NCBI GenBank assembly: GCA_019423565.1
Contig: JAHZBE010000002.1
Span: 83,692-147,691, forward strand
Direction of reading: 5' to 3'
Length of the DNA: 64,000 nucleotides
From: a bacterium
Lineage (GTDB): Bacteria > Bacillota_I > Bacilli_A > RF39 > UBA660
Shown: piece after piece, positions 1-64,000 of the stretch
How the letters are laid out: every line of letters begins with the position of its first letter
Numbering within the stretch: the stretch's first letter is position 1
The notes under the pieces: model-generated
The model's input: the letters and a program-made list of their open reading frames with translations, nothing else
The model's database searches: none
Told to the model about the DNA's origin: nothing
Program-made: the position numbers and the translations under genes

Positions 1-275
1 ATAATTATACAACAAAAAAAACATTTTTTTAGTACATAACTTAATAATTCTGATAGAAATGTTATAAATATAAATTAAAATTAGCATCCTTATTCTCTTG
101 ATAAATACCCAAATGTGTTATTGTTTATTTTATTTTAAATGAAAAAATCAGACTTATTTAAAAGATAAGAAGATGATTACTAATGAATAAAGAAAATGAC
201 CCAAGATATAGAATTATTGTAAGGAACTTGAAAACAAATGATACAATATCATTAAATTTATAAAAACCTATCAAT

Positions 276-306
276 AAAAAAAGACTAGTTATTTTTCAAA
301 CTAATC
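276..306 (-). terminator. Rho-independent terminator downstream of the TetR gene
   Basis: On the minus strand the stem is GATTAGTT/AACTAGTC (one G-U pair) followed by a 7-T run, 30 nt after the stop at 336. Confidence 0.6.
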
Positions 307-335
307 TCCTCATCAAATTACTATTTTATACTTTT

Positions 336-890
336 TCAATTTACAGATAAACATGCATGATCAATCGTACCGGTAATAAGACTACTTACTTTAGCAACAA
401 TTAGTTCAGGATTTTCATGCATTCCATTATCTATCCAATTTAAAACTATAGAAACAAAAGAATATTTATAAAAATCTGTTATAAATTTTTTATCTTCTTC
501 TCGCAAGTCTTTACCTTTAGATTTTTCAACTATTTCATTATATATTATAGGATACACTAATCTATACAAATTACTTCTTAATACTTCTACGGAAACAGAA
601 TTGTAAATATTATTTATAAAAATTTTTTCTTGTTCCATTATTTTAAAAATAAGTAAAAATTTATCTTCCCATTTTTCACATTCATCTTTTTTCTCTAATA
701 AATTATCAACTTCATCTATACAAATCCACTCAATTAAATCTCTTATATCTTGAAAATGATAATAAAATGTTTGTCTATTTATATCACATTTATTTGCAAT
801 ATCATTAACTGTTATTTTATTAAAAGGTTTTTCTTTTAATAAATCTTTAAACGTATATGCTATTGCTTTCTTTGTAGTTAAACTGCTCAT
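336..890 (-). CDS. TetR/AcrR-family transcriptional regulator
   Basis: 184-aa ORF with an N-terminal TetR-type HTH (KPFNKITVNDIANKCDINRQTFYYHF). It lies directly downstream of and co-oriented with the oleate hydratase gene. Confidence 0.8.
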   Translation of the reverse strand: MSSLTTKKAIAYTFKDLLKEKPFNKITVNDIANKCDINRQTFYYHFQDIRDLIEWICIDEVDNLLEKKDECEKWEDKFLLIFKIMEQEKIFINNIYNSVSVEVLRSNLYRLVYPIIYNEIVEKSKGKDLREEDKKFITDFYKYSFVSIVLNWIDNGMHENPELIVAKVSSLITGTIDHACLSVN

Positions 891-955
891 TATTTATCAC
901 CTATTATATATTATACATTAAAAAAAATATGAAATAAACATTTCATATTTAATTT

Positions 956-2746
956 TTATTTAAATAAACCACTTTCTTTAAATAATATTTCAAGATCAGT
1001 TCCTTTAATTTTCTTTTCAACTATTTTTATAGCTTGTTTTTCAGCAAATGTTAATGGAAGTTCATCAACTGACTTTTTATCTACAGCGTAATAACATGCT
1101 TTTAATAGTTCTCTAACATCATATTTACTACCCCAAACTTCAGGCACAGCTCTATCAACTTTTAAAAGTGTATAAACAGCTTCCATACCTGTACGAATAG
1201 AATATTCTGTAGTAAATATTGTATCTCTTGGTGTTTCTGCAAATTGTCCAACAAATGCAAAGTTAATTGATTCTTTTGGTACTACAAGTGGTCTATCTTT
1301 TTCTTCACGTGGTTGGAAAAATGCATTTATATATGGCATATAACATGTTGTTGTATTACATTTATCAGCATACTTTTCAATTTCATTAGTTGGAATTCCT
1401 ATATGATATAACCATTCTTCACATATTTCTTTTCCTGTACATGTTTTTATTGCTTTCTCTATAAAGTTACCTGGTTTATTAGTATTTAAAGCATATACCC
1501 AAACTAAAATACTATTTTTATTTTGAGATTTAAATTGTGGTTGTCTATTAATTGTCCAAGATAAATACCAATTTTCTGTACTATCTTTTACAGTTACAAT
1601 TCCTCCTGTTGTAACCTTTCCTTTTCTTGGATCACGTTTACATATATTTATAATATGTTTAATTATATTTTCATCACTTACTTCTATAGTCGCACTCATC
1701 CAGTTTGTTAAATCTACATTACCACAGAATTTATCTGGATTACCAAATTCACCATTAGAAGCCTGTGAAGCAATATTTTTCCATAAATTCCATGATTCAC
1801 CATTTCCATTTTTTATTTTTGATAAATCTGGTGCATTATTTTGATCTCCATAACAAGATGTATCTGTACAACAGCCATTTGTAATAAATACTAAATCGTC
1901 TTCTATTAAATCTATTGTTTTTTCTTGTCCATTATTTTCATATATAATTTGAGTTGCTACTTTTTTATTTTGTTTAGATTCAAATATAACATTTTTAACA
2001 TCTATTCCATATTCAATTTTTACACCATTACTTTCTAAATATTTTGTAAGTGGTAAAATCATTGATTCATATTGATTATATTTTGTGAATCTTAAAGCTG
2101 AAAAATCTGGTAATCCATCTATATGATGAACATATCTACATAGATATCTTTTCATTTCTAATGCAGATGACCATTTTTGAAATGCAAACATTGTTTGCCA
2201 ATATAACCAAAAATTTGTTTCCCAAAATGAGTCTGGCAATACATCTGATATTTTTTTATTTTCTAAATCCTTTTCTGGTGTAATAAATAATTTGGATAAT
2301 GCAATTGCTGATTTTCTATCAAGTTTAAACATTTTATCAGTATGTGCATCTTCACCACAATTTATAGTTGCTCTGCATAGTGAATAATTTGGATCATGTT
2401 TATTAAGCCAATAATATTCATCTAATACAGAAACATTTGGTGTTTCAATTGATGGAACACTTCTAAACATATCCCACATACATTCGAAGTGATTATCCAT
2501 TTCACGTCCACCACGCATATAAAATCCTTTAGTGACATCTTTTCTTCCATCACATGAGCCACCGGCTAAATCTAATTTTTCTAACAAATGAATATGTTCA
2601 CCTTTCATTTGTCCATCTCTTACTAAATAGAATGCTGCTGAAAGTCCTGCTAAACCTGTACCAATTATATAAGCAGATTTTTTATCTACTCCTTCTGGTT
2701 TTTCTGGGCGAGCAAAAGCTTCATATGTTCCTGATCCATAATACAT
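956..2746 (-). CDS. ohyA: Oleate hydratase (MCRA family, FAD-dependent)
   Basis: 596 aa. N-terminal FAD fold motif IIGTGLAGLSAAFYL, then the GGREMDNHFECMWDMF stretch typical of the myosin-cross-reactive-antigen/oleate hydratase family. Confidence 0.85.
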   Translation of the reverse strand: MYYGSGTYEAFARPEKPEGVDKKSAYIIGTGLAGLSAAFYLVRDGQMKGEHIHLLEKLDLAGGSCDGRKDVTKGFYMRGGREMDNHFECMWDMFRSVPSIETPNVSVLDEYYWLNKHDPNYSLCRATINCGEDAHTDKMFKLDRKSAIALSKLFITPEKDLENKKISDVLPDSFWETNFWLYWQTMFAFQKWSSALEMKRYLCRYVHHIDGLPDFSALRFTKYNQYESMILPLTKYLESNGVKIEYGIDVKNVIFESKQNKKVATQIIYENNGQEKTIDLIEDDLVFITNGCCTDTSCYGDQNNAPDLSKIKNGNGESWNLWKNIASQASNGEFGNPDKFCGNVDLTNWMSATIEVSDENIIKHIINICKRDPRKGKVTTGGIVTVKDSTENWYLSWTINRQPQFKSQNKNSILVWVYALNTNKPGNFIEKAIKTCTGKEICEEWLYHIGIPTNEIEKYADKCNTTTCYMPYINAFFQPREEKDRPLVVPKESINFAFVGQFAETPRDTIFTTEYSIRTGMEAVYTLLKVDRAVPEVWGSKYDVRELLKACYYAVDKKSVDELPLTFAEKQAIKIVEKKIKGTDLEILFKESGLFK

Positions 2747-2985
2747 AAATATCCCTCCTCATATGATCATTAATTAAATTGTATTATTTTCAACATTTTT
2801 ATTCAATAATCAATTTTTGAGGTATGTAAAAATATTAATACACTAAAATAAAATTGGAGTAATATCTATACATTAACGTTCAATTGTAATAATTTTATAT
2901 TATATAGTATTTCAATTCAAATTACTATTTATCTATTTAATATTATAATATTTATTTTTTTATTAATTATCATATTCACTAGAAC

Positions 2986-3013
2986 AAAAAAAATGAATCA
3001 TTAATAATTCATT
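2986..3013 (-). terminator. Rho-independent terminator overlapping the stop of the 62-aa ORF
   Basis: Stem AATGAAT/ATTCATT (2992-2998 / 3007-3013) followed on the minus strand by an 8-T run. Confidence 0.55.
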
Positions 3014-3189
3014 CTAAACGATACAACTATATGTATTGATTTTCTCAATATTATATGATCTCCATAAATATAAGTAATTTTAGGAAGTACTGCTTTTTTA
3101 TCTTCTTCAAAACCAATTATTTCATTAATTTCTTCAATAGAATTTTCTTTTTCATAAAATTTCCCTCCTAAAAAAACTGCTTGAAACAA
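3001..3189 (-). CDS. Hypothetical small protein (62 aa)
   Basis: ORF only, with no recognisable motif. Its 3' end plus terminator is repeated at 4400-4460, which suggests a real or formerly real gene. Confidence 0.25.
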   Translation of the reverse strand: MFQAVFLGGKFYEKENSIEEINEIIGFEEDKKAVLPKITYIYGDHIILRKSIHIVVSFRMNY

Positions 3190-3221
3190 TTATAACATAT
3201 GATTTATATACTTACAATTTG

Positions 3222-3668
3222 TTATTTATTTTTTTTAGATTTAGTATTATCTTCTTCTATTACAGTATTTTTGCATTCTAGTTTCTTTAATACACCATTA
3301 ATAACTAAATTGATTCCATATCCAATCGCTATACCTCCAATTATAATTAAAACAATTTCATGTAAATTAAATCTATTTGCAGTAAAAGACCATATTCCTG
3401 CGATAGTTCCACAAACAATCATTGAACCAGAGGAAATATAATTTGTTTTTTCATTGCTATCTTTAAAAATCATATCATTACCCAATAGATTATCAACGCT
3501 TGTTTCAAGAGTTTTTGAAAGTAATAATAATTGTTCTGGATTAGGGGATGTTTCACCTAGTTCCCAGTTTGATATTGTTTGTCTTGATACATTTATTTTT
3601 TCTGCCATATATTCTTGTGAAAAACCTCTTTCTTTTCTTAAATTATAAATATTTTTATTAAGTCCCAT
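3222..3668 (-). CDS. XRE-family HTH regulator with C-terminal transmembrane segments
   Basis: 148 aa. N-terminal Cro/C1-type HTH (RKERGFSQEYMAEKINVSRQTISNWELGETSP) and a hydrophobic C-terminal half (IVCGTIAGIWSF..., LIIIGGIAIGYGINLVI). Confidence 0.75.
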   Translation of the reverse strand: MGLNKNIYNLRKERGFSQEYMAEKINVSRQTISNWELGETSPNPEQLLLLSKTLETSVDNLLGNDMIFKDSNEKTNYISSGSMIVCGTIAGIWSFTANRFNLHEIVLIIIGGIAIGYGINLVINGVLKKLECKNTVIEEDNTKSKKNK

Positions 3669-3776
3669 AATTTTTCTCCTTCCACAAAAATTGTAATATA
3701 AATAGTATTTGCATCTCTACCAAAGATATTTATAACAATCGCAAAGATATTTAACATTTTAACAATTTTTATTTGT

Positions 3777-4327
3777 CTAATTTATATTTTTACCTAAATT
3801 ATAAGCATCTTGATATGCCTTTGTTTTTTCTATTTCCATACTTGCCATATTATCACCTATAATAACATTCTTTTCTGTGGCATTTGGTAAACACTTAATA
3901 AATCCTCTAAAAGTGTTTATTGCAATATCTAAATCATCTTTATATAGATCTTCATAAGGAGCAGCACAAGACAATATAAAATAAAACTCTTTATTACTTA
4001 ATAAATTAAACTTTGCATAACTTCTATCAATTAAAGTTTTCATTTGACCTGTAATAGAATAAAAGTATATTGGACTTGCTAGAACAATGATATCTGCCTT
4101 AATCATCTTTTCTAATATTTCTGATACATCGTCTTTGTACACACAAGTACCTCCATTTTTTTGACAGGTATTACATCCTAAACAATAGTTAATTTTTTAC
4201 CCTTTAATTCTAATAATTCAACATTATTTAAAGAATCTTTTGCTCCTTTTTCAAACTGTTCACATAACTTTTTTGTATTTCTTGTTCCACTCATTGATGA
4301 AGATATAATTAATATATTTTTACTCAC
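3777..4327 (-). pseudogene. Flavodoxin-like / NAD(P)H-dependent FMN reductase family gene, frameshifted
   Basis: GTG start at 4327 with a GGAGAG RBS gives MSKNILIISSSMSGTRNTKKLCEQFEKG...LKGKK. The frame breaks in the T6 run at 4193-4198. It resumes as KINYCLGCNTCQKNGGTCVYKDDV, joining the 121-aa ORF 3777-4142. One extra base in the run restores a single ORF. Confidence 0.7.
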
Positions 4328-4399
4328 TAAAATCTCTCCTTTATAAATTACTATCTATATAATTATACCATTTATTGATTTATTAATCATAATATTCAT

Positions 4400-4430
4400 A
4401 AAAAAGAATGAACTATTAACAATTCATTCT
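4400..4430 (-). terminator. Rho-independent terminator
   Basis: 8-bp stem AGAATGAA/TTCATTCT (4405-4412 / 4423-4430) with a T-run on the minus strand. It is part of a repeat shared with 2986-3043. Confidence 0.5.
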
Positions 4431-4645
4431 AAACAATATAGCAACATACTATTTTAATTTTACGCATATTCATATTTATTCTTATTTTTTATAAAATACA
4501 TTATACTAATAATTGTTGATCTACAAATATTTCTAAGCATACAAATAATACTCTTACATTTTAGGTTAATTATCTTACATAAAATTATATTATATTTTTT
4601 ATAATTACATAACAACTCGTTTAAAATAATTAATAAAGATTGTAA

Positions 4646-4675
4646 TAAAAAAACCAACATTAGTTTATGTTGGCT
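4646..4675 (-). terminator. Rho-independent terminator of the transporter gene
   Basis: Stem CCAACAT/ATGTTGG (4654-4660 / 4667-4673) followed on the minus strand by an 8-T run, about 10 nt after the stop at 4684. Confidence 0.65.
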
Positions 4676-4683
4676 CTATAAAA

Positions 4684-5850
4684 TCAGTTGATAAATTTTT
4701 TCTTACAATATTTATTATATACTAACATTTGTAATAATATACTAAGTGATAAAATTGCAGCGACTATTCTTAAATTATTTAAATTAAATGCATATACAAC
4801 TGGTATTAATAAAATTAGTTCACTGAATGCTTTTCCAAATCCATGGATAGCTTCACCTAAAAATGTATATTCTAATTGATATTTAGTTAAAGTTTTATTT
4901 GAACTTATATTAAATACAGCAGTATCTACTAAAATTTGAGTAATTTTATACGCAATATTAAATACAATATTATAAATTATAAATACTGTAAATGAGTTTG
5001 TAAAAATAATTGGTATTGTTACAATTAAGATTGCTAGTGCTGAAATTAAAAAGGCATTTTTGTTTCCTTTTTCTTTTAAATATTTTTTAACTAGTAAAGA
5101 AGTAATTAAACCTAAAAGAGCAAAAACCGCATTTAAATTTCCTAAACTTGACTCTGAACCTAATGTTAAGAAAATTATAAAAGTAATAGTAGTATCTAAT
5201 CCACCTCTAAATCCCATACCTTCAAAGAAAACAATTTTATATATTTCTTTCGCTTGTTCATCTTTAAGGGCATATTTAATGTTTGATAATTTTATAGGAT
5301 TAATATCAAATGTATACTCATCCAAGTAAAAAGTAGAAATAACAGCAATAAATACTAATGAAATGATTATAGTTAACAAAATAGCATATGATGTATTTAC
5401 TATTACATAACCCATTCCAATTGTTGAGATAATTGATATTATACTTGTTACAACACTATTATAAGAAAATATTTTTTTAAATTGATCATCATTTTTAAAA
5501 TTATATAAAATCATTTTATATGCTGACCAATATAACAAACTTGTAGCACAATCTAAAACTGCAAAAAGATATATATAATTTTTAACATTACTACCTAAAA
5601 ATAATAAAACTAATAAACATAATCCATTTGAAAGTAAACCAATACGGTATACATTTAATACATTATTTTTGTTTAACAATTTTAAAGATAAAAAAGAAAA
5701 AATCCAATTTAATGAATATTTTAATGTATAATATAGAACTACACTAATAAAATTACCACCTGTTATTTTTAAAAAATATATAGCTAAAAATAGTGATGTA
5801 AATTTACTTACGATACTATTAATAGAATGTGTAAATACAATTTTTTTCAT
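4684..5850 (-). CDS. Polytopic membrane transporter (MFS-like)
   Basis: About 12 hydrophobic segments. I prefer the ATG at 5850 (MKKIVFTH...), which has a GTGGGAG RBS at 5858-5864, over the track start at 5898. Confidence 0.5.
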   Translation of the reverse strand: MKKIVFTHSINSIVSKFTSLFLAIYFLKITGGNFISVVLYYTLKYSLNWIFSFLSLKLLNKNNVLNVYRIGLLSNGLCLLVLLFLGSNVKNYIYLFAVLDCATSLLYWSAYKMILYNFKNDDQFKKIFSYNSVVTSIISIISTIGMGYVIVNTSYAILLTIIISLVFIAVISTFYLDEYTFDINPIKLSNIKYALKDEQAKEIYKIVFFEGMGFRGGLDTTITFIIFLTLGSESSLGNLNAVFALLGLITSLLVKKYLKEKGNKNAFLISALAILIVTIPIIFTNSFTVFIIYNIVFNIAYKITQILVDTAVFNISSNKTLTKYQLEYTFLGEAIHGFGKAFSELILLIPVVYAFNLNNLRIVAAILSLSILLQMLVYNKYCKKKFIN

Positions 5851-5940
5851 ATTTTTACTCCCACTTTTATTATACTTAATATTGTAATTATACATCAAAT
5901 TTTAAAAAGATACTATAAATTAATATAAAAATTAATTAAA

Positions 5941-6419
5941 TTATGCTTTTGGACCTTTCCAGTTTTCAAATTTATCTTTTAATTCTTTTAACTGTTTTGT
6001 ACCAATAGTTATAATTCCATCTTTAATTTGTTTATCTTCTATAGCTATTGGGTTACAACCATCTTCTATAAGATTATCAAGTTCATCAATTGCAAACATA
6101 TTACCACAATTTTGGCATTGAATTTTATTTCCAACTTGTACGAAATATGCATATGGAGAACCACCACATGATTGACAAGTATTTATAACCACCTTTACAT
6201 TTTCATTTGAATCCTTAACTGCAAGTAATCCGATAGTTACTCCTTCATATTCATAACTAATATAAACACTTTATCTGTAATATCATTTTCTTTAATTATA
6301 ATATTCCCATCTTTATCCATATTAGACTTTACTATTTTTCCTGTTATTTTTTGTAATCTTGCTGGGGCATTAGAATCAGTAACATTTTCTTTCGAAGTAC
6401 AACCAGTTAGCATAAACAT
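5941..6419 (-). pseudogene. DUF2318-like Cys-rich lipoprotein, frameshifted
   Basis: ORF 6237-6419 has a lipobox (MLTGCTS). ORF 5941-6192 carries CxxC...CxxC (CQSCGG...CQNCGN...DGCNP). The downstream frame is open back to 6270 (SVYISYEYEGVTIGLLAVKD...), so a 1-nt indel between about 6256 and 6272 splits one gene. Confidence 0.6.
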
Positions 6420-6457
6420 AGTTACGAATATTATTAATACAGCATATACTTTTTTAA

Positions 6458-6691
6458 TTATTCTTTTTCTCCAATATTAACAATTTTATAATCTAATTTA
6501 CTAATTGAATTTTTTATATCATCATTACTAATACTTTTTGTAGAATAAATAGTTGCTGTTTTATTCTTTAAATTTACTTTTACTTTAGAAACACCATTTA
6601 ACTCTGATAAAGCCCTTTCAACTTTCATTTTACAATGTTCACACATCATTCCTTCAATAGTAATTACTTTCTTTATTTTTTTATTAAACAT
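6458..6691 (-). CDS. copZ: Heavy-metal-associated (HMA) copper chaperone
   Basis: 77 aa with the GMMCEHC metal-binding motif and an HMA-fold-length protein. Confidence 0.8.
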   Translation of the reverse strand: MFNKKIKKVITIEGMMCEHCKMKVERALSELNGVSKVKVNLKNKTATIYSTKSISNDDIKNSISKLDYKIVNIGEKE

Positions 6692-6694
6692 ATA

Positions 6695-6787
6695 TTATCT
6701 CTCCTTCCATCTTTTTAATCTTAATGCATTTATTATAACTGTAAAACTAGATAATGTCATTGCTAGTCCCGCAATCATTGGGTTCAT
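6695..6787 (-). pseudogene. copA: 3'-terminal remnant of a P-type heavy-metal ATPase (copA-like)
   Basis: 30 codons, MNPMIAGLAMTLSSFTVIINALRLKRWKER*, match the conserved C-terminus of P1B ATPases (NPxIAxxAMxxSSxxVxxNALRL). The stop of the upstream unrelated ORF (6788-6790) abuts it. The rest of copA is absent. Confidence 0.7.
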
Positions 6788-7327
6788 TTAAATATTAATT
6801 GACTCTAATAATCTACACTCATCAGAATCCTGTACACACATAAAACTTTCTAATTCTATTTTCTTAATATGATTCTTATCAGATGAATTTGTAAAATACA
6901 ATTTTATTAGATATCCATTTAATTCTTTTACATTATTTCCATATGGCTCAATTAAAATATTTGCACCATAATCCAATTTGTGATGTGTAACCCAAATAAT
7001 TTTAGTGTTATTATTGTGTTTAAATGATGCTTTAAACTTATTTTCTAACTGTATAAAATCTGTTGTTTCTAACAAATCTTTTTTCAATAATTGCTCACTT
7101 ATATTATTTGCTTTTTTGTTTGCCAAATGGGCACAATTCCTAAAATTATTGTACCAAAAAAAGATAAAATCCCAGCATAGAAGTTTAAAGCATCTCCAGC
7201 TGACCATTCACTTTCCAACCACCAAATATTAAAATCATATTTAAATAATATATTTATCATTAGTGGAACAAAAAGAATTATTAAAATTATGAATATTAAC
7301 AACAAAATTTTAACAATTTTTTTTCAT
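6788..7327 (-). pseudogene. Membrane-anchored hypothetical protein, two homopolymer frameshifts
   Basis: ATG at 7327 followed by an A8 run (plus-strand T8, 7317-7324). One base fewer gives MKKIVKILLLIFIILIIL..., joining ORF 7099-7305. A second break in the T6 run 7112-7117 joins it to ORF 6788-7207. Confidence 0.55.
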
Positions 7328-7354
7328 AAAAACTCACTTCATGTATATTATATC

Positions 7355-7386
7355 ATCAAAAAAATACTTTCGTTAAAAAGTATTTT
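7355..7386 (-). terminator. Rho-independent terminator of the lipoprotein gene
   Basis: 9-bp stem AAATACTTT/AAAGTATTT (7362-7370 / 7378-7386) and a T-run on the minus strand. Confidence 0.6.
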
Positions 7387-7403
7387 TCTTGCTTATCACA
7401 TTT

Positions 7404-8231
7404 TTAATTTTCATGTGTTTCTAAATAAATTGTCGCGCTATATTTATTAGTAGATGTGTATGCACTATTACTGGAATATGAAATACAATATTTTGATACT
7501 ATATAACACATGCCGTCTTCTGATGCTTTTTCTAATGCCTTAGAGACATTGTATGTATTAATACTTTCTGACAATGTAAGCAATGCCAAACTAAATGAAC
7601 TTTTAAATTCTTTCAACTCATCTTCTGTATCATAATATATTTTTGCTATATATTGTTCTAATTCACTATTATCAACAGAATATATTTCTAAAATATCGAT
7701 ACTAACATTTTCCTTTACAACATTATTATATATATGAATTTTATCATCCTTATAACTAATACTTTTTATATATGGGTAACTATTATTATCTGAATATTTT
7801 GTTAAAAGGGAAAGGTTAAATAAAGTATGATTATCATAGATATCTTCAAAATAATCCTTTAAATCATCATTAGATATATCATCACCATTTTTAAAATTCT
7901 TTTCTTCTAATGTTGGTATTTTTGTATATTCTAATTTTTTTATTTTTACATCATATGACTCTTTCCCATAATATGCAATACAATCTATATCCTTAGTTTG
8001 ATTAGGATCTAAATTTATTTGACATGAATCTCCTTCAACTAATGAACCACTCTTTAATTTAAAATAAACTGTTATTTTGTATTTATTATCTGTTGTATTT
8101 TTAACCTTTCCAACAATATAATTATCTTTGTATTTTAAATCTGAAAATTGAAATTTATTCATCCAAGAAATTTTACAACCACATAGTAACATTATCAATA
8201 TAAATAAAACAAATATCTTATCTTTTTTCAT
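7404..8231 (-). CDS. Lipoprotein, unknown function
   Basis: 275 aa. Signal peptide with lipobox LLCGC. No other motif recognised. Confidence 0.6.
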   Translation of the reverse strand: MKKDKIFVLFILIMLLCGCKISWMNKFQFSDLKYKDNYIVGKVKNTTDNKYKITVYFKLKSGSLVEGDSCQINLDPNQTKDIDCIAYYGKESYDVKIKKLEYTKIPTLEEKNFKNGDDISNDDLKDYFEDIYDNHTLFNLSLLTKYSDNNSYPYIKSISYKDDKIHIYNNVVKENVSIDILEIYSVDNSELEQYIAKIYYDTEDELKEFKSSFSLALLTLSESINTYNVSKALEKASEDGMCYIVSKYCISYSSNSAYTSTNKYSATIYLETHEN

Positions 8232-8249
8232 ATTTTTACCTCTCTCAAA

Positions 8250-9599
8250 TTATAAACCTGCTTGAGACACACCATATTCTGCTTGTTCTCTGGTGAATTT
8301 TTCATACATCAATTGCTTAACTAATCCTGAATGTGAAAAACTCATAACACTTAAATATTGTTTTGCTTTTTTTACTGCTTGTTCATTCCAATCCGCACCA
8401 CAATTATCAACAGCATATACTGCAGCATCATGTGGATAATTTTCATACTCGAGTTGATGAATTAAACCTAAATATGAAAATGGCATAACACTTAAATATT
8501 TTTTTGTACTACTTAATGCATTTTTATATTCTAAAGAGGGCTCTTTACCCTTTGAATAAATAAGTACAATTTTTTCATCCTTTTTTATGACTTCATTTGC
8601 ATTTATACTTTGACTAATTAATTGTCCGTTTGCTATATAGTTTGAATATTCTAAAGAGACAGAACAAGATTTTAAATTGTTTACATTACACCAATTAACA
8701 GCATCATCATATGAGATATTTTTAAAATCTATAACAGAAATCATAACTTCGTTATATTTATTTTTAACTTTTTCAATTTCATCATTAAATAAACCATACT
8801 TTTCATATGCAGTTACATATTCATAATATTTTTTACACATTTCCCTTGTACATGAATCAAATCTATTTAAATAATCTAAAATATCATTTTTTGCTTGTTC
8901 TATTTTTTCATCGGGAAGTTTCTTATATTTTTTAGATATTTTATCAAGTTCTGAATTCCAATACTTATCAAGTTTTCCACTTGATGGTTCATTTTTTGAC
9001 TTTTTCGTTTTTTGAATATTTTCTACTATAAAACTTTTTAACTCCTTATAATATGATGAATATTTTTCATTAATTTCAATTACATATGAATCAACATTAA
9101 AAATATAATTTTTTTCATTAGTAAATAAAGATTTATATTCATCGTACTCTGATAAAAATGTATTATCAATATATTTATGCAATATTTTATATTTACTATT
9201 AATAAATTTGATTTTTGCTTTTGCTTCATTTTTCGAATTATATTTGTAAACACCTATTTCAATTTCAGTATTAAAACTACTTTTTGAAGGTATTTCTATT
9301 AATGATGCTTCTACATATGAATAGTCATAATTAACATCTTTTGATTTTTCAATAATTGTTACCTTATTTCCATTTTCACCATCAAATATATACTTGTATT
9401 GATATCTATTTAAAATTTTTTCAGCCAGTATATATGTATCATTCATATTGTTTTTACTATTTAAATACATTAATAATGAAACTAAAAAGATAAAAATACT
9501 TATAGACAAAGATATGATAAATATTTTTTTACTTTTATCATTTTTTTCCCTTTCTTTATTTTTATTACTACTAACTTTCCCTTTTTCCATACTTGACAC
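8250..9599 (-). CDS. Membrane-anchored surface protein with a PASTA-like domain and two C-terminal Ltp repeats
   Basis: 449 aa with an N-terminal TM (IFIISLSISIFIFLVSLLMYL) and a PASTA-like segment (...LISQSINANEVIKKDEKIVLIYSKG). Two Ltp repeats follow: KKYLSVMPFSYLGLIHQLEYENYPHDAAVYAVDNCGADWNEQAVKKAKQYLSVMSFSHSGLVKQLMYEKFTREQAEYGVSQ. Confidence 0.7.
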   Translation of the reverse strand: MSSMEKGKVSSNKNKEREKNDKSKKIFIISLSISIFIFLVSLLMYLNSKNNMNDTYILAEKILNRYQYKYIFDGENGNKVTIIEKSKDVNYDYSYVEASLIEIPSKSSFNTEIEIGVYKYNSKNEAKAKIKFINSKYKILHKYIDNTFLSEYDEYKSLFTNEKNYIFNVDSYVIEINEKYSSYYKELKSFIVENIQKTKKSKNEPSSGKLDKYWNSELDKISKKYKKLPDEKIEQAKNDILDYLNRFDSCTREMCKKYYEYVTAYEKYGLFNDEIEKVKNKYNEVMISVIDFKNISYDDAVNWCNVNNLKSCSVSLEYSNYIANGQLISQSINANEVIKKDEKIVLIYSKGKEPSLEYKNALSSTKKYLSVMPFSYLGLIHQLEYENYPHDAAVYAVDNCGADWNEQAVKKAKQYLSVMSFSHSGLVKQLMYEKFTREQAEYGVSQAGL

Positions 9600-9710
9600 C
9601 TCTTATGGTGATTATATCACAATTTTGACACTATGTATAGAACTTTTTTCTATTATATATCAGTAATAATATTCTATGATAAGTGAGAAAATATATATAG
9701 GTGATGATTA

Positions 9711-9980
9711 ATGAATTTTAATAAAGATGATGATAGATATATTTATGAAATAGTAAGTGAAAATATTAAATATTTTAGAATGCATAATAATAGCAAATAT
9801 AGTACATATGGAAAACTAACACAGGAAAAACTTGCAGAATTATGTGATATCAGTCATAGTTTAATTAGTAATATTGAATCAAAAAAAGTTCAACAATCAT
9901 TTAGCATTGCAGTTCTTTATAGAATTTCAAGAATATTAGAAGTTGACATAAAAGAATTTTTTATAAAAAGGAATCTTTAA
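9711..9980 (+). CDS. XRE-family HTH protein
   Basis: 89 aa with a Cro/C1-type HTH (LTQEKLAELCDISHSLISNIESKK). Divergent from the Ltp-repeat gene. Confidence 0.7.
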   Translation: MNFNKDDDRYIYEIVSENIKYFRMHNNSKYSTYGKLTQEKLAELCDISHSLISNIESKKVQQSFSIAVLYRISRILEVDIKEFFIKRNL

Positions 9981-10074
9981 AGTCAAAAAAGAGAGAATAT
10001 ACTTTTAAATAGTTTCTCGCTTTTATTTTGAAATGATAATACAATTTTTAATTAGATTTTATCATTAAGATTAT

Positions 10075-10659
10075 TTATTTTTTATAAAAATGAAAATCAC
10101 AACAGTCTCCGCCATAACCTAATGTTGTTGTTCTTTTAAATCCAATTTTCTTAAGTCCACCATATGTTACATCATCTACATCGCAAAAAAGACAACACAA
10201 CTTTTCACAATCATTTTCTACACAAGCTGTATGCCAAAGACATTTTTTCATTGTAACATCAAAAGAATTCTTGTCGTGACTTTGTTCACTTTCCCATAAA
10301 TCAGTTTTTCGTACAACTTTAAGAAATATTTTGCTATAAATTGAATAAAAGCATGGTACTTTTTCCATTTTTACCATAGATAAATGTTTTTGTTTAGCAA
10401 CTATATCAATCATATATTTTTTCATATATTTATATATTTCATCATTTGCTAAATCACTTTTTAACATTGCTTTGTATAATGCTATGCGAGGAAGAATTGT
10501 TTGAACTAATGTCTTAATTTGATTTTCAGATTTATTCTTTGTATTTTTAATAAGTTCATCAAGCATTTTCTCTTGCTTATCAAATAATACATTACCTTTA
10601 TCTAAACCAAATTCTTCTATTAGATATTTCCTTATTTGTTTTTGCTGTTTTATTTTCAT
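10075..10659 (-). CDS. Cys-rich protein resembling the L-2-amino-thiazoline-4-carboxylate hydrolase family
   Basis: 194 aa. The C-terminal Cys cluster (CLWHTACVENDCEKLCCLFCDVDD...GGDCCDFHF) is typical of that family as I recall it. Confidence 0.45.
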   Translation of the reverse strand: MKIKQQKQIRKYLIEEFGLDKGNVLFDKQEKMLDELIKNTKNKSENQIKTLVQTILPRIALYKAMLKSDLANDEIYKYMKKYMIDIVAKQKHLSMVKMEKVPCFYSIYSKIFLKVVRKTDLWESEQSHDKNSFDVTMKKCLWHTACVENDCEKLCCLFCDVDDVTYGGLKKIGFKRTTTLGYGGDCCDFHFYKK

Positions 10660-10802
10660 AATTATAATACCTCCATAATAACTATTTACTTCTACATAAA
10701 TATTATAACACGCTCTTAAAGCATAGTATGAAATGAGTTAAACTAATTAATATGCTTTTATTATTTAAAACACTTTAATACAACTCCATTTGTGTATCAT
10801 AT

Positions 10803-11452
10803 TTATTTTTTTAGTACTTTTTTCTTACTATTTTCTTTTCTTAATACTTCATAATTGCCTGTTTTACTATAAACTTTATATCCATGATTTATTCTCCATG
10901 CTTTTCTTTCTTCGGCAGGCATTTGATACACTTCTTCTGCTATATCAATATGTAATATACCATCTAAATGATCAATTTCATGTGATAATACAGTTGATTC
11001 AAATCCTCAAAAGCTTCTTGTTTTTTAGTACCTTCAACATCATAATATTCTAATTCTATTTTGTAAGGTCTTAAAACTCTTCCAAAATTATCTAGACAAC
11101 TAGCACATGCTTCCCAATAATCAGTTAATCCTTCTCTTTTTGTTATAACAGGATTTATTAATACTTTTGCTTCATTATAATTTTTTTCTTCTTCACTTAC
11201 AGTATTAGCTTGCATCTTATTTATAATATCTAAATTAGTATTTTTTAAATATATCATCCTTTTAGGTATACCAAGTTGAACAGCAGCCATTGCCATTACT
11301 GCATTTTCTTTACAATACTCATCTAATACACTTATATCGTTCATTAATTCTTTATCATTTTTAATATCAACTTCTTTTGATATTTGTCTTAAATATTCTT
11401 CATTATCCCCTATTGTAATTGATTCTATTTTTTTCATTTTTATTTCCTCCAC
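10803..11452 (-). pseudogene. def: Peptide deformylase, frameshifted
   Basis: ORF 10964-11452 carries the first two PDF motifs (AMAAVQLGIP; EACASC) but ends before the metal-binding motif. HEIDHLDG is encoded in the adjacent frame (10959-10982), which stays open to the stop at 10803-10805. The frames meet at the CC at 11005-11006 (AFE|GFESTVLSHEIDHLDG). Confidence 0.75.
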
Positions 11453-11510
11453 ATCATTATCTTATTATTACACATATGCCTATCAATAGCAAAAAAACAA
11501 CTATTTCTAG

Positions 11511-11945
11511 TTATTTTTCTTCTACTGCTTTAAACCCACAATCTAAACTTACTTGTACATTATAATTATTTTTACCATATGGACTAGTTGGATAAACAAT
11601 TACCATAGTATTTGTTTTATCACAAGACTTATCTCCATTTTTAAAATTCTTTATCTTATTAGAAAAATCTTCACTATATTTTTCAAGTTCAGTCAAATTA
11701 AATTTTAAACCAATTGTTTCATATTTTTGTAAAAATTCCTTTGTTTCATCTAAGTTTTTACCACTTGAAACTGATGGATAGTAATAACTCATATATATTT
11801 CATTACCCATATTTGTTAAATCATTTACTATTTTTTCTTCTTTTGAAAGTCTTAAGTCCTTAGTAAAGAACCATATTAATAATCCAACTACTATTAATAA
11901 AATTAATAATAAAATAACAAATAATATTTTTTTACTCTTTTTCAT
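11511..11945 (-). CDS. Membrane-anchored hypothetical protein
   Basis: 144 aa with an N-terminal TM helix. No motif recognised. Confidence 0.5.
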   Translation of the reverse strand: MKKSKKILFVILLLILLIVVGLLIWFFTKDLRLSKEEKIVNDLTNMGNEIYMSYYYPSVSSGKNLDETKEFLQKYETIGLKFNLTELEKYSEDFSNKIKNFKNGDKSCDKTNTMVIVYPTSPYGKNNYNVQVSLDCGFKAVEEK

Positions 11946-11954
11946 TTTATTCTC

Positions 11955-12461
11955 CTATTCAATTATAAAGTCTTCACTTTTATGAGGTTCTTTAAATAAT
12001 AAACCTTCATAATTTTGTTGCCTTAATACTTCATATATTACAATTGCTGCACAATTTGATAAATTAAGCGCTCTTACTTTATCTGTCATTGGTATTCTCA
12101 TACATCTATCTAAATCTTCTCTTAATATTTCTTTTGGAATACCTGTACTTTCTTTTCCAAATATTAAGTATATATCTTCTTTAGTATTAGAGTAATCAAA
12201 TGAAGTATGAGGCTTTTTACCATATCTTGTAAAATAATAATATGTTCCTTTGTTTTTTGATTTAAAATCTTCAAAATTTTCATATACTTCATAGTTTAAA
12301 TTTTCTATATAATTTACGGCACTTCTTTTTAAATGACTTTCATCTAAAGAAAAACCTAATGGTTTAATCAAATGTAATTTAGTATTAGTTGCGACGCATG
12401 TTCTCATTATATTTCCTGTATTACCAGGTATTTCTGGCTGATACAAAACTATATTATTCAT
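11955..12461 (-). CDS. trmL: tRNA (cytidine/uridine-34 2'-O)-methyltransferase, SpoU/TrmL type
   Basis: 168 aa. IVLYQPEIPGNTGNIMRTC...KPLGF, with a C-terminal SPOUT knot region (IPMTDKVRALNLSNCAAIVIYE). Confidence 0.8.
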   Translation of the reverse strand: MNNIVLYQPEIPGNTGNIMRTCVATNTKLHLIKPLGFSLDESHLKRSAVNYIENLNYEVYENFEDFKSKNKGTYYYFTRYGKKPHTSFDYSNTKEDIYLIFGKESTGIPKEILREDLDRCMRIPMTDKVRALNLSNCAAIVIYEVLRQQNYEGLLFKEPHKSEDFIIE

Positions 12462-12462
12462 A

Positions 12463-13002
12463 TTAGTAATTTTCTTTTAATTCTTCGAAATAACTTTGTG
12501 GATGAGCACATACTGGGCAAACTTTTGGAGCTTCATCTCCTACATAAACATATCCGCAGTTACGACAAATCCAAACTGTTTCTTCTCCCTTTTTAAATAC
12601 TAAATCATCTTCTATATTACCAATTAATTTCATATATCTTTCTTCATGTCTTTTTTCTATTTTTCCAACTTCTTCAAATAGTTTTGCAATTCTATCAAAA
12701 CCTTCTTCTTTTGCTTCTTTTGCGAATGTAGCATACATATCTGTCCATTCATAGTTTTCACCTGCTGCGGCATCTTTTAAATTTTCTATTGTACTTGGAA
12801 CGCTTCCATTATGTAATTCTTTAAACCATATTTTAGCGTGTTCTTTTTCATTACCTGCAGTTTCTTCAAATATTGCTGCTATTTGTTCATATCCTTCTTT
12901 TTTTGCTTTTGAAGCATAGTATGTATATTTATTTCTTGCCTGACTTTCTCCTGCGAAAGCTGCAAGTAAATTTGCTTCTGTTTTACTTCCTTTTAATTCC
13001 AT
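12463..13002 (-). CDS. rbr: Rubrerythrin
   Basis: 179 aa. Ferritin-like EXXH pairs (NEKEHAKIW; IEKRHEERY) plus a C-terminal rubredoxin CxxC...CxxC (CRNCGY...CPVCAHP). Confidence 0.9.
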
Positions 13003-13062
13003 AATTTTCTACCTCTCTTTCACAAATAATTATACAATATTTTTTTATTTTTTTCTATCTAT

Positions 13063-13620
13063 TTATCTTAAAATTTCTACATTATCTCCTGTAAATAATT
13101 TATATTCTTTTGAATCTACTGTATCAATATGAAGTTCTGGATAATCACCTATACTTATTTTTATATGTACATTATCAATAATAGTATTATCACTTAGTTT
13201 AACACTAACAATATCATCATTTTTAAAGCCTTCTTTTTCTGATATTACTTTAGTCATATGAATATGTCTATTTGATAATATTACACATTTTCTTTTTATT
13301 GAACTTTTTTCTGATTCAATAATTATTTCTTCAGCGTTAGTTAAATCTCCTGAATTTCTATATGGAGGATTAATACCTAATACTCTCGCATCTTCTTTTG
13401 ATATTTCTACTTGTGTATATGTTCTTTCTGGTCCAATTACTCTTACATTTTCTATTTTTTTATCACCATTTATTAAATTAACTGTTTCATAGCATGCATA
13501 ATTATTATCTTGTGATAATCTTCTTTTTTCTCTTAAAATATAATCGTCACCAAATAAAATATTTTTATCTTCTATACTTAAGTGTATATGTCTATTTGAT
13601 ACACCAACTTTTACTTTCAT
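13063..13620 (-). CDS. pduL: Phosphate propanoyl/acetyl-transferase PduL
   Basis: 185 aa with duplicated PduL repeats (VGVSNRHIHLS and ILSNRHIHMT). Confidence 0.8.
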   Translation of the reverse strand: MKVKVGVSNRHIHLSIEDKNILFGDDYILREKRRLSQDNNYACYETVNLINGDKKIENVRVIGPERTYTQVEISKEDARVLGINPPYRNSGDLTNAEEIIIESEKSSIKRKCVILSNRHIHMTKVISEKEGFKNDDIVSVKLSDNTIIDNVHIKISIGDYPELHIDTVDSKEYKLFTGDNVEILR

Positions 13621-13688
13621 ATATGTCCTCCTAATATAATTATATACGAATATTTTACTTTTTCAAATAATATAATTTTGTAGAAAGG

Positions 13689-14063
13689 ATGAATTTTATG
13701 AATAATAATGGATATTATACTGGTTATCAAAATACAAATATAGGAACTAGTTCTGGTTATCCTAATCAACAATATGCTCCAACAGTTGGTACAACAGAAT
13801 TTCCTATGGAACAATCTTATGTTGAAAACATTTTAAGATTAAATAAAGGAAAATATGGCAAATTTTATGTATCATTCCCAGATTCAATTGAATGGAAAGA
13901 TAAAATATTTACAGGTGTTGTTGAACAAGCAGGAAGAGATCATTTAATAATAAGTGATCCATCTACTGGAAAATGGTATCTTATATTAATGATTTATTTA
14001 AATTATGTTGAGTTTGAAGAGAATATTAATTATAGTCCTGATTTTACTTTAAAAGGATTGTAA
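13689..14063 (+). CDS. gerQ: Spore coat protein GerQ-like
   Basis: 124 aa. Q/N/Y/G-rich N-terminus followed by SYVENILRLNKGKYGKFYVSFPDS...GVVEQAGRDHLIISDP, typical of GerQ/YwdL. Confidence 0.6.
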   Translation: MNFMNNNGYYTGYQNTNIGTSSGYPNQQYAPTVGTTEFPMEQSYVENILRLNKGKYGKFYVSFPDSIEWKDKIFTGVVEQAGRDHLIISDPSTGKWYLILMIYLNYVEFEENINYSPDFTLKGL

Positions 14064-14110
14064 TATTCTTTTTATTTTGCTATAATTTTTTTATAGTAGA
14101 AGGTGAATAT

Positions 14111-14656
14111 ATGAAAGCAAGTGTTATTATTTTAATTATAATTGTAGTTATTTTTTTACTATTTATTGCTTTTAGCATTATATATAATAAATTTCAAGAT
14201 TACATTATAAGAATTAATGAAGTTGAAGGAAAAATTGATGAAGCAATTAGAGAAAAGTTTGATATTATTATTAAATTAAACAATATTATAAAGGAAAAAA
14301 TAAAAACTAAGAAAGTATTAGTTGATGATATTTCTAAGTTAAAAGATAAAAAGATAAGTAGTTTTGAAATTGATAGAAAATTAGTTGAGGCACTTAATAA
14401 AATTAACTTTGTTAAAAGTCAATATACTGAACTTGAAACTGATGAAGATGTTATTAAATTAACTTATGATATTGAAGATATTGATGAATCACTTAGAGCT
14501 TTTAAAAAATTCTATAATGAAACTATTGTATTTTATAATAAACTAATTAGAAAGTTTCCTTATAATATAATGGGAAAAATACTTAAATATAAAGAAAAAA
14601 CATTCTTTGATGGCAAAGATATGAATGATGATGATATAAAAGATTTTAAACTATAA
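14111..14656 (+). CDS. lemA: LemA-family membrane protein
   Basis: 181 aa. N-terminal TM and a C-terminal FYNETIVFYNKLIRKFPYNIMG motif characteristic of LemA. Confidence 0.65.
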   Translation: MKASVIILIIIVVIFLLFIAFSIIYNKFQDYIIRINEVEGKIDEAIREKFDIIIKLNNIIKEKIKTKKVLVDDISKLKDKKISSFEIDRKLVEALNKINFVKSQYTELETDEDVIKLTYDIEDIDESLRAFKKFYNETIVFYNKLIRKFPYNIMGKILKYKEKTFFDGKDMNDDDIKDFKL

Positions 14657-14667
14657 AATTAACAGTA

Positions 14668-14694
14668 TAAAAACTCTCACATTGAGAGTTTTTA
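14668..14694. terminator. Bidirectional terminator between convergent lemA and rmuC
   Basis: 9-bp stem AAACTCTCA/TGAGAGTTT (14671-14679 / 14683-14691) flanked by an A-run and a T-run. Confidence 0.7.
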
Positions 14695-15762
14695 TTATTC
14701 TATTAAATTCGTATCATCTAATTCTACACTATTAATACTGTTAAATCTTTTAGTTATTTTATCAGTTGTAGTATGTATATCTTCAACATCTTTACTAACT
14801 GTCTGAATACTTCTAGAAAGCTTGTCCCATCTATCTTTATATCTACTAAATTCTACAGATAATTTAACAAGTTCTTCTCTTATTACTTTAGCATATTTAT
14901 CTCTTTCAGCATTCTTAATAATTACTTCAATTGTAGTAAGAGTACTCATTAATGTTGTTGGAGAAGTTATCCACACTCTTTTTTTATAAGCATATTCAAT
15001 TATATCACTATGATATGCATTAAGTTCTGCAAATATTGCTTCTGCTGGTAAAAACATTATTGCTTGGTCACTTGTTACGCCTTCTATAATATATTTATTT
15101 GCTATCGCATCAATATGTTTTTTAACATCACTTTTAAATAATTTAGCGGCTGTTTCCCTATCAGAAACGCTATATCTTTTGTCAACCATTATCCTGTAAT
15201 GCTCAAGTGGAAACTTAGAATCTATTCCAACGAGTCCAAGTGGTTCTGGTGCGAATAACGCAGCATCTACTATTGTACTATTTGGAAGAGTATATTGTAA
15301 ACGATATATCTTATCATTCTTTTCTCCAAATACACTTGTTAATATATGTTTTAAATTTACTTCACCATATATACCTCTACTCTTTTTATCAGTTAATATT
15401 CCTTGAAGAGAAACTATATCATTAGATAAAGTATCTATTTTCTTTTGTGCTTCATCTATTTTACTTAATCTTTCAAGTACCGATGTAAATGTTTTATTAG
15501 TTTTTTCAAAATTTTCATCTAATCTTTCATTTACTTTATCATTTATCATGTTTAATCTTAGCTCTATCTTATCATTTAATGCATTAATATCTTCATTAAG
15601 ATTTTTATTAATATCATTTTTAAAATCATAAAGATCTCTTGTTACATTATTTTCAAGTTTACCTAGTCTTTCAGTAATATTTCCTTCATTAATATTTTTA
15701 AATAAACTTATTGTTACAAGTATAACAAGTAAAATAAGTATTCCAATTATTATATATTCCAT
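14695..15762 (-). CDS. rmuC: DNA recombination protein RmuC
   Basis: 355 aa. N-terminal TM, coiled-coil region and the conserved C-terminal RmuC nuclease-like region (...VDAALFAPEPLGLVGIDSKFPLEHY...AIMFLPAEAIF...). Confidence 0.8.
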   Translation of the reverse strand: MEYIIIGILILLVILVTISLFKNINEGNITERLGKLENNVTRDLYDFKNDINKNLNEDINALNDKIELRLNMINDKVNERLDENFEKTNKTFTSVLERLSKIDEAQKKIDTLSNDIVSLQGILTDKKSRGIYGEVNLKHILTSVFGEKNDKIYRLQYTLPNSTIVDAALFAPEPLGLVGIDSKFPLEHYRIMVDKRYSVSDRETAAKLFKSDVKKHIDAIANKYIIEGVTSDQAIMFLPAEAIFAELNAYHSDIIEYAYKKRVWITSPTTLMSTLTTIEVIIKNAERDKYAKVIREELVKLSVEFSRYKDRWDKLSRSIQTVSKDVEDIHTTTDKITKRFNSINSVELDDTNLIE

Positions 15763-15774
15763 ATCTCGTACCTC

Positions 15775-16341
15775 CTATTTTATAAATTTATTTGCAAGCT
15801 TGCTTACTAAATACGCAATTAAAACCATAAATACAACCTGTACAATTGTATATGGATCTGTTATACTTTCAAGTAAGCTTTTACCTATAAATCCCCAAAA
15901 ATATACCATTGGTAATTTACCTATCATGAGTGCTGAAAAATATTTTTTAGCATCTATATCAGTTAAACCAGCTGCTATATTAACCGCAAATGCTGGTGTA
16001 AATGGTAAAGCAATTAATATAACTAAATTACTGTATGATAATTTATTAATATACTTTTTAAATTTTTTAACATTTTCATTTTTACCATATTTCTTTTCAA
16101 ATTTATCTCTTAATTTTCTGCATAAAGTGAATGAAATCATGCATCCAATTACAGTTGCTATCCATGATATTAAAAAACCAAAAAGACTACCAAATGTCAT
16201 TATATTAAGTGCTATAAAAACTGCTAGTGGAAGAATTGGAATTATTGATTCTAATATTATAAGTAAGAAACCTGATATAAATCCCATACTTCCCATTAAT
16301 CCAGTTATTTTATCTATTAATTCTGTTATAATTGTCTCCAT
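15775..16341 (-). CDS. TVP38/TMEM64 (DedA-related) family membrane protein
   Basis: 188 aa, polytopic. The LPFTPAFAVNIAAGL motif is typical of the family. Confidence 0.7.
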   Translation of the reverse strand: METIITELIDKITGLMGSMGFISGFLLIILESIIPILPLAVFIALNIMTFGSLFGFLISWIATVIGCMISFTLCRKLRDKFEKKYGKNENVKKFKKYINKLSYSNLVILIALPFTPAFAVNIAAGLTDIDAKKYFSALMIGKLPMVYFWGFIGKSLLESITDPYTIVQVVFMVLIAYLVSKLANKFIK

Positions 16342-16413
16342 TTTTATCCTCCATTAATATTATAAACCATTTTATTCATAAAAAAAATAAGTTTTTCAAA
16401 CTAAACTTATTTT

Positions 16414-16683
16414 TTAAATAAATCCTTCATATCCATCTATTACATTTACCACGTTATATCCCATTACTTCTAAGAACTTACAACATCTTTTACTTTTAAA
16501 ACCTTCTGTACAATATATATAATATGTTTCATTTTTATCTAAATACATATGCGGCATATCAGTTAAATTATTCATATCAATATTTTTAGCATTGTATATG
16601 TGTCCTTTCATATATGCACCTTTAGTTCTTAAATCAATTATGTTATACTCTTTTTTTAAATCACATGCTTTTATATTTTTCAT
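16414..16683 (-). CDS. Rhodanese-like domain protein
   Basis: 89 aa, single rhodanese fold with active-site-loop Cys (YIYCTEGFKSKR). Confidence 0.7.
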   Translation of the reverse strand: MKNIKACDLKKEYNIIDLRTKGAYMKGHIYNAKNIDMNNLTDMPHMYLDKNETYYIYCTEGFKSKRCCKFLEVMGYNVVNVIDGYEGFI

Positions 16684-16750
16684 ATTTTCACCAGTCCACT
16701 ATATAATATGAAAAAAATTATTTACTCGTCACTATAATAGCCTAATACAA

Positions 16751-16836
16751 AAAAATGCACAAAATATTCAAAATATTGTGCATTTTCACTTTTTTTAAAC
16801 CCTATTTTGCACAATCATTGTGCATTTTTTATTCTT
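16751..16836. repeat. Direct repeat copy 1 (3' flank of fic): imperfect 27-bp palindrome + perfect 17-bp palindrome + stop codon
   Basis: 16756-16782 is TGCACAAAATATTCAAAATATTGTGCA. 16808-16824 is TGCACAATCATTGTGCA, followed by TTTT and the stop. It aligns without gaps to 17949-18034 at an offset of 1198 bp, with about 14 mismatches in 86 positions by eye. Confidence 0.85.
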
Positions 16837-17911
16837 TTCCCACAAATACATTATATATTTCACTATATCGATATGCAAGTTTAGCATAATTATCATCAAT
16901 TTCTAATATACCTATTTTTACAAGTTCATCAATTAAAGTCGAAACTGTATTTCTTGATACACCAGATTCTTCCTCTATTTCTTTTTTTGTAAATACAATT
17001 TGATGGATTAATGATGGCATAATTCTATAAACCGCATTACTATTTAGTGTTTTAATTTTTTGCATATCTTTATTATATATTTCTTTAATCCTATTTATTT
17101 TAGCAATATAATTATTACACTGTTCAATAACACATTGTAAAAAGAATTTAATAAATCCAGACATATTACCCTTTCTGCTTTCATTTAAATATTTATGATA
17201 ACTTGGTTTATATAGTTCAATTACTTCTGATAAGAAAAGTATTGGTTTGTCATCCGTTAGCATTGCAAGTTGTATTGGAATAAGAGCTCTACCTAATCTT
17301 CCATTTCCATCTCTATATGCATGTATCGTTTCAAACTGTGAATGAGAAATAGCCATATTTACAAATATTGGATCAATAAACTCATCATTCATATATTTAA
17401 ATAAATTATCTAAAAGAAGCGGAACATCCTCTGGAATAGGTGGAACATAGATGGCTTCTTTAATTGTACAACCTCTTGGACCAATCCAATTTTGAATATT
17501 TCTGATTTTTCCAGGTTCTTTATTTTGACCTCTAACGCTATCTAGTAATATTTTATGAATACTATTTACAAAAACTAAATCTATTTTTTTATTTTTTTTA
17601 ATATAATTTTCAGAATATTCAATTACTTCTTTTAAATTTTGTATCTCACTTTTTTCATCATTATTTGGCATATATTTTATATAATACATATCATCCTGAG
17701 AAATTTGTGTACCCTCAATTTGCGTAGATTTTAAACTTTCACTTAAAATGATTGAATCTAAAAAATATTTTGAATCAAAATCAATGTTTTTTAAATATGT
17801 TTTATACTCTCCATATTTTTCATTTGCTTCAGACAATAATTTTAATAATTCTTTATCAATTTTATATTCAATTGGTAACTCTTTTACTTTAATTGGTTCC
17901 ATTTCCATCAC
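16829..17911 (-). CDS. fic: Fic-family protein (AMPylase-type) with autoinhibitory helix and C-terminal winged-HTH
   Basis: 360 aa. Canonical Fic motif HAYRDGNGRLGR (encoded about 17290-17325). N-terminal inhibitory motif S-T-Q-I-E-G, matching [S/T]xxxE[G/N]. C-terminal HTH-like segment (SGVSRNTVSTLIDELVKIGILE). The true start may be the ATG at 17902. Confidence 0.85.
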   Translation of the reverse strand: MMEMEPIKVKELPIEYKIDKELLKLLSEANEKYGEYKTYLKNIDFDSKYFLDSIILSESLKSTQIEGTQISQDDMYYIKYMPNNDEKSEIQNLKEVIEYSENYIKKNKKIDLVFVNSIHKILLDSVRGQNKEPGKIRNIQNWIGPRGCTIKEAIYVPPIPEDVPLLLDNLFKYMNDEFIDPIFVNMAISHSQFETIHAYRDGNGRLGRALIPIQLAMLTDDKPILFLSEVIELYKPSYHKYLNESRKGNMSGFIKFFLQCVIEQCNNYIAKINRIKEIYNKDMQKIKTLNSNAVYRIMPSLIHQIVFTKKEIEEESGVSRNTVSTLIDELVKIGILEIDDNYAKLAYRYSEIYNVFVGKE

Positions 17912-17948
17912 CTACAGTGATATTAACATTTTTTTCTTCAAAAGTAAA

Positions 17949-18034
17949 GAAAATGCACAATATTTGCGATATTTTGTGCATTTTTACCTTTTTTAGACAT
18001 TGTTTTGCACAATGATTGTGCATTTTTTATTCTT
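17949..18034. repeat. Direct repeat copy 2 (between the virD4-like stop and the fic start)
   Basis: 17954-17980 is TGCACAATATTTGCGATATTTTGTGCA. 18006-18022 is TGCACAATGATTGTGCA, followed by TTTT and the stop. Internal spacing (25 nt) is the same as in copy 1. Confidence 0.85.
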
Positions 18035-20258
18035 CAAAGAAGAAATCATCAAAGAAGTCATCATAATCTGTATTACTTGTATTTTCTCCATTAGATGTTT
18101 CTTCTTGTTTAATATCCTTTTTATTATCTTCAACTTTAACTTCTTCTTTTGAATTTTCCTGTGGTTCTTCCTTCATCTTAAAATTATTAAAATCAACCAT
18201 ATTACTATGAACAACTTCATCAATTTTTGGATCTTTTGAAATTGTTTTTGTATCAAATAATTTTTCATCCGAATTATTAAATATATTATTCTGTATAGTT
18301 GTTTCTTTAGATTCTTCAATTTTGTTTTTTTCTGTTTCTTGTTTCTTCTTTTCTTCCTCTTCTTCTTTTTCAAGTTCTGCTATTTTAGCATCTATTTCTT
18401 TTATCATTTTATCAATGTCCATATCAGGACTCATACCTGGCATTCCTCCACCACCAAATGGATTCATACCGAATGGTGAACCTCCACCAATAGGTGAAGA
18501 ACTACCGTCCATACCAGCATTTTTTAACTTTTCTTGTTTTTGTTTTCTAACAAATTCTTTCAAATCAAATGTTTTAATCTCATCCATAGTTCTTTGTGGA
18601 TAAACAACATTTTTTCCATAGTGATCTGTACCTCTACCAAAACCGAAGTCTGTATCCCAATCCATCTTTAATTTGCCTCTAAATGGCGCACATCTTTGTT
18701 TAATTAATATGATTTCATCAGGCTTCATTCTTTGAAGTTCTGATACAGTTACAAGAGGTCTTGTTTCCTCCTTTTTATCCTTACCAACTCTAACAAGTTT
18801 ATCACCACATAATTTACTAATTTCTTCCAAAGCTGATAATTCACCTGTTAATAAGTATATTAGGTTACCACAGTTACCACGAATAGTTTCTGCATCATGA
18901 TCACCATAATTTTGTTTTAACTGGGCAAAGTTCTGGATAATAAATGTAAATCTTATTTGTCTTGAACGAGCTGCAGTAACCATTGTTGTAATATCTTTAA
19001 ACTTAGGCATGTTAGCAAACTCATCAAGTAAGAAGTTTGTTCTTACTGGAAGTTTTCCACCATGTTGTTGTGCAACATTTATTAATGCTTCATAACATTG
19101 TTTAACAAATATAGTAGCAAGTGAATGGTATGTTGTTTTTTCATCTTGTATAATCATAAATACCGCTGTTGGTTTTTCACCTATACTATCCATATCAAAA
19201 TCACTCTTAGAAAGCATTTCTGATAAGTTTTTAGTAACAGCTAGTGTTTTAACCTTATCCTTTAATACAGATACGATACCACCCTTTGTTTCATTTGGTG
19301 CATTAACTGTACCTAAAGCATTTACACATGCTGGCGAAGCTGGATCTTTTGCATTAAAATATTCTTTTAAATAATTTGATGCACCGTACTTATCTTCACC
19401 AGTTGTCATCATCAAATTAATACTATTTATATTTATTTCTTCTTCCGGAGCATCTTCAAATAACGCAAGTGATAAACCTGTTAAATAACTTGCAGCTGAA
19501 TTTTGCCAGAATGGATCATTTCCTTGACCATCAACAACTATATTAAGTGATAAGTCATTTAAAAGTTCATTTGCTTTATCAAAATTTCCTTCTTTTTGAT
19601 ATTTATATGGTAAATGATATGGATTCCAGCAATTACCTTTTTGTGGATCACGGAAATTAAGTATTATAATTTGATATCCAAGTTCTCTCATTATTCCAGA
19701 ATTATCGTTATATATTTCACCTTTAGGGTCAGATATAATCATTGATTCTCTACCTTTTATAAGCATTTGAACAGTTGGATTAATTATACCTTGAGTTTTA
19801 CCTGAACCAGTCGCACCAATAACAAGTGTATGACTTTCACCATTATCTACATAAGCAGCTTCTTTATCATATACTAAAGGTGTACCACCTGCTTTTGCTT
19901 CTTTTTCAACATATGGAACTCTTACAACACCTTTAGCAGATTTAATCTCCTTATCTTTAGCCCATCTAGCATAACCATCTTCTTTTTTCTCACTAGTATA
20001 ACCAAAGCCTTTCTCTCTAGTAAAGAAATATGATGATGTTGTACCAAATAAAAAACCTATAGTAGCAATCCATAAAATCAGAGTTACACCTATATATCTT
20101 GGTGTAAATGCGTAAAATGGATTTAATCCCCATGGTGTACCTTCATCTAATAAGGATGAAAAGTTAAGTATACAAACACATATTAAATATAAGATAAATA
20201 TTGATACCACTGCAAACGCAATTACATCTTTTTTTTCAGCTCTAAACTTAAGTTTCAT
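18027..20258 (-). CDS. virD4: VirD4/TraG-type type IV coupling protein
   Basis: 743 aa. Two N-terminal TM helices, Walker A VIGATGSGKTQG, Walker B-like FLLDEFANM. Long low-complexity C-terminal tail (G/P/M-rich, then E/K-rich, ending DYDDFFDDFFFEE). Confidence 0.85.
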   Translation of the reverse strand: MKLKFRAEKKDVIAFAVVSIFILYLICVCILNFSSLLDEGTPWGLNPFYAFTPRYIGVTLILWIATIGFLFGTTSSYFFTREKGFGYTSEKKEDGYARWAKDKEIKSAKGVVRVPYVEKEAKAGGTPLVYDKEAAYVDNGESHTLVIGATGSGKTQGIINPTVQMLIKGRESMIISDPKGEIYNDNSGIMRELGYQIIILNFRDPQKGNCWNPYHLPYKYQKEGNFDKANELLNDLSLNIVVDGQGNDPFWQNSAASYLTGLSLALFEDAPEEEININSINLMMTTGEDKYGASNYLKEYFNAKDPASPACVNALGTVNAPNETKGGIVSVLKDKVKTLAVTKNLSEMLSKSDFDMDSIGEKPTAVFMIIQDEKTTYHSLATIFVKQCYEALINVAQQHGGKLPVRTNFLLDEFANMPKFKDITTMVTAARSRQIRFTFIIQNFAQLKQNYGDHDAETIRGNCGNLIYLLTGELSALEEISKLCGDKLVRVGKDKKEETRPLVTVSELQRMKPDEIILIKQRCAPFRGKLKMDWDTDFGFGRGTDHYGKNVVYPQRTMDEIKTFDLKEFVRKQKQEKLKNAGMDGSSSPIGGGSPFGMNPFGGGGMPGMSPDMDIDKMIKEIDAKIAELEKEEEEEKKKQETEKNKIEESKETTIQNNIFNNSDEKLFDTKTISKDPKIDEVVHSNMVDFNNFKMKEEPQENSKEEVKVEDNKKDIKQEETSNGENTSNTDYDDFFDDFFFEE

Positions 20259-20296
20259 CTAATCCACTTCTCCCTTTTAAATCTATTTATATTATA

Positions 20297-20326
20297 ACAA
20301 AAAAAAAGGTATTTTTAAATACCTTT
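20297..20326 (-). terminator. Rho-independent terminator between the hydrolase and virD4-like genes
   Basis: 8-bp stem AAAGGTAT/ATACCTTT (20305-20312 / 20319-20326) plus a T-run on the minus strand, 5 nt after the stop at 20332. An extended -10 TGtTATAAT (20291-20299) follows immediately and could drive virD4. Confidence 0.7.
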
Positions 20327-20331
20327 AATAA

Positions 20332-23148
20332 TTATTTTGCATATGTATTGTATATTCTTTGAGCGTTTGCTGTTCTGTTTCTTATTTCTTTATTACAATC
20401 TGTTTGTTGATTTCTACAATGTGTTCTACCACCATATTCATATACAATAAGAAATTCTGATGCAGCTTTTGATACATCATCTGTAGATTTTAAAAGTTTG
20501 TATAATTCTTTATATTCACCACCTGGACTAATTCCATGCGTTTCAGGTTCTTTCATTGATATATCCAAAAACAATAATTGAGTCTCAAGATCAGCGACAT
20601 ATTCTTTTCCTTTAAAATCATATAATGCTTCTTTTAGTGTACACCAAGTAAATCCAGCAATTCCAAATCCACCATCACCAGGTGCATAATTTGTACAACT
20701 AGTTCCAACCAATGTACCAGTAAATTTTTCTTTTGATATTTCACCTGAAGCAACTTTTTTAGCGTATTCTGTATTTAAATGGTCCTCATCACCATTAACT
20801 ATATCAGGATAATATGTCGATTCTTGGAAAAAGTTTCCCATCATTCCTGCTGCACCTGCTTTAGTATATCCTAGAGATAATAAATAATTCCATATATCCG
20901 GTTCTGCTTCTGGACCAACTCTTTTAAGTGAACCTGTTAATGCACCACAAGGAATAAATAAATTTGTTGGATCAATTGCAGTTCCATTTGAATCCTGTAA
21001 TGCATCCATAAATGTAAAATGCAATCCTTCCGTATTATATTCACTTGAATCTATAGATGCAATTGCATCACCCTTATTAACCGTAAGCCCCTCTTTCAAA
21101 GTAGATATTGGCTTAACATTTGAATATATTGTTATAAATTTATATTCTTTTTCATTTATAGTTACATCATGACTTATTTTTACAGATTTTCCACAAGTAT
21201 TCTCGCCACATTTAGCATCAGTAATTGATTCAACTTTACCTTTAGCAACAGAATAAACACTATCACCTGCTTTAACACCTGCAGTAGTTTCATTCAAATC
21301 TACACCATTATGATTTTTACCATTAACTATACCATATGAATAATTTGTATCAAAATTAACAGTAGTTCCATCAGGTATATTTACCGGTTTACCTAATTCA
21401 GACACTAGTGCACTATCTATTGCTCCAACACAAGTTTCAGAATATTCTTCACTAGAACCACTTGTATTCCTTAAAAATATATCTCTAAATAAACCTTCAT
21501 TAGCTACAATATCTTTATATAACATTTCTTTCTTTTGTTCTAAAGCATCATCAGTTAATCCACCTATATAATTATGAAATTCAGGCATATTCATAAAATA
21601 ATAATTCATTAAATAATTCTTATAATTATCTTCATCAAATACATATGTATCATAATAAGTAACTGTAATTTTTAAGCCACTTCTATCAACTGACACTATA
21701 TCATATATTCCATAAAATAAATCTCCTACTAAACTAGCCAGAGAGGAAACAAAATCTTCTGCAACTAATCCTTCGTTTTCAAAAAATGAACCAGAATATT
21801 CAGATCCCAATAATAAAGCCGTTAACTCTTTAAATGGTGCAGTAATAACACCCCATGAAGCACCCAAAATATCTGTTAATACATCTGACGTATCACTGGC
21901 AATCAATTTAGCATTATTTTTTATAAAATCGAGTAATGAAACAGTTATTGGAGTACCAGATCTTGTCGCATTTCCAAAAAAATCTGTACTAAACTGATTC
22001 CTTGCAAGTTTCCTTAATCTATATATCTTACCAGTATTATAAACAAGTCCATCAGAATCAACAGTTTGTTGTGCCTCATCAAATTTATCTCTCATCCATT
22101 CTTTTGCTCCCTGAAAATATCCTGAATTTGAAGATTGGCTATTCATAGAATTATCCACAGCACTTTCGTCCTCAATATTTTGATATTTAGTATCATATCC
22201 AGCACCCTCTGTATAAAAAAGTGTTGAAAGAAGAAGAGGAACATTTAATCCTTCACCATTATTGTTATTATCACAACCATACCTATCACATAAATCATCA
22301 ATTTCGTCATAAAACGCTTCCTTTGAATCTTGAAAACCAAAACCGCTATAAAAGTTTGATAACTTTTCACTAAAATTGGCTACTCCAGTTATAGCTTCAT
22401 CAATATTTCCCCAAACTTCCATTAAAGGTCCAAGAATTAATTCAACAACAAAAAGAATTAATAATGGTCCAAGTGCTAGCAAAACTAGAAAAAGAGCTAA
22501 TCTCATTTTCATTTTCTTTATAAATGCACTTGAAATCATAGCTAAAGCATCGCTAGGGTGAGTTGCAGCATACGCTTTTGATTTTAAATGATCCTTTTTA
22601 ATATTTCTAAGATTTTTTTTGTCTTGTTTAAGTTTGTTTTTTTCGTCATTTAATTTGTTTTTAGCTTCTTTATCTTCTTTTTTTGCAGAATCCAAATTAT
22701 TCTTATCATCTAAATTTCTTTGACTCGTAGAAACCATTCTATTATCGTTTCTTACTTTTTTTAATCTTTCTGCACTTTGGTCTTTATTATTACTTGCCTT
22801 TTTTATATTTTCTTTAGTATCATTAATTCTATCCTGTGCATCTTTTTTTAAATTATTGTAATGATTTTTATCATTTAATCCTTTTTTAAAAGCTTCTCGA
22901 CCACTACTTGCCTTATTATATTTTCCATTTTTTACGTCGTCTATCTTTTTTTCATCATTATCCGTAGTTCCGCTTATCTGTTCACTTTCACTGTTTTCAA
23001 TATTTGATGATATAGAAGATGTATCAGCTTTTTTTTCATCATTTTCTGTAATACCATTTACAGACTCATTTTCACTATTTTCATTGGTTGATGAAACGGA
23101 AGATGAATCATCATTTCCAACTTCTTTAAAATCTTCTTCATTTTCCAT
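20332..23148 (-). CDS. T4SS-associated bifunctional cell-wall hydrolase (M23 peptidase + lysozyme-like domain)
   Basis: 938 aa. Charged N-terminus with a duplicated about 25-aa S/N/E-rich unit and one TM (LALFLVLLALGPLLILFVV). M23 motifs (GKNHNGVDL ... GLHFTF). The C-terminal IWNYLLSLGYTKAGAAGMMGNFFQES...GFGIAGFTW resembles the phage-tail-lysozyme type domain. Confidence 0.75.
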   Translation of the reverse strand: MENEEDFKEVGNDDSSSVSSTNENSENESVNGITENDEKKADTSSISSNIENSESEQISGTTDNDEKKIDDVKNGKYNKASSGREAFKKGLNDKNHYNNLKKDAQDRINDTKENIKKASNNKDQSAERLKKVRNDNRMVSTSQRNLDDKNNLDSAKKEDKEAKNKLNDEKNKLKQDKKNLRNIKKDHLKSKAYAATHPSDALAMISSAFIKKMKMRLALFLVLLALGPLLILFVVELILGPLMEVWGNIDEAITGVANFSEKLSNFYSGFGFQDSKEAFYDEIDDLCDRYGCDNNNNGEGLNVPLLLSTLFYTEGAGYDTKYQNIEDESAVDNSMNSQSSNSGYFQGAKEWMRDKFDEAQQTVDSDGLVYNTGKIYRLRKLARNQFSTDFFGNATRSGTPITVSLLDFIKNNAKLIASDTSDVLTDILGASWGVITAPFKELTALLLGSEYSGSFFENEGLVAEDFVSSLASLVGDLFYGIYDIVSVDRSGLKITVTYYDTYVFDEDNYKNYLMNYYFMNMPEFHNYIGGLTDDALEQKKEMLYKDIVANEGLFRDIFLRNTSGSSEEYSETCVGAIDSALVSELGKPVNIPDGTTVNFDTNYSYGIVNGKNHNGVDLNETTAGVKAGDSVYSVAKGKVESITDAKCGENTCGKSVKISHDVTINEKEYKFITIYSNVKPISTLKEGLTVNKGDAIASIDSSEYNTEGLHFTFMDALQDSNGTAIDPTNLFIPCGALTGSLKRVGPEAEPDIWNYLLSLGYTKAGAAGMMGNFFQESTYYPDIVNGDEDHLNTEYAKKVASGEISKEKFTGTLVGTSCTNYAPGDGGFGIAGFTWCTLKEALYDFKGKEYVADLETQLLFLDISMKEPETHGISPGGEYKELYKLLKSTDDVSKAASEFLIVYEYGGRTHCRNQQTDCNKEIRNRTANAQRIYNTYAK

Positions 23149-23182
23149 TTTATCACCACCTTTTACTTCAAATATTTATATA

Positions 23183-24973
23183 TTATAATCCGCCTCTTGT
23201 ACCAAACGAATCAAGTTCTGCATCTGTTGCTATTACACTTATTTGCATACGTTTACTACCACATACAAATAATGCATCTCCTTGATTATATCTCTTAATA
23301 CCTTCTTTTTCATTATCATTTAAATCAATTAATTTTGATAAATCTTCAACAGCTTGCTTTTTAAGTCCCATAACAAGATAATATGAAGCATTATCAAATA
23401 TTGCTTTACCCTGCATTAATACATTTGGAGCAGCAAAGTCACTTGGTTGTTGTGTTATAATTATTGTTCCACTATTATATTTACGCGCTCTTCTTTGTAC
23501 TTGGGCTAAGAAATCTGCACCAAGCATATTATTATTTCCAAGTAAAATATGAGCTTCATCTACTTGTAATACTGTGTTTTGACTAGGATCAAGACATAAT
23601 CCCCAAGCATATTTTAATATATTAAAGAATAAGGCATTTTTTATATTTACTTCCGCATTTATTAATTCTCTAATATTGAATACAATAAAATTTGATTTTG
23701 GACTTATTGTAGTATGTCCATCAAAATAATGTTCAAGTCCACCAGAAATTAATGGTCTAACTTTTAATTCAAGTTTTTCCATTATATCTCTTTCCCTAGT
23801 AGCTTCACCATATGAAAGTATTCTTCCACGGATAGTTGTATAAACATCACTAAATGTAGGAAAATCTTCACTTGTTAATGTTGTAAAGTCAGTTTTAACG
23901 TTAATATTAAATCTTTGATATGTTTCAACAACAACCTCATTAAATAATGTTAATACATCCTCTTCAATTGATGGATCATAATATTTCATAAATGCTTTTA
24001 AAGTTTGAAGAGTCTTAGCTAAAACCGCATAACCAAGTCCTCTTGACGATTCTTCTTCGTCAGCATCTGGAACTATTTCAAGTGGATTAATCATACCAAA
24101 TTCTCCACCACGTCCTAAATCTATAAAGTCACCATTATAAAGTCTCGCCATTGGTTCAAGTTCACCTTCTGGATCTATTGCAATTATTTTATAACCATTT
24201 CTTACATGTGATCTCAAAAGTAATTTAGCTGCAGTTGATTTACCTGATCCAGAAGTACCAAGAATAATCATATTAGCATTATTTCTATTATGTTCTTTTT
24301 TTATTTGATATAAGAATTGATTAAATAAAATTATACCACCAGAAAAATCTACACCAAGTAAGCAAGATAATCCCTGATCCTTAATACTATCAAATACAAA
24401 AGGATACATAGCCGCAAGTGTTGGTGATGGAATTGGTGTTCCAATTCTATCTTCAATATCTTGCTTACCAAATATAGGTAAACATGATTTTAATACTTTT
24501 TCCTGTTCAAATCTAAGAGGAATAGCTCTCATTTCCATGGCTTCTAATGTTGATTTTAAAGATACCTTTGTTCTTTCAAGTTCTTCCTTCGTATCAGCTG
24601 TAATCATTATATGCATCTGAAAATCAAATACCTTTGATTGATTTGTAGTAATAACTTTAATAAATGATTCAAGTGATTCATAATCTTGTCTTATTCTTTC
24701 TTGATATGTTACATCTGGTTCTTTTTGATACTTATCGTATAAATCTACTAATTGTTTATTTAGCATTTTAGAAACAACTTCAAATGCAACAGGTATATGT
24801 TTAATAACTATTTTTACTCCCGCCATACCAGAAGTTAAGCTTGATAAATAACCCGCTGTAATATATTTTGGATATGATAAAACAGTAAGTATAGTTGCAA
24901 ACTTATCGCTAACAATAAAATCTGATGTATTAAATGTTAATCCCTTTGGAGCAAGTTCAGTTTTAATCCCCAT
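23183..24973 (-). CDS. virB4: VirB4-like conjugal transfer ATPase, ATPase body
   Basis: 596 aa. Walker A ILGTSGSGKSTAAK, Walker B VLQVDEAH. Confidence 0.85.
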   Translation of the reverse strand: MGIKTELAPKGLTFNTSDFIVSDKFATILTVLSYPKYITAGYLSSLTSGMAGVKIVIKHIPVAFEVVSKMLNKQLVDLYDKYQKEPDVTYQERIRQDYESLESFIKVITTNQSKVFDFQMHIMITADTKEELERTKVSLKSTLEAMEMRAIPLRFEQEKVLKSCLPIFGKQDIEDRIGTPIPSPTLAAMYPFVFDSIKDQGLSCLLGVDFSGGIILFNQFLYQIKKEHNRNNANMIILGTSGSGKSTAAKLLLRSHVRNGYKIIAIDPEGELEPMARLYNGDFIDLGRGGEFGMINPLEIVPDADEEESSRGLGYAVLAKTLQTLKAFMKYYDPSIEEDVLTLFNEVVVETYQRFNINVKTDFTTLTSEDFPTFSDVYTTIRGRILSYGEATRERDIMEKLELKVRPLISGGLEHYFDGHTTISPKSNFIVFNIRELINAEVNIKNALFFNILKYAWGLCLDPSQNTVLQVDEAHILLGNNNMLGADFLAQVQRRARKYNSGTIIITQQPSDFAAPNVLMQGKAIFDNASYYLVMGLKKQAVEDLSKLIDLNDNEKEGIKRYNQGDALFVCGSKRMQISVIATDAELDSFGTRGGL

Positions 24974-25514
24974 TATTGATCACCGTCCCACTTTCATATT
25001 TAACACCACCATTTAAGAAATTATCTATAATCATTCTTAAATCATCATTAGATGTTTGTGATGCAATTAAACCACAATTAGCAAGTTCACTAATTAAACT
25101 TCTAATTCTCTTTTGTATTACATCATTATCTTTCGATTTAAACAAAATGAAATACTCAGTATCCACTATACCATTATTAACAAATAATTCAGCCTTCGCA
25201 ATATCATCTGATAGTAATTTTCTATATATAGGACTCTGTGCATCATTTAACTGAAGTTGAAGTTGTGATACATATAAATTTATATCAACAGGCCTATCAG
25301 CTATAATAAGCCAAAATTCATAATCAATCAAATTATAAAAAGTTCTAAAAGATTCTATTATTTGATCTCTATAATTTTCTTCAAGTATAAAAATATTTCT
25401 AGGTTGTACTTTTACACCCGTAACCATTTCTTTATTATCAAGTAAAATAACATTATTATTAATATCCTTAACAGGAATCCACTTTTCAGTATATATACTA
25501 CTATTTGTACTCAT
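24963..25514 (-). CDS. virB4: VirB4 N-terminal domain encoded as a separate overlapping ORF (probable frameshift)
   Basis: The 183-aa ORF (WIPVKDINNNVILLDNKEMVTGVKVQPRNIFIL...) resembles the N-terminal domain that is fused to the ATPase in Gram-positive VirB4 homologues such as Tn916 ORF16, as I recall it. The overlap falls in the C4 run 24968-24971. One base fewer fuses the two as ...VINNG-IKTELAPKG... Confidence 0.65.
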   Translation of the reverse strand: MSTNSSIYTEKWIPVKDINNNVILLDNKEMVTGVKVQPRNIFILEENYRDQIIESFRTFYNLIDYEFWLIIADRPVDINLYVSQLQLQLNDAQSPIYRKLLSDDIAKAELFVNNGIVDTEYFILFKSKDNDVIQKRIRSLISELANCGLIASQTSNDDLRMIIDNFLNGGVKYESGTVINNGD

Positions 25515-25806
25515 TCTTATAACACCAACCTTCCCATTTATAATTTCTCCTTCCGTAAAAGAAATCTATTATCTCTCTTATTAACGTTAATATATTATGA
25601 TAATTTGGTATTGGAACAACTAAAAATCCTGTAACTAGTAATGGTATTAAACATATTAATGAGAGATTGAAAGTAGTAGGAGCAATTATCAAAAGTAATA
25701 ATACAGATAAAACTACTCCACTACCAAATAAAATTAAATCAAATTTCGTAAATAATCCAAATATTAACGTACCTTTTTTGGCATTTGCAGGTATTAAATA
25801 ATTCAC
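25501..25806 (-). CDS. PrgI/VirB3-like small two-TM T4SS protein
   Basis: 101 aa with two hydrophobic helices, positioned immediately upstream of virB4 as in Gram-positive conjugation modules. Confidence 0.6.
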   Translation of the reverse strand: MNYLIPANAKKGTLIFGLFTKFDLILFGSGVVLSVLLLLIIAPTTFNLSLICLIPLLVTGFLVVPIPNYHNILTLIREIIDFFYGRRNYKWEGWCYKNEYK

Positions 25807-25824
25807 TATGTATCACACTCCCTT

Positions 25825-27885
25825 TTATTTGACATTTTCTTTATTAACTTCATTTCCAACTTTAACATATGCTTTCATTCTTGTCTTATCATTTTCTCCC
25901 ATCTTATCAAGCATAGCATTATATGCTGACTCCGCTGTTGAGAAAGCAATGTTAGCATCATTAATTTCGTCGGCAATTTCTTGTTTAGACTTTGTCATAC
26001 CTTTATCTGCGAAATCAACCGAATACTGAATCAATCTTTGAGCTGTATCAGTTAATCCACCACTATCTGTAACAAAGGATGAAATACCACTATTTGATAA
26101 ATTGGACATCAATTGTTTTGTATTAATTTGTCCTGAATCAAAATTAGTTTGCATTTCCAATATTTTTTGTTTTTCATCATTCGAACTTGCAGCTTTCATT
26201 GCATTATTCAATATTTCCCCTACAGAATTATAACTATTCTGTGCATTTTCAGCCTGTAACAACTTAAATTTCTTTTCCATATAACTATTTGCTGTTGCCT
26301 TTTGATTCTTTTTAAATGGAGATTTATCCATAATCGATTTTGATTGAACACCTTGTGCAATTTTTTTATCTATATTTCCTTCTGCATCATATAAATTACC
26401 TTTAACACTGTTTGCAATAGCTTGTGCTTCTGCTTTAGCCTTATCCTTAAGCTTATTAATTTTATTTTGTTCTTTTTCATATTGTCTAGTTGGATTAGCA
26501 TTTTCGTTCCACGTTTTAATTGCATCCTTCGTACCTGCAATTCCATTTGTAGATCTGAAGAATGCACCTGCTGTTTTTGTTAATCTACCTGGTGTTCTAT
26601 CTTTCCAAGCACCTTTTCCTCGGAATCCTTTATTCCAACCATAAGCACCAAATCCTCCAACTAGTCCTGCACCTAGTGCAACTGGCCAATGAGATAACGC
26701 AGCTGCTCCTAATAATCCTGCACCTGCACCAACTTCTCCAACTTTTTTTACAGCTCCCCAAGCTTTTTGTGCCTGTTTTCCAACTGCGGCCATTTCTCCA
26801 AGTCTTCCACCAATACCACCTTTAAGTTTGATATCAGTACCAAATACTTTATTTATCAAATCTGGTAATTGTTTAACAAATATAAGCATTCCAACAATTA
26901 AAAATGCTTTTAAAACAAAACTCCAATCTTCACCTTGAAATGGTTTTAAAAATGATGATAAATTTGATATTAAAAACAAGTAAAAAGCAATACATGCTAT
27001 TCTTATAAATAAATCCATATAAGTTTTTACTAATTCTTGAAACCAAGATGATAAAATTTTATCACCAGCTGCTATATAACCAACAATAGATATAGGCGCA
27101 GTTAATTCCATAAATGCAAGTTTAAATACTCTTACTGCAACATCCATAGAATAAATTACAAGTATATATACACACCCAAGACCACATACAATTGCAAGTA
27201 ATCCATTAAAGTCAAAAGCATATTTTGTATCAGCACCTGCAATCCAACCAGCATTTTCATTATCTGTCGTCGTATTAATATGTTCAGCAAAATTTCCAAT
27301 ATGTTTAATATCTTCGGCAATCATCGCGTTGTAAGATTCTTGAACATCCTCATCAACTTGAATCGTTCCATCATCAACAGGAACAACTACTGATGAAATT
27401 AATGTACCCGCAATAACTTGACCGCCATTACCACCAGATTTACACTTTTCTTCTGCATTTTCTGTTGCTTCGTCACCCTCAACACCACCATCAACTTGAC
27501 AACTTATACCCGTTCCAACAATTATCTTTTCTATCAAACTATTATCCATTATATTTGCTTGTACTGCGTACAAAATATCAAATAATAACGGAACAGCAAC
27601 CATCATAACTAATGCCAAAATAGATCTTTTAAATAATGCCGTTACGCCTTTCTTGTTATCACCTAATAAATCTGGATTTACAATCGCAGATAAAATAACA
27701 ACTGAAAAAGCAAATAGCATTACCACACTTACTAACACATAAATATTAGAAGAAAATTGACTAATAATTTCTGAATCTAAAAATCTTGTGTTAGCTAAAT
27801 TATAAAAAATATAGTATATATACTTTATCAATCTATAAATTGGAATACATATATATATAGCTAGCTTTCTTAATAATGCACTCAT
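25825..27885 (-). CDS. VirB6/TrbL-like polytopic T4SS channel protein
   Basis: 686 aa. Multiple TM helices in the N-terminal two-thirds, a Gly-rich segment (GGIGGRLGEMAAVGK...GAGAGLLGAAAL) and a hydrophilic K/N/Q-rich C-terminal third. Confidence 0.65.
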   Translation of the reverse strand: MSALLRKLAIYICIPIYRLIKYIYYIFYNLANTRFLDSEIISQFSSNIYVLVSVVMLFAFSVVILSAIVNPDLLGDNKKGVTALFKRSILALVMMVAVPLLFDILYAVQANIMDNSLIEKIIVGTGISCQVDGGVEGDEATENAEEKCKSGGNGGQVIAGTLISSVVVPVDDGTIQVDEDVQESYNAMIAEDIKHIGNFAEHINTTTDNENAGWIAGADTKYAFDFNGLLAIVCGLGCVYILVIYSMDVAVRVFKLAFMELTAPISIVGYIAAGDKILSSWFQELVKTYMDLFIRIACIAFYLFLISNLSSFLKPFQGEDWSFVLKAFLIVGMLIFVKQLPDLINKVFGTDIKLKGGIGGRLGEMAAVGKQAQKAWGAVKKVGEVGAGAGLLGAAALSHWPVALGAGLVGGFGAYGWNKGFRGKGAWKDRTPGRLTKTAGAFFRSTNGIAGTKDAIKTWNENANPTRQYEKEQNKINKLKDKAKAEAQAIANSVKGNLYDAEGNIDKKIAQGVQSKSIMDKSPFKKNQKATANSYMEKKFKLLQAENAQNSYNSVGEILNNAMKAASSNDEKQKILEMQTNFDSGQINTKQLMSNLSNSGISSFVTDSGGLTDTAQRLIQYSVDFADKGMTKSKQEIADEINDANIAFSTAESAYNAMLDKMGENDKTRMKAYVKVGNEVNKENVK

Positions 27886-27901
27886 TTCTTACCTCCTATT
27901 C

Positions 27902-29401
27902 TCATTCCCCATTTATAATACAATCCATCAAGCTATAATCACCACCAAATATACTTAATAATAAGCTTATAATTAGTGGTATAGTAATGAACAATATAAG
28001 TAATATCAATCTTTTTGGGAAATTCTTCTTTGATTTATTCATTTTTTCTACATCCGATGCAATTACAGCTTTTGCATAGTCTAAAGTTCCAAAAAATATT
28101 ACAGCAACTGGAGCTAAAATTCTAAGTACCACATAAAACCAGTGGAAAAAACTAACATCATCACATGTAAGTTCATAATGTTTATCAAAATTAATATCTA
28201 AAGTGGGGGCAGAAATACCTGAAAAATTTTTCCATAACTTTTCCTTATTATCCTCTAATTCCTTTTCAAGTTCTTCCTCATTTCTTTCTGCTTGTTTTTT
28301 ATATTGTTCTAAGCACTTGTTTTTTTCTGCATCTTGCGGTATTGAATAGCAATATTTACAATGATTAAAAGCATCGGAACTTCTACAGAATTTTTCCGCA
28401 TCTCCGTTTTCATTTTTACAATAATAATTACAAATAGGTATTTTTTCTTCTCCATCATCTTTATTGTTATCATCATACTTATCTTTTTTATCTTCAATTT
28501 TTTTAACATCAACTAGACTTTCTAAAAATGAAACGCAATTTTCATAATCAGTATTATCATCTAAACTATGATAAATTTTTTTATAAAACCACAGTAAATA
28601 TTCTGGATCATACTCAAGCATTACATATGAAGTAATGGTATACCAATTCATATAACGAACACGTAATAAACCAGCATAACTAGGATCAACATTTTCATCT
28701 TCTAATCCATAATTTTTTGTTGTTTTAGTTACATCACTTTCAACATTTTTTTTCGTCTGTTGATAATATTCTAGAGCTATGCCGCCTTCAGAATACTTAA
28801 TATCACAAGCTGCTAATTTTGCTTTTACGTCATTTTCACTCCCGTTAGAAACGAGTTCATTATAAACATCATGCTTATATTGAAATGTAGGATCATCTTT
28901 TTCTAAATTTTCTTTAAACATATACAGTTGTACACCTGCTTTAATAGATTTTTTTAAATCAATATAATATCCTTCATCCTCATTTGCACTAGATAATGGA
29001 TTGTAAATTAAATTGCCATTATAAAAAACCTCAGAATTTTTATTTGTCCTTTTCGCTTCAAATCCCGAACCTATGCCGTCATAATATACAATTATAAAAC
29101 TAGGACATCCATTATTCTTTACTTCAGATTCAAAACTTAAAGAAGAAAAAGATAAACCTGTTGGTGATGTAAATTTCATATTATAATCTAAAAAATTTTT
29201 AGAATAATCAAGTCTAATAGCAATGCCTTCATAAACAGCAGCTGTTCCAGTACCGGTACCAGCTCCGTATAATACCTTACCATCACGAACAGGTTCGGAA
29301 TACGTATAGTATTTACAATTTGCCTCAACTTTTTTATTAACAAACGTTGATATAAATACTATAAAAAATATTACTAAAATATTTAAAATTTTTCTTTTCA
29401 T
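27902..29401 (-). CDS. Secreted Cys-rich protein with C-terminal pilin-like (VirB2-like) two-TM module
   Basis: 499 aa with a signal peptide and a Cys-rich central region (CNYYCKNENGDAEKFCRSSDAFNHCKYCYS). The C-terminal about 95 aa (about 27902-28190), LRILAPVAVIFFGTLDYAKAVIASDVEKMNKSKKNFPKRLILLILFITIPLI, is paralogous to the 135-aa protein. Confidence 0.6.
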   Translation of the reverse strand: MKRKILNILVIFFIVFISTFVNKKVEANCKYYTYSEPVRDGKVLYGAGTGTGTAAVYEGIAIRLDYSKNFLDYNMKFTSPTGLSFSSLSFESEVKNNGCPSFIIVYYDGIGSGFEAKRTNKNSEVFYNGNLIYNPLSSANEDEGYYIDLKKSIKAGVQLYMFKENLEKDDPTFQYKHDVYNELVSNGSENDVKAKLAACDIKYSEGGIALEYYQQTKKNVESDVTKTTKNYGLEDENVDPSYAGLLRVRYMNWYTITSYVMLEYDPEYLLWFYKKIYHSLDDNTDYENCVSFLESLVDVKKIEDKKDKYDDNNKDDGEEKIPICNYYCKNENGDAEKFCRSSDAFNHCKYCYSIPQDAEKNKCLEQYKKQAERNEEELEKELEDNKEKLWKNFSGISAPTLDINFDKHYELTCDDVSFFHWFYVVLRILAPVAVIFFGTLDYAKAVIASDVEKMNKSKKNFPKRLILLILFITIPLIISLLLSIFGGDYSLMDCIINGE

Positions 29402-29440
29402 AAGTAAACCTACTTTCTCACTATAATAATAACATAAATT

Positions 29441-29467
29441 AAAAAAAAAAGAAACATATATTTTCTT
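29441..29467 (-). terminator. Intra-cluster terminator/attenuator immediately after the pilin-like gene
   Basis: On the minus strand: AAAGAAA-atatatg-TTTCTTT followed by an 8-T run, 3 nt after the stop at 29470. Confidence 0.55.
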
Positions 29468-29469
29468 TT

Positions 29470-29877
29470 TTATTTATCATATCTATCGCTTTGGTCCAAC
29501 TTAGGCCCATGAGTAGCTGCATCCCAGCATGCTGCAAAATTACTTTTTGGTGCCGCAAAAGTTATTACCGCTTCAACTATTGTTGGTATTAAGAATACTA
29601 TAACTGCTGCAATTATTCTCTTTACAAAAGGTTTTTGAGCTTCTTTAATTTTCTTCTCATCACCAGCTATAACAGCTTTTCCCATATCTAATGTTCCAAA
29701 TAAAATCAATCCAAAAGGTACAGCTATTCTTAATATTCTTATAGCTAATTTTACTAAATATAGAATACCAAGAATTGTTTCTGTTGGATCCTCACCGTTT
29801 CCTGTAGCAAAACTACATTCACCATCTAAAAAATCCAAAACATTTAATAAGTTCAACATAATTAATCCTCCTAACAT
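29470..29877 (-). CDS. VirB2/TrbC-like pilin-like small membrane protein
   Basis: 135 aa. Hydrophobic leader and two TM helices around LRIAVPFGLILFGTLDMGKAVIAGDEKKIKEAQKPFVKRIIAAVIVFLIPTIV. AGGAGG RBS at 29867-29872. First gene of the T4SS cluster. Confidence 0.55.
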   Translation of the reverse strand: MLGGLIMLNLLNVLDFLDGECSFATGNGEDPTETILGILYLVKLAIRILRIAVPFGLILFGTLDMGKAVIAGDEKKIKEAQKPFVKRIIAAVIVFLIPTIVEAVITFAAPKSNFAACWDAATHGPKLDQSDRYDK

Positions 29878-29890
29878 TTCTTATAAACTT

Positions 29891-29940
29891 ATTTTATAAT
29901 TATTAACATAAATTGTCAATAATTAATGAAAAATTTATGT
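29891..29940 (-). promoter_or_regulatory. Sigma-A-type promoter of the T4SS cluster, embedded in a 9-bp inverted repeat
   Basis: On the minus strand: TTGACA (29914-29919), 17 nt, TAAAAT (29891-29896). The inverted repeat ACATAAATT/AATTTATGT (29906-29914 / 29932-29940) brackets the -35. Confidence 0.55.
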
Positions 29941-29962
29941 CAAATGAATCAAATTAGTTTAA

Positions 29963-32647
29963 TTACTTTATTATTTCATCAAGAATATTTCTTATTTTAT
30001 CTTCTTCATTTGATCCATTTGTTTTTAATCTTACTAGTGGTATACCACATTTTTTTAAAATATTATTCTTTTTTTGATCTCTAATTTTTTGTATTTCTTT
30101 ATTATGAAATTTATAACTATCTACTTCAACTGCTAAAACAGGAGTTTTATCAAATTTATTATATATTAAAAGATCAATATGTGAATTTGTATGAATAAAT
30201 TTAATTTCTTCATCATTTAATATTTCCTCATCTTTTACTATTTTTATGAGTGGATAATGATTATTTAATACATCATAAACATTATATTTTTCTTTTTTTA
30301 ATATTTTCTTTAACATGTAATATGTAACATTCTCTGAATTAAAATTGAATATTTTAGGGTATTTACCTAAAAATTCTTCTAATTTTGTTTTATTTACTTT
30401 ATATAAAAGATCATAAATAGAATTTATATTACTTTGTATTTCTTCAAAATTATTATAATTTATATATTTTATTAAACTTGATATATTTGAATTATCATTT
30501 GACTTATATTCATATGGCGTTACTAAATATAATTTATTTACTGCTCTTGATATTGCAACATTAATTGAATTTGGATTATCTAAAAAACTATCTATATCAT
30601 TTGCGACAGTACTAAATATTATTAAATCTTTTTCACTACCTTGAAATCCATGTACAGTATCTATTTGAACATTTTTACAATCAATTCTATCAATCAGATA
30701 TTCTTTCTGTGGTCTATATGGTGTTACTAAACCAATAGAATCTTTATATATATTTATATTTTCATTTGGAATTAATTCATTTATAATTACATCTGCTTGT
30801 CTTTCATTATACCAACTTGTATTCTTTTTTCTAGCATGATTACCTTTTACACATTTATATCTTTTAATTGGTGACTCAACAGTATTCTTAGTTAATATTA
30901 TTAGTTCATTATTATAAAACATTTTATTACAAAATTCTATTATTTTAGGATGACACCTATAATGTTCTCTCAATATCGTTATTGGCATATTATCATATAT
31001 CTTTTTAGTTAAATCAAGCAAATTATTTTCCGTATAATTATATTTTTTATCTATTTCGTATTTATTAAATATATTATTATATTCATTTACTTTTTTTGAA
31101 TTCACTATATTGGGTAATTGCTTAGAATCACCTACTATAACAACATTTTTAGCGGAAGATAGAGCCAAAAATGCAGATGCTAAATCAACTTGTGAAGATT
31201 CATCTATTATTATATAATCAAATACATATCCACTAGAGATAGAGTTTAATAATGAATATGTTGTACTTAAAATAATTGGATAATCCTTTATTAATTTATT
31301 TGTATTTTTTACAGTTGTATTATTATATATATTTTTATTATTGTAATTTTCATAAACATAATTTTTAAAATATTTCATTGACAACTTTGTATAATTATCA
31401 AATTTATCTTCTAAATCAAATTTTGAAATAAAATTTTCTTTTTCTTTTATAATTCCATCTAACTCTTTTATCTTTTTTTCATAGTATAACTTTTCTATAT
31501 TTTCTAATATATCCTTTATTTTGTTATTATAAAGTTCTGGATTAAAAAATTTATATTTAATTTGTGATATAACTTGAACTTTTTTATTAAAATATTCTGT
31601 CATATTTTCCTGTTTATTCAAATAAAGAAAAAATTGATGAAGTCTTTCTGTTGATAGATTAGGCAACTTTATTTCTTGTATATTTGATATATTTTTATCA
31701 TAATGTTCATACTCTAGTTTTAATTCATATAGTTCTTGATTAAGTATAGCAATATCATTTTTATACTCTAAATATAAATCAATATCTTTTTTCATTATGT
31801 GTAAATCATTTATAATTTCTTCTTTTTTTCCATTATCAATATACCAAGAATTAGGATATGGTTTTATTTCAATTTGACTTTCAATAAATTTATCTATATT
31901 AGAAACTCTCCCTAATCTTGCACATAATGAAGATAAACCATTTTTTTCTAATTTTTCATACACATTTTTAGTCGCAGCATTATTATTTGAAACAACTGCA
32001 ACTGTTTTTTCATTAAGAATTATATTAGATAACATATTTAATATAGTTTGTGTTTTCCCTGTTCCTGGAGGTCCTTCTATAACACTTATTTTATTAGAAA
32101 GTGCATTTTCAAGTGCTTTTTCTTGACTAGAATTAAAACTAAATGGAAATATAATATTATTATCGCTAAAATCCATATCAGAAATAAATTCTTTTTCCCC
32201 TGAAATATAATTTTTCAAAACAGATTCTTCACTTATAAAAGTTAATTTTTCATATGCTTTTTTTAATATCTTATCATTTTTACCTCTTAATTCCTCATCA
32301 TGTTTTATATCATCTACAGTAATAGCATTTGATAATTCTTTAAAATAATCAAATATTTGTTTATTCTCTCTAGAGTTCAATAAAGTTTTTTCTATTTTTA
32401 TATTTTCTTTTTTATATATTTTACTTGTCCCATTTTCAAAAAATATTTTAATATATTCTTTAAAATCAAGAGCTTTTTTTACATGTGTTAAGGCTCTTGT
32501 AGTTACAAATCTATCTCCTGTTATATCAATTGGATCCTTATATATTATTAATTTATTTAAATCATAATCATCTATATTTTCAATAACTTTTTTAGTAATA
32601 TCTTTTTTCCACGAATCTAAAAACAAATATTTTTCTTCAAAATTCAT
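29963..32647 (-). CDS. SF1B (Upf1/DNA2-like) helicase fused to a C-terminal DUF2726-like nuclease-fold domain
   Basis: Walker A IEGPPGTGKTQT, Walker B IIIDESSQV, then VIVGDSKQLP, LREHYRCHPKIIEFCN, VHGFQGSEKD, NVAISRAVNKLYLV. C-terminal HIDLLIYNKFDKTPVLAVEVDSYKFHNKEIQKIRDQKKNNILKKCGIPLVRL. I prefer the ATG at 32647 (MNFEEKY...) because the track TTG at 32662 lies only 4 nt from the predicted TSS. Confidence 0.8.
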   Translation of the reverse strand: MNFEEKYLFLDSWKKDITKKVIENIDDYDLNKLIIYKDPIDITGDRFVTTRALTHVKKALDFKEYIKIFFENGTSKIYKKENIKIEKTLLNSRENKQIFDYFKELSNAITVDDIKHDEELRGKNDKILKKAYEKLTFISEESVLKNYISGEKEFISDMDFSDNNIIFPFSFNSSQEKALENALSNKISVIEGPPGTGKTQTILNMLSNIILNEKTVAVVSNNNAATKNVYEKLEKNGLSSLCARLGRVSNIDKFIESQIEIKPYPNSWYIDNGKKEEIINDLHIMKKDIDLYLEYKNDIAILNQELYELKLEYEHYDKNISNIQEIKLPNLSTERLHQFFLYLNKQENMTEYFNKKVQVISQIKYKFFNPELYNNKIKDILENIEKLYYEKKIKELDGIIKEKENFISKFDLEDKFDNYTKLSMKYFKNYVYENYNNKNIYNNTTVKNTNKLIKDYPIILSTTYSLLNSISSGYVFDYIIIDESSQVDLASAFLALSSAKNVVIVGDSKQLPNIVNSKKVNEYNNIFNKYEIDKKYNYTENNLLDLTKKIYDNMPITILREHYRCHPKIIEFCNKMFYNNELIILTKNTVESPIKRYKCVKGNHARKKNTSWYNERQADVIINELIPNENINIYKDSIGLVTPYRPQKEYLIDRIDCKNVQIDTVHGFQGSEKDLIIFSTVANDIDSFLDNPNSINVAISRAVNKLYLVTPYEYKSNDNSNISSLIKYINYNNFEEIQSNINSIYDLLYKVNKTKLEEFLGKYPKIFNFNSENVTYYMLKKILKKEKYNVYDVLNNHYPLIKIVKDEEILNDEEIKFIHTNSHIDLLIYNKFDKTPVLAVEVDSYKFHNKEIQKIRDQKKNNILKKCGIPLVRLKTNGSNEEDKIRNILDEIIK

Positions 32648-32672
32648 ATAATCACTTCTCAAACTTAAGCGT

Positions 32673-32701
32673 ATTATATCATTACTTATTTTATTTGTAA
32701 A
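32673..32701 (-). promoter_or_regulatory. Sigma-A-type promoter of the helicase gene
   Basis: On the minus strand: TTTACA (32696-32701), 17 nt, TATAAT (32673-32678). Confidence 0.55.
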
Positions 32702-32713
32702 ATAAATAATAAT

Positions 32714-32742
32714 ATAAAAACCACTTAAAATTTTAAGTAGTT
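32714..32742 (-). terminator. Rho-independent terminator of htrA
   Basis: On the minus strand: CTACTTAAAATTTTAAGTGG hairpin followed by TTTTTAT, about 13 nt after the TAG at 32755. Confidence 0.6.
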
Positions 32743-32754
32743 TCTATTGTTATT

Positions 32755-33834
32755 CTAATTTTTTTCTATTAACTTCATATCAAGTGTACTTTCTTTTCCA
32801 TCTCTTATATATGTTACTTTAATAGTATCACCTGTTTTATGCTCGTATAAATAATATCTAAGTGTACTAACGTTAGTTACTTTATTATCATCAAATTTAG
32901 TTATTACATCGCCAACTTTTAATCCTGATTTTTCTGCTGAATAACCATTTTCTAATTTTACTATTACAACACCTGATTTTATATTACTATCTAAATTTAT
33001 GTTATATCTATATAAACTATATTTATTACTTGCTTCTATTACTGATATTCCTATTGATGGTCTTTTTATTTCTTCACCTTTTTCTAGATATGTAACATAA
33101 TTTTTAACATCATTTATTGGTATTGCAAATCCCATACCTTCTATTTCTTCTGTTGCAAGTTTCATAGATGTAATACCTATTACTTCACCAGCCAAATTAA
33201 CAAGTGGACCACCACTATTACCAGGATTTATTGCAGCATCTGTTTGTATTACCTTTGCTATTATGGAATCTGTTTCTATCATTCTATCTTTACCAGATAT
33301 AATACCTCTTGTTATAGAACCACTATAATCTGATCCCATAGGACTACCAATTGCTATTACTGTTGATCCTAAATTAATATTATCACTATCGCCTAAAGTA
33401 GCAACCTTTTTAACTTTACTTTTATCTATTGAAAGAACAGCTATATCAGTATATTCATCACTACCAAGTAATTTAACCTCTACTGTTTCATTATCTGATA
33501 AAATAACCTCTATTTTATCTGCAGAATCTATTACATGGTGATTTGTAAGTATGTAACCCTTATTATCATCTACTTTATATACAAATCCTGATCCACTACC
33601 TATATTTTGATTATTTTTATAGCTTTCTACAGTTACAACAGAATCATATGCTTTATCTATTGAATCTTCTATTGCTGTTTCACTTAATTTTGTTTCATTA
33701 ACTGTTTTCTTTTCTGTTATTACTTTTGACTCTACTGGAAAATATTTTAAATATATAATAACTGCAAATACAGCACTAAATATTGTAAATACATAAGCTA
33801 AAAAATATTTAAATAATCTTTTCCTATCTTTCAT
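32755..33834 (-). CDS. htrA: HtrA/DegP-family serine protease with PDZ domain
   Basis: 359 aa with an N-terminal TM. Catalytic triad contexts TNHHVI, DIAVL, GNSGGPLVN. C-terminal PDZ-like region. Confidence 0.9.
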   Translation of the reverse strand: MKDRKRLFKYFLAYVFTIFSAVFAVIIYLKYFPVESKVITEKKTVNETKLSETAIEDSIDKAYDSVVTVESYKNNQNIGSGSGFVYKVDDNKGYILTNHHVIDSADKIEVILSDNETVEVKLLGSDEYTDIAVLSIDKSKVKKVATLGDSDNINLGSTVIAIGSPMGSDYSGSITRGIISGKDRMIETDSIIAKVIQTDAAINPGNSGGPLVNLAGEVIGITSMKLATEEIEGMGFAIPINDVKNYVTYLEKGEEIKRPSIGISVIEASNKYSLYRYNINLDSNIKSGVVIVKLENGYSAEKSGLKVGDVITKFDDNKVTNVSTLRYYLYEHKTGDTIKVTYIRDGKESTLDMKLIEKN

Positions 33835-33845
33835 ATTATCATCCT

Positions 33846-34781
33846 CTATTCTATATTTATCAAATCCATATAATTTTCTGGAAAACCTAATGTATCATAT
33901 ATTTTATTAATTTTAACTGATTTTATTTGCCATGTTAAATCTTGAAGTTTAAGATTTATTTCATCCATCATATGCATAAATTCATCTTTTGTAAGCATTT
34001 GTTTTAATATTATTATTAACGCAAATATATCATTTTTTCCTTTTATGTATTCACCAAATTCATCTTGCTTTATTTTTAGTTCATTATGATATTTAGTATT
34101 AGAAATATATTTTTGTGTTCTATGGTCAAATACTATATCTTCATGTGCACACAAATTTCTATAATTTGCAAGTAATGATAAATATACTTCCATATCTTCC
34201 ATTTCAATTCCATAAAGATCTGCAATTTCTTTTTGGTCCTCTGGTTTTAGTATACCATAAAGTTCATTTATTAAACCAAATGACAGCACTTTTACAAGTA
34301 CCCATAAAGGAATATAACCATAATTTGTTATATAATGAAGAGTTGCACTATGATTTTGACTATTTACTCTAATTTGCCTTTTCATTTTATTTATTACATC
34401 ACTAACTCTTCTTTTATCTTTATTGTCAGTTGTAAAATTTGATTCCTTTAAGTAATTTTTCTCTTTATAACCATATTTAATAGATAACTTATATGATATT
34501 ATACTTTTAATATTATTTTCTATTATTAATAAATTTTTAAATAATATATTTCTAAGTTCTCTATCAAATATAAAAATTGCATATAATTCATCAAAGGTTG
34601 CACCTTTTACAAATTTCTTTTCTTTTGATGAAACCATTAATACTCTTCTATATCCATTTATAAAAAAGTAATTTTCTTTTAAAAGTATATTTCTTGCTTC
34701 TTCTTCATCGTTTATAGTAAGACCCTTACTTTTAAATATTCCAAGTTGTTCATCAAGAGTTTTAAATTCTTTTTTATTCAT
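33846..34781 (-). CDS. Abi_2 (AbiD/AbiF-like) abortive-infection family protein
   Basis: 311 aa. Family-typical segments IENNIKSIISY..., PLWVLVKVLSFG and YRNLCAHEDIVFD (the RNxxAH motif). Confidence 0.7.
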   Translation of the reverse strand: MNKKEFKTLDEQLGIFKSKGLTINDEEEARNILLKENYFFINGYRRVLMVSSKEKKFVKGATFDELYAIFIFDRELRNILFKNLLIIENNIKSIISYKLSIKYGYKEKNYLKESNFTTDNKDKRRVSDVINKMKRQIRVNSQNHSATLHYITNYGYIPLWVLVKVLSFGLINELYGILKPEDQKEIADLYGIEMEDMEVYLSLLANYRNLCAHEDIVFDHRTQKYISNTKYHNELKIKQDEFGEYIKGKNDIFALIIILKQMLTKDEFMHMMDEINLKLQDLTWQIKSVKINKIYDTLGFPENYMDLINIE

Positions 34782-34903
34782 ATTTAAATCACCCTACTAT
34801 CATAAATTATAACATAATTTTTTTTAGACTTAAAGTATTTAAGTTTATTTCTACAACTTAACACTTTTTTCACATATTTTCACATTTTTAGTTATATTTT
34901 TTC

Positions 34904-34936
34904 ACAAAAAAAGAACACATATATATGTGTTCCTTT
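34904..34936 (-). terminator. Rho-independent terminator of the rplM-rpsI operon
   Basis: Perfect 20-bp palindrome GAACACATATATATGTGTTC (34913-34932) followed on the minus strand by a 9-T run. Confidence 0.8.
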
Positions 34937-34947
34937 CCATTACAATA

Positions 34948-35364
34948 TTAACGTTTACTGAATTGTGGTGCCTTACGTGCTTTCTTAAGACCTGGTTTCT
35001 TACGTTCTTTAATTCTTGAATCTCTTGTAATAAATCCTTTAGCTTTTAATATTCTTCTAAATGAAGTTTCGCTTGATGGATCTGTATTTTTATCATATTC
35101 TAATAATGCTCTTGTAATTCCTAAACGGATTGCTCCTGTTTGTCCTGAGAATCCTCCACCTTTTACTTCTACATCGATATCAAATTTATCTAATGTATTA
35201 GTTGCTTCTAGTGGTTGTTTTAAATCCATAACTAATGTTGGAAATGGTAAATATTCATTAACATCTCTACCATTAATAGTGATATTTCCTTTACCAGATG
35301 TCATTCTAACCTTTGCTATTGAAGATTTACGATGACCTGTACCATAATAAATTTTATTTGCCAT
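34948..35364 (-). CDS. rpsI: 30S ribosomal protein S9
   Basis: 138 aa. [16 protein letters not shown]... with C-terminal [17 protein letters not shown]. Confidence 0.95.
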
Positions 35365-35375
35365 AATTTTCCTCC

Positions 35376-35807
35376 TTAGTCTACTTTCATTTCTTTTGGT
35401 TGTTGAGCAATATGTTTATGTTCGTTTCCTCTATAAACAAATAATTTTTTACCCATTTTACGACCAAGTCTATTATGAGGAAGCATTCCCTTAATAGCTC
35501 TTTCCATCATTTCTTCAGGATATTGTTCAAGCATTACTTTAGCTGTTCTTTCTCTTAATCCACCAGTGTAGCCACTGTGATTATAATACATTTTTTGATC
35601 AAGTTTATTTCCTGTAAGTTTAACCTTATCCGCATTGATTACTATTACATAATCTCCACAATCAACATTAGGTGTATATATTGCTTTGTGTTTTCCACGT
35701 AATACATTAGCAGCTTTTGTTGCAACTCTACCTAAACTGATACCTGTTGCATCAATAACATACCAATCACGTTTGATTTCGGCTGGTTTTGCCATAAATG
35801 TTTTCAT
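35376..35807 (-). CDS. rplM: 50S ribosomal protein L13
   Basis: 143 aa. [30 protein letters not shown]... Confidence 0.95.
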
Positions 35808-35886
35808 AAATTTCTTCCCTTTCTCTCATAGATTAACCTCCCACAGTCAATCTATATGTGGGGTTTTTATAAATGTACCAATTAAG
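35808..35886 (-). ncRNA. Candidate ribosomal-protein L13 leader (5' UTR with hairpin)
   Basis: An about 80-nt leader lies between the predicted promoter and the rplM ATG. It contains the hairpin CCCCACA...TGTGGGAG (about 35838-35863) just upstream of the RBS. L13 leaders are described upstream of rplM in Bacillota. Confidence 0.35.
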
Positions 35887-35915
35887 ATTGTACTAGAATT
35901 TATATATAAAGTCAA
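35887..35915 (-). promoter_or_regulatory. Sigma-A-type promoter of rplM-rpsI
   Basis: On the minus strand: TTGACT (35910-35915), 17 nt, TACAAT (35887-35892). Confidence 0.6.
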
Positions 35916-35942
35916 TAAAGTAAAATTAAAATTTTAATATTT

Positions 35943-35972
35943 TTCAAAAAAAATTACAAGTTTCCTTGTAAT
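35943..35972 (-). terminator. Rho-independent terminator of cdaA-cdaR
   Basis: On the minus strand: ATTACAAG-gaaa-CTTGTAAT followed by an 8-T run, starting right at the stop codon. Confidence 0.75.
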
Positions 35973-37307
35973 TTATTGTTTTTCTGCTATTTTAATTACT
36001 GTTTCAGTAACTTTAGGAGAATATATTACTCTCGAGTCATTTCCAGTAGCAGTAATTTTAACTTTTTGTTCTCCTACGCCTAAATTATCTAAGTCAACAT
36101 AAGCTTCAACATCAGTTGCAGATATATTTTTAATTATTGATTCAACACCTCTTAAAATTACAGTTACTTCTGTAGAACTTTCACTTGTTGCTTGTACTGT
36201 ATAATTTGAACCAAGATTTATATATCTTAATTTAACACCAGATAATTCTGTAGTTGCTTCATCATCAAGTTCAACTTTTGCTGTTACAACTTTTTCAGAT
36301 ATTTCTCTAATACCCGATGGTTTCTTTATTGTTACAGTATAATCTTTATTTGATTTTAAATTATTAACATCTATTTTTACCTTAATACTATTTGTATTAT
36401 CAAGTACTTTAGAGCTACCATAAATTGTAACTTTTTGAACAGTTGAAGTGATACTTTTTATAGCTTTACCGAATACAACATTTCCATCTGGAACTATTTC
36501 AAGTGGTACTGTTTTACTTGGAGATTCGATTTCGATAGTTGCATTTACCTTTGATGGAACCATTTCAACATCAACTTTAGCACCATTTTCATCATAAGCA
36601 ATTAAAGGAATATCTTTTAAAATATTTGTTCCTGCAGTAGGAGCTGCCATTTTACTGACATTAATAAGTGCTTTAATTTTTGACACCTTAGCAATATTCT
36701 CTTCAGTTCCCTTTATAATAACATCATCTGAATCCAATTTAGTGCTATTAATTGCAAGTTTAGAATCTAATTTATTTAAGTTAACTACATCTGATTCTAT
36801 ACTACGAGTTTCTGATTTTTTAGGACTTACAACAACTGTTACCTCTGATGGATCAAGTTTATATTCAACAGATGTTATTGATTGTTTATATTTTAAATTT
36901 ACTTTATGAACACCTGGTTTTAAATCACTTAAATCAACAGTTACATCTTGTGTTGGAAGCTGTTTAGCTAAATAAAGATTTGCTTTTGTACCAATTAATG
37001 TTATATCAACTTTTTTTGGTAATCCTTCTATAACGTACTCTTCATCATTATATGTCGCAGTAAGTGGTATATCATACAAAACCTCGGCATTTGTTTCAAG
37101 TAATGTAGTATTTTTATTATCTATAACTATAAATACAATTATCGCAAATACCAAAGATAAAATAATAATACTACTTTTTTTAGTTAATGCCCTTTCAAGT
37201 GGTTTGTCTGTCATTTTTATTTTATCACCAATTGAAACAAAAAACTTTGTTATAGGAACTATTATTTTTTTATCTATTAATCTAAAAAATCTCTTAATTA
37301 ATCTCAT
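35973..37307 (-). CDS. cdaR: CdaR (YbbR-domain) regulator of diadenylate cyclase
   Basis: 444 aa. N-terminal TM and repeated YbbR-like beta-rich modules. Overlaps the cdaA stop by 14 nt. Confidence 0.75.
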   Translation of the reverse strand: MRLIKRFFRLIDKKIIVPITKFFVSIGDKIKMTDKPLERALTKKSSIIILSLVFAIIVFIVIDNKNTTLLETNAEVLYDIPLTATYNDEEYVIEGLPKKVDITLIGTKANLYLAKQLPTQDVTVDLSDLKPGVHKVNLKYKQSITSVEYKLDPSEVTVVVSPKKSETRSIESDVVNLNKLDSKLAINSTKLDSDDVIIKGTEENIAKVSKIKALINVSKMAAPTAGTNILKDIPLIAYDENGAKVDVEMVPSKVNATIEIESPSKTVPLEIVPDGNVVFGKAIKSITSTVQKVTIYGSSKVLDNTNSIKVKIDVNNLKSNKDYTVTIKKPSGIREISEKVVTAKVELDDEATTELSGVKLRYINLGSNYTVQATSESSTEVTVILRGVESIIKNISATDVEAYVDLDNLGVGEQKVKITATGNDSRVIYSPKVTETVIKIAEKQ

Positions 37308-38118
37308 CTATGTCATCCTCCTCTTCACTTTCAACAACAAAAGAATCAGATTTTGGCATCAATTCATCTAATATCATAATTTTTAGTTCATCTACAGATA
37401 GGTTATAATTTAATTTCCCACCAACGGCTAATGAAACTCTACCTGTTTCCTCTGAAACTATTATTGCAAGGCAATCAGATTCCTCTGATATTCCTATAGC
37501 AGCTCTATGACGAGTACCTAATCTTTTACTAAATTTCATATCAACTGTCGTTGGAAATACTGCTCCAGCACAAGATATTTTATCACCTTGAATTATTACA
37601 CCACCATCATGAAGTGGATTATCTGGGAAAAATATTGCGTCTAACAATTCATTTGAAATTTCTGCGTATAATTTTTTACTTCTTTCTATATATTCAGACA
37701 ATGATGTATCTCTTTCAATAACAATTAATGCACCAATTCTATTTTTTCTTAAATAATCAATAGATAATCCAATTTCTGATACAATTTTTTCTCTTTCAGT
37801 CATTGATAAAATTTTATGTCTGCCAAGTAAATGTGTTTTACCAAGTTGTTCAAGAACATTTCTAATTTCTGGTTGAAATATTATTATTACCGCAATTGGT
37901 CCCCAAGAAATTATATATTCAAATAATAATCCAACGGTCGTTAAACCAAATACATCACTTACAACTTTTATTATAAATATAGCTAAAATTCCCTTAAATA
38001 AAAGTGAAAATTTAACATTTTTTCTAACGTTTTTTAAAATATAATAAAATATAATCCATACAAGGCAAATATCTATTACTTTTTTTAATATTGTTACAAA
38101 ATCTAAATTCATAAACAC
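37294..38118 (-). CDS. cdaA: Diadenylate cyclase CdaA
   Basis: 274 aa with three N-terminal TMs. DAC domain motifs HDGGVII and GTRHRAAIGISEESD. Confidence 0.9.
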   Translation of the reverse strand: MFMNLDFVTILKKVIDICLVWIIFYYILKNVRKNVKFSLLFKGILAIFIIKVVSDVFGLTTVGLLFEYIISWGPIAVIIIFQPEIRNVLEQLGKTHLLGRHKILSMTEREKIVSEIGLSIDYLRKNRIGALIVIERDTSLSEYIERSKKLYAEISNELLDAIFFPDNPLHDGGVIIQGDKISCAGAVFPTTVDMKFSKRLGTRHRAAIGISEESDCLAIIVSEETGRVSLAVGGKLNYNLSVDELKIMILDELMPKSDSFVVESEEEDDIDEIN

Positions 38119-38185
38119 CTCTTAATATATAGTTACTGCAAGAGAGATATTGCAATATATAACTATTATTTTTTATTTCTCTCAT

Positions 38186-38887
38186 TTATGACATTGCATT
38201 ATTTTTCTTATTCTTAATATATATAAATAAAATAAATAATCCAATAATTACTATCGTTGAAATTAAAATTATAATTCCATAATTTATATTGTATGTTTTT
38301 TTATTAATATTAACATTCAAACTATCCACTTTAGTTTGATTTTTATAGGAAAATTTTATAGTTTTATAAGTATCTGATTTTTTTATTTTCCATATATAAG
38401 TATTCTTATTAACTTCATCAGCATTAGAATCAATAACTTTAAATGGTATTTTTATATATACAGTTATATCATCATAAAGCAAATTATAATTACCACTGTT
38501 TGATAACAATTCACTTTGAGTAGCTTCAAAATAAACATTGTTACCATCTTTAGTTACATTCACATTTTTAAATACATCACTACGGAAATTAGATGCATAT
38601 TCATTTATATCACTATATGATGTAGTTACAGTAGAATATGTCGTATCATTTTTTTCTCTAGTTATTATGCTATAATTTATTCCTTCTAATTTATATATAT
38701 TATATAGATATGAAACAGCTTGATCACCTTTCATTCTAGTATATGCTTCCATTCTTTTTGTTTTTTCAGATGCAACTACTTTTTCACTTACAGTCATATC
38801 CTCGTTAAGTGTAAGATTATAATTAACACTACATCCGGAAATAATAAAAAGTATAAAAAGCAAAGCAATTTTTTTTATATTTTTCAT
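38186..38887 (-). CDS. Lipoprotein with C-terminal TM anchor, unknown function
   Basis: 233 aa. Lipobox IISGCS and a C-terminal hydrophobic helix (IIILISTIVIIGLFILFIYI). Confidence 0.55.
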   Translation of the reverse strand: MKNIKKIALLFILFIISGCSVNYNLTLNEDMTVSEKVVASEKTKRMEAYTRMKGDQAVSYLYNIYKLEGINYSIITREKNDTTYSTVTTSYSDINEYASNFRSDVFKNVNVTKDGNNVYFEATQSELLSNSGNYNLLYDDITVYIKIPFKVIDSNADEVNKNTYIWKIKKSDTYKTIKFSYKNQTKVDSLNVNINKKTYNINYGIIILISTIVIIGLFILFIYIKNKKNNAMS

Positions 38888-38941
38888 AGTTCACATCCAA
38901 TCCAACTAGAAAGTTACAAAATAAAAAGGCATAAATCCTTT

Positions 38942-39739
38942 TTAAAATATATTTGTATAATCATCTTCATCACTATTGTTGTTACTATTTATTGAATTAA
39001 GCCTCTTCATTATATTATCTAACTCATCTTCTGAAGAATATTTTGGTTCAATATCAACCTTTGTTTTTTCTACGTCTGTATTTATTTGAATATCTGGTTT
39101 ATTACCAAATATATTGTCATTTAAAATAGGAATATCTAAGTTCACTTTTGGTTTTTCTTTATCTACTTCTGATAAAATCTCAAGTAATGATTTTGAATTA
39201 CTATATGAATTATTCTTCATTATATCCAAATCTGGGTCACTGCTTAAATCTTCAGTTGTATTTACCAAATCAATATTACCAATATTAGAATCAATTAAGC
39301 CGTTGTCATTCACATCGTCCTTTTTAACATCAAATTCTTTTAAAACATCATCAAGGTGAGGATCAGTAATATTTTGAGACATATCTAAATCTAAACTACC
39401 TTCTAGTTCATTAGGAATAACTTCTTCTTTATTATCATCAACATTCAAATTTTGTGGTTTATTAATAACTAAATCTTCATTTTGAACTTGATTATTAGAT
39501 ATTTCATCATTTTCTAAAGTAACATTTTCTTCATTTGTATTATTTTGTATAATTTCACTCTCTGGTTGACTATCTTCTGTATCAATTTTGTCATTTTTTA
39601 TTACATTTTTTTTCTTTATGTTATTATCAATTAAGTATCCAATCAAAACAAATATCATAAAGACACAAATACAAATAAGCAAAACAGTATTTTCATTAAT
39701 AAATGACATTAAACTTTTTAAAATGCCGTTAACATCCAT
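38942..39739 (-). CDS. Membrane-anchored, highly acidic D/E/N-rich protein
   Basis: 265 aa. One N-terminal TM, then low-complexity acidic sequence. Confidence 0.5.
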   Translation of the reverse strand: MDVNGILKSLMSFINENTVLLICICVFMIFVLIGYLIDNNIKKKNVIKNDKIDTEDSQPESEIIQNNTNEENVTLENDEISNNQVQNEDLVINKPQNLNVDDNKEEVIPNELEGSLDLDMSQNITDPHLDDVLKEFDVKKDDVNDNGLIDSNIGNIDLVNTTEDLSSDPDLDIMKNNSYSNSKSLLEILSEVDKEKPKVNLDIPILNDNIFGNKPDIQINTDVEKTKVDIEPKYSSEDELDNIMKRLNSINSNNNSDEDDYTNIF

Positions 39740-39822
39740 CTTTTTGCCTCCTTTTTATTCTAAATACATTTTAACATTAATAAATTAAATTGTAAATAAA
39801 AATCAAAAAAAAAGAGATTAAA

Positions 39823-40356
39823 CTAATAAGACATATACTCATCCATAAGTATAACCTTATTATTTTTTAAACTCTCTTTAACATTTATTATTCTTTGATT
39901 TGATGAGCCTCTAAATTTAAGTTTAAAATTTTTCTTATCTATTTCAAATTTACCATCTACTAAAACATCTATATATGATATTAATTCTTTTGTTTCTTCA
40001 TATTTATTACACATATCTTCTAATATATCAGTATCAAAGGTATAGCCTGAAAAACACCATATTGTTTTATTTGGTAATTCTTTTCTTATTCTTCTTAAAA
40101 GAGGTAATATCCCTTTTTGATTAACATATTCAAATGGTTCACCACCTAAAATAGTTATTCCTTCTATATAATCTGGTTTTAAAAGTTCAATTATTTTATC
40201 TTCTTCTTTTTGTGTATATTCATGTCCATATTTAAAGTCCCAAGCCTCTTCGTTAAAGCATCCTTTACATTTATGAGTACATCCACTTACAAATAAGGAT
40301 ACTCTAACGCCTGGTCCATTTGCAACATCAACTTTTTTTATATCTGCATAATACAT
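39823..40356 (-). CDS. nrdG: Anaerobic ribonucleotide reductase activating protein (radical SAM)
   Basis: 177 aa. CxxxCxxC cluster (GCTHKCKGCFN). Start overlaps the nrdD stop. Confidence 0.9.
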   Translation of the reverse strand: MYYADIKKVDVANGPGVRVSLFVSGCTHKCKGCFNEEAWDFKYGHEYTQKEEDKIIELLKPDYIEGITILGGEPFEYVNQKGILPLLRRIRKELPNKTIWCFSGYTFDTDILEDMCNKYEETKELISYIDVLVDGKFEIDKKNFKLKFRGSSNQRIINVKESLKNNKVILMDEYMSY

Positions 40357-42482
40357 TATAAGTGTGTTACCCTTGCCTTAATTTCTTTTGTTTTTCCAAC
40401 ATTCCAGAAATTTTCACCTAAATATCCGCATGTTCTTCTTGTAACATTCATCTTAGTTTTATCTTTGTTACCACAGTTAGGACATTCCCATTCGTTATCA
40501 TCATTTATAATTATTTCACCATCAAAACCACATACATGACAATAATCTGATTTAGTATTAAATTCTGCATATTGAATATTTTCATAAATAAATTTAATTA
40601 ATTCTCTTAATGCATCTAAGTTCTTTTCCATATTTGGAATTTCAACATATGAAATACATCCACCTGAAGATATTGGTTGGAATTGACTTTCAAATTTTAA
40701 TTTTTCAAAAGCATCAATTTTTTCTCTAACATCTACATGATATGAATTTGTATAGAATCCTTTATCTGTTACATCTTTAATACTACCAAATCTTTCTTTA
40801 TCTATTCTTGCGAATCTATAGCATAAACTTTCTGCTGGTGTTCCATAAAGAGCAAATCCAAGATGCGTTTCTTTTTTCCAAGTATCACATGCTTTTCTTA
40901 AATATTTCATTAATTTAACTGCGAATTTTTCTCCTTCTTCAGTAGTATGAGATACGCCTTTAACTAACATTGTTGTTTCATAAACACCAATATATCCAAG
41001 TGATAATGTTGAATATCCATCTTTTAGTAATTTATCTATTTTTTCGCCTTTTTCTAGTCTTGCAATTGCACCATATTGCCAGTGTACTGGTGAAATATCT
41101 GATGTAATTCCTAAAAGTGCATGGTGTCTACACATTAATGCTTCTTTACATAATTCTAGTCTTTCATCAAGTAATTTAAAGAATTTTTCTTCATCATGTC
41201 CTGATAAAATACCTATTTGTGGTAAGTTTATTGATACAACACCTTGATTAAATCTACCTTCCCATTTATAGTTTCCATTTTCATCTTTCCAAGGAGATAA
41301 GAAACTTCTGCATCCCATAGGGCTAAATACATTACCTTCATATATTTCTCTCATTTTCTTAGCTGAAATATAATCTGGATACATTCTTTTTGCAGAACAT
41401 TTACATGCAAGTTCTGTTAAATAATCATATTTACCACCTTTTAAGCAGTTGTTTTCATCAAGTACATAAACTAGTTTAGGAAATGCTGGTGTAACATAAA
41501 CACCTTTTTCATTCTTAATTCCTTCAAGTCTTTGATTTAATATTTCTTCAATAATCATTGCATTTTCTTCAATATATGGATCTTTTTCATCTAAACATAG
41601 GAATAATGTTACGAAAGGAGATTGTCCATTAGTAGTCATTAATGTATTTATTTGATATTGAATTGTTTGTACTCCTGATGCTAATTCATCTTTTAATCTA
41701 TCCATAGCAAGTTCTTCGATTTGTTCTTTACTTAATTCTTTACCATGTTTTTCAGTTATTTTCTTAATAAATTTTTCTTTACTTTTTCTTAAATATTTAC
41801 CTAAGTGTCTCATATCAACAGATTGTCCACCATATTGGTTAGATGCAACTGCTGCGATTATTTGAGTTGTAACAGTACAAGCAACCTGAAATGATTTAGG
41901 GCTTTCAATAAGTTTACCATTCATAACTGTACCATTATCAAGCATATCAGCAATATTTATTAAACAACAGTTAAATATTGGTTGAACAAAATAATCCATA
42001 TCATGGAAATGTAATACACCTTCTTCATGTGCTTTACTTATTTTTTCTGGAAGTAAAATTCTTCTAGTTAAATCTCTTGATACTTCACCAGCAATATAAT
42101 CTCTTTGTGTTGAAGCATACATTGTATTTTTATTTGAGTTTTCTTCAGCAAGTTCTTTGTTTTCATTTCTAATTAATCTTAAAATTGATTCATCAGTTGT
42201 ATTTGCTTTTCTAATTAAAGCTCTATTATATCTATAAACAATATATTCTTTTGCTAATGTAAATTTCTTATATTCCATTAATTTCTTTTCTATTTCGTCT
42301 TGTATATCTTCAACAAGCATTCTTTTCTTTTTTAAGTCTTCAATATGTTTTGTTATATTCTCTATTTGTTTTTCTGTTGCTCTTTCTTTAGGCTCTACTT
42401 CTTTATTAGCCTTTTCTATAGCTATTTTTATTTTAGCTCTATCATAATCAACAATTTTTCCATCTCTTTTAATTACTTTCAT
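40356..42482 (-). CDS. nrdD: Anaerobic ribonucleoside-triphosphate reductase
   Basis: 708 aa. N-terminal ATP-cone, C-terminal Zn-ribbon (CHVCGF...CPNCGN) and glycyl-radical tail (RRTCGYLG). Confidence 0.95.
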   Translation of the reverse strand: MKVIKRDGKIVDYDRAKIKIAIEKANKEVEPKERATEKQIENITKHIEDLKKKRMLVEDIQDEIEKKLMEYKKFTLAKEYIVYRYNRALIRKANTTDESILRLIRNENKELAEENSNKNTMYASTQRDYIAGEVSRDLTRRILLPEKISKAHEEGVLHFHDMDYFVQPIFNCCLINIADMLDNGTVMNGKLIESPKSFQVACTVTTQIIAAVASNQYGGQSVDMRHLGKYLRKSKEKFIKKITEKHGKELSKEQIEELAMDRLKDELASGVQTIQYQINTLMTTNGQSPFVTLFLCLDEKDPYIEENAMIIEEILNQRLEGIKNEKGVYVTPAFPKLVYVLDENNCLKGGKYDYLTELACKCSAKRMYPDYISAKKMREIYEGNVFSPMGCRSFLSPWKDENGNYKWEGRFNQGVVSINLPQIGILSGHDEEKFFKLLDERLELCKEALMCRHHALLGITSDISPVHWQYGAIARLEKGEKIDKLLKDGYSTLSLGYIGVYETTMLVKGVSHTTEEGEKFAVKLMKYLRKACDTWKKETHLGFALYGTPAESLCYRFARIDKERFGSIKDVTDKGFYTNSYHVDVREKIDAFEKLKFESQFQPISSGGCISYVEIPNMEKNLDALRELIKFIYENIQYAEFNTKSDYCHVCGFDGEIIINDDNEWECPNCGNKDKTKMNVTRRTCGYLGENFWNVGKTKEIKARVTHL

Positions 42483-42550
42483 ACTACTTATCTCCTAATC
42501 TGTCATTTATTTTTTACACCCTCATTATAACAAATTTTTTAAAAATATAG

Positions 42551-42566
42551 TGTTGCATTTGCAACA
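42551..42566. promoter_or_regulatory. 16-bp perfect palindrome TGTTGCATTTGCAACA shared by divergent nrdD and crp/fnr promoters
   Basis: On the minus strand, the extended -10 TGtTATAAT at 42524-42532 places the palindrome centre near -41.5 of a predicted nrdD TSS. On the plus strand, TTGCAT (42553-42558), 17 nt, TATAAT (42576-42581) places the regulator's own -35 inside the palindrome. Confidence 0.5.
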
Positions 42567-42629
42567 AAAATGAAATATAATTAAATTAATTATTTTGGTT
42601 TTTTTCTAAACCTTTGGGAGGCCTTATAA

Positions 42630-43262
42630 ATGAACGAAATAAGCATATTTAAAGGAATTGACGAACAAAATGTAAAGTCAATGCTTAAATGTTTTGAAGC
42701 AAAAACTATTGTATATAAAAAAGACACAACTGTAATTTCTAATCTCGCTAATACAAATATAATTGGTATTATTATTGATGGCACTGCTAACTTAGTTAAA
42801 AGCGATTATGATGGAAATAGAGTTATACTTGAAAAATTAGAAAAAGGTTCTATTTTTGGAGAAGTATTTACTTCATATTCTGATGAATTATCTGTTATTA
42901 CGACAAGTACTTGTACTGTTACTACATTTGATTATGATCATATTATTAAAAGATGTAAAAAATCTTGTCCATATCATAATGATGTTATTAACAATATGCT
43001 TCAATTGCTTGCTAAAAAAGTTGTAGTTATGAATAATAGAATTGATGTACTTACTAAAAAAACAATTAGAGAAAAATTACTTGAATATTTTAGAGCTGAA
43101 GAAAAGGAAAACTTATCAAAAGTTTTCTATCTAAAATTAAATTATACTGAACTTGCTGACTATCTTGGTGTTGATAGAAGCGCTCTTATGAGAGAACTTA
43201 AAAATTTAAAAAATGAAGGATTTATTGAAACTAAACAAAAAAGAATTAAATTAAATTTTTGA
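42630..43262 (+). CDS. Crp/Fnr-family transcriptional regulator
   Basis: 210 aa. N-terminal cNMP-binding-like beta-roll (GSIFGEVF), C-terminal HTH (YTELADYLGVDRSALMRELKNLKNEG). GGGAGG RBS. Confidence 0.8.
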   Translation: MNEISIFKGIDEQNVKSMLKCFEAKTIVYKKDTTVISNLANTNIIGIIIDGTANLVKSDYDGNRVILEKLEKGSIFGEVFTSYSDELSVITTSTCTVTTFDYDHIIKRCKKSCPYHNDVINNMLQLLAKKVVVMNNRIDVLTKKTIREKLLEYFRAEEKENLSKVFYLKLNYTELADYLGVDRSALMRELKNLKNEGFIETKQKRIKLNF

Positions 43263-43766
43263 TTTAAATGCATATGTACAAATTATATCTATAATAAATA
43301 AAATGCATAAAAAATAAGTTAACCATTTAGGAATTTTATTTACAATCTTATCCATCCATGGTTTAACTAAATATATTAAAATGATAGAACATATTCCCCA
43401 AATTAATGATATATCAAGTGCAACATATTTTCCAAAATGATATTTATGATTTGAATAATCCCAAAATACTCTATCAAAAGTAACTTCTAGTAGTATTCCA
43501 CCTGCATATTCTATAAATGTTAATGTTAAAACTATTATTATTAAGAATATTATTATTTCTAAGAATTTACTTAATTTTAATTTTTTAAATATACAGTTAG
43601 ATAAAAATAGTATTAAAATAGCTCCTAATCCATATACTGGTGTCCAATACCCATAAAGAAAACCACTTTCTAAGTTCCAATTAAATATTTTATACATAAT
43701 AGTTTCAAGTAAATGACCAAAAATACTAAAAATAAAAAAATAGTTTAAATAATACATAATATTCAC
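43251..43766 (-). CDS. Polytopic membrane protein (DUF1113 / putative ABC-transporter type IV family)
   Basis: 171 aa. N-terminal FFIFSIFGHLLETIMYKIF...GFLYGYWTPVYGLGA is typical of that family as I recall it. Confidence 0.5.
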   Translation of the reverse strand: MNIMYYLNYFFIFSIFGHLLETIMYKIFNWNLESGFLYGYWTPVYGLGAILILFLSNCIFKKLKLSKFLEIIIFLIIIVLTLTFIEYAGGILLEVTFDRVFWDYSNHKYHFGKYVALDISLIWGICSIILIYLVKPWMDKIVNKIPKWLTYFLCILFIIDIICTYAFKSKI

Positions 43767-43788
43767 CTAGTATTATTTTTTTCTATTT

Positions 43789-44970
43789 TTATTTTTTTAT
43801 TCGTCTTAAATTAATAAATAAAATAACTATTGTTACTATAAGTGTTAAAAGTACAAACTGTGCTTTATGCTCTTTTACAAAAAATTTAAAATCAAATTTT
43901 ATATCTTCTGGTGATGTTATATTTATTGTATCTAGTGTTTCATTATTATAATTTATATATAATGTTCCTATTTTAGCACCTTTTTTTGTACCTTTTTGTA
44001 TATTTTTTTTGCCTTTATATTCATATTTTAAATCATCTTTACTAACAGTTTTTTTCAAATATTCTTTTACACTTCTATCAGATTTTATATTATATTCTTT
44101 GCCATATTCACTTTTTAAGTTAACTAATATATCACCTTTATCTAGTATTTTTACATAATCATAATTATCAAAATAATATTCATATAAATTTTTCGTATCA
44201 ACTATATTTTCATTTTTTTCTTTATATGGTGCACCTATTGTTACTGAAATAAATTCTGTTGTACCATTATTTGCATACGTAGCAAGGCAAAGTCCAGCAT
44301 CATCTGTAAATCCTGTTTTAGCACCTTTTACATAATCCATATTAAATGTACTACTATCTGTTATTCTTTTAAGTGGTCCATTCATATTTTTATATGTTTT
44401 TGTTCCAAATACCTCTTTAAATTTTTTATTTTGTAATGCATACTTAACTAACTTCATAACATCCCTAGCTGTCGAATGATGATTATCTCCTTCAATTCCT
44501 ATTACATTTGAAAAGTGGGAATTATTCATACCTATTTCTTTCGCTTTTTGATTCATTAGTTTTACAAATTCTTTTTCTGAACCACTAATACTATAAGCTG
44601 CAATTTCTGTCGCATCCGCACCTGACTTTAATATTATTCCATAAAGTATTTCATCATATGTAAGAATATTTCCTACATTAAATCCAGCGACTGACAAATC
44701 ATATGTAACATCTTTTAACATATCGCTTGTTACAACTACCTTTTGATTAAAGTCTTTTATATTTTCAATCGCAACTAATGCGGTCATAATTTTTGTTAAA
44801 CTTGCTATATAAACTTCTTGATCTGCATTTTTTTCATAAAGTACTTTATCATCAGTCATGTTATATAAAACTGCACTTTTAGATTTTAATTCTATATCAT
44901 CCGCATATACATTTAAGTTAAAAATAAAAAAGGACATAATAAAAATTATAACACTTAATATTTTTTTCAT
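43789..44970 (-). CDS. dacB: D-alanyl-D-alanine carboxypeptidase (S11 PBP)
   Basis: 393 aa. Signal peptide, SxxK (ASLTKIM), SGAD-type and KTG (GAKTGFT) motifs, C-terminal TM anchor. Confidence 0.8.
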   Translation of the reverse strand: MKKILSVIIFIMSFFIFNLNVYADDIELKSKSAVLYNMTDDKVLYEKNADQEVYIASLTKIMTALVAIENIKDFNQKVVVTSDMLKDVTYDLSVAGFNVGNILTYDEILYGIILKSGADATEIAAYSISGSEKEFVKLMNQKAKEIGMNNSHFSNVIGIEGDNHHSTARDVMKLVKYALQNKKFKEVFGTKTYKNMNGPLKRITDSSTFNMDYVKGAKTGFTDDAGLCLATYANNGTTEFISVTIGAPYKEKNENIVDTKNLYEYYFDNYDYVKILDKGDILVNLKSEYGKEYNIKSDRSVKEYLKKTVSKDDLKYEYKGKKNIQKGTKKGAKIGTLYINYNNETLDTINITSPEDIKFDFKFFVKEHKAQFVLLTLIVTIVILFINLRRIKK

Positions 44971-45053
44971 ACTTTTCTCCTAAAATAATTATATACCAAA
45001 ACAGAATAAAATATCAATATTTGTTAACAATATATATGAAGGAGGAATAAAAA

Positions 45054-45266
45054 ATGCAAAATGTACCTAATATAATATCAACTAAAGATTTATCATATAT
45101 TTGTGATATGTTTAATTGGAATTTTACTACTGCTAAAAAAGCATTGCACTATAGTAATAATGTTACTGATAATGAAATAAAGGAAGAATTGTTAAATATA
45201 TTTGATATGCATAAACAAATTTGTAATGGCTTATTAAATATATTAAATGGAGGAGAAAATGAATAA
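45054..45266 (+). CDS. Small hypothetical protein co-transcribed with the CotF-like gene
   Basis: 70-aa ORF with a GGAGG RBS upstream. Overlaps the next gene. Confidence 0.45.
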   Translation: MQNVPNIISTKDLSYICDMFNWNFTTAKKALHYSNNVTDNEIKEELLNIFDMHKQICNGLLNILNGGENE

Positions 45267-45570
45267 TAAAATACAAAATTCAAAAATAGAACTTGATAGT
45301 TCTATAGAAATGAATGACGAAAATTATTTAAATGATATTCTTGAAACAGAGAAAAATATGAGTGTTAATTTTACATATGCTTTAAATGAAGCAAGTAATG
45401 AAACATTATTTAATGAAATATATGAAATGTTTAAACAAATTAAGGCATCTCAAAGAAACCTTTTTGAACTTAGTTTTAGAAAGGGATTTTACACACTTGA
45501 AAAAGCTGAAACAAATAAAATTAATGAAGAATATAATACACTTTTAAATAAATTTAATGAAATTGAATAA
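45259..45570 (+). CDS. Coat F domain spore coat protein-like
   Basis: DENYLNDILETEKNMSVNFTYALNEASNETLFNE...FRKGFYTLEKA resembles the Coat_F family. I prefer the ATG at 45259 (RBS GGAGGAG 4 nt upstream) over 45247. Confidence 0.55.
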   Translation: MNNKIQNSKIELDSSIEMNDENYLNDILETEKNMSVNFTYALNEASNETLFNEIYEMFKQIKASQRNLFELSFRKGFYTLEKAETNKINEEYNTLLNKFNEIE

Positions 45571-45571
45571 A

Positions 45572-45596
45572 AGGATCACCAAAGATTCTTTTTTTG
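45572..45596 (+). terminator. Rho-independent terminator of the CotF-like operon
   Basis: Stem AGGATC/GATTCT (one G-U pair) followed by a 7-T run, right after the stop at 45570. Confidence 0.55.
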
Positions 45597-45734
45597 AATT
45601 TATCATAATAATTATATAATACATATTTTAGGCAGAAAAATAGGGCTCCACCGTTAGATAGTGCCCTTGCAAAAACGATTTAACGTTTTTTTCTTGCATA
45701 AACAATATACCACAAAATGTATATTTATGTCAAA

Positions 45735-46742
45735 CTATTTATCAACATTCATATAGTTTTTTTCAATTATATTTTTGAAATATGAATATATTGATTTTAA
45801 TAGTTCATTATTATTATAATATTCTTTATGTAAAATTATTCTATAAAAAAATAAATTATTAATTTCTTTATTCACATTTTGTTTTATACCATCACTTGTT
45901 ACTATTTCATTAAACATATAAAGTGTAGATGTAATTTGTCTGATTCTCGAATTACTAAGTTTATTATTTCTTGTTACTTTTCCTATATCACAATTTTTTA
46001 AATATTGTACAATTTTATATGGAGCTGGATAAACATTGTCTTTCTTATTTAATTCACTTAATACACATGTATTATGTGCAACAGCATTTCTTAATTTTAC
46101 AATATCTCTCAATATATATACATCTCTATTTTCATCTACTAAATTATATTCTTTAGTATAAAAATCATAGAAATTAACCAATTCACCAAATGTTATAATT
46201 TCAAGAAATTCCCATATCGGTATATTTTCTAACTTTTTATCTTTATCAACATCATATTTAGAAAATATTTTTTGATAATATTCATTACCAACTTTTTTAA
46301 AAATACTATTATGAACTTTTTTAGGAAACTTTTCATCATTGAAATCTTTCTCTAAATATAGATTAACTATTTTATACCCATCCTCATACTCTATATTTTC
46401 TATTGTATTTAATATTTTTATTTTTAAATAATGTTCAATATCAATTATCATTTTAAATAATAATAATCTTAATCTATGATCAATAATTGCCATATCTTTC
46501 AAATATGCAAAATCTAAATCTTGATATAGTCCCTCATATTTTCCTGCTGGTGACGGATATTTCTGAAAATTATTTTTATATGCAGTAATATTATAATAAT
46601 TATTATTGTACTTTAAATATTTTTCCGCATCATTCTCTGAAATCAAATTAAATTTTACATTTTTTCGTTTTAAATATGGAACCATTTCTGATATATTCAT
46701 CATAGGTTTTAAAGAATTTACAGTTCTAGAATTATTATCCAT
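45735..46742 (-). CDS. Abi_2 (AbiD/AbiF-like) abortive-infection family protein, second copy
   Basis: 335 aa. IDIEHYLKIKILN..., IPIWEFLEIITFGELVNFY, IVKLRNAVAHNTCVL (the RNxxAH motif). Confidence 0.65.
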   Translation of the reverse strand: MDNNSRTVNSLKPMMNISEMVPYLKRKNVKFNLISENDAEKYLKYNNNYYNITAYKNNFQKYPSPAGKYEGLYQDLDFAYLKDMAIIDHRLRLLLFKMIIDIEHYLKIKILNTIENIEYEDGYKIVNLYLEKDFNDEKFPKKVHNSIFKKVGNEYYQKIFSKYDVDKDKKLENIPIWEFLEIITFGELVNFYDFYTKEYNLVDENRDVYILRDIVKLRNAVAHNTCVLSELNKKDNVYPAPYKIVQYLKNCDIGKVTRNNKLSNSRIRQITSTLYMFNEIVTSDGIKQNVNKEINNLFFYRIILHKEYYNNNELLKSIYSYFKNIIEKNYMNVDK

Positions 46743-46908
46743 ATACCCACCCTCTTACCAGTACACATAGTATATCATAATAAATTCTATATATTACAAA
46801 TATTTAATAAAGTTTTAACAATTTTCTTCAAAAATAATTAAATATGTTAAATTTTTTTGATTTTTTTAACATGTTTTAGTTATATGTTAAATTATTTAAC
46901 TTTTTTAA

Positions 46909-47859
46909 CTAAACATCAAAAGATGTTTCATCTATAAATTTATAATTTGTCTTGTATTTAAGTTCTCTAACTAATCTAAATAAAGCATCATCTTTTGCTT
47001 TTGCCTCAATCATAATATCAATATCAACATTATACTTTTTTATCTTTTCTATAAACTGAATAAAATCATCACTATTAATATAATCATGGTGAGATCTAAA
47101 ATCTCTTTTTGTTTTATTTTTAGGAGATGAAAAGTGAACCTTTGGTCTAGTATCTTTCCATGTATCAAATATTTCCGCTAATATTTCATCAATATTATCA
47201 CATGGATTACATATATGATGATGATAATCTAAAACCATAGGTCTATTTATTTTTTTACATAAACTAAGTACATCTTTTGCATTATATATTTTATCATCAT
47301 TTTCTATTACTATAGAATTTTTAATATTATCTGGTAATTTATTAAAATTATTTACAAACCTTGTGATTGATTTTTCTTTTCCAAATACGCTGCTTCCAGT
47401 ATGTAAAACTATTACTGGATTTTTTATTTTTAATGCTTCTAATATATTTATATGATATTTAAGAATTTCAATTGAATTATTAATTGTTTCTTTATTAATA
47501 CTATTAAGTACACAAAACTGATCCGGGTGTACATCAACTCTCATATTATTTTTGTCTATAATTTTTGATATTTTATCATAATAATCTTTATACGTATTTA
47601 TATATTCAAAAGATACATTTTTATGTGTTGCGAGTGGAATTAATTTTGATGTTAATCTATAAAAATGAATATTGTTTTTTACATTATAATTTAATATTTT
47701 TTCTAGATTTTCTAGATTTGATTTTATAATTTTATCTAATTTTTCATTTTTATTTTCTTCTTTTAAATAATTTGTATATGTTATTGTACCGGAAGATGTT
47801 ATATCAAGTGCTTTACTAATAGCAACATATCCAAGTCTTATTATCATTTTATTCACCAT
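46909..47859 (-). CDS. uvsE: UV damage endonuclease UvdE/UvsE
   Basis: 316 aa. RLGYVAIS..., HFYRLTSKLIPLATH, VHPDQF..., TIM-barrel endonuclease family pattern. Confidence 0.8.
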   Translation of the reverse strand: MVNKMIIRLGYVAISKALDITSSGTITYTNYLKEENKNEKLDKIIKSNLENLEKILNYNVKNNIHFYRLTSKLIPLATHKNVSFEYINTYKDYYDKISKIIDKNNMRVDVHPDQFCVLNSINKETINNSIEILKYHINILEALKIKNPVIVLHTGSSVFGKEKSITRFVNNFNKLPDNIKNSIVIENDDKIYNAKDVLSLCKKINRPMVLDYHHHICNPCDNIDEILAEIFDTWKDTRPKVHFSSPKNKTKRDFRSHHDYINSDDFIQFIEKIKKYNVDIDIMIEAKAKDDALFRLVRELKYKTNYKFIDETSFDV

Positions 47860-47885
47860 TTATATTATTAACAAAAAAAGAAGAC

Positions 47886-49262
47886 TTATTTGTCTTCAAT
47901 TAATTTTTTAGCAATTTTTGTTACATTGCCTGCACCAAGTGTTAATATTATATCGTTTTCTTTTACATGTTTCCTTAAATAATCTACAATTTCATCATAA
48001 TCACTTATATAAATTGCATCAACATTATCTTCTTTTAATTTATTTACAATTTGTTCTTCTGATACACCATATATATTTTTTTCTCTAGCTGCATATATAT
48101 CAATAACTATTACATGGTCAAAATTCATTAATGATTCTGCAAAAGAAGATAAATGTTCTTTTACTCTACTATATGTATGTGCTTCAAATATTACCCATGA
48201 TGAATTAAACTTCTTTTTTAAAATAGAATCTGCAGTTGCTTTTATTTCTGTTGGATGATGTCCATAATCATCATATACATCTGCGCCATTAAATTTACCT
48301 TTATATTCAAGTCTTCTACTTGCTCCAGTAAATCCTATTAATCCCTCTTTTATCATATCAATTGGTAATTTATACCATAAACATAGCGCTATACATTCTA
48401 ATGAATTTGAAACATTATGTGATCCTGCAACGCCTAAAGTAATTCTATCTATTTTTTCATTATTATGCATTAAATCATAACTTGCACAGCCTTCATCATT
48501 ATAGCTTATATTTCTTGCATAGTAATCTGCTTTTTCATTTGTCATACTTGTAGTTAAAACACTAGCCCTAGTATGATTTCTTAAGTTATAACATCTTTCG
48601 TCGTCCATATTAACAACTAATAATCCATCACTTGGAAGCATACTTACATACTTTTGAAATGACTTTTCTATATTATCAATATTTTTAAAATAATCTAAAT
48701 GGTCATTATCAATATTAGTAACAATTGCACTTCTTTGTTTAAAATTTAAATAACTTTCACAATATTCACATGCTTCAATTATGAAATAATCGCTATTACC
48801 TACTCTATAGTTTCCATCTATACATCTAAGATTTGCACCAATTTGAATGCTTGGATCTAAATTAGCACTCATAAACGCACTTGAAACCATAGATGATGTA
48901 GTTGTTTTACCATGTGTTCCAGCAACTCCAATTACATCTTTAAATAACTTAGTAATTTCACCTAAGAATTTTCCTCTTTCTACTGTTTCAATTTCAAGGT
49001 TTCTTGCTTCCACTAATTCTGGATTGTCACTTTTTATTGCAGCTGTATAAACAACTAAATCTATATCTTTTGTTATATTTTCTTTTACTTGACCAATATT
49101 AACATTTATACCATTACTTCTTAATTTTTCTGTCATAGCACTTTCAGACATATCTGAACCGCTCACTTTAAATCCCCAATTAACAAGTATTTCAGCAATA
49201 CCACTCATGCTAATACCGCCAATACCAATCATGTATATATTTTTATAATCTCTTATGTTCAT
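47886..49262 (-). CDS. murC: UDP-N-acetylmuramate--L-alanine ligase
   Basis: 458 aa. IYMIGIGGISMSGIAEIL, GVAGTHGKTTTSSM. Confidence 0.9.
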   Translation of the reverse strand: MNIRDYKNIYMIGIGGISMSGIAEILVNWGFKVSGSDMSESAMTEKLRSNGINVNIGQVKENITKDIDLVVYTAAIKSDNPELVEARNLEIETVERGKFLGEITKLFKDVIGVAGTHGKTTTSSMVSSAFMSANLDPSIQIGANLRCIDGNYRVGNSDYFIIEACEYCESYLNFKQRSAIVTNIDNDHLDYFKNIDNIEKSFQKYVSMLPSDGLLVVNMDDERCYNLRNHTRASVLTTSMTNEKADYYARNISYNDEGCASYDLMHNNEKIDRITLGVAGSHNVSNSLECIALCLWYKLPIDMIKEGLIGFTGASRRLEYKGKFNGADVYDDYGHHPTEIKATADSILKKKFNSSWVIFEAHTYSRVKEHLSSFAESLMNFDHVIVIDIYAAREKNIYGVSEEQIVNKLKEDNVDAIYISDYDEIVDYLRKHVKENDIILTLGAGNVTKIAKKLIEDK

Positions 49263-49265
49263 TTT

Positions 49266-50594
49266 TTATCTTTCCCTTACTAAATTTTTAAATTCGTCTC
49301 CTCTATCTTCGAATCTATCATATTGATCCCAAGAAGCACATGCTGGACTAAGTAATACAACATCTCCAGGAGTACATATATCTTTTACCACATTCATTGC
49401 TTCTTTTAATGTATCATTTTTATAACATTTAATATTTAAATCATTACAAAATTCTTCTATTCTATTTTTTGTTTCTCCAAAACAAACAACACATTTAACA
49501 TTTTTCATTGAATCATCTAAATCATGAAATGAATGTCCTCTATCATATCCACCTAATAATAAAATTGTTGGTTTATCAAATGAATTAAGTGCAGTAATGG
49601 TAGACACACAGTTTGTTGCTTTTGAATCGTTATAATATGTTACACCATTTATTGTATCAACATATTCAAGTCTATGTTCAACACCTTTAAATTCTTTTAA
49701 AACATTTTGTATAACTTCATCTGTCACACCATATTTTTTTACTGCTATAATTGCGCCCATTATATTTTGGTAATTATGTTTTCCTTTTAATATTATGTCA
49801 TCTAGTTTTATTACTAACTTACCATCATAATAAATTCCCTCTTCATCATAATATGCAAGATTAGTTTTATCATGTCCATAATAAACTTTTGTACTTTTTA
49901 TATCATCTGTAATCTTCATGCTTACTTCATCATCTTTATTTATTACAGCCAAATCATCACTTGTATGATTATTAAATATTTTCTTTTTTGTCATTTGATA
50001 TACTTCATATGATTTATGAAAATCAAGGTGTGTAGGAGTAATATTTGTAAGTACACTCACATTTGTTTTAAAATCATACATATCACATAATTGATGATCA
50101 CTTATTTCAAGTACTAAATAACTATTTGGTTTAATATCTCGTACAAAATTTGATAAAGGAATTCCAATATTCCCTCCTAAATATACGTTATCAAATGAAT
50201 TTTTCATAAATTCACTTATAAGAGTTGTTGTTGTTGTTTTACCATTTGATCCAGTAACACCAATAATATTTACTGATTTATCTAGAAATGAGTATGCCAT
50301 TTCTATTTCATTTATTACTTTTATTCCAAGTTCTTTTGCTTTTACTACTACAGGATTGTCATATTTAATTCCTGGATTTTTAATAACATAATCAAAACTA
50401 TCATCAAGTAATGATAATTGATCACCTGTTATAACAACTTTAGCACCTAAAGATTCAAGTTCACTAACAAGTTCCTCTTTTTGTTCTTTACCATCAGTTA
50501 CAATTATTTCATTATTATAATCACTAAGTAATTTAGCAGCTTCATATCCACTTCTTGCCATACCTAGTATAAATATTTTCTTATTTTCAAACAT
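49266..50594 (-). CDS. murD: UDP-N-acetylmuramoylalanine--D-glutamate ligase
   Basis: KIFILGMARSG..., GVTGSNGKTTTTTL. I prefer the ATG at 50594 (RBS GAAGGTGA). The track TTG at 50630 lies inside a predicted extended -10 promoter (TGtTATAAT, -10 at 50613-50618). Confidence 0.9.
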   Translation of the reverse strand: MFENKKIFILGMARSGYEAAKLLSDYNNEIIVTDGKEQKEELVSELESLGAKVVITGDQLSLLDDSFDYVIKNPGIKYDNPVVVKAKELGIKVINEIEMAYSFLDKSVNIIGVTGSNGKTTTTTLISEFMKNSFDNVYLGGNIGIPLSNFVRDIKPNSYLVLEISDHQLCDMYDFKTNVSVLTNITPTHLDFHKSYEVYQMTKKKIFNNHTSDDLAVINKDDEVSMKITDDIKSTKVYYGHDKTNLAYYDEEGIYYDGKLVIKLDDIILKGKHNYQNIMGAIIAVKKYGVTDEVIQNVLKEFKGVEHRLEYVDTINGVTYYNDSKATNCVSTITALNSFDKPTILLLGGYDRGHSFHDLDDSMKNVKCVVCFGETKNRIEEFCNDLNIKCYKNDTLKEAMNVVKDICTPGDVVLLSPACASWDQYDRFEDRGDEFKNLVRER

Positions 50595-50744
50595 ATTATC
50601 ACCTTCAACAACATTATAACATGTATTCAATAAATAAGTAAAATAAATTAAGTATTATTCTTACCCATTAACATTTTATAAACATCTAAATTTTCTTTTA
50701 AAACTTTAAATATTTTTCCAATTGATATATCCACTAATAATATA

Positions 50745-50771
50745 TTAAAAAAATGCACTTTTTTGTGCATC
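50745..50771 (-). terminator. Rho-independent terminator of the surface-protein operon
   Basis: On the minus strand: ATGCAC-aaaaaa-GTGCAT followed by a 7-T run, 4 nt after the stop at 50775. Confidence 0.7.
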
Positions 50772-50774
50772 TTT

Positions 50775-53222
50775 TTAAAAATCATCATCGTCAAATGTAT
50801 CATATCTTGATGACTTATTTTGTTTTTCTTTTATTTCCTTTTTTAATCTATTTACTTCTTCTTGTTTAAGAAGCATTTTTAATTTATCTGGATTATTAGT
50901 TTCTAAACTTTCTTCTAATGCATCATATAATTCATCTTTTGTTACCACATCATCATATAAATCATATTTTTCTTTGTAATCTGCATCTATAGAATCAGAA
51001 TCTATTACATTTTTTGGCTCATTTATTTGCTTTGGTACTTCAGTACTTAATTTACTATCTTGATACAAATTTCCATTAGGATAAACTACATCATCATCTG
51101 TACCATTTCTTGAACCAATATTAATTTCAGGTTTAAATTCTATTTTAGTTCCTTCTGATATTTTTTGAATATCTTCTTTTTGTTTATTTTTTCTTTTAAT
51201 TAAAATTATAAGCATTATAATGATTGCAAGTAATAGTAATAAAAGTGATAATAATGCAAAGAATTGTCCTAAAGTTAATCCTAAAATTTTCTTACTTTTC
51301 TTTTCAACATCTATTTGGTAACTTTTTGTAAAACCATTTTCATCTGTAACTCTAACCATTACAACATTGTTACCTTCTTTTAAATCTTTATTACCTGTTA
51401 TTTCTACTTTCGCATTAGGATTTTTAGTAATTGCTTCTACATCTAGGGAATCAGTATTTCCATCAACAGTTAATTTATAATTTAATTTATCTGGATCAAA
51501 ATTATCATCTAATTTTTTACCATCAATTTTTATATCTGATAAATCATTATTACTTTTAAGTGGACTTCTTTTTACATTTAAAGTATAAATTCTTACGCTT
51601 CCATCTTCTGCGATTACTTTAATTGTTATAGGGGTTGTTTCTCCTACTTTGAAATCTTTATTACCCATTACTTCTACTTTAGCTTTATCTGATGCTTTAT
51701 AAGTTAAATCAAGTTTATTACTTTCATATGGTACTGTAACTTCATAATTACTCATATTTTTATCAAATTTAGGACTTATTTCACCATTACCTATTACTAA
51801 ACTTTCTAGATAATTTTCATTTGATTTTTTTTGTTCTTCTTTTGTACCAGAATTAGAACTTGTGCTTGTACTTGCTTTCTTTTTAGTTACATTTACTGTA
51901 TATGTATTTTTATTACCATTTTCTGCAGTTACTGTAACTGTAATATAATTCATACCTGGTTTTAGGTTACTATTACCACTTATTGTAACCTTAGCCTTAC
52001 TACTTGATGCAATTGCTTGTACTGTTAAGTTATCAACATTACTTGGTACTGTTATAGAATAAGAGAACTTATTTTTATTAAATGCTGGGCTTAATGTATA
52101 ACCACCTACATTTAATTTACTTAATGTTGCATCTGAGTCAAGAACAGGCTCATTTTTCTTTTCTTCCTCTCTTGTTACAGTAATTTTATATGTTTTTTTA
52201 CTTCCATCTTCTGCGGTTACTTCTACTGTTACTACATTGTTTCCTACCTTTAAATCTGTATTACCTACTATTTTAACGCTTGATTTTTCATTATTTGTTA
52301 TTGCTTTAACATCTATTTTAGTCGCATTATTTGGTACCTTTAAAGTATAATCTAAATTATCTTTATTAAATACTGGACTTAATGTATAACCTGGAACTGA
52401 TAAATCTTTTAGGGAATTATCACTTGATTTTTGTATTGCAGACTGTCTTGTTACAGTTATTGTATATGTTCTTTTATTTCCATTTTCTGCAGTTACTACT
52501 ACTGAAATATTATTAGCGCCTACACTTAAACTTTTATTTCCTGTTCCAGTAAGAGTTGCTTTAGCACTTTCTTTTGTAGCATTTAATGTTACACTTGAAA
52601 CATTATTTGGAACTGTTAAACTATAACTAGTTGTATTTTTATTAAATGCTGGACTAATTGTATATCCTGTAATACTTAAAGCAGATAAATAATTATTAGA
52701 ATCTTTAATAACAGGAGTTCCTATTGTTATTGTTTTTGAAACTGGCGTTACTGATAATTTATTATTATTACAGTCATTTAATAATACATTTGTCAAAGAT
52801 AAAGTTGTTGAACCAGTTTTTAATGTTTTAAATTTTAATGTAATTATATCTGTTGCTGAACTAAATCCATTTGATAAGGTAAAATCAATACCTGCAAATT
52901 TATAATTATTATTTTTATTTACAGATACAGCGTATGGAGAACTCATACCAGTTGCAGATATAAATTCTAAATAATCACTATCAAATGATATGTTTCCTCC
53001 TACACCACATATACCAATATTACTTGAATCAACATTAACATTGTTAACATTTACTTTAGCAGTTATTTCATCACCAATATTAGCATTATTATTTACTGTA
53101 TAACCAATACTAGCAGATCCTACTGTACTTGCAGCATTTGCTTTAATATATATTGCAAATATAGATGCTACTACTATTAAAATTATAATAAGTTTATTTG
53201 TTATCTTTCCATTATTCTTCAT
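50775..53222 (-). CDS. Membrane-anchored cohesin-like + cadherin-like beta-sandwich repeat protein (candidate anchoring scaffoldin)
   Basis: 815 aa with a signal peptide. N-terminal cohesin-like module (about 52727-53120: IGDEITAKVNVNNV...GNISFDSDYLEFISA...ITLKFKTLKTGSTTLSL). About six repeats of the form L..L.V.GY.LSP.F...YS..VP...TV.AENG..TYT..VTR. One TM (about 51230-51314), then an about 150-aa charged tail. Confidence 0.7.
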   Translation of the reverse strand: MKNNGKITNKLIIILIVVASIFAIYIKANAASTVGSASIGYTVNNNANIGDEITAKVNVNNVNVDSSNIGICGVGGNISFDSDYLEFISATGMSSPYAVSVNKNNNYKFAGIDFTLSNGFSSATDIITLKFKTLKTGSTTLSLTNVLLNDCNNNKLSVTPVSKTITIGTPVIKDSNNYLSALSITGYTISPAFNKNTTSYSLTVPNNVSSVTLNATKESAKATLTGTGNKSLSVGANNISVVVTAENGNKRTYTITVTRQSAIQKSSDNSLKDLSVPGYTLSPVFNKDNLDYTLKVPNNATKIDVKAITNNEKSSVKIVGNTDLKVGNNVVTVEVTAEDGSKKTYKITVTREEEKKNEPVLDSDATLSKLNVGGYTLSPAFNKNKFSYSITVPSNVDNLTVQAIASSSKAKVTISGNSNLKPGMNYITVTVTAENGNKNTYTVNVTKKKASTSTSSNSGTKEEQKKSNENYLESLVIGNGEISPKFDKNMSNYEVTVPYESNKLDLTYKASDKAKVEVMGNKDFKVGETTPITIKVIAEDGSVRIYTLNVKRSPLKSNNDLSDIKIDGKKLDDNFDPDKLNYKLTVDGNTDSLDVEAITKNPNAKVEITGNKDLKEGNNVVMVRVTDENGFTKSYQIDVEKKSKKILGLTLGQFFALLSLLLLLLAIIIMLIILIKRKNKQKEDIQKISEGTKIEFKPEINIGSRNGTDDDVVYPNGNLYQDSKLSTEVPKQINEPKNVIDSDSIDADYKEKYDLYDDVVTKDELYDALEESLETNNPDKLKMLLKQEEVNRLKKEIKEKQNKSSRYDTFDDDDF

Positions 53223-53235
53223 TATGTACCTCCTA

Positions 53236-56200
53236 CTAATTCTTCAAATAATATTGTAATGCACTTATCGCATCGCTTATATCTATTTCACTATCTTCTA
53301 CCATATCACCAGCAACAAAATATGCTCCTGTTAATGCTTTAGAACTATTTTCACCATTTAAATAATGACCTAGTATACCAATTGAATCACTGATATCTAT
53401 TACTCCATCACCATTAACATCACCTTTTATTACAATAGTTTTTCTATCTTTTTCTTCTCCATTAATCATTAACTTAACTATATATCCTGTTGCAACTATA
53501 TCACTATCTGATATAACACTTGTTTCATCACTATTTACTATTTCTAAATATTCATTAGGGTTATCTAATTGATCTTTTAATTCAAGTGCTGTTGTATTTA
53601 CTTTTACTGTTTTTATATAACCATTTGCTATTGTATGACCATATTTAACAGATGTTATTACTTCTGATATATTTGCTTTTTTCACAAATGTTACTTTATA
53701 TGTTAAGAATGTTCCATCTTCCGCTGTTACTAATATTACAACTTCTGTATTACCTACTTCTAGTGGCGAAATTGTATATGTATGTGGTGATGTATATGTT
53801 GTTCCATTTATTTTCATATTAGATTTATTATCTTCAAGTACACTTGTTAAATCAACTTTATTTACATCACTATCTATATTTACTATATAAGAATATTTTG
53901 TTTTATTAAAACTTAATTCTCCAGAGCTTACTCTTAAATCACTTAAGTATGCATTATTTGATGCTTGTTTTGAATATGTTATTTTATAGTTTTTAACTGT
54001 TTTACCATCTTCTGCAGTTACTTGAACTGTAATTGCACCATTACCATTATTTTTTGGAATATCAACAACATTACTACTTTGTTTATTACCATTTACTAAA
54101 TATGTAAGTGTTGATGTATCAATATTTGGTGTTGCATTTATTGTTAATTTTTCTAAACTATATGGTATTTCTCCAATACTATATTCTGTTTCATTCATAT
54201 TGAATTCTTTATCTAGAGTTTGTCCATTTACTGATAAACTACTAAGGTTAGCATCACTACTTAATTCTTTACCAAGTCTATGAATAATTACACTATATGT
54301 TTTTGTATTTCCATTTTGTGCGACAACTATAATTTCAAGTGTTGTGTCACCTTCTTTTAAATTATCAACTGTAATTGTTTTAGGTGTAAAGAAATTTTCT
54401 GAAAGAACTTTAATACTTGCATTTTTATCTTCTGTTTCTATATCAAAACTTATTTTATCAATATTATTTTCTACATTTATATTATATAAGAATGTAGTTT
54501 TATTAAAATCTATTTTACTTAATGATGGCGTTAATTTACTTAAGTAAGCATTATCTGATTTTACTATATTGTATGTTACTGTATATAATTTTTTACTTAT
54601 TCCATCTGCTGCGGTTACTTCTACTGTTATTATATTTTCACCAAGAAGTGTTGGTATATCTACTATATTACTATCAAAGGAAGTTGTTCCTACATAATAT
54701 TTTATAGTTGAATCTGAATTTGTTGGAGTAGCATTTATTTTTAATTTAGTTGTTCCATAAGGAATATCTCCAATACTATAATCTAGTGTTGTTGATGTAA
54801 ATGTTTTATCTAAATTATATCCACTTACACTTAAATCATGAAGTGTTGCATCATTACTTAATGCTTTTACAACATTAAATACATATACATCCATGCTTCC
54901 ATCTTCCGCAATTGTTGTAAGTCTTACTACTTTATCATCTTTTGAATATGTACCATTACCTGTTACTGTTGTAGTAGGAACAGTTGGCACGCCTTCTATA
55001 TTAAATTCTGTACTTCCATATGGAATTGTAAGTGTATATTCTCTTTTATCTTTTGATAAAGATGGAGATAACACTGCATTTGTTAAATTAACTTTTGATA
55101 AAGTTGTATCGCTTGATTTTGGTCTATTTACTTTTATTGTATATATTTTTATAGTTTTTCCATCTTCTGCTGTTACTGTTACTTTATAAATATTATCTAC
55201 TGTTGTTGATAATTCTATATTATCTTGTTTTGAAATAGATGCATTTTTATCTTCTGCAACCGCAGTTACTTCTTCTTTTGTAAGAATACTTTTTTCTTCT
55301 TCAACTGTTGTTTCATAATATAAAGTATCTTTATCAAAATCTGGTGTTAATGTATAACCCATTACTGATAATAAACTAAGGTTTGCATTATCATTTTTTA
55401 TTCTATTTACATGTAATTTATATGTTTTTTCTTCTCCATTTTGCGCTGTTACCGTAAGTACAATTTCATTATCTCCTGTTTTTAAAGATATTTCTCCATC
55501 ACCTTTTACGCTAGAATCAACATCTTTTAATACTGCTTCTACATTTATTTTTGTCTTACTATAATTTACATCACCTAAATCATATTCAAGTGTATCGGAA
55601 CTAAAGTTTTCTATTTCTTTTCCATCAACTTTTATCATTGATAAATCATTTATATTCTTCTTAGCTCTAATTACATTTATATTATAATCAAGTATTGAAC
55701 CTGATTCACTTTCTACTCTAATAACTATGTTATTATCTCCTACATTTAGTGAATGAATACCTGTTCCTGAGATAATAGTTGCTCTACTATCTGTTAGGGT
55801 TGCGGATACATCTATTGATGATATATTTCCATCAACATTTACTGTATAACTTGTTATATTTGAATTAAATTCTGGTGTTAATGTTCCTTCACTAACAGTT
55901 ATATCTGATAATGTATTTATACTTGATTTAGTTCTCTTTATATTTAATATATATGTATTTGACTTAGTCTCATCTTCACTTACTACAGTTACTTCTATTT
56001 GTTTTTCGCTTGTTGAAATATTATAGTGTCCTTCTCCTGATGTTACTTTTGAATTTGGTTCTAATTTAGTAGCAGTTACATTAAATTCTGTTACATCAAC
56101 AGGTACTGTTACTTCATATTCAAATACATTTGATGAGAAACTTGGTAAGAAACTACCATTAGTTACTGTTAAATTTGATAAAAGTGCAACATCTGATTTT

Positions 56201-59200
56201 TCTCTTGTTACTATTAATGTATATGCTCTTACGCTTCCATCTTCTGCAGTTACTAATATATTTATCTCATTATCACTTGTTGTTACAAGTTCAGTATCAT
56301 TGAATATATATTCTGCTTTTTTATCTGTTTCTACTTTTGGATCATTTACTGTAACTATTAAATTTGTTTTATCTGCTTTTGTCACTTCATTTGGTACAGT
56401 AACTTTATAATTTAATCCATCTTTAACTGCTGGAACTCCCGCAAGAGTTATACTCTGAATACCTGTATCATCATTTAATTTTCTTTTAACAGTAATTTTA
56501 TATATTTCACTTACACTAGTATCATGTGCTTTTACTGTTAATGTAATTGTATTTGATCCAGTACTTAAATTTATAAGTCCATTACCTAATACAGTTGCAA
56601 GTTCATCTTCAGCAATTCCTTCTACTTTTAGAGCAGTTGTATTATAATCAACTTCTCCTAAATCATATATTGTTTTACTTTTATTAAATCCTGTTATAGT
56701 CTTATTATTAATTTTTAAATCTTTTAAATAAGCATTTACTCTTTTACTTCTTTCAATAAATAAAGTATATGTTTTTAAATCTCCATTTTCTGCTGTTACA
56801 ATTATATCTATTTGATTACTTCCAAAGTTCAAATTAAATTTATTACTTAAATCTGTTGTTATAGTTGCTTTTCCTGTATCTTCTACAACTGCACTTACAC
56901 TTACACTATCAGTTGCACCTGGTACAGTTAAATTATAAATTAATTTGTCTTTGTTAAAACCTGATACGCTTACATTATCTACTTTTATATCACTTAAATT
57001 ATTATTTGATGATTTTTCTCTTTCAACTGTAACTGTATATTCATTTTGTGTTCCATCTTCTGCAATTACTGTTAAAGTTATATCTTTTATTCTTTCTGTT
57101 GATGGCATATTATATTCTGTACCATTTGCAGGTGTAATAACACTTTCACTATTTATTTCAGAAGATAAAGAGAACTTAGTTGTATCACTTGGTACACCAA
57201 TTTTACATTTATTATCAGTTAATAAACAATATCTTGATGAATCTGTTCCAATTGTAAGTGTTACCTTTTTTATACTTGTATCATTAGATTTTGTTCTTGT
57301 TACTTTTATAGTATATGTTTTTTCATCTCCATTTGCAGCAGTTACTTTAAATGTATATATGTTATCATTTTTAGTTGTTAAACTAATTGCTGGGCTTTTT
57401 TCTATGCTAGCGTCTTCACTTACAGTAACATCTACATCACTAGGTGTTAATGTTGTCTTATTATTTGGAAGTGTTACGCTATATGTCCCATCAGCATTTA
57501 ATGTTGGTGTTACTCCTGATACATTTATACTTTTTACTTTATTATCACTATTCTTTTCTCTTCTTACATTAATAATATAATTTTTTACTACTGATGTATC
57601 ATGTGCTGTTACTGTAATAATTATTTTGTTATCACCAGTTTTTAGTTTTATATTTCCTGTACCTGATACTTTAGCTAAAGTATCTTCCGCTATTGCAGAT
57701 ATATTTAATTCAGTTTTATTAAAAGGTACATCATCTAAAGTATATTCTGTTTTATCTTTATTAAAATCAGTAATTGTTTCATTATCTACTTTTAAGTCTT
57801 TTAAATTTGCATTTATTCTTTTACTTTTTTCTATATATAAAGTATATGTTTTTAGTTCATCATTTTCTGCTTTTACTACAATTTCTATTTTATTACTTCC
57901 AAAGTCTAAATTAAATTTATTACTTAAATCTGTTGTTATTACTGCTTTTCCTGTATCTTCTACTGTAGCAGATACAAGTACACTACTTGTAGTTCCTGGG
58001 ACTGTTATATTATAAGTTAATTTATTTTTGTTGAAATCAGATAAACTTACATTATCTACTTTTATATCGCTTAAATTATTATTTGATGATTTTTGTCTTT
58101 CAACTGTAACTGTATATTCTTTTTTAGTATCATCTTCTGCAGTTACTGTTAAAGTTATATCTTTTATTCTTTCTGTTGGTGTCATAGTAAATTCTGTACC
58201 ATTTACAGGTGAGATAGTACTTTCACTATTTATTTCTGATGTTAAAGAGAATTTTGTTGTATCGCTAGGTACATTAATTTTACATTTATCATTTTCCATT
58301 AAGCAATATCTTGATGAATCACTTCCTATTGTTAATGTTACTTTACTTAGTGTTGTATCATTAGATTTTGTTCTTGTTACTTTTATAGTATATGTTTTTT
58401 CGTCTCCGTTTTCAGCAGTTACTTTAAATGTATATATGTTATCATTTTTTGTTGATAAGTTTATTGCTGGACTTTTTTCTATACTAGCATCATCACTTAT
58501 TGTAACATCTACATCATTAGGTGTTAATGTTGTCTTATTATTTGGAAGTGTTACACTATATGTTCCATCATCATTTAATATTGGTGTTACTCCTGATACT
58601 TTTATACTTTTTACTAAATTATCACTATTTTTTTCTCTTTCAATATTTAATTTATATGTATTTTTAGTTGTACCATTATGCGCTGTTACTTCTATTACTA
58701 TTTGATTATCACCAGTTTTTAGTTCTATATCTCCTAAACCTTTTACTGTTGATAACTCATTTGTTTTAGTTGCATTTACATTGATTTTATTTTTACTAAA
58801 TGGAACTTTATCTAAAGCATATTCAAATGTATTTTTATTAAAATTGTCTATACTTACGCCATCTACTTTTATATCATCTAATAAAGCAATGTCATATTTC
58901 TTTCTTTCAACATTTATTGTATATGTTACTGTATTTCCGCTTTCTGCTCTTACTACTACTTCCACTTGATTATTTCCAAAGTTAAGATTTGTATTTCCTG
59001 TAATACTTTCTACTTTAGCATACTTTGATAGAGGTGTTGCATTAACATTTATACTTGTTACACTTCCATCTACAATTACATTATAATTTCTTGTTTCTTT
59101 GCTGAACACTGGAACAAGTTCTCCAGGATTTACTATTAAACTAGATAAATTTGCATCTGTTGATTTTGCTCTTACTAAGTTTAAAGTATAGTTTTGAATA

Positions 59201-61020
59201 CTTCCATCTTCTGCAGTTACTACAATTGTTACATTACTTGTATTAGTTGTAAATGTTTTAGATGCAGTATTTAATGTACTAGTAAGTGTTTCAGAACCAT
59301 TTGCATCTACTATTCCAACCATTGCTTTATCTGTATCATTAACAATTGCTTTTACATCTATAGAACTTACATCTTCTGTATAATTATAGTTATAATCTCC
59401 AAAGAATGTACTTGTAAAGGCTGGTGATAAACTAGCACTTGGTGTTGATTTAACTTCTAAGCTTTTTAATTTGTTATCATTTGATAATCTTCTAACATGT
59501 AATTTATATGTTTTTTCGTCTCCATTTTCTGCCTTTACAACTATATTTAATGTATTATCTCCAATATTTAAATTAACTGTTCCTGTTCCACTTTTTATTT
59601 GTGCTTTATCTGTATCTTCTACTACTGCTCCTACTAATAAACTTGTTGTTTCATTAGATACATTTGGTAAAGTATATTCTAAAGTATTTTTATTAAAATT
59701 AGTTACTGTTTTATTATTTACTGTTAAATTACTTAAATTATTATTACTTGATGGAGAAGTTCTAGTAACAGTGATTGTATATGTTTTGCTTGTACATGTA
59801 TTTCCTGGAACACTTGCATATTTAGAATCACAATTTTCTGCATTTACTACAATATTATGTGTATTTGTTGTTGCCCCATAATTTGTAAAATCAAATGTTC
59901 CTGTACCACTTGTTATAACTGCATTTGAATCATTTGTTAAAGCAGTTACTTCTGATGATTTAGTCTTATATGGAACAGTTGCTGTATATGATGTTTTAGC
60001 GCTACTAAATGTTCCAATATTTACACCATTTGTTAATGTTAAACTTTTTAGTGTCGCATCATTATTTAATCTATATACTGTTAATCTATATATTTCTTGT
60101 GTACCATCTTGTGATTGAACAACTAAATTAAAATTATTTTCTCCGACATTTAAACTTTTTGTTCCAAGACCACCAGGTAATACTTTTCCAGATGTATCAG
60201 ATGCTGTTGCAGATATATCAACACTTGTTATATTATTTGGTACTGTTGTTTGATAATCTCTTACTGTTTCTGAATCTGGTACAAATGTAGGATTTAATGG
60301 ATACTCTTGTGTACCATTTTTTACTGATAATGATTTTAATAATGTATTTGCGGACATTTTTCCGAAAACATTTAAGTTTATTCCTTCTGTAATAACTGGT
60401 CTTTCTGTACCATTGTCATATTTTGTTAATTTTGTACGAGAATTATCATATTCAAATGTTATTACAGAACCTGCTTTTGCAGTATCTTTTATTTTAAAAT
60501 ATACACTTGCGATTACGCCTTCCGTTGTAAGTGCTTTTGTTTTTGCTTGATCTTCTGCCAAAACACTAATCATACTATAACTTGGTGCATCATTTGCCGA
60601 TACTGTCCAATTTGTTTTCTTTTTATTGTCTGGTGACTTTCCAACTGCAGGCCATATACCTCCTTGATAAGTTGTTGACATATCAGCCTCTAAATATAAT
60701 GAACCTTCATCATACATGGGCTCAACTAAATTACTATCATATTTTATAGCCATCTGCATCATCATATCTGGGTCTATACCTGGTATATAATAAATTGAAA
60801 GTTGAATTACTTTTCCAGGTTCTACATCGGCATTATTTATAAGCTCATCACCTGTTCCAGATCCTTCCCAATCATTATCAAATGCATTCCAATCATATGC
60901 TTTTAATAAAAACTTGTGTTCACCATCTGCATGTACGCTAATTATGTTTAATGAAAATGATGAGATAAATACTGAAAATATAAGCATTAAGCTTAGTATT
61001 TTATAAAAAAACTTTCTCAT
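53236..61020 (-). CDS. Giant secreted protein: cohesin-like N-terminus, roughly two dozen cadherin-like beta-sandwich repeats, C-terminal dockerin
   Basis: 2594 aa with a signal peptide. Cohesin-like region about 60375-60920 (GKVIQLSIYYIPG...AIKYDSNLVEPMY...VIASVYFKIKDTAKAGSVITFEYD). About 90-aa repeats end ...YT(I/L)xVxR. C-terminal dockerin (about 53236-53450) has two Ca-loop repeats, DVNGDGVIDISD and DMVEDSEIDISD. Confidence 0.75.
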   Translation of the reverse strand: MRKFFYKILSLMLIFSVFISSFSLNIISVHADGEHKFLLKAYDWNAFDNDWEGSGTGDELINNADVEPGKVIQLSIYYIPGIDPDMMMQMAIKYDSNLVEPMYDEGSLYLEADMSTTYQGGIWPAVGKSPDNKKKTNWTVSANDAPSYSMISVLAEDQAKTKALTTEGVIASVYFKIKDTAKAGSVITFEYDNSRTKLTKYDNGTERPVITEGINLNVFGKMSANTLLKSLSVKNGTQEYPLNPTFVPDSETVRDYQTTVPNNITSVDISATASDTSGKVLPGGLGTKSLNVGENNFNLVVQSQDGTQEIYRLTVYRLNNDATLKSLTLTNGVNIGTFSSAKTSYTATVPYKTKSSEVTALTNDSNAVITSGTGTFDFTNYGATTNTHNIVVNAENCDSKYASVPGNTCTSKTYTITVTRTSPSSNNNLSNLTVNNKTVTNFNKNTLEYTLPNVSNETTSLLVGAVVEDTDKAQIKSGTGTVNLNIGDNTLNIVVKAENGDEKTYKLHVRRLSNDNKLKSLEVKSTPSASLSPAFTSTFFGDYNYNYTEDVSSIDVKAIVNDTDKAMVGIVDANGSETLTSTLNTASKTFTTNTSNVTIVVTAEDGSIQNYTLNLVRAKSTDANLSSLIVNPGELVPVFSKETRNYNVIVDGSVTSINVNATPLSKYAKVESITGNTNLNFGNNQVEVVVRAESGNTVTYTINVERKKYDIALLDDIKVDGVSIDNFNKNTFEYALDKVPFSKNKINVNATKTNELSTVKGLGDIELKTGDNQIVIEVTAHNGTTKNTYKLNIEREKNSDNLVKSIKVSGVTPILNDDGTYSVTLPNNKTTLTPNDVDVTISDDASIEKSPAINLSTKNDNIYTFKVTAENGDEKTYTIKVTRTKSNDTTLSKVTLTIGSDSSRYCLMENDKCKINVPSDTTKFSLTSEINSESTISPVNGTEFTMTPTERIKDITLTVTAEDDTKKEYTVTVERQKSSNNNLSDIKVDNVSLSDFNKNKLTYNITVPGTTSSVLVSATVEDTGKAVITTDLSNKFNLDFGSNKIEIVVKAENDELKTYTLYIEKSKRINANLKDLKVDNETITDFNKDKTEYTLDDVPFNKTELNISAIAEDTLAKVSGTGNIKLKTGDNKIIITVTAHDTSVVKNYIINVRREKNSDNKVKSINVSGVTPTLNADGTYSVTLPNNKTTLTPSDVDVTVSEDASIEKSPAISLTTKNDNIYTFKVTAANGDEKTYTIKVTRTKSNDTSIKKVTLTIGTDSSRYCLLTDNKCKIGVPSDTTKFSLSSEINSESVITPANGTEYNMPSTERIKDITLTVIAEDGTQNEYTVTVEREKSSNNNLSDIKVDNVSVSGFNKDKLIYNLTVPGATDSVSVSAVVEDTGKATITTDLSNKFNLNFGSNQIDIIVTAENGDLKTYTLFIERSKRVNAYLKDLKINNKTITGFNKSKTIYDLGEVDYNTTALKVEGIAEDELATVLGNGLINLSTGSNTITLTVKAHDTSVSEIYKITVKRKLNDDTGIQSITLAGVPAVKDGLNYKVTVPNEVTKADKTNLIVTVNDPKVETDKKAEYIFNDTELVTTSDNEINILVTAEDGSVRAYTLIVTREKSDVALLSNLTVTNGSFLPSFSSNVFEYEVTVPVDVTEFNVTATKLEPNSKVTSGEGHYNISTSEKQIEVTVVSEDETKSNTYILNIKRTKSSINTLSDITVSEGTLTPEFNSNITSYTVNVDGNISSIDVSATLTDSRATIISGTGIHSLNVGDNNIVIRVESESGSILDYNINVIRAKKNINDLSMIKVDGKEIENFSSDTLEYDLGDVNYSKTKINVEAVLKDVDSSVKGDGEISLKTGDNEIVLTVTAQNGEEKTYKLHVNRIKNDNANLSLLSVMGYTLTPDFDKDTLYYETTVEEEKSILTKEEVTAVAEDKNASISKQDNIELSTTVDNIYKVTVTAEDGKTIKIYTIKVNRPKSSDTTLSKVNLTNAVLSPSLSKDKREYTLTIPYGSTEFNIEGVPTVPTTTVTGNGTYSKDDKVVRLTTIAEDGSMDVYVFNVVKALSNDATLHDLSVSGYNLDKTFTSTTLDYSIGDIPYGTTKLKINATPTNSDSTIKYYVGTTSFDSNIVDIPTLLGENIITVEVTAADGISKKLYTVTYNIVKSDNAYLSKLTPSLSKIDFNKTTFLYNINVENNIDKISFDIETEDKNASIKVLSENFFTPKTITVDNLKEGDTTLEIIVVAQNGNTKTYSVIIHRLGKELSSDANLSSLSVNGQTLDKEFNMNETEYSIGEIPYSLEKLTINATPNIDTSTLTYLVNGNKQSSNVVDIPKNNGNGAITVQVTAEDGKTVKNYKITYSKQASNNAYLSDLRVSSGELSFNKTKYSYIVNIDSDVNKVDLTSVLEDNKSNMKINGTTYTSPHTYTISPLEVGNTEVVILVTAEDGTFLTYKVTFVKKANISEVITSVKYGHTIANGYIKTVKVNTTALELKDQLDNPNEYLEIVNSDETSVISDSDIVATGYIVKLMINGEEKDRKTIVIKGDVNGDGVIDISDSIGILGHYLNGENSSKALTGAYFVAGDMVEDSEIDISDAISALQYYLKN
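56480..58650. repeat. Tandem duplication, period 1077 bp (359 codons, four repeat domains), inside the giant gene
   Basis: Nucleotide register 56969 <-> 58046. Protein REKNSDNLVKSIKVSGVTPILNDDGTYSVTLPNNKTTLTP... recurs 359 aa later as REKNSDNKVKSINVSGVTPTLNADGTYSVTLPNNKTTLTP..., clearly more similar than other repeat pairs. Confidence 0.85.
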
Positions 61021-61373
61021 TTACTACCTCCTAAGGATAGACTCCTATTATTAATATCAATTATATCAAATTTAATTAATTTTGTGAACGAAAATTCCAT
61101 AATTTATAAGAAAACTATTATTTATAGGTTGTCTAAATATTATAAAATAGTCTTTTAAATGTCATATAAAAAATGACATTGAAATTTATTACAAAAAAAG
61201 TAATGAAGGAAAATATCATTACGTAGCAATTATTGTATGAATAACTAAATTTTTCAAGTAAATTTTTGTTTTATATAAGAAATTAAATAAGTAATTATCA
61301 CCACATAACTACATTATAATTATATACATTATTAACAACCCTTGGAATGTTATAATATATTTAAGGCAATGAA

Positions 61374-62033
61374 TTATTTTATCATTAATAATCTTGGCAT
61401 TTCAGACATTTTTTTTACATCAATTTCCCTATTAACGCCTTCTGACATCTCTCTCATTTGTATATTTCTATTATGTCTTAATATTTCTTTTGACATCATA
61501 ATAATTTGATTATATTTATTTATAGCACTAAAAATAAATTCTCCATCTTTTTTACTTAAATTGTTTATATAATTTATAATTCTAATATCAGCAGATACAA
61601 TTTTATCACTGGTTATTTTATCTCTTGATATAAATTCGTTCCCATAATGAATTGTATTTCTAACAGTTTTAATATTTTCATCTACTAAAAAATCAACAAT
61701 GTTTGATTGACATGGATCAAACTCATCTTCATTTTTGTATAAATCCGTTAAACCTGTTACTGACAAAGATATTCCATCTTTACCATTTACATGTGATTCT
61801 ATATCATCAATAAAATTTAAATATTCTTTTGAATATGATCTTATTCCTAAACTATTAAGTTCCATCATAGATAATATTCCATGTTCTATTATTGAAGGTG
61901 CATATTCATAAGCTGTATTATGATGATATTGATAAGTTTTATCACCCTTATTTTTTATGGCATATGAACATGCATATAACATATCTCTTATATATTTTAA
62001 TACATATTTTTCTTTAATAATTACTTCATTCAT
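61374..62033 (-). CDS. Hypothetical protein (219 aa)
   Basis: Intact ORF, no motif recognised. Confidence 0.45.
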   Translation of the reverse strand: MNEVIIKEKYVLKYIRDMLYACSYAIKNKGDKTYQYHHNTAYEYAPSIIEHGILSMMELNSLGIRSYSKEYLNFIDDIESHVNGKDGISLSVTGLTDLYKNEDEFDPCQSNIVDFLVDENIKTVRNTIHYGNEFISRDKITSDKIVSADIRIINYINNLSKKDGEFIFSAINKYNQIIMMSKEILRHNRNIQMREMSEGVNREIDVKKMSEMPRLLMIK

Positions 62034-62204
62034 TTACTGCAACCTCTTATGTAAATAATAAATATTTATTATTTAAAACACATTTATATATTTTATCATA
62101 ACGATAAAAGAATAACAATAACAAAAAAATCACAATTTTTCAATATAATTATACTATAAAATTGTTTTATTTTATAGTAAATTATTCAATAAAAAATAAA
62201 AGAA

Positions 62205-62230
62205 TAAAAAAAGAGCATATTACTGCTCTT
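62205..62230 (-). terminator. Rho-independent terminator
   Basis: Stem AAGAGCA/TGCTCTT (62211-62217 / 62224-62230) plus a T-run on the minus strand, just after the stop at 62238. Confidence 0.6.
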
Positions 62231-62237
62231 CAAAATT

Positions 62238-62473
62238 TTATTCATCAGTTTCACTATTAATTATTAGTAAAAGTTCTTCTATTTTATTTTCTTTTTCTAT
62301 AATTTCCAATTTTAATTGATCTATCATATATTTTATATGTTCAATACTTAATTTATTTTCCATTAGACTTTTTTTCCAATCATTTCATCAACTCTTTGTT
62401 GAAACGTATTTATTTGTTAATCTAAATTATCTTTTTGAGCAGTTAACTGTTTTATCTGTTCTTTTAAATACAT
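62238..62473 (-). pseudogene. Decayed small coiled-coil gene (in-frame TAA plus homopolymer frameshift)
   Basis: The ATG at 62473 overlaps the upstream stop (TAATG). MYLKEQIKQLTAQKDNLD-TAA(62417-62419)-QINTFQQRVDEMIGKK, then the frame breaks in the T7 run 62369-62375 and continues MENKLSIEHIKYMIDQLKLEIIEKENKIEELLLIINSETDE. Confidence 0.5.
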
Positions 62474-63102
62474 TAATGTATATGTATCTGTTTCTTTTTC
62501 ATATTTTTTATTTTTTTTACTTCCAAATAATTTAGATAATATTTTAAAATATTTGAATGTCGTATACTTAAATCTGGAGTAAATAAATTTATATTATCTA
62601 ATTCATCTACTTTTTCTTTATATTCAAATTCATCTATCTCTTCTGAAATATATAAATCATGTATTTTTCGTCTAGCTTTACGATTCTCGTTTTGTTTATA
62701 TAATCTTTCTATTATCATTTTCATTGAAAATTTATCAGTATTTAATATTGCTTTATTATCTTTTTCCCATACTTTCATATCTCTAGATAAACTTCTAAAA
62801 CTACACCCTTTATCTACTAATCCAAATTTAATATAGTCTTTTGCAAAATCTTCAAATCCTTTTTTATTAAAATTGTATTCTTTTTCTAATAATACATCAT
62901 AAATTAATTCTTGATTTAAATAAGCATGTCTAAAAATATGTTGTATAGCAGGATAATAATTACTTCTTGTTACAGGGATATCGTTTTCGTTTAATTTTAA
63001 AAATTCTTCAATAGTATAAATACCCTTTAAATTTTAAAATTTTTTTGTTTCTAATGAAATTCCAAGAACTTTATCATCTTCTAATTTTGTTTTAATATCC
63101 AT
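62473..63102 (-). pseudogene. Hypothetical gene interrupted by one in-frame TAA
   Basis: ATG at 63102 with a GAGG RBS. 22 codons (MDIKTKLEDDKVLGISLETKKF), then TAA at 63034-63036. The same frame stays open for 186 more codons into track ORF 62473-62778. Confidence 0.6.
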
Positions 63103-63172
63103 TTTTTACCTCACTTGTATATAAATCCTATTTATTATACTATATATTTTATATTTTATATTTTTGCTGATT

Positions 63173-63619
63173 TTATTTTACTTTTTTTCTATTTTCAATA
63201 TTATATAAATCTTTATAATCTCTAAATTTAACCGTTATTATTTCAATAGGTGTTATTTTTTCATGACATCTATATTGTAAAGATCTTCCTCCATTATGTA
63301 TAAATTTATCACTATTCTTTTCAAAAACATAAATATAGCCAATTTCTTCTTCATCTAAATTATCATTTTCAAAAAAAACATAAGGATTACCATCAATTCT
63401 GTCAGTTTCAAAACTACCAGAATATTTTTCATTTTTACCAAAAGAATATGCAGATGCTATAATCCATGAAGATGTTAAATATACAGCAGTATCTTCATTT
63501 AATGGATTATGATTTTCATCATATGCTTTTCTTGGCTCCAAATACTCTAATAATAATGGACTTCCTGCAAATAGATATTTAGGATTATCTAAATTATTTT
63601 CAATATATTCATTTTTCAT
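63173..63619 (-). CDS. Hypothetical protein (148 aa)
   Basis: Intact ORF. Its ATG directly abuts the stop (63620-63622) of the upstream gene. No motif recognised. Confidence 0.45.
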   Translation of the reverse strand: MKNEYIENNLDNPKYLFAGSPLLLEYLEPRKAYDENHNPLNEDTAVYLTSSWIIASAYSFGKNEKYSGSFETDRIDGNPYVFFENDNLDEEEIGYIYVFEKNSDKFIHNGGRSLQYRCHEKITPIEIITVKFRDYKDLYNIENRKKVK

Positions 63620-64000
63620 CTATAAAATACCTTTCTCTTTTAATTTTTCTATAATTAATTCATTTTGATTATTATTACCTAAGTCATCATTCTTAAATTC
63701 AATAAAATATAAATCTTCAATATGATAATAGGTTAAATCATCATAGCTACCATCAAAACCAGTACAACTTGAAATTATTTTTTCAGCATCATAAATTTTA
63801 ATAATATTTTCTGTTTTATCTAATAATTCTTAAAACATTATTTCTGATAAATGCATTTCATTATTCTTTTTATATTTTACAATTTTATATTTTCTATATA
63901 AATCACCAAATGCTTTTACTTCTAATATTTTTAAATCAAATTTTTCTTTTGATATTTGACATTCTAATATTTCGTTAAAAAAGTCACTTTTTTCTTCAAT
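63620..64000 (-). pseudogene. Partial hypothetical gene (continues beyond the window) with an in-frame TAA
   Basis: The frame is open from the window edge to TAG at 63620-63622, apart from TAA at 63830-63832 (...EMHLSEIMF-TAA-ELLDKTENIIKIYDAEK...). Confidence 0.5.

Follow-up and report, generated by a model that had tools for sequence, protein, structure and literature searches.

A predicted SoFic-family toxin gene is gained or lost as a single-gene cassette next to a conserved palindromic repeat

Introduction

SoFic is a single-gene anti-phage defense system (Millman et al. 2022; structures 3EQX and 9VJC). The SoFic homologs that have been studied protect against phage by abortive infection, with AMPylation of a target such as EF-Tu, and wild-type EcSofic is too toxic for cloning under leaky expression. 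SoFic-type toxins are among the commoner single-gene anti-phage systems, but little is known about their safe expression or their movement between genomes. As a dimer, SoFic binds to the 100 bp that directly precede its own gene. Similarly, CccR from Yersinia pseudotuberculosis (PDB 7XUX), which is a class II Fic protein with a C-terminal HTH domain, represses its own promoter. The footprint of CccR contains 10-bp inverted repeats that are separated by 26 bp and lie near the -35 and -10 boxes, and binding to DNA requires the dimer. CccR is also an effector of the type VI secretion system (T6SS).

In integron attC cassettes and in the pdif modules of Acinetobacter plasmids, gene cassettes are bounded by repeated recombination sites. 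Phage "morons," a term of Hendrix and colleagues, are reportedly autonomous promoter-gene-terminator units that lie between other genes. Streptococcus prophages such as Javan616 can carry MloA/SoFic-like genes at their right end; in Javan616, the order is holin, lysin, a terminator-promoter, and MloA last.

Here, we analyze a fic gene that lies between two copies of a palindromic repeat, directly after a virD4 gene. An earlier note on this DNA, made from its letters alone, had described the arrangement, and we compare it to related loci and to the systems above. By "the window" we mean the whole 64-kb stretch of DNA that we analyzed.

Results

The fic gene and its surroundings

All of the genes at the locus are on the - strand. 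The features are:

16414-16683, - strand: gene for a rhodanese-domain protein (Pfam Rhodanese, 7e-14), the first housekeeping gene after the cassette
16749-16836, - strand: downstream module, of the type that is alone in empty alleles (direct repeat; nhmmer E = 1.3e-19)
16755-16783, no strand: H2 of the downstream module, followed by T7 in the gene orientation; predicted fic terminator
16808-16824, no strand: H1 of the downstream module, TGCACAAT-C-ATTGTGCA
16829-17902, - strand: fic, encoding a predicted SoFic-family class II Fic/AMPylase of 357 aa with a C-terminal winged HTH (wHTH)
17920-17948, - strand: predicted fic promoter, read from the sequence
17947-18034, - strand: upstream module, of the type that travels with fic (direct repeat; nhmmer E = 1.4e-18)
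17953-17981, no strand: H2 of the upstream module, ATGCACAA-N13-TTGTGCAT, with an A-run before it and a T-run after it on both strands
18006-18022, no strand: H1 of the upstream module, the perfect 17-bp palindrome TGCACAAT-G-ATTGTGCA
18027-20258, - strand: virD4-type coupling protein gene of a type IV secretion system (T4SS), 743 aa (Pfam T4SS-DNA_transf, 7.8e-60; TraG-D_C; TrwB_AAD_bind)

virD4 closes a short T4SS-like block (~18027-29877), with T4SS_pilin, TrbL_4, and VirB4-like genes further along.

The Fic protein matches Fic_N (6.5e-15) and Fic (1.1e-15) in Pfam, with a weak hit to HTH_36 at residues 309-336. The SoFic model in PADLOC (PDLC03963) aligns residues 6-353 to HMM positions 11-358 of 361 (E = 4.9e-87). 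In the PDB, the protein aligns to SoFic (3eqx) over residues 151-338 and to CccR (7xux) over the Fic domain, and the C-terminal 103 aa alone have only weak matches to wHTH regulators. The weak HTH_36 hit and the full-length similarity to SoFic agree with the earlier note's view that the C-terminus is of the wHTH type; the putative recognition helix is SGVSRNTVS (residues 313-321). The earlier note was also right about the class II inhibitory helix: besides the Fic_N domain, we found the autoinhibitory motif STQIEG (residues 59-64), which fits (S/T)xxxE(G/N). The catalytic motif HAYRDGNGRLGR (residues 194-205) fits HxFx(D/E)GNGRxxR, with Y instead of F. Relatives in the databases are also 357 aa long and begin with MEPIKV. 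Given this domain content, we predict that fic encodes a class II toxin of the SoFic family, which is known for single-gene anti-phage defense by abortive infection. There is no room 3' of fic for a small antitoxin ORF like EcAS1, as the module fills the 145-nt gap to the next gene. The SoFic literature that we examined does not mention a direct-repeat module flanking SoFic loci.

The repeated module

A repeat search recovered the direct repeat in the 3' flanks of virD4 and fic that the earlier note had reported. By this search, it spans 88 nt without gaps, 74/88 identical (84%), at an offset of 1198. We call each copy a module (length ~85-88 nt). Each module contains two palindromes, H1 and H2, which share one half-site, TGCACAAT. 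H1 is a perfect 17-bp palindrome in both copies (TGCACAATCATTGTGCA downstream and TGCACAATGATTGTGCA upstream), and only the center differs, just as the note said. H2 has the form ATGCACAA-N13-TTGTGCAT in both copies, a pattern with 0 matches in 100 shuffles.

In the orientation of the genes, the order is stop codon, A-run, H1, 25-nt spacer, H2, and T-run. For instance, the upstream module reads TAA-AAAA-H1-25 nt A-tract spacer-H2-TTTT, and the TAA is the stop codon of virD4 (18027-18029). The downstream module has the same layout and starts at the stop codon of fic (16829-16831). The earlier note placed four T and the stop codon after the 17-mer; this is correct on the + strand (TTTT, then TTA, the complement of the stop codon), and the order is reversed in the gene orientation. 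The stop codon is also not the edge of the repeat, as had been thought: the last 8 nt of the repeat, AAGAATAA, are the final codons of virD4 and fic alike. The statement that the two 27-mers (H2) are near reverse complements is true but trivial, since both are palindromes of one family.

In the window, a profile search with the whole unit found only these two copies (E ~1e-19), and the 17-mer has no third copy even with up to 3 mismatches. Each of 13 MAGs has just one module locus, as judged by a scan pattern that covers 42% of the known variants, and the flanks of module-bearing loci contain no extra unlinked copy. With two linked copies in 64 kb and one locus in 13/13 MAGs, we rejected the dispersed REP or terminator family that the earlier note had raised. 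Matches to the 17-mer alone are often spurious: in a metagenome scan, ~96 of 120 loci were chance matches (median GC 0.46, without H2) and were discarded, as were 31 of the 37 viral matches. A search of the region against Rfam gave only sub-threshold chance matches (STnc240 and STnc40) and no known RNA family.

Occupied and empty alleles

We identified related loci, which we refer to by L numbers. The arrangement virD4-module-fic-module-rhodanese is found at this site in the window, L011, L134-L137, and L141. L064 and L042 are empty at this site: virD4 and the rhodanese gene are separated by one module, without fic. The flanks of L064 are 95.5% and 99.2% identical to those of L011. There are further occupied/empty pairs at three other sites, with flanks up to 99% identical (L003/L104, L083/L081+L051, L089/L112, and L066/L016). 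Natural empty alleles with a single module are thus known from four chromosomal sites, which makes fic a presence/absence cassette. The earlier note had proposed a single-gene cassette, whose relatives would have or lack fic between single copies of the repeat, and this is what the comparison of L011 to L064 shows.

The note's proposed origin for the cassette, by duplication of the virD4 terminator, does not fit. The upstream copy moves with fic behind unrelated genes (EF-P, an MBL hydrolase, ThiI, or tRNA-Thr) and is directly followed by the predicted fic promoter. The module of the empty alleles corresponds to the downstream copy alone: in L064 and L042, the single module is of the downstream type over its whole length. 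The H2 variant in the window's upstream module, and the promoter behind it, are common to the upstream copies of L011, L077, and L134-L144. In total, there are at least 12 different genomic contexts, and the link of fic to virD4 is incidental. Three loci (L012, L001, and L002) have fic with the upstream copy only. Between loci, the modules are 83-96% identical, versus 77-81% for the coding sequence of fic.

We also examined the other neighbors of the module for defense-type cargo, and these are mostly ordinary genes. In one case, a three-gene block is inserted exactly at the module's right edge. In L128, two modules bracket something other than fic. Solo modules are also found behind endolysin genes in phage contigs, with no fic in the fetched flanks. 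We compared 14-24 kb of the window to a plasmid collection with megablast and found no match.

The module is coupled to the predicted fic promoter

The module is upstream of fic in every locus with that side visible (~50 related loci, from metagenomes of gut Bacilli or "Tenericutes"), regardless of the upstream gene. In the window, H2 is followed by a predicted -35 box, TTTACT (17943-17948), a 17-nt spacer, an extended -10 box, TGT-TAATAT (17920-17928), and a ribosome binding site, AGGTGA (17908-17913). Across 21 distinct upstream regions, TTTAC(T/A)-17 nt-TGnTAnAAT begins 5-8 nt after H2 in nearly all. Because the module precedes fic wherever that side can be seen, and because this predicted promoter directly follows H2, we assign the module to fic rather than to virD4.

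Every fic locus has four TGCACAAT half-sites within ~120 nt upstream of the predicted start site. H2 lies at roughly -43 to -70 on the predicted promoter, and both palindromes are upstream of the -35 box. We considered an attenuator, in which the right arm of H1 and the left arm of H2 would form an antiterminator under the influence of a ribosome on the stop codon. Since the fic promoter is downstream of the module, the module is not in the fic leader, and we set this idea aside.

Evidence for termination

The module always lies behind a stop codon or the 3' end of a tRNA, and it has the stable stem-loops and U-runs that are expected of intrinsic terminators. In silico, the H2 hairpin has a folding energy of -10.5 kcal/mol (sense) or -12.9 kcal/mol (antisense) in the upstream module and -12.4 kcal/mol (sense) in the downstream module. 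Antisense H2 ranges from -10.6 to -12.9 kcal/mol and is accompanied by T-runs, and sense H2 is followed by T4-T7. As RNA, H1 can fold into a stem of 7 bp and a loop of 3 nt (-7.2 kcal/mol), and U6 comes after it on the + (antisense) strand. The earlier note had argued that an RNA hairpin cannot use this palindrome; given these values, we see H1 as a plausible antisense terminator. We infer that the module works as an intrinsic terminator in both directions.

Arm substitutions that affect one side only show an asymmetry as well: 17 G.U or U.G cells pair only in the fic-sense RNA versus 1 that pairs only in the antisense, although there were probably fewer than 10 independent events behind this. 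Covariation of the stems did not reach statistical significance, as the arms hardly vary (98-99% of cells are paired, with only 2 double changes in the core arms), and 36-99 of 500 shuffles reach the observed values. The case for RNA structure therefore comes from the hairpin energetics, the U-runs, and the G.U asymmetry.

Evidence for an operator

The earlier note suspected that a dimeric DNA-binding protein reads the palindromes. Given the precedents of CccR and SoFic and the fixed spacing of the half-sites, Fic itself is a reasonable candidate. In 59 of 60 distinct copies, the gap between the half-sites of H2 is 11 nt. The same half-site occurs in H1 with a gap of 1 nt, and the difference is one helical turn. 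The spacer between H1 and H2 is 24-26 nt across the 60 copies, while the intervening sequence drifts (69% pairwise identity in the spacer). H2 was not used as bait, and in 49 copies the core positions of its arms show little or no variation. The upstream region of fic itself has inverted half-sites at a fixed spacing, and the inner ones are inverted and 25 nt apart. The invariant half-sites and the fixed spacing suggest, by analogy to CccR and SoFic, that the module is probably also an operator for Fic's own wHTH domain. The sites of CccR are near or over the -35 and -10 boxes. Here, by contrast, 5-8 nt separate the end of H2 from the predicted -35 box that follows it, so simple occlusion of the promoter is not an obvious mechanism.

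In more distant Fic proteins, the arms and the recognition helix vary together between clades, which is indirect support for binding by Fic. In 7 of 8 Fic clades at 36-62% identity, a palindrome between an A-run and a T-run lies just upstream of the promoter, with an arm sequence that is specific to the clade; a plain terminator would show the same. The helix SGVSRNTVS is nearly invariant within the TGCACAAT clade and different in other clades, but these differences fall in proteins that are more divergent everywhere. Also, an operator alone leaves unexplained the full second copy downstream of fic, the three loci with fic and the upstream copy only, and the persistence of solo modules with no fic in the fetched flanks.

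Discussion

A proposed insulated cassette

We propose, with a probability of roughly 60%, that fic is an insulated autonomous unit in which the module is both a bidirectional terminator and a probable operator for Fic, and that recombination between the repeats leads to gain or loss. The transcription unit would consist of a module, fic's own sigma-A promoter, fic, and a second module. H2 and its U-run would end sense transcripts: those of virD4 in the upstream module and those of fic in the downstream module. In the other direction, antisense transcripts would be halted by both palindromes, as H2 and H1 also have U-runs on the opposite strand. In this way, a gene whose leaky expression is probably toxic would have its own promoter, 5 nt after H2, as its sole source of transcription. 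The wHTH domain of the dimeric Fic probably binds the four invariant half-sites at their fixed spacing and represses fic. Because the two modules are direct repeats, homologous recombination or slippage between them could delete fic and leave one module behind, and recombination with a module elsewhere could reinsert it, which would make fic variable between strains, although this does not account for the first arrival of the unit at each new site.

Alternative explanations

The module might be a tandem bidirectional intrinsic terminator whose palindromes have no protein reader, with the conservation due to recent ancestry, gene conversion, and a need to preserve the only three G:C pairs of a stem in a genome with 25% GC. 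We consider this possible but doubtful. It would account for the hairpins with U-runs on both strands, for the consistent 3' location in transcription units, and for the G.U asymmetry, which suits a constraint on RNA or single strands. There are also signs of gene conversion, as the two copies of L089 share a variant of the H2 loop that is missing from the empty allele L112, and distant Fic genes and the MloA gene of a Streptococcus prophage have unrelated hairpins at the same place. But indels are tolerated in the loops and inner stems of RNA, whereas H2 keeps a length of exactly 27 nt in all but one of the distinct copies, and the H1-H2 spacer keeps its length despite A-runs that are prone to slippage. 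A terminator gives no RNA-level reason for the same 8-mer to appear in H1 and H2, H1 has no U-run after it in the sense direction, and the conserved A-tract at spacer positions 13-17 does not flank a hairpin. Also, the phage copies retain both palindromes ahead of a separate canonical terminator, and the module is more conserved between loci than the coding sequence of fic is. If the module were instead an att-, dif-, or attC-like site, with H2 as 10-bp inverted arms around a 7-bp center, then the fic cassette would be inserted and excised by a tyrosine recombinase or a similar enzyme that a phage or a conjugative element provides in trans. The fixed 27-nt geometry of H2 suits a recombinase core, and homology breakpoints lie at module edges or arms (such as the 12-nt AAAAATGCACAA repeat in L016/L066). 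The three-gene block at the module's right edge, the pair of modules in L128, and the modules that lie beside tRNA-Thr genes or within ~100 nt of the right ends of prophages point the same way. However, the join is not fixed: at sites 1 and 4 it falls to the left of the H1 loop, at site 3 it coincides with the right end of H2, and in L066 it is a hybrid of H1 and H2 arms, and this variability suits homology-driven events. No recombinase family was found by Pfam among the called genes of L134-L143 or the scanned ORFs of the window, and we consider this explanation very unlikely.

More specific versions of a recombination site can be rejected. Neither module contains the integron core motif (GTTRRRY/RYYYAAC), and there is no integrase among the annotated neighbors, so these are not integron attC cassettes. 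For prophages, the phage-host junction is ~45 nt beyond the module, past a separate terminator, and the chromosomal modules lack the junction sequence, so the module is not the core or arm of a phage attP. Another idea, which the earlier note raised in part, involves the adjacent T4SS: Fic might be a translocated effector like the Bartonella Beps, or the palindromes might be an oriT or relaxase site. In the window, fic does directly follow virD4; at site 3, a virD4-like gene is located ~0.6 kb downstream of the module; and CccR, which is secreted by a T6SS, is a precedent for the secretion of a Fic-HTH protein. But in most contexts, including at least 10 that contain fic, the fetched flanks are free of T4SS genes, and fic is missing from strains that have this T4SS block (L064 and L042). 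Fic has no BID or other secretion domain in Pfam and matches the cytoplasmic SoFic defense family end to end, and no relaxase was found in the window. Given that the linkage to virD4 is not conserved, we give a role in the T4SS hardly any weight.

Implications

Returning to the insulated cassette, this would be a natural case of a toxic defense gene that is insulated on both sides by a predicted bidirectional terminator. The occupied and empty alleles at four sites show gain or loss via 85-nt direct repeats. The half-site TGCACAAT, in two fixed geometries, is a candidate operator in a very abundant gut clade (>3,800 relatives). The presence of the element at the right ends of phages hints at exchange or interference between phage and host. 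A more speculative idea, which we think is improbable, is that the module is a SoFic-responsive DNA element common to hosts and phages that serves as a decoy or a cue and also as a homology patch. If so, operator copies at the right ends of phages, where other phages carry SoFic-like genes, might titrate or switch off the host's Fic toxin. Alternatively, the phage copies could be a DNA cue that the toxin senses. And the element could be a patch of homology that moves defense cassettes among phages, T4SS islands, and chromosomes. The locus does not overturn current ideas.

Comparison to known systems

The Fic protein resembles the studied SoFic proteins in its full-length family match, its class II helix, its intact Fic motif (with H194, as in EcSofic), and its C-terminal wHTH-type domain. 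Like theirs, the gene stands alone in a variable locus, with other defense-like genes close by. In contrast to the studied proteins, to which it is ~30-35% identical, it has no small AS1-like antitoxin ORF downstream. CccR is built from the same domains and has its inhibitory motif at identical residue positions (S59...E63), and its 10-bp half-sites, 26 bp apart, are comparable to the inner 8-bp half-sites here, which are 25 nt apart. But the repeats of CccR are a single pair near the -35 and -10 boxes, whereas the present locus has two palindromes, with all four half-sites upstream of the predicted -35 box. And CccR is a T6SS effector, while the present Fic is assigned to a defense family and its binding to DNA is predicted by analogy.

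Like integron and pdif cassettes, a single promoter-bearing gene lies within imperfect palindromic repeats, there are occupied and empty alleles, and other cargo adjoins the same repeat. Here, however, no integrase or Xer-type enzyme is linked, attC core motifs are absent, and the position of the crossover is variable. Exchange looks homology-driven.

As in morons, fic has a predicted promoter and predicted terminators of its own, and in empty alleles the neighbors virD4 and rhodanese are one module apart. As in the MloA locus, a terminator hairpin leads straight into the promoter of a single cargo gene with its own terminator, and the module in gut phages occupies the same post-endolysin position as the terminator-promoter of Javan616. 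The differences are that both terminators here are copies of one composite element, which is common to chromosomes, a T4SS island, and phages, and that the phage copies have no fic in the fetched flanks. Overall, the parts are of known kinds, in an arrangement that has not been described before.

A repeated module with two palindromes flanks fic

The window has a GC content of about 25%, and nearly all of the genes near fic are on the - strand. A repeat search found a single gap-free direct repeat, 88 nt long and 74/88 identical, whose copies are 1198 bp apart and lie on either side of fic. Each copy contains two palindromes, H1 and H2; we will call the element (about 85-88 nt) the module.

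16829-17902, - strand: fic; 357 aa, starts MEPIKV, Fic_N and Fic domains, sits between the repeats
16749-16836 and 17947-18034: the two repeat copies
16808-16824 and 18006-18022: H1, a perfect 17-bp palindrome, TGCACAAT-N-ATTGTGCA, one per copy
16755-16783 and 17953-17981: H2, a longer palindrome, ATGCACAA-N13-TTGTGCAT, one per copy
17943-17948 (TTTACT) and 17920-17928 (TGT-TAATAT), - strand: predicted fic promoter

The two copies of H1 differ only at the centre base. In gene orientation, the module runs from a TAA stop codon through AAAA, H1, a 25-nt spacer, and H2 to a T-run; the first copy starts at the stop codon of virD4 and the second at that of fic. We found no further copies of H1 or H2 in the 64 kb, even with 3 mismatches allowed or with a profile search for the whole unit. 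The repeat and palindromes are thus as the earlier note described them, and with two copies only in 64 kb, they are far beyond chance.

Fic is a SoFic-family protein

The Fic protein has a class II inhibitory motif (STQIEG, residues 59-64) and a catalytic motif (HAYRDGNGRLGR, residues 194-205). It can be aligned to SoFic (PDB 3EQX) through the C-terminal winged-helix domain, and it matches PADLOC's model of the SoFic anti-phage defence protein from end to end (E = 4.9e-87). SoFic was published as a stand-alone Fic defence protein, with abortive infection as its described mode of action, and leaky expression of wild-type EcSofic was too toxic for cloning. The idea that fic encodes a T4SS effector is not supported.

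The module is linked to fic rather than to virD4

Using H1 and its T-run as the query, we scanned one genome per species and found 13 loci, one contig per MAG, all from uncultured gut Bacilli or "Tenericutes". H1-only scans of metagenome and viral contigs yielded about 30 further true copies amid many chance matches, and looking up relatives of Fic gave more loci. (Related loci are numbered L001-L184, each with its own coordinates.)

In every locus with the region upstream of a 75-99% identical fic visible, a module is present there, regardless of whether the gene before it is virD4, EF-P, an MBL-fold hydrolase, ThiI, a 119-aa zinc-ribbon protein, or tRNA-Thr. Because these genes vary, a local duplication of the virD4 terminator, as had been suggested, is not supported. 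Nearly all of 21 distinct upstream regions have a sigma-A-type promoter, TTTAC(T/A)-17 nt-TGnTAnAAT, that starts 5-8 nt past the right arm of H2. Most loci also have the downstream module; it is absent from L012, L001, and L002, whose fic genes have other terminators. In L006 (6708-7762), the module lies ahead of another Fic gene, which is shorter (292 aa), has 27% identity over the Fic domain and a PADLOC SoFic match at 1e-15, and carries a promoter of its own some 50 nt farther downstream.

We rejected a dispersed family of terminators: the window holds only the two linked copies, and the flanks of module-bearing loci contain no extra, unlinked copy. The strict scan pattern recovers 18/43 variants that were found independently; at that rate, a single additional copy in each genome should have produced about 5 extra matches over the 13 MAGs, and none was seen.

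Occupied, empty, and other alleles

The proposal that fic is a cassette is strongly supported by occupied and empty alleles at four sites. With flanks up to 99% identical between paired alleles, the presence/absence events are recent.

Occupied and empty alleles of the fic cassette (MOD, module)
Site 1 (the window's own). Occupied, virD4-MOD-fic-MOD-rhodanese: window, L011, L134-L137, L141. Empty, virD4-MOD-rhodanese: L064, L042
Site 2. Occupied, MBL hydrolase-MOD-fic-MOD-UvrD-like helicase: L003. Empty: L104
Site 3. Occupied, zinc-ribbon gene-MOD-fic-MOD-AraC-like gene: L083 (also L066). Empty: L081, L051 (also L016)
Site 4. Occupied, tRNA-Thr-MOD-fic-MOD-permease: L089. Empty: L112

When L064 is compared to L011, the lone module is of the downstream type over its full length, and the join lies within the longest identical stretch, AAGAATAAAAAATGCACAAT. 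Site 4 follows the same pattern, and at site 3 the lone module is closer to the upstream copy. L066 differs from L016 by a 1245-nt insert with a 12-nt repeat (AAAAATGCACAA) at its borders, and one of the hairpins is a hybrid of H1 and H2. The join therefore falls within the module at a position that varies, which is more in keeping with homologous recombination or slippage than with a site-specific enzyme.

Several loci show variations. At site 3, L083 (10062-10300), L028, and L066 have a third, H2-only derivative of the module with the fic promoter, about 65 nt after the full module; in L066, a hybrid hairpin (the H1 flank joined to the H2 loop) replaces the full module. At site 4, both modules of L089 (3102-4405) carry the H2 centre variant TTCGAGAA, which is not in the otherwise 98.5-99% identical empty allele (L112:1571-1666). 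This suggests gene conversion between the flanking copies. In L128 (2304-3866; sense 3733-5280), two modules 1464 nt apart surround non-fic content, namely a 177-aa ORF without a family match and some 800 nt of degraded sequence; partial versions occur in L093 and L080.

Site 1 has a third allele (L138-L140, L142, and L143; L138:5075-7620), with an inserted block that consists of a CapH-like XRE gene, a gene for a 465-aa fusion of a CapP-like M78 peptidase and a Fic domain, and a gene for a 139-aa protein. The insertion point is exactly at the end of the downstream module's T-run, a third module is absent, and the block looks like a protease-gated Fic toxin system. In L056, the module is followed by a gene that joins an HTH to a SocA/Panacea domain. 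Thus, the virD4-rhodanese gap is a hot spot for toxin or defence-type cargo.

Predicted terminator and candidate operator

The earlier note held that H1 could not form an RNA hairpin, which is not borne out: H1 folds into a 7-bp stem with a 3-nt loop (-7.2 kcal/mol), and on the antisense strand it is followed by U6 and was flagged by a terminator scan. H2 folds at -10.5 to -12.9 kcal/mol, with an A-run before it and a U-run after it on both strands. The module is therefore predicted to stop sense transcription once and antisense transcription twice. Insulating fic from the virD4 operon and from convergent transcription would be a sensible function, since SoFic is toxic. Across 49 distinct copies, the core arms of H2 are 98% paired, and the few one-sided changes are almost all A-to-G, giving G.U in the fic-sense strand: 17 G.U or U.G cells pair in that strand and 1 pairs only in the antisense. 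A site read in duplex DNA would predict symmetry instead of this 17:1 pattern. Formal covariation was not significant among these 49 copies because the arms hardly vary.

Termination does not explain several other features. The H2 half-sites are 11 nt apart in 59 of 60 distinct copies, and the H1-H2 spacer is 24 nt in 11, 25 nt in 48, and 26 nt in 1, even though the spacer varies freely at its centre and has A-runs prone to slippage. Positions 13-17 of the spacer hold a conserved A-tract that adjoins no hairpin. Both H1 and H2 are built from the same 8-mer, with a gap of 1 nt in H1 and of 11 nt in H2, a difference of one helical turn. Also, between loci, the module is more conserved (83-96% identity) than the fic coding sequence (77-81%).

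There are precedents for a Fic protein that reads such a site. CccR, a class II Fic protein with a C-terminal HTH, has its inhibitory motif at the same residues as the window's Fic; as a dimer, it represses its own promoter via two inverted 10-bp repeats 26 bp apart. In the module, H1-right and H2-left form an inner pair of inverted half-sites with 25 nt between them. The SoFic dimer binds its own gene's upstream region (the first 100 bp), and DNA binding switches the activity of CbFic2.

As an in silico test of co-variation, we sampled eight clades of Fic relatives at 36-62% identity. In 7/8 clades, an A-run, a palindrome, and a T-run lie just upstream of the promoter, with arms that differ by clade (TCACTG, GTATAC, CTATAG, ACCATTT, TACACAA, or ATACAAAAA). 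In a 46%-identical relative (L184:97-130 and the downstream end of its fic), both palindromes carry the 10-mer half-site AGAAAACTAT, which parallels the sharing of half-sites in the window's clade with a different sequence. SGVSRNTVS, the putative recognition helix, hardly varies within the TGCACAAT clade and is different in every other clade. Judged from these sequences, the arms and the helix fit co-evolution between an operator and its protein. Clade-specific arms would be expected of a plain terminator too, and the test therefore lends support to an operator but does not decide the matter. The suggestion that Fic's winged HTH reads the palindromes thus has indirect support from the fixed spacing, the CccR and SoFic precedents, and the clade-wise arms and helix.

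Modules in phages

At eight loci, with three different lysins, the module directly follows a holin-endolysin cassette. These are from metagenomes (L027, L030, and L116:6684-6758) or viral contigs (L148, L159, L167, and L178); L174 is a variant in which the module follows a separate terminator. In the phage copies, H2 lacks the sense-strand T-run, and a separate canonical terminator (CCTATC..GATAGG, T8) follows, with the host junction about 45 nt beyond. The phage modules are within about 100 nt of the prophage's right end, and two viral contigs stop 20-40 nt past the module. We found no fic within the fetched flanks. In sequenced Streptococcus prophages, the SoFic-like "MloA" is the last gene, in the same position after the lysin, and a terminator leads into its own promoter. 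Hence the fic unit is laid out like a phage moron. The modules found in phages could be scars or landing pads for homologous exchange or, at low probability, SoFic-responsive elements of the decoy type.

Other genes of the window

18027-20258, - strand: VirD4-type coupling protein gene, the last gene of the short T4SS-like block
18027-29877, - strand: T4SS-like block (pilin, 499-aa unknown, TrbL-like, two small ORFs, VirB4-like ATPase, M23/lysozyme, VirD4)
29963-32662, 33846-34781, and 45735-46742, all - strand: defence-like genes (SF1 helicase-DUF2726 and two AbiD/Abi_2), mixed among housekeeping genes

The T4SS-like block is bordered by housekeeping genes: rhodanese, DedA/VTT, RmuC, LemA, GerQ, and PduL on one side and HtrA, CdaA, NrdD, and Mur ligases on the other. 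We found no relaxase or integrase in the window and no replication gene for the block. In related MAGs, the part of the block that is seen (M23/lysozyme and virD4) has the same gene order. The block may be a domesticated or decayed conjugative element.

The SF1 helicase has a DUF2726 nuclease-like end and matches the MkoA/MkoC models of Mokosh. At 50775-53222 and 53236-61020 (both - strand) are genes for two very large surface-type proteins (815 and 2594 aa, respectively), which are built of repeated cadherin-like beta-sandwich domains, with at least 16 repeats in the larger. A gene for the spore-coat protein GerQ is at 13689-14063 on the + strand (Pfam, 3.4e-36), and the genome's nearest relatives are labelled as uncultured Tenericutes or Bacilli, which points to a lineage that forms spores or is mislabelled.

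Overall reading

In our best reading, fic encodes a SoFic-family defence toxin and lies in a strain-variable cassette that is predicted to be insulated and is probably self-repressed, with a copy of a putative composite terminator/operator element at each end. We found no description of such an element in Rfam or the publications consulted.

What the first reader, a model, noticed from the sequence alone, without database searches (positions are those of the whole stretch)
18027..29940. Complete-looking Gram-positive T4SS module with no relaxase, integrase or replication gene in 64 kb
Nine co-oriented ORFs make up the module. They are: a VirB2-like pilin-like protein; a 499-aa secreted Cys-rich protein ending in a second pilin-like module; a VirB6/TrbL-like channel protein; a PrgI/VirB3-like protein; VirB4 (Walker A GTSGSGKS); an M23+lysozyme-like hydrolase; and a VirD4 coupling protein (Walker A GATGSGKTQG). 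What is absent is equally notable. I recognise no relaxase, oriT-processing gene, recombinase, Rep protein or VirB8/TcpC-like gene anywhere in the window. The flanks are core genes (rhodanese and rmuC on one side; htrA and rpsI-rplM on the other). The cluster also looks built for regulated expression: a TTGACA-17-TAAAAT promoter sits inside an inverted repeat, a terminator directly follows the pilin-like gene, and a second terminator plus an extended -10 precede virD4. It is therefore either a domesticated T4SS used for something other than self-transfer (protein delivery, DNA uptake or release, contact-dependent antagonism) or the stranded mating-pore half of an ICE.
Basis: partly seen in the sequence, partly recalled or inferred. 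Interest (0 to 1): 0.8.

Follow-up and report, generated by a model that had tools for sequence, protein, structure and literature searches.

The report
Chromosomal relaxase-less T4SS of RF39 bacteria
This block is an intact type IV secretion machine that is inherited as a chromosomal gene set, without any DNA-mobilising genes nearby, across hundreds of species of the uncultured gut order RF39, so it probably serves cell-to-cell contact rather than spread of a mobile element.

Summary
Window 18027-29940 (- strand) carries eight intact co-oriented genes, not nine: a VirB2-like pilin, a 499-aa secreted protein ending in a second pilin module, VirB6/TrbL, VirB3/PrgI-like, a TrsD/TraC-like protein, VirB4, an M23+lysozyme hydrolase, and VirD4.

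I found no relaxase, integrase or Rep gene in the 64 kb, nor in 10 kb beyond the window start.

It is not a stranded ICE half.
- The same operon, in the same order, occurs in at least 585 species-level genomes of RF39-type gut Bacilli, often next to the same rhodanese-rmuC genes.
- RF39 VirB4s fall into one 50%-identity cluster; the nearest outside relatives are at most 44% identical.
- VirB4 divergence tracks that of RmuC.
- dN/dS is 0.07-0.19 for the two ATPases.
- All eight strain contexts examined carry the operon.

By contrast, VirB6, the pilin proteins and the hydrolase are hypervariable even between strains with 99% identical flanks. VirD4 ends in a conserved DDxFFDDFF tail.

The closest mobile relative is Bacillus thuringiensis plasmid pBMB64, which has a MobP3 relaxase. 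The closest functional analogue is the relaxase-less Patescibacteria T4SS.

The substrate is unknown. I favour contact-dependent interaction with neighbouring cells. I found no published description.

The parts
29891..29919 (-). Sigma-70-like promoter TTGACA-17-TAAAAT upstream of the pilin gene
   Evidence: (11 of 12 match) and the sequence. A single site; promoter-like matches overall occur at chance density in this DNA.
29906..29940 (.). 9-bp inverted repeat ACATAAATT / AATTTATGT. Its arms flank and overlap the -35 hexamer; possible operator.
   Evidence: Read directly from the sequence. Not tested for conservation.
29470..29877 (-). VirB2-like T4SS pilin, 135 aa as listed (129 aa from the probable start at 29859). 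Two TM helices.
   Evidence: PF18895 at 26.9 bits. AGGAGG 7 nt before the ATG at 29859. Hydropathy. Homologues occur in 65 of 80 related loci, 1-4 copies each.
29441..29471 (-). Weak hairpin plus U-run directly after the pilin stop codon; leaky terminator or attenuator.
   Evidence: -5.1 kcal/mol, z -2.1. Sequence.
27902..29401 (-). 499-aa secreted protein: signal peptide, beta-rich domain, Cys-containing helical bundle, then a C-terminal pilin module (residues 417-495). A pilin-anchored variable ectodomain.
   Evidence: Only 51 homologues, none named and none with a Pfam domain. No PDB fold match.
25825..27885 (-). Extended VirB6/TrbL-like polytopic channel protein, 686 aa. Hypervariable between strains.
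   Evidence: PF19597 plus NCBIfam Mbov_0396, MMCAP2_0566 and pLS20_p028. About 5-6 TM helices. Only 48-49% identical in strains whose flanks are 99.3% identical.
25501..25806 (-). VirB3/PrgI-like protein, 101 aa, two TM helices. Overlaps the next gene by 14 nt.
   Evidence: Matches positions 2-96 of the fused VirB4 model NF045975. PF26592 PrgI_like, weak. Present in 79 of 80 loci.
24963..25514 (-). TrsD/TraC-like soluble protein, 183 aa, equivalent to the N-terminal domain of fused VirB4 proteins. Overlaps virB4 by 11 nt.
   Evidence: NF045975 positions 99-282, E 2e-14. PF26593 TraC-like. 31% identical to the 227-aa protein upstream of VirB4 in pBMB64.
23183..24973 (-). VirB4 ATPase, 596 aa.
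   Evidence: Identity to the window VirB4 is 69-93% in the related loci. dN/dS 0.07-0.10.
20332..23148 (-). Membrane-anchored peptidoglycan hydrolase, 938 aa (VirB1 analogue). Basic N-terminal region, one TM helix (212-249), a conserved central region, then M23 endopeptidase and lysozyme domains.
   Evidence: The central region is homologous to the glucosaminidase+CHAP proteins of other RF39 loci, hhalign probability 98.9.
20291..20326 (-). Hairpin plus U-run, then an extended -10 (TGTTATAAT, 20299-20291), in the 74-bp gap before virD4.
   Evidence: -7.3 kcal/mol, z -2.0.
18027..20258 (-). VirD4-type coupling protein, 743 aa: two N-terminal TM helices, Walker A GATGSGKT, a low-complexity linker, and a conserved C-terminal DYDDFFDDFFFEE tail (nt 18030-18068).
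   Evidence: The tail motif is conserved in the RF39 orthologues and absent from pBMB64 VirD4. dN/dS 0.13-0.19.
17940..18026 (-). Two hairpins ending the operon. They form part of an 88-bp unit that is repeated after the Fic cassette.
   Evidence: -7.2 and -12.8 kcal/mol, the second with z -4.9..

Best explanation
What it is
This is the RF39-lineage chromosomal type IV secretion system. It is a monoderm (MPF_FATA-type) conjugation-derived machine that lost its relaxase and integration functions, and has since been inherited vertically as a host operon in uncultured, reduced-genome gut Bacilli of order RF39. The window belongs to the CAG-433 family.

How it probably works (inferred from homology to characterised T4SS parts)
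- The membrane translocon is built from VirB6, VirB3/PrgI-like, the TrsD-like protein and VirB4.
- The membrane-anchored M23+lysozyme enzyme opens peptidoglycan.
- The abundant small VirB2-like pilin polymerises into a surface filament. Pilin-module fusion proteins such as the 499-aa protein insert into it and display variable ectodomains for target recognition.
- VirD4 recruits a cytoplasmic substrate or adaptor through its conserved acidic-aromatic DDxFFDDFF tail and feeds it to the channel.

The function I commit to
I commit to contact-dependent interaction with neighbouring cells: delivery or exchange of macromolecules that supports a dependent lifestyle, as proposed for the Patescibacteria T4SS. 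I do not think it serves self-transfer of a mobile element.

Shown: gene content, conservation, selection pattern and absence of local mobility genes.
Inferred: pilus formation, direction of transport and substrate.
For: Breadth and order
- At least 585 VirB4 relatives were found in a one-genome-per-species collection. The best 80 are all at least 71% identical and come mostly from gut 'Tenericutes/Bacilli' MAGs, including three chromosome-sized records of 1.19-1.54 Mb (two labelled chromosome); a fourth, a 1.20-Mb circular contig, is in the rmuC-anchored set.
- The order pilin(s) - pilin fusion - VirB6 - VirB3 - TrsD - VirB4 - hydrolase block - VirD4 - rhodanese - (VTT) - RmuC recurs across those loci.
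- In an independent rmuC-anchored sample, 33 of 66 loci have the T4SS directly upstream.

A distinct clade
- In 1.84 billion representative proteins, all RF39 VirB4s collapse into one 50% cluster. The next full-length relatives are 44% and 41% identical, and the rest are at most 35%.

Co-divergence
- VirB4 and RmuC distance matrices correlate: Mantel r 0.64, p <= 0.001, 56 taxa. The median VirB4 distance (0.25) is no larger than that of RmuC (0.27).

Purifying selection
- dN/dS is 0.07-0.10 for VirB4, 0.13-0.19 for VirD4, 0.09-0.18 for the TrsD-like protein and 0.14-0.23 for the VirB3-like protein. The flanking core genes give 0.03-0.2.

Within-species presence
- All 8 distinct contexts that hold the identical rhodanese protein carry the T4SS.

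No mobility genes
- Pfam scans of the window found none, and nor did the gene list for the 10 kb beyond the window start.
- The MobP3 relaxase of the nearest plasmid relative gives no tblastn hit in the window or in 160 related loci.
- None of the conserved neighbour clusters that were scanned or read looks like a relaxase. They are membrane, secreted, Tad-like or muralytic proteins.

Surface parts under diversification
- With flanks 99.3% identical, VirB6 is 48-49% identical and the hydrolase 75%, while VirB4 is 99.2-99.5%.
- Between the closest species, dS for the surface genes is saturated while the flanks give 0.13-0.34.

Conserved features of the RF39 system
- 64 of 80 loci carry large proteins with a C-terminal pilin module.
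- The DDxFFDDFF tail is conserved across VirD4 orthologues despite a hypervariable linker.

Precedent
- Relaxase-less chromosomal T4SSs with TrsD, PrgI, VirB6, VirB2-like pilin arrays and peptidase/lysozyme genes occur in Patescibacteria and are essential for epibiotic growth (PMC12102498; PMC12857230).
Against: - There are no expression data and no identified substrate.
- The rest of the genome could not be scanned, so a relaxase encoded elsewhere is not excluded.
- The nearest sequence relatives are conjugative systems. These include B. thuringiensis pBMB64, Thomasclavelia, and mycoplasma-ICE-type models.
- VirD4 is tightly retained, which fits DNA transfer at least as well as protein delivery.
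- No VirB8-like component was detected in this lineage.
- In half of the rmuC-anchored loci the T4SS is not adjacent, so the locus is not strictly fixed. The fraction of RF39 genomes that carry the system is unknown.
- One strain contig (L168) shows an apparent frameshift in virB4 and no called virD4 gene. tblastn still aligns VirD4 residues 1-730 of 743 at 95% identity.
- Nothing is known experimentally about whether RF39 cells attach to other cells.
Confidence: 0.6

Rival explanations
1. The machine is a chromosomally fixed conjugation apparatus used for DNA exchange between RF39 cells. Transfer would either be relaxase-independent distributive chromosomal transfer, as in mycoplasma chromosomal transfer, or depend on a relaxase or mobilisable elements encoded elsewhere in the genome.
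For: - The best NCBIfam matches are mycoplasma-ICE VirB4 and VirB6 models and a CD1115-type conjugative coupling protein.
- The nearest plasmid relative is conjugative.
- VirD4 is strictly retained and has a conserved docking tail.
- Mycoplasma ICE T4SSs mediate chromosomal transfer (PMC6030558; PMC12857230).
- The locus shows a mosaic divergence pattern that implies frequent homologous recombination.
Against: - No relaxase or DDE recombinase was found in 74 kb. MobP3 was not found in 160 related loci by tblastn, and the conserved neighbour clusters examined include no relaxase-like protein.
- Known mycoplasma chromosomal transfer depends on a mobile ICE, not on a vertically fixed operon.
- VirB2-like pilin arrays and swapped muralytic modules are not features of known monoderm conjugation (PMC12857230).
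Confidence: 0.25
2. The system imports or releases DNA, in the manner of Helicobacter ComB uptake or Neisseria GGI DNA secretion.
For: - Relaxase-less chromosomal T4SSs with these roles are known.
- In some Patescibacteria classes the T4SS loci sit next to competence and recombination genes (PMC12102498).
- rmuC, a recombination-associated gene, is a frequent neighbour.
Against: - ComB-type uptake systems lack VirD4, whereas here VirD4 is conserved and linked.
- GGI DNA secretion needs a relaxase (my own knowledge of the system, not checked here).
- No competence genes are present in the window.
- The rmuC adjacency is broken in half of the loci.
Confidence: 0.07
3. The block is the stranded or decaying mating-pore half of an ICE. 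Alternatively, it is an active ICE whose integrase and relaxase are unrecognisable.
For: - The nearest homologues are on mobile elements.
- The block is flanked by variable cassettes and 88-bp repeats.
- G+C is about 30%, against about 24% nearby.
Against: - All eight genes are intact and under purifying selection.
- The operon is conserved in order across at least 585 species-level genomes and co-diverges with rmuC.
- It is present in all 8 strain contexts.
- The 88-bp repeats bracket the Fic cassette, not the T4SS.
- Other conserved core segments of the window reach the same G+C, 0.28-0.29.
Confidence: 0.03

Closest known systems
Patescibacteria (CPR) chromosomal T4SS, e.g. Southlakia epibionticum ML1 (PMC12102498; PMC12857230)
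   Same: - Derived from the monoderm MPF_FATA conjugation machinery and lacks a relaxase.
- Chromosomal and conserved across a reduced-genome, largely uncultured lineage.
- Has a TrsD-like protein and PrgI/VirB3 next to VirB4, a VirB6, and VirB2-like PF18895 pilins with sequence-divergent paralogues.
- Has peptidase and lysozyme genes downstream of virB4.
   Different: - The host is a bona fide Bacillota lineage (class Bacilli, order RF39) that is predicted to have a cell wall and to form spores.
- VirD4 is tightly linked to the operon and carries a conserved DDxFFDDFF tail. In Patescibacteria the coupling protein is usually distant from virB4, and it was not essential in ML1.
- Pilin modules are fused to large variable ectodomains.
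- Whether the VirB4 falls inside or beside the Patescibacteria clade was not determined. The named nearest relatives are all Bacillota.
Transfer region of Bacillus thuringiensis conjugative plasmid pBMB64 (NZ_CP004872.1)
   Same: - Same core order: small VirB2-like protein, TrbL, PrgI, a 227-aa TrsD-like protein (31% identical to the 183-aa protein here), then VirB4 (30% identical).
- A CD1115-family VirD4 (33% identical).
- A Tad-like pilus cluster (CpaB, TadZ, TadA, TadB/C), as in most RF39 loci.
   Different: - The plasmid encodes a MobP3 relaxase immediately upstream of virD4 and is typed conjugative. The RF39 loci have no homologue of it.
- virD4 sits at the 5' end in the plasmid and at the 3' end here.
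- The plasmid VirD4 lacks the FFDDFF tail.
Mycoplasma ICE conjugation module (CDS5, CDS16, CDS17; Mbov_0396/0397 families)
   Same: - The best NCBIfam match for VirB4 is NF045975 at 363 bits. The VirB3-like and TrsD-like proteins align to the N-terminal parts of that fused protein, and VirB6 hits Mbov_0396.
- It is a minimal monoderm T4SS without a recognised VirB8.
- The host lineage is phylogenetically near RF39.
   Different: - Scores are below the family cut-offs: 363 against 590, and 36 against 70.
- Here VirB3, TrsD and VirB4 are three separate genes.
- Mycoplasma ICEs are mobile, carry a DDE recombinase, and lack both a VirB1-like hydrolase and pilins (PMC12857230).
Streptococcus suis 89K pathogenicity-island T4SS
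   Same: A Gram-positive T4SS proposed to export a protein effector rather than DNA (PMC12857230).
   Different: - It is encoded on a pathogenicity island rather than on a lineage-wide chromosomal operon.
- It has a VirB8-like component.
- It was not compared at sequence level here.

Membership tests
Type IV secretion system, monoderm (MPF_FATA-type) machinery | VirB4-family ATPase | tested here: met
   P-loop_TraG, AAA_10 and DUF87 domains. NF045975 at 363 bits and NF045971 at 175 bits. PDB 4AG5 at E 9e-55.
Type IV secretion system, monoderm (MPF_FATA-type) machinery | VirD4/TcpA-type coupling protein | tested here: met
   PF02534 at 7.8e-60. NF045973 (CD1115 family) at 321 bits against a 250-bit cut-off.
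Type IV secretion system, monoderm (MPF_FATA-type) machinery | VirB6-like polytopic membrane protein and VirB3/PrgI-like protein | tested here: met
   TrbL_4 at 29.7 bits against a 27-bit cut-off. About 5-6 TM helices. The 101-aa two-TM protein matches the VirB3-like N-terminus of NF045975 weakly (E 0.009), and a strain allele (81% identical, locus L172) gets a weak PrgI_like hit.
Type IV secretion system, monoderm (MPF_FATA-type) machinery | Dedicated peptidoglycan hydrolase (VirB1 analogue) | tested here: met
   Peptidase_M23 plus Phage_lysozyme2 on a membrane-anchored 938-aa protein.
Type IV secretion system, monoderm (MPF_FATA-type) machinery | VirB8-like (NTF2-fold, TcpC/PrgL-type) component | tested here: inconclusive
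   No Pfam or NCBIfam hit. hhalign found no relation between the hydrolase and the small TM proteins of other RF39 loci. The AlphaFold model of the hydrolase central region had pLDDT 51 and was unusable.
Self-transmissible conjugative element (ICE or plasmid) | Relaxase (MOB) gene associated with the T4SS | tested here: not met
   No relaxase domain among ORFs of at least 90 aa in 64 kb, nor in 10 kb beyond the window start. MobP3 of pBMB64 gives no tblastn hit in the window or 160 related loci. The rest of the genome could not be searched.
Self-transmissible conjugative element (ICE or plasmid) | Integrase/recombinase or replication initiator, and element borders | tested here: not met
   No such domain in the window. 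No tRNA gene. The only repeats found (88 bp) bracket the Fic cassette, not the T4SS.
Self-transmissible conjugative element (ICE or plasmid) | Patchy presence among close relatives and phylogeny discordant with the host | tested here: not met
   Present in 8 of 8 strain contexts. VirB4 distances correlate with RmuC distances, r 0.64. All RF39 VirB4s form a single 50% cluster.
Self-transmissible conjugative element (ICE or plasmid) | oriT | not testable with these tools
   There is no generic oriT model. It would need a cognate relaxase or an experiment.
Patescibacteria-type co-opted T4SS | TrsD-like and PrgI-like genes beside virB4, VirB2-like PF18895 pilin(s), no relaxase, chromosomal conservation across the lineage | tested here: met
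   compared with the description in PMC12102498.
Patescibacteria-type co-opted T4SS | VirB4 belongs to the monophyletic Patescibacteria VirB4 clade | not tested
   No Patescibacteria VirB4 sequence could be obtained. The named nearest relatives are Bacillota. A joint phylogeny is needed.
Patescibacteria-type co-opted T4SS | Required for growth on a host cell | not testable with these tools
   RF39 had no isolates as of 2022 (PMC9606305).
Mycoplasma ICE T4SS (Mbov_0397 / Mbov_0396 equivalogs) | Score above the NCBIfam equivalog cut-offs; fused VirB3-VirB4; DDE recombinase present | tested here: not met
   363 bits against 590, and 36 against 70. The protein is split into three ORFs. No DDE transposase domain in the window.
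ComB-type DNA-uptake T4SS | Operates without a VirD4 coupling protein | tested here: not met
   VirD4 is present, conserved and linked.

The most novel reading that the evidence does not exclude
RF39 bacteria are an entirely uncultured but widespread gut order. On this reading they live in obligate or facultative physical association with other gut cells. They would use this pilus-bearing T4SS, together with a Tad-like pilus in most species, as a contact organelle and conduit. That would make it a Bacillota counterpart, possibly an evolutionary relative, of the Patescibacteria epibiont apparatus. The hypervariable pilin-fused ectodomains and the swappable muralytic modules would set partner specificity and breach partner cell walls. 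One possible purpose is scavenging muropeptides, which RF39 is predicted to be unable to make de novo.
Probability: 0.25. Interest if true: 0.9.

Novelty: new variant of a known kind. Interest (0 to 1): 0.72.

Why it matters
A 2025 review of the field states that VirB2-like pilins are not found among T4SSs of Gram-positive bacteria, with Patescibacteria as the single exception. It also notes that nearly all known Gram-positive T4SS functions are limited to DNA transfer (PMC12857230).

This locus shows that an ordinary Bacillota lineage keeps a relaxase-less, pilin-bearing T4SS as a conserved chromosomal operon. That has four consequences:
- It gives a second, independent case for asking what co-opted monoderm T4SSs do.
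- It offers a concrete hypothesis for why RF39 has resisted cultivation, namely dependence on contact with partner cells.
- It provides testable handles: the VirD4 DDxFFDDFF tail, the pilin-fusion ectodomains and the modular hydrolases.
- It may inform the origin of the Patescibacteria system. B. thuringiensis plasmids and RF39 both combine VirB2-like pilins with an MPF_FATA core.

I found no paper that links RF39 with a T4SS.

Tried and rejected
- Nearest outgroup VirB4s: I searched the two nearest non-RF39 VirB4 representatives (P0002 at 44% and P0003 at 41%) against the species-genome collection. Neither was found, so the outgroup taxon stays unknown.
- Taxonomy of distant VirB4 relatives: cluster look-ups mostly returned unnamed metagenome proteins. 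The few names were all Bacillota, so the relation to the Patescibacteria clade is unresolved.
- AlphaFold model of the 499-aa protein: pLDDT 76, but no PDB fold match at E <= 0.001.
- AlphaFold model of the hydrolase central region: pLDDT 51, unusable, so I ran no fold search on it.
- hhalign of the hydrolase family against the small TM proteins found between virB4 and virD4 in other RF39 loci: no relation, so there is no evidence for a fused VirB8-like domain.
- Fic as a T4SS effector: rejected. It matches the SoFic defence model over its full length and occupies a variable cassette slot.
- Compositional anomaly as evidence of recent transfer: rejected. Other core segments of the window have the same G+C.
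- tRNA and Rfam scans: nothing found.
- The automatic terminator scan missed the two A/U-rich hairpins, which I checked by folding instead.
- Prevalence of the system among all RF39 genomes could not be measured, because collection scans are truncated at 599 candidate stretches.

Full report
**1. The observation**

The - strand between 18027 and 29877 carries eight intact, tightly packed ORFs. In order of transcription they are:

| Gene | Coordinates | Size | Evidence |
|---|---|---|---|
| Pilin | 29877-29470 | 135 aa | PF18895 T4SS_pilin, just above its cut-off |
| Pilin-fusion protein | 29401-27902 | 499 aa | Residues 425-464 are 53% identical to the pilin, E 3e-11 |
| VirB6/TrbL-like | 27885-25825 | 686 aa | TrbL_4 plus Mbov_0396, MMCAP2_0566 and pLS20_p028 models |
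| VirB3/PrgI-like | 25806-25501 | 101 aa | Positions 2-96 of NF045975 |
| TrsD/TraC-like | 25514-24963 | 183 aa | Positions 99-282 of NF045975 |
| VirB4 | 24973-23183 | 596 aa | Positions 296-891 of NF045975 |
| Hydrolase | 23148-20332 | 938 aa | M23 plus lysozyme domains |
| VirD4 | 20258-18027 | 743 aa | T4SS-DNA_transf; CD1115 family above cut-off |

- NF045975 models the 894-aa fused VirB4 of mycoplasma ICEs. Its three parts therefore correspond here to a split VirB3 / TrsD-like / VirB4 trio.
- The genes of that trio overlap by 14 and 11 nt. Precomputed Pfam calls the 183-aa protein TraC-like.
- Hydropathy fits the expected topologies.

*Absences.* Pfam scans of all ORFs of at least 90 aa in the window found no relaxase, recombinase or Rep domain. 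There is no tRNA gene and no Rfam match. The window comes from a 149-kb metagenome scaffold. The 10 kb beyond the window start holds only ABC transporters and ParA/ParB.

*Regulatory features.* The promoter-like site, the 9-bp inverted repeat, the two hairpin plus U-run elements and the extended -10 before virD4 are all present. They are weak and individually unremarkable in 24% G+C DNA.

**2. Whose genome this is**

- The window encodes spore proteins (GerQ, CotF), ribosomal proteins, NrdDG, Mur ligases and other core functions.
- Its closest relatives are 'uncultured Tenericutes UMGS855' and 'Clostridium sp. CAG:433'. They are 89-97% identical at the nucleotide level in the flanks.
- GTDB places family CAG-433 in order RF39 (PMC8035907). 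RF39 is a gut lineage of class Bacilli and had no isolates as of 2022 (PMC9606305).

**3. Comparative evidence: a host operon, not a stranded element**

- *Breadth.* A scan of one genome per species with VirB4 returned at least 585 relatives, and that scan was truncated. The best 80 are all at least 71% identical. Almost all come from gut MAGs labelled Tenericutes, Bacilli or Mollicutes, including Bacillales bacterium UBA660 and three chromosome-sized records of 1.19-1.54 Mb, two of them labelled chromosome. A fourth such record, a 1.20-Mb circular contig, turned up in the rmuC-anchored scan.
- *Order.* Across these loci the order is conserved: pilin(s), pilin-fusion protein, VirB6, VirB3-like, TrsD-like, VirB4, a variable muralytic block, VirD4, rhodanese, (VTT), RmuC.
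- *Independent sample.* In a sample anchored on rmuC, 33 of 66 loci with enough upstream sequence have the T4SS directly upstream. In at least three of the other genomes the T4SS lies elsewhere in the genome. Position is therefore often conserved, but not always.
- *A distinct clade.* Against 1.84 billion representative proteins, all RF39-type VirB4s collapse into a single 50% cluster. The next full-length relatives are only 44% and 41% identical, and everything else is at most 35%. The named relatives at that distance are Bacillota conjugative systems: Thomasclavelia ramosa, Solobacterium, a Mycoplasmatota plasmid and Clostridium.
- *Co-divergence.* VirB4 and RmuC pairwise distances correlate (Mantel r 0.64, p <= 0.001, 56 taxa). 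VirB4 is no more divergent than RmuC. Some genomes occur twice in this set, which inflates r slightly.
- *Selection.* Against four close relatives, dN/dS is 0.07-0.10 for VirB4 and 0.13-0.19 for VirD4. That is the same range as the flanking core genes.
- *Strains.* Eight distinct metagenomic contexts hold the identical rhodanese protein, and all of them carry the operon.
- *Composition.* The 30% G+C of the block matches other conserved coding stretches of the window.

**4. A conserved core with hypervariable surface parts**

- Between the window and its closest species, the flanks are 89-97% identical, virD4 87-89% and virB4 about 84%. The hydrolase, VirB6, the 499-aa protein and the pilin drop to about 67% nucleotide identity or cannot be aligned. 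At the protein level they are 33-54% identical, with saturated dS.
- The same holds within the species. In strains whose flanks are 99.3% identical, VirB6 is 48-49% and the hydrolase 75% identical, while VirB4 is 99.2-99.5%.
- The 499-aa family has only 51 detectable homologues. None is named and none has a Pfam domain, and the nearest alleles are 73%, 71% and 61% identical.
- Its AlphaFold model (pLDDT 76) shows three parts: a beta-rich domain, a long helical bundle and a terminal helical hairpin, which is the pilin module. No PDB fold matches it.
- This architecture is general. 64 of 80 loci encode large proteins with a C-terminal pilin module (82 of 84 such proteins), and 65 of 80 have 1-4 small pilins.
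- The hydrolases share a membrane-anchored N-terminal and central region but carry swapped catalytic modules. The window has M23+lysozyme. Other species have glucosaminidase+CHAP and C39-like+NlpC/P60.

**5. A conserved docking tail on VirD4**

RF39 VirD4 orthologues end in (T/S)DD(Q/E)FFDDFF followed by acidic residues. This tail follows a hypervariable low-complexity linker. The plasmid homologue lacks the motif.

By analogy with the C-terminal extensions of other coupling proteins, this suggests a conserved cytoplasmic partner. The analogy rests on established knowledge of F TraD-TraM and DotL-adaptor interactions and was not tested here.

**6. Closest known systems**

- *Nearest annotated mobile relative.* This is the transfer region of B. 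thuringiensis plasmid pBMB64. Its order is MobP3 relaxase, VirD4 (CD1115 family), a 126-aa VirB2-like protein, TrbL, PrgI, a 227-aa TrsD-like protein and VirB4, followed further on by a Tad-like pilus cluster.
- Homologues of its VirD4, TrsD-like protein, VirB4, TadA and CpaB exist in RF39 loci. Its relaxase has none in the window or in 160 related loci.
- Most RF39 species, though not this window, have a co-oriented Tad-like cluster immediately upstream of the pilins.
- *Closest functional analogue.* This is the Patescibacteria T4SS. It is MPF_FATA-derived, relaxase-less and chromosomal, with TrsD, PrgI, VirB6, divergent VirB2-like pilin arrays and peptidase/lysozyme genes, and it is essential for epibiotic growth (PMC12102498; PMC12857230).
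- That review describes Patescibacteria as the one exception to the absence of VirB2 from Gram-positive T4SSs. RF39, and apparently pBMB64, show the combination in Bacillota.

**7. Mechanism and rivals**

*Shown:* an intact, selected, lineage-wide T4SS without local mobility genes, with diversifying surface components and a conserved coupling-protein tail.

*Inferred:* the small pilin forms a filament, and pilin-fusion proteins display variable ectodomains on it. The hydrolase breaches peptidoglycan. VirD4 recruits a substrate, and the system acts on contacted cells.

I favour contact-dependent interaction with neighbouring cells. Confidence for the whole statement is about 0.6. Confidence for 'domesticated, not an ICE remnant' taken alone is about 0.9.

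| Rival | Confidence |
|---|---|
| DNA exchange between RF39 cells, either without a relaxase or with one encoded elsewhere | 0.25 |
| DNA uptake or release | 0.07 |
| ICE remnant, or an ICE with unrecognisable mobility genes | 0.03 |

The DNA-exchange rival gains support from two things: the homology to mycoplasma ICEs, and the known ICE-dependent chromosomal transfer in mycoplasmas (PMC6030558). RF39 is predicted to lack steps of peptidoglycan precursor synthesis (PMC10868615). That makes a T4SS-linked battery of muralytic enzymes intriguing, but the link is speculation.

**8. Novelty**

Full-text searches that combined RF39 with 'type IV secretion', 'T4SS' or 'VirB4' found no paper describing this system. 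I rate it a new variant of a known kind: a co-opted monoderm T4SS in a new host lineage. Its distinctive features are pilin-fused ectodomains, a linked VirD4 with an FFDDFF tail, and modular hydrolases.

**9. Limits**

- There are no whole-genome relaxase scans, no expression data and no phylogeny with Patescibacteria sequences.
- The prevalence of the system within RF39 is unknown.
- No VirB8-like component was identified.
- One strain contig (L168) has an apparent virB4 frameshift and no called virD4 gene.

Noticed in passing
window 16749-18034: The Fic gene (16829-17911, - strand) matches the PADLOC SoFic anti-phage model over its full length (291 bits). It sits in a variable slot between virD4 and the rhodanese gene. 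The slot is bounded by 88-bp direct repeats (16749-16836 and 17947-18034), each made of two hairpins. In other strains the slot is empty or holds an HTH_3 + SocA_Panacea pair.
   Followed up: partly
window 29963-32662: An SF1 helicase with a C-terminal DUF2726 (nuclease-like) domain gives partial hits to the Mokosh MkoA/MkoC and Hhe defence helicases. It is absent from the closest species (L001, L003, L004). It is therefore an insertion between htrA and the pilin promoter in this lineage or strain.
   Followed up: partly
window 33846-34781 and 45735-46742: Two Abi_2/AbiD-type abortive-infection genes. Together with SoFic and the helicase, they make the T4SS surroundings look like a defence-gene hotspot.
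   Followed up: partly
L014-L080, about 4-10 kb upstream of virB4 (e.g. L024 5-4858; L050 529-1650): Most RF39 species have a Tad-like pilus cluster directly upstream of the T4SS pilins and co-oriented with them. It comprises a T2SSE ATPase, two TadB/C-like membrane proteins, two 150-aa TM proteins and a TadZ-like 334-aa protein. The window has no homologue of any of these. pBMB64 has the same T4SS plus Tad pairing.
   Followed up: partly
L024 11808-17297 and equivalents: In most RF39 species, five genes lie between virB4 and virD4 instead of the single 938-aa hydrolase seen here. They are a C39-like+NlpC/P60 protein, an LppM-like lipoprotein, a small TM protein, a glucosaminidase+CHAP protein and a 222-aa protein. 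The window's own LppM-like gene (38186-38887) is a distant paralogue that lies 8 kb from the T4SS.
   Followed up: partly
window 50775-61020: Two very large surface proteins made of cadherin-like beta-sandwich repeats, 815 aa and 2594 aa with 19 repeats. The larger one has a weak C-terminal dockerin-like match.
   Followed up: no
window about 2750-10960: This segment encodes an HTH regulator, an FMN-reductase fragment, an MFS transporter, an HMA protein and an Ltp/PASTA lipoprotein. It is missing between pdf and the MCRA gene in other strains (L163, L166), so it is a strain-variable island. In L163 a large serine recombinase lies farther along the same contig, beyond the ABC-transporter genes, in sequence outside the window.
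   Followed up: no
loci L012, L023, L025, L049, L074, L075, L104, L117, L144 (record titles): Several contigs with RF39-type T4SS or rmuC loci come from MAGs labelled Muribaculaceae, Sphaerochaetaceae, Vescimonas, Bacteroidaceae, Paludibacteraceae or Oscillospiraceae. They are probably mis-binned or mislabelled contigs rather than cases of horizontal transfer.
   Followed up: no
L024 (OZ007038.1 105,943-127,724 of 1.54 Mb); L033 (OZ007022.1 78,231-100,012 of 1.52 Mb); L162: In two complete chromosomes the locus lies within the first 130 kb of the record. On the window's contig, ParA/ParB lie about 5 kb beyond the window start. I did not check whether this reflects closeness to the replication origin, as reported for some Patescibacteria T4SS loci. 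GC skew does not switch sign within the window.
   Followed up: no

Follow-up and report, generated by a model that had tools for sequence, protein, structure and literature searches.

A stand-alone Upf1/DNA2-type helicase fused to a Vsr-like nuclease domain: a candidate single-gene defence protein of an RF39 bacterium

The gene and its flanking signals

The window, that is, the whole stretch of 64,000 nucleotides analysed here, carries on its minus strand a gene encoding a protein of 894 aa in which a helicase motor is followed by a nuclease-like domain (Table 1). The upstream gene encodes an HtrA-like protein with Trypsin_2 and PDZ domains, the downstream gene a product with a T4SS_pilin match, and an Abi_2 gene lies two genes away. 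An identical protein was found on two public metagenome contigs, where the neighbours were likewise the same. The open reading frame listed by the program runs from 29963 to 32662 on the minus strand and opens with TTG, and the start codon is likely the ATG at 32647. The end coordinate of 32701 given to the feature in an earlier note on this DNA falls on the opening base of the −35 hexamer.

Both signals that the earlier note had described upstream of the gene were recovered. The promoter-like site TTTACA-17-TATAAT shows 11 of 12 matches plus the TG and scored highest between 29400 and 35000, its consensus match by itself being at the chance level in such AT-rich DNA; the same region holds 59 promoter-like sites, with 55.6 in shuffles, and thus no excess. 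The htrA terminator was confirmed by RNA folding as a 15-bp AU-rich stem followed by a U-run (dG −15.1 kcal/mol, z −4.69), and none of 200 shuffles equalled its stability. A simple terminator scan had passed over this hairpin because its stem contains fewer than three G-C pairs. The GC3 of the helicase gene (0.086) is the same as that of the host genes and, as a consequence, gives no sign of a recent acquisition.

Table 1. Features of the helicase-nuclease gene and its upstream region (window positions; all on the minus strand)
Feature	Position	Strand	Basis
Helicase-nuclease CDS, 894 aa	29963..32647	minus	ORF list, translation and Pfam; stop codon at 29963-29965
N-terminal family-specific domain, aa 1-165	32153..32647	minus	Beta-rich module aa 7-87, then helices
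Helicase domain 1A, first part, aa 166-262, with Walker A GPPGTGKT	31862..32152	minus	Pfam AAA_11; invariant residues
Helical, coiled-coil-like insertion in domain 1A, aa 263-455	31283..31861	minus	AF2 secondary structure; identity to relatives
Rest of domain 1A and domain 2A, aa 456-715	30503..31282	minus	AAA_11, AAA_12, PDB matches, PADLOC MkoC
Linker and C-terminal DUF2726 / Vsr-like PD-(D/E)xK domain, aa 716-894	29966..30502	minus	PF10881; invariant residues
Promoter-like site TTTACA-17-TATAAT, TG-extended −10	32673..32701	minus	26 nt upstream of the ATG; intergenic gap
Intrinsic-terminator-like hairpin and U-run separating htrA from the helicase gene	32714..32747	minus	3' of the htrA stop codon; RNA fold

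Domain analysis of the protein

The Pfam search placed AAA_11 at residues 171-518 (E 1.9e-26, 93.8 bits with a cutoff of 27) and AAA_12 at residues 551-710 (E 2.1e-27, 96.4 bits with a cutoff of 27). All six motifs of the Upf1/DNA2 type claimed for the protein were found at the proposed places, namely GPPGTGKT at 192-199, the Walker B motif DESSQ at 482-486, VGDSKQLP at 505-512, YRCHP at 563-567, GFQGSEKD at 667-674 and ISRA at 699-702. Their key residues were invariant in an alignment of 40 sequences of the family, including G192 and P194-K198 of the Walker A motif. The closest sequences in the PDB were Sen1, Upf1, IGHMBP2 and DNA2 (phmmer E 1e-14 to 4e-18). In addition, the AF2 model of the protein (pLDDT 87.3, pTM 0.82) gave SETX, IGHMBP2, UPF1, Sen1 and Dna2 as best Foldseek matches, with E values of 8.5e-21 to 1e-17. 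As judged from these sequence matches and from the predicted fold, the motor was confirmed as an SF1 helicase of the Upf1/DNA2 type. Membership of this family, by itself, suggests that it would translocate 5'-to-3' on single-stranded nucleic acid. In PHROGs, nothing matched except a helicase-core family without assigned function and an "exonuclease V" entry over the P-loop region.

The insertion that interrupts domain 1A has a high content of K, E, N, I and L, and was modelled with long helices at residues 272-319, 377-409 and 412-435. Its mean identity to relatives is 30%, whereas that of the first part of domain 1A reaches 62%. Together with the N-terminus, it varies about two times faster than the catalytic cores (30-31% identity against 46-62%).

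The N-terminal region, in which the earlier note had recognized no motif, did not give any significant match either in Pfam, among PDB sequences or by Foldseek. A profile of this region retrieved 1187 cluster representatives at E<=1e-3, nearly always at residues 1-180, although the mean identity to relatives is merely 31%. A profile search of PDB sequences gave nothing significant, the best hit being an uncharacterised NMR protein at E 0.01. The AF2 model of aa 1-172 was confident (pLDDT 83.6). Its Foldseek comparison with the PDB yielded weak SH3-, Tudor- and PWWP-like matches (best E 0.26), and that with BFVD a best E of 0.015, which is not significant. Neither the sequence-profile nor the Foldseek searches confirmed this domain as the 1B barrel of Upf1.

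At the other end of the protein, the resemblance to DUF2726 and PD-(D/E)xK modules held. DUF2726 (PF10881) matched residues 770-891 (29975-30340) with 58.1 bits, its cutoff being 24.7, and the match spans profile positions 7-125 of 126; a weak match to MTES_1575 (25.1 bits) fell under the cutoff of 38.2. DUF2726 has been placed in the PD-(D/E)xK superfamily (PMC3424549). The motifs HIDLLIY (823-829), LAVEVDSYKFH (838-848) and RDQKK...VRL (856-874) lie within this region. Acidic, histidine and lysine residues of catalytic type are kept: E772, H823, D825, E841, D843, H848, Q853, D857, K860 and R873 were invariant in the 40-sequence alignment, and only H823 lost its invariance when the Escherichia coli orthologue was added. 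In the AF2 model, the C-terminus shows the element order alpha-beta-beta-beta-alpha-beta, and a profile search of PDB sequences identified no solved homologue of the domain.

Comparison with known helicase-nuclease systems

None of the PADLOC 2.0.0 models matched the protein over its full length, the best matches being partial and in the helicase region, and no NCBIfam model reached its curated cutoff. The NCBIfam models Hhe, ProA, PLuB and IGHMBP2 were far under their cutoffs, with matches confined to the helicase region. On sequence grounds, the protein belongs neither to Nhi nor to Hhe nor to Mokosh. It is laid out like Mokosh type II, except that a Vsr-like PD-(D/E)xK nuclease stands where the latter has a PLD nuclease.

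The closest PADLOC models for the helicase were those of Mokosh MkoC and MkoA (E 5.5e-56 and 2.6e-53, respectively). The MkoC match (PDLC03924) extends over protein residues 306-747 and, of the 1136 profile positions, over no more than 468-981. As a single-gene system, Mokosh type II has been validated against phages, and defence by Mokosh requires the ATP-binding site and the nuclease site alike (Millman et al., 2022, 10.1101/2022.05.11.491447). As in the window, a single gene encodes an Upf1-like (COG1112) helicase placed before a C-terminal nuclease. However, the nuclease of Mokosh type II is a PLD one, whereas the window protein, of 894 aa, has DUF2726 and another N-terminus, and Pfam revealed no PLD family in it even at E<=1.

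The CnuH protein of Type III-B CoCoNuT, compared by its published description (PMC11090510), is likewise built on an UPF1-like SF1 motor, has a large helical insertion behind Walker A and carries a fused Vsr-like nuclease. The insertion of Type III-B CnuH contains a coiled coil and the Vsr-like PD-(D/E)xK domain is fused directly to the helicase (Bell et al., 2024, PMC11090510). CoCoNuT CnuH is encoded together with the McrB-/McrC-like CnuB and CnuC as well as with CnuD and CnuA (PMC11090510). In contrast, the window gene and its relatives lack such companions, and McrB/McrC families were absent from the 25 commonest Pfam families of either shell of neighbours (295 neighbours). Moreover, Type III-B CnuH begins with a Sul7s-like wHTH and the window protein with a beta-rich orphan domain.

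Hhe (Gao et al., 2020) shares the helicase class, a C-terminal Vsr-like MTES_1575 nuclease and the single-gene organization, but it has about 1800-1900 aa and a DUF4011 domain, for which the 894-aa window protein gave no match. Partial matches to Hhe covered helicase segments only (PADLOC 7.4e-27; NCBIfam NF042953 9.6e-33), and membership was rejected at 112.8 bits against the equivalog cutoff of 2000 of NF042953.

With respect to Nhi, the earlier proposal of a likeness stood for its logic, one protein combining a PD-(D/E)xK nuclease and an SF1 helicase, and failed for membership. Nhi (SERP2475) is a protein of 606 aa whose N-terminal nuclease is HsdR-like and whose helicase is of the DUF2075/Dda-like family PF09848; both activities are needed for immunity and phage DNA accumulation is limited (Bari et al., 10.1101/776245). 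In the window protein, PF09848 matched only over the P-loop residues 186-237, the order of the domains is reversed, and the size and the families differ.

Finally, Upf1, IGHMBP2, Sen1/SETX and Dna2 resemble the protein in motor fold and helicase motifs. Homology to the eukaryotic Upf1-like helicases is limited to the motor, the window protein being devoid of CH or other accessory domains. Dna2 also carries a PD-(D/E)xK nuclease on such a motor, but this nuclease is N-terminal and of another subfamily. The prokaryotic family is patchy and accessory, in contrast to the eukaryotic Upf1-like helicases and Dna2.

Distribution of the family

More than 3757 homologues were scored, with full-length members at about 900 aa. 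The relatives occur in at least 586 GTDB species and were found in Bacillota, Bacteroidota, Campylobacterota, Alphaproteobacteria, Melainabacteria, Spirochaetes and Chlorobi, with identities of about 35-43% whichever the phylum. Of the 5426 complete E. coli genomes, 648 (12%) contain an orthologue (WP_236479692.1). Only 18 out of 72,556 plasmid records contain a relative, and 16 of these 18 are non-mobilizable. The family is large, unnamed, of about 900 aa, patchy across phyla and devoid of a conserved partner gene. The searchable literature contained no experimental result for any of its members.

Genomic neighbourhoods and adjacent genes

The immediate neighbours of the relatives (150 proteins) were spread over 129 Pfam families, none of which dominated as a partner. 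Counted raw and per family, so that counts may overlap, they included restriction enzymes of type IV (5), type III (2) and type I (2), PbeA (4) and also BrxL, ZorA and JetD, and the second shell included GajB (3), recombinases (3) and SNF2-type proteins matching the DpdE and ZorD models (2 each). Taken together, the neighbours were very diverse, comprising restriction types I, III and IV, BREX, Zorya, Wadjet, Gabija, Thoeris, reverse transcriptases and recombinases. Among individual relatives, one lies with Thoeris, CBASS-like genes and serine recombinases, another with a reverse transcriptase and RelB, another with a type II RM and a PLD-helicase, and another with Abi_2, Fic, a type I RM and a recombinase. 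The contexts in Clostridium baratii and C. estertheticum had few recognisable defence genes, and other close relatives, at 52-57% identity, lie in unrelated contexts. Conserved housekeeping surroundings were not found, the contexts being variable with a single exception, the order Abi_2-htrA-helicase.

This order, in the same orientation, is common to the window and to loci L003 and L004, with identities of 57% for Abi_2, 48% for HtrA and 58% for the helicase. The organism of these loci is distant, its L13 and S9 proteins being 69-70% identical to those of the window. An order retained at such a distance looks more like stable inheritance than would be expected of defence genes, and it speaks, as does the host-like GC3, against a defence role. 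That the trio forms one module, in which the membrane HtrA-like protease or a HEPN-type Abi could control the helicase-nuclease, is suggested by this shared order and by the 11 nt that separate Abi_2 from htrA in the window. However, outside L003 and L004 an Abi_2 gene was found in none of the 89 loci and an HtrA homologue only in L074 (38% identity, opposite strand), so that only these two of the 91 loci have the trio. In addition, two small genes lie between htrA and the helicase gene in L003, and in the window both genes are separated by the terminator hairpin and the promoter-like site. The HtrA-like protein itself resembles ordinary Firmicute HtrA: it has a membrane anchor at its N-terminus, keeps the GNSGGP serine motif intact and carries a PDZ domain. 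A three-gene module was thus considered improbable.

It had also been proposed that the helicase-nuclease is the DNA-processing partner, as relaxase substitute or accessory, of the adjacent relaxase-less T4SS. The T4SS operon follows directly downstream of the gene, no strong terminator separates the two, and neither a relaxase nor an integrase was found within the whole window. However, when nine proteins of the T4SS block of the window (VirD4, VirB4, TrbL, a TraC-like protein, the pilin and the M23/lysozyme products among them) were used as queries (tblastn, E<=1e-5), none of the 91 related loci, about 85 of them independent, had a homologue. The reading is consequently not supported. Besides, no T4SS family appeared in the 25 commonest Pfam families of either shell, and Pfam identified no relaxase-type domain in the protein. 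In L003, the closest relative to share the upstream synteny, the place of the T4SS is taken by Fic and a type I RM system, and the scarcity of relatives on plasmids, mostly non-mobilizable ones, argues in the same direction. Such a partnership is very improbable, and the suggestion of an unusual T4SS DNA-processing partner is removed for this window. The adjacency is best read as a coincidence, both elements lying in a single variable region that follows rplM-rpsI. A search for att-like direct repeats that would bound an island in the interval from rpsI to the VTT/RmuC genes gave only chance-like AT-rich matches and a Fic-flanking repeat, and no tRNA genes were detected in the window.

Possible function

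This self-contained, single-polypeptide helicase-nuclease would most probably guard the cell against invading nucleic acid from phages and possibly plasmids. The earlier proposal of a single-gene immunity protein is favoured by the patchy spread, the lack of a partner and neighbourhoods rich in defence and recombinase genes. The defence function itself is an inference, as are the polarity, the sensing role of the N-terminus and the nature of the substrate, whether DNA or RNA.

A chromosomal housekeeping helicase-nuclease, acting like Dna2 or Upf1 on the cell's own nucleic acids in DNA repair and recombination or in RNA quality control, was also considered. Dna2, Upf1, Sen1 and IGHMBP2 are the nearest solved relatives, the GC3 cannot be distinguished from that of host genes, the place after rplM-rpsI...htrA is kept in a relative with ribosomal proteins about 70% identical, and several contexts have no obvious defence genes. 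Against it, the family occurs in only 12% of E. coli genomes and in scattered species of many phyla at similar identity; its neighbourhoods differ completely from locus to locus and contain numerous genes for restriction, defence and recombinases, other close relatives lie in unrelated contexts, and plasmid-borne copies exist. A housekeeping role hence appears unlikely.

As a defence protein, the helicase-nuclease could work, by analogy with validated relatives, as follows. The fast-varying N-terminal domain and the coiled-coil-like insertion may sense the invader or gate the enzyme. The Upf1-like SF1B motor would load on single-stranded nucleic acid, such as an intermediate of replication or recombination, an RNA or a hybrid of RNA and DNA, and its 5'-to-3' travel would consume ATP. 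The Vsr-like PD-(D/E)xK domain tethered to it would then cut whatever the motor feeds in, which would either destroy the invader directly or lead to abortive infection.

We give an even chance to a broader proposal, according to which the AAA_11/AAA_12-DUF2726 family is a widespread unnamed single-gene immune system with a Mokosh-II-type motor, the PLD nuclease exchanged for a Vsr-like one and an N-terminus sensing a phage-derived trigger. It is less likely that in this genome the family member additionally polices DNA arriving via the adjacent relaxase-less T4SS. If the inference of a defence role is right, hundreds of species from seven or more phyla, together with one sequenced E. coli in eight, would have a compact one-gene helicase-nuclease defence that is unnamed in the PADLOC 2.0.0 and NCBIfam 20 catalogues. 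It would also represent a natural effector swap on the Mokosh/CnuH motor, from PLD to Vsr-like PD-(D/E)xK, bearing on whether RNA or DNA is the target of Upf1-like systems, and would add an N-terminal domain without known fold as a candidate sensor. Since an E. coli orthologue exists, the idea is directly testable in a standard laboratory host.

Domain organization and predicted structure

The window has a G+C content of 25% and is part of a 149-kb metagenome scaffold. The most likely start of the helicase-nuclease gene is the ATG at 32647, giving a protein of 894 aa in which Pfam also detected, below threshold, MTES_1575, a Vsr-like family related to DUF2726.

Coordinates of the main features (window positions, or residues of the helicase-nuclease)
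Feature	Position	Strand	Evidence
Helicase-nuclease ORF	29963-32662	minus	ORF list
AAA_11	residues 171-518		Pfam
AAA_12	residues 551-710		Pfam
DUF2726	residues 770-891		Pfam, 58.1 bits vs. cutoff of 24.7
T4SS-type block	18027-29877		gene content
Promoter-like site TTTACA-17-TATAAT with TG extension, in the intergenic gap upstream of the helicase-nuclease	32701-32673	minus	

Each helicase and nuclease motif quoted in the earlier note was found where it had been placed, and the key residues of all of them were invariant in an alignment of 40 relatives (38-59% identity). A PDB sequence search yielded Sen1, Upf1, IGHMBP2 and DNA2, and Foldseek with a confident AlphaFold model (pLDDT 87.3, pTM 0.82) yielded SETX, IGHMBP2, UPF1, Sen1 and Dna2 with E values of 1e-17 to 1e-21. 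Because of these two sets of matches, the proposed assignment to Upf1/DNA2-type SF1B helicases is sound. The protein is a member of both the Upf1-like helicases and DUF2726.

The modelled C-terminal domain has an alpha-beta-beta-beta-alpha-beta order of elements, and no solved structure was detected for it by sequence profile. Residues E772, H823, D825, E841, D843, H848, Q853, D857, K860 and R873 were invariant in the 40-sequence alignment; when the 34%-identical Escherichia coli orthologue was added, nine of them remained so and H823 did not. DUF2726 has been placed in the PD-(D/E)xK superfamily, listed alongside Vsr and DUF559 (PMC3424549), and described by Aravind's group as a REase-fold DNase fused to defence-type N-terminal domains (PMC3710099). 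The DUF2726-like C-terminus suspected previously is borne out by a Pfam match above the cutoff, and catalytic-type residues are conserved, so the objection that they might have been lost fails.

Walker A is followed by a long all-helical insertion (residues 263-455), rich in K, E and N. Residues 1-165, modelled alone, gave a confident fold (pLDDT 83.6) consisting of a beta-rich module plus helices. The absence of a recognisable motif there was confirmed, since the sequence profile had no significant match in PDB and structure searches gave nothing significant either, the best E being 0.26 for PDB and 0.015 for viral predicted structures. In a search of 1.84 billion proteins, a profile of this domain matched 1187 cluster representatives, in nearly every case at residues 1-180, and the full-length matches were of about 900 aa; the domain is therefore private to this family. 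Identity to relatives was lowest in the N-terminus and the insertion (30-31%), compared with 46% in the nuclease and 55-62% in the motor.

Comparison with known defence systems

The best PADLOC matches were Mokosh MkoC (5.5e-56) and MkoA (2.6e-53), with PDC-S37 and Hhe next; each match was partial and in the helicase region, and no NCBIfam model reached its cutoff. In Mokosh type II, a validated single-gene system, a Upf1-like helicase precedes a PLD nuclease, and both activities are needed (bioRxiv 10.1101/2022.05.11.491447). The window protein shares this helicase-then-nuclease layout, but its Vsr-like PD-(D/E)xK nuclease and different N-terminus exclude it from Mokosh. The CnuH helicases of CoCoNuT systems are UPF1-like and have, after Walker A, a helical insertion that contains a coiled coil (Bell et al., PMC11090510), and in the type III-B systems CnuH is fused straight to a Vsr-like nuclease (PMC11090510). 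Compared by published description, type III-B CnuH comes closest in architecture, but McrBC-like partners, the defining feature of CoCoNuTs, are missing here, and membership was discarded. Assignment to Hhe was also rejected: that protein has a helicase of the same class and a Vsr-like nuclease, but is twice the length and carries DUF4011.

The Nhi-like immunity reading of the earlier note holds for the logic only: Nhi has 606 aa, its HsdR-like nuclease is N-terminal and its helicase is of the DUF2075 type (bioRxiv 10.1101/776245), and the differing nuclease position and type and helicase family rule out membership. As a consequence of these four comparisons, the protein was classed under Upf1-like helicases and DUF2726 only. 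Its sequence suggests a motor common to Mokosh and CnuH, with the effector swapped and an orphan N-terminal domain.

Distribution of the family

A protein search gave more than 3757 homologues (E<=1e-10); the best of them are full-length, at about 900 aa, and their annotation goes no further than "AAA domain-containing" or "DUF2726 domain-containing". So far as databases and searchable literature show, this large family is uncharacterised. In a scan of one genome per GTDB species, relatives were present in at least 586 species, covering Bacillota, Bacteroidota, Campylobacterota, Alphaproteobacteria, Melainabacteria, Spirochaetes, Bdellovibrionota, Chlorobi and Ignavibacteria. Among the matches listed, identity was flat across these groups (35-43%), as is typically seen with horizontal spread. 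Only 18 plasmid records and 2 phage records, both partial, carried relatives.

The E. coli orthologue (893 aa, 34% identical over residues 141-892, C-terminal motifs retained) is an accessory gene, found in 648 of 5426 complete genomes and nearly always chromosomal. On the E. coli plasmid pB39_V (NZ_OQ420472.1, 8548-13585), the orthologue is followed by PAPS-reductase-like and ParB-N-terminal-domain genes in an island with AlpA, IS1 and IS66 elements.

Genomic neighbourhoods

One relative directly adjoins ThsA/ThsB (Thoeris), with two large serine recombinases and a CBASS-like pair. In a Bacilli MAG (locus L006), a 355-aa reverse transcriptase (RVT_1, 8879-9946), which may be a retron or DRT neighbour, ends 55 nt upstream of the homologue, in the same orientation, and the gene downstream encodes a RelB antitoxin. 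The Bacillus shivajii relative has a type II RM pair and a PLD-helicase in its context, and that of locus L003 has Abi_2, HtrA, Fic, type I RM and a serine recombinase; the contexts in two Clostridium genomes and one metagenome contig were less telling.

The 150 genes directly flanking the homologue in about 85 independent loci (first shell) contained 129 different Pfam families. ResIII (7) and DEAD (6) were the commonest, followed by DUF3427, NERD and an SLFN-type helicase (3 each) and PLDc_2, RE_NgoFVII and integrase (2 each). PADLOC matches comprised restriction enzymes of type IV (5), III (2) and I (2), PbeA (4), BrxL, ZorA, JetD and several PDC candidates. The second shell (145 proteins, 155 Pfam families) added GajB (3), serine recombinases (3) and SNF2-type proteins matching the DpdE and ZorD models (2 each). 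Family members are thus often among defence and recombination genes, an enrichment that is qualitative, being read from raw counts. As no partner family dominated, the gene stands alone and has no obligate partner. We consider it probable, with some reserve, that it is a stand-alone helicase-nuclease defence protein, and the E. coli orthologue makes this directly testable.

Adjacency to the T4SS-type genes

The T4SS-type block follows the helicase-nuclease with a pilin-like gene, a 499-aa ORF without Pfam match, TrbL_4, a 101-aa ORF, TraC-like, a VirB4-like ATPase, an M23/lysozyme gene, a VirD4 coupling protein and Fic. Its GC3 (0.11-0.16) is slightly above that of host genes, and neither relaxase, integrase nor tRNA genes were found in the whole 64-kb window. 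That the protein might be the DNA-processing partner of this T4SS, the second reading of the earlier note, is hardly credible: tblastn found no homologue of the block in the 91 related loci, bar two unrelated Fic matches, and T4SS families were absent from the top Pfam lists of both shells. Moreover, L003, the closest relative with common upstream synteny, has Fic, type I RM and a recombinase in the T4SS place. For these reasons the best account of the adjacency is that a single variable region after rplM-rpsI received two accessory insertions.

The Fic gene (16829-17911, minus strand) is bracketed by an 88-nt direct repeat (16749-16836 and 17947-18034, 84% identical), each copy having two palindromes built on TGCACAA...TTGTGCA, which could be operators, terminators or ends of a small cassette. 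Within the M23 peptidase/lysozyme gene is a tandem 84-nt repeat (74% identical, 22946-23113).

Transcription signals and upstream synteny

The htrA terminator was corroborated by a 15-bp AU-rich hairpin with a U-run 3' of the stop codon (dG -15.1 kcal/mol, z -4.7), none of 200 shuffles being equally stable. The TTTACA-17-TATAAT site, claimed as the gene's own promoter, is present and has the highest promoter-like score within 29400-35000, but the match alone proves little, since this region has 59 such sites and shuffled sequence 55.6. The interval from the helicase-nuclease stop codon to the first T4SS gene contains a TTGACA-17-TAAAAT promoter-like site and no clear terminator. A palindrome before the pilin-like gene (ACATAAATT...AATTTATGT, 29903-29943, fold z -2.5) overlaps the -35 hexamer and spacer of that site and may be a repressor operator.

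The window and L003 have in common the order rplM-rpsI ... Abi_2-htrA-helicase, with identities of 69-70% for L13 and S9, 57% for Abi_2, 48% for HtrA and 58% for the helicase, and the GC3 of the helicase-nuclease gene equals that of host genes. Both the kept order and the host-like GC3 suggest long residence in at least this lineage, leaving room for two alternatives to a stand-alone defence protein. A housekeeping repair or RNA-surveillance enzyme would suit a gene order retained at this divergence and the host-like GC3, and we regard it as unlikely. A three-gene module with Abi_2 and HtrA, to which the recurrence in L003 points, is very improbable: among the 91 related loci the trio is not repeated outside L003 and L004, to which Abi_2 is confined, the sole additional HtrA homologue, encoded on the opposite strand in locus L074, has only 38% identity, htrA is separated from the helicase gene by the terminator and promoter-like site, and the HtrA-like protein resembles ordinary membrane-anchored HtrA.

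Only 11 nt separate the Abi_2 (AbiD/F-like) gene (33846-34781) from the gene downstream for the membrane-anchored HtrA-like protease (32755-33834), a tight pair also present in the distant relative L003 (7124-9144). The HtrA-like protein matches over its full length a PHROG of unknown function (phrog_11383, E 5e-89). A second Abi_2-domain gene (45735-46742, 335 aa, E 1.4e-24) adjoins uvdE and Mur ligase genes. Finally, two adjacent genes at 50775-61020 code for giant proteins with cadherin-like repeats (815 and 2594 aa), the larger having 19 Cadherin-like repeats and a weak dockerin match at its C-terminus.
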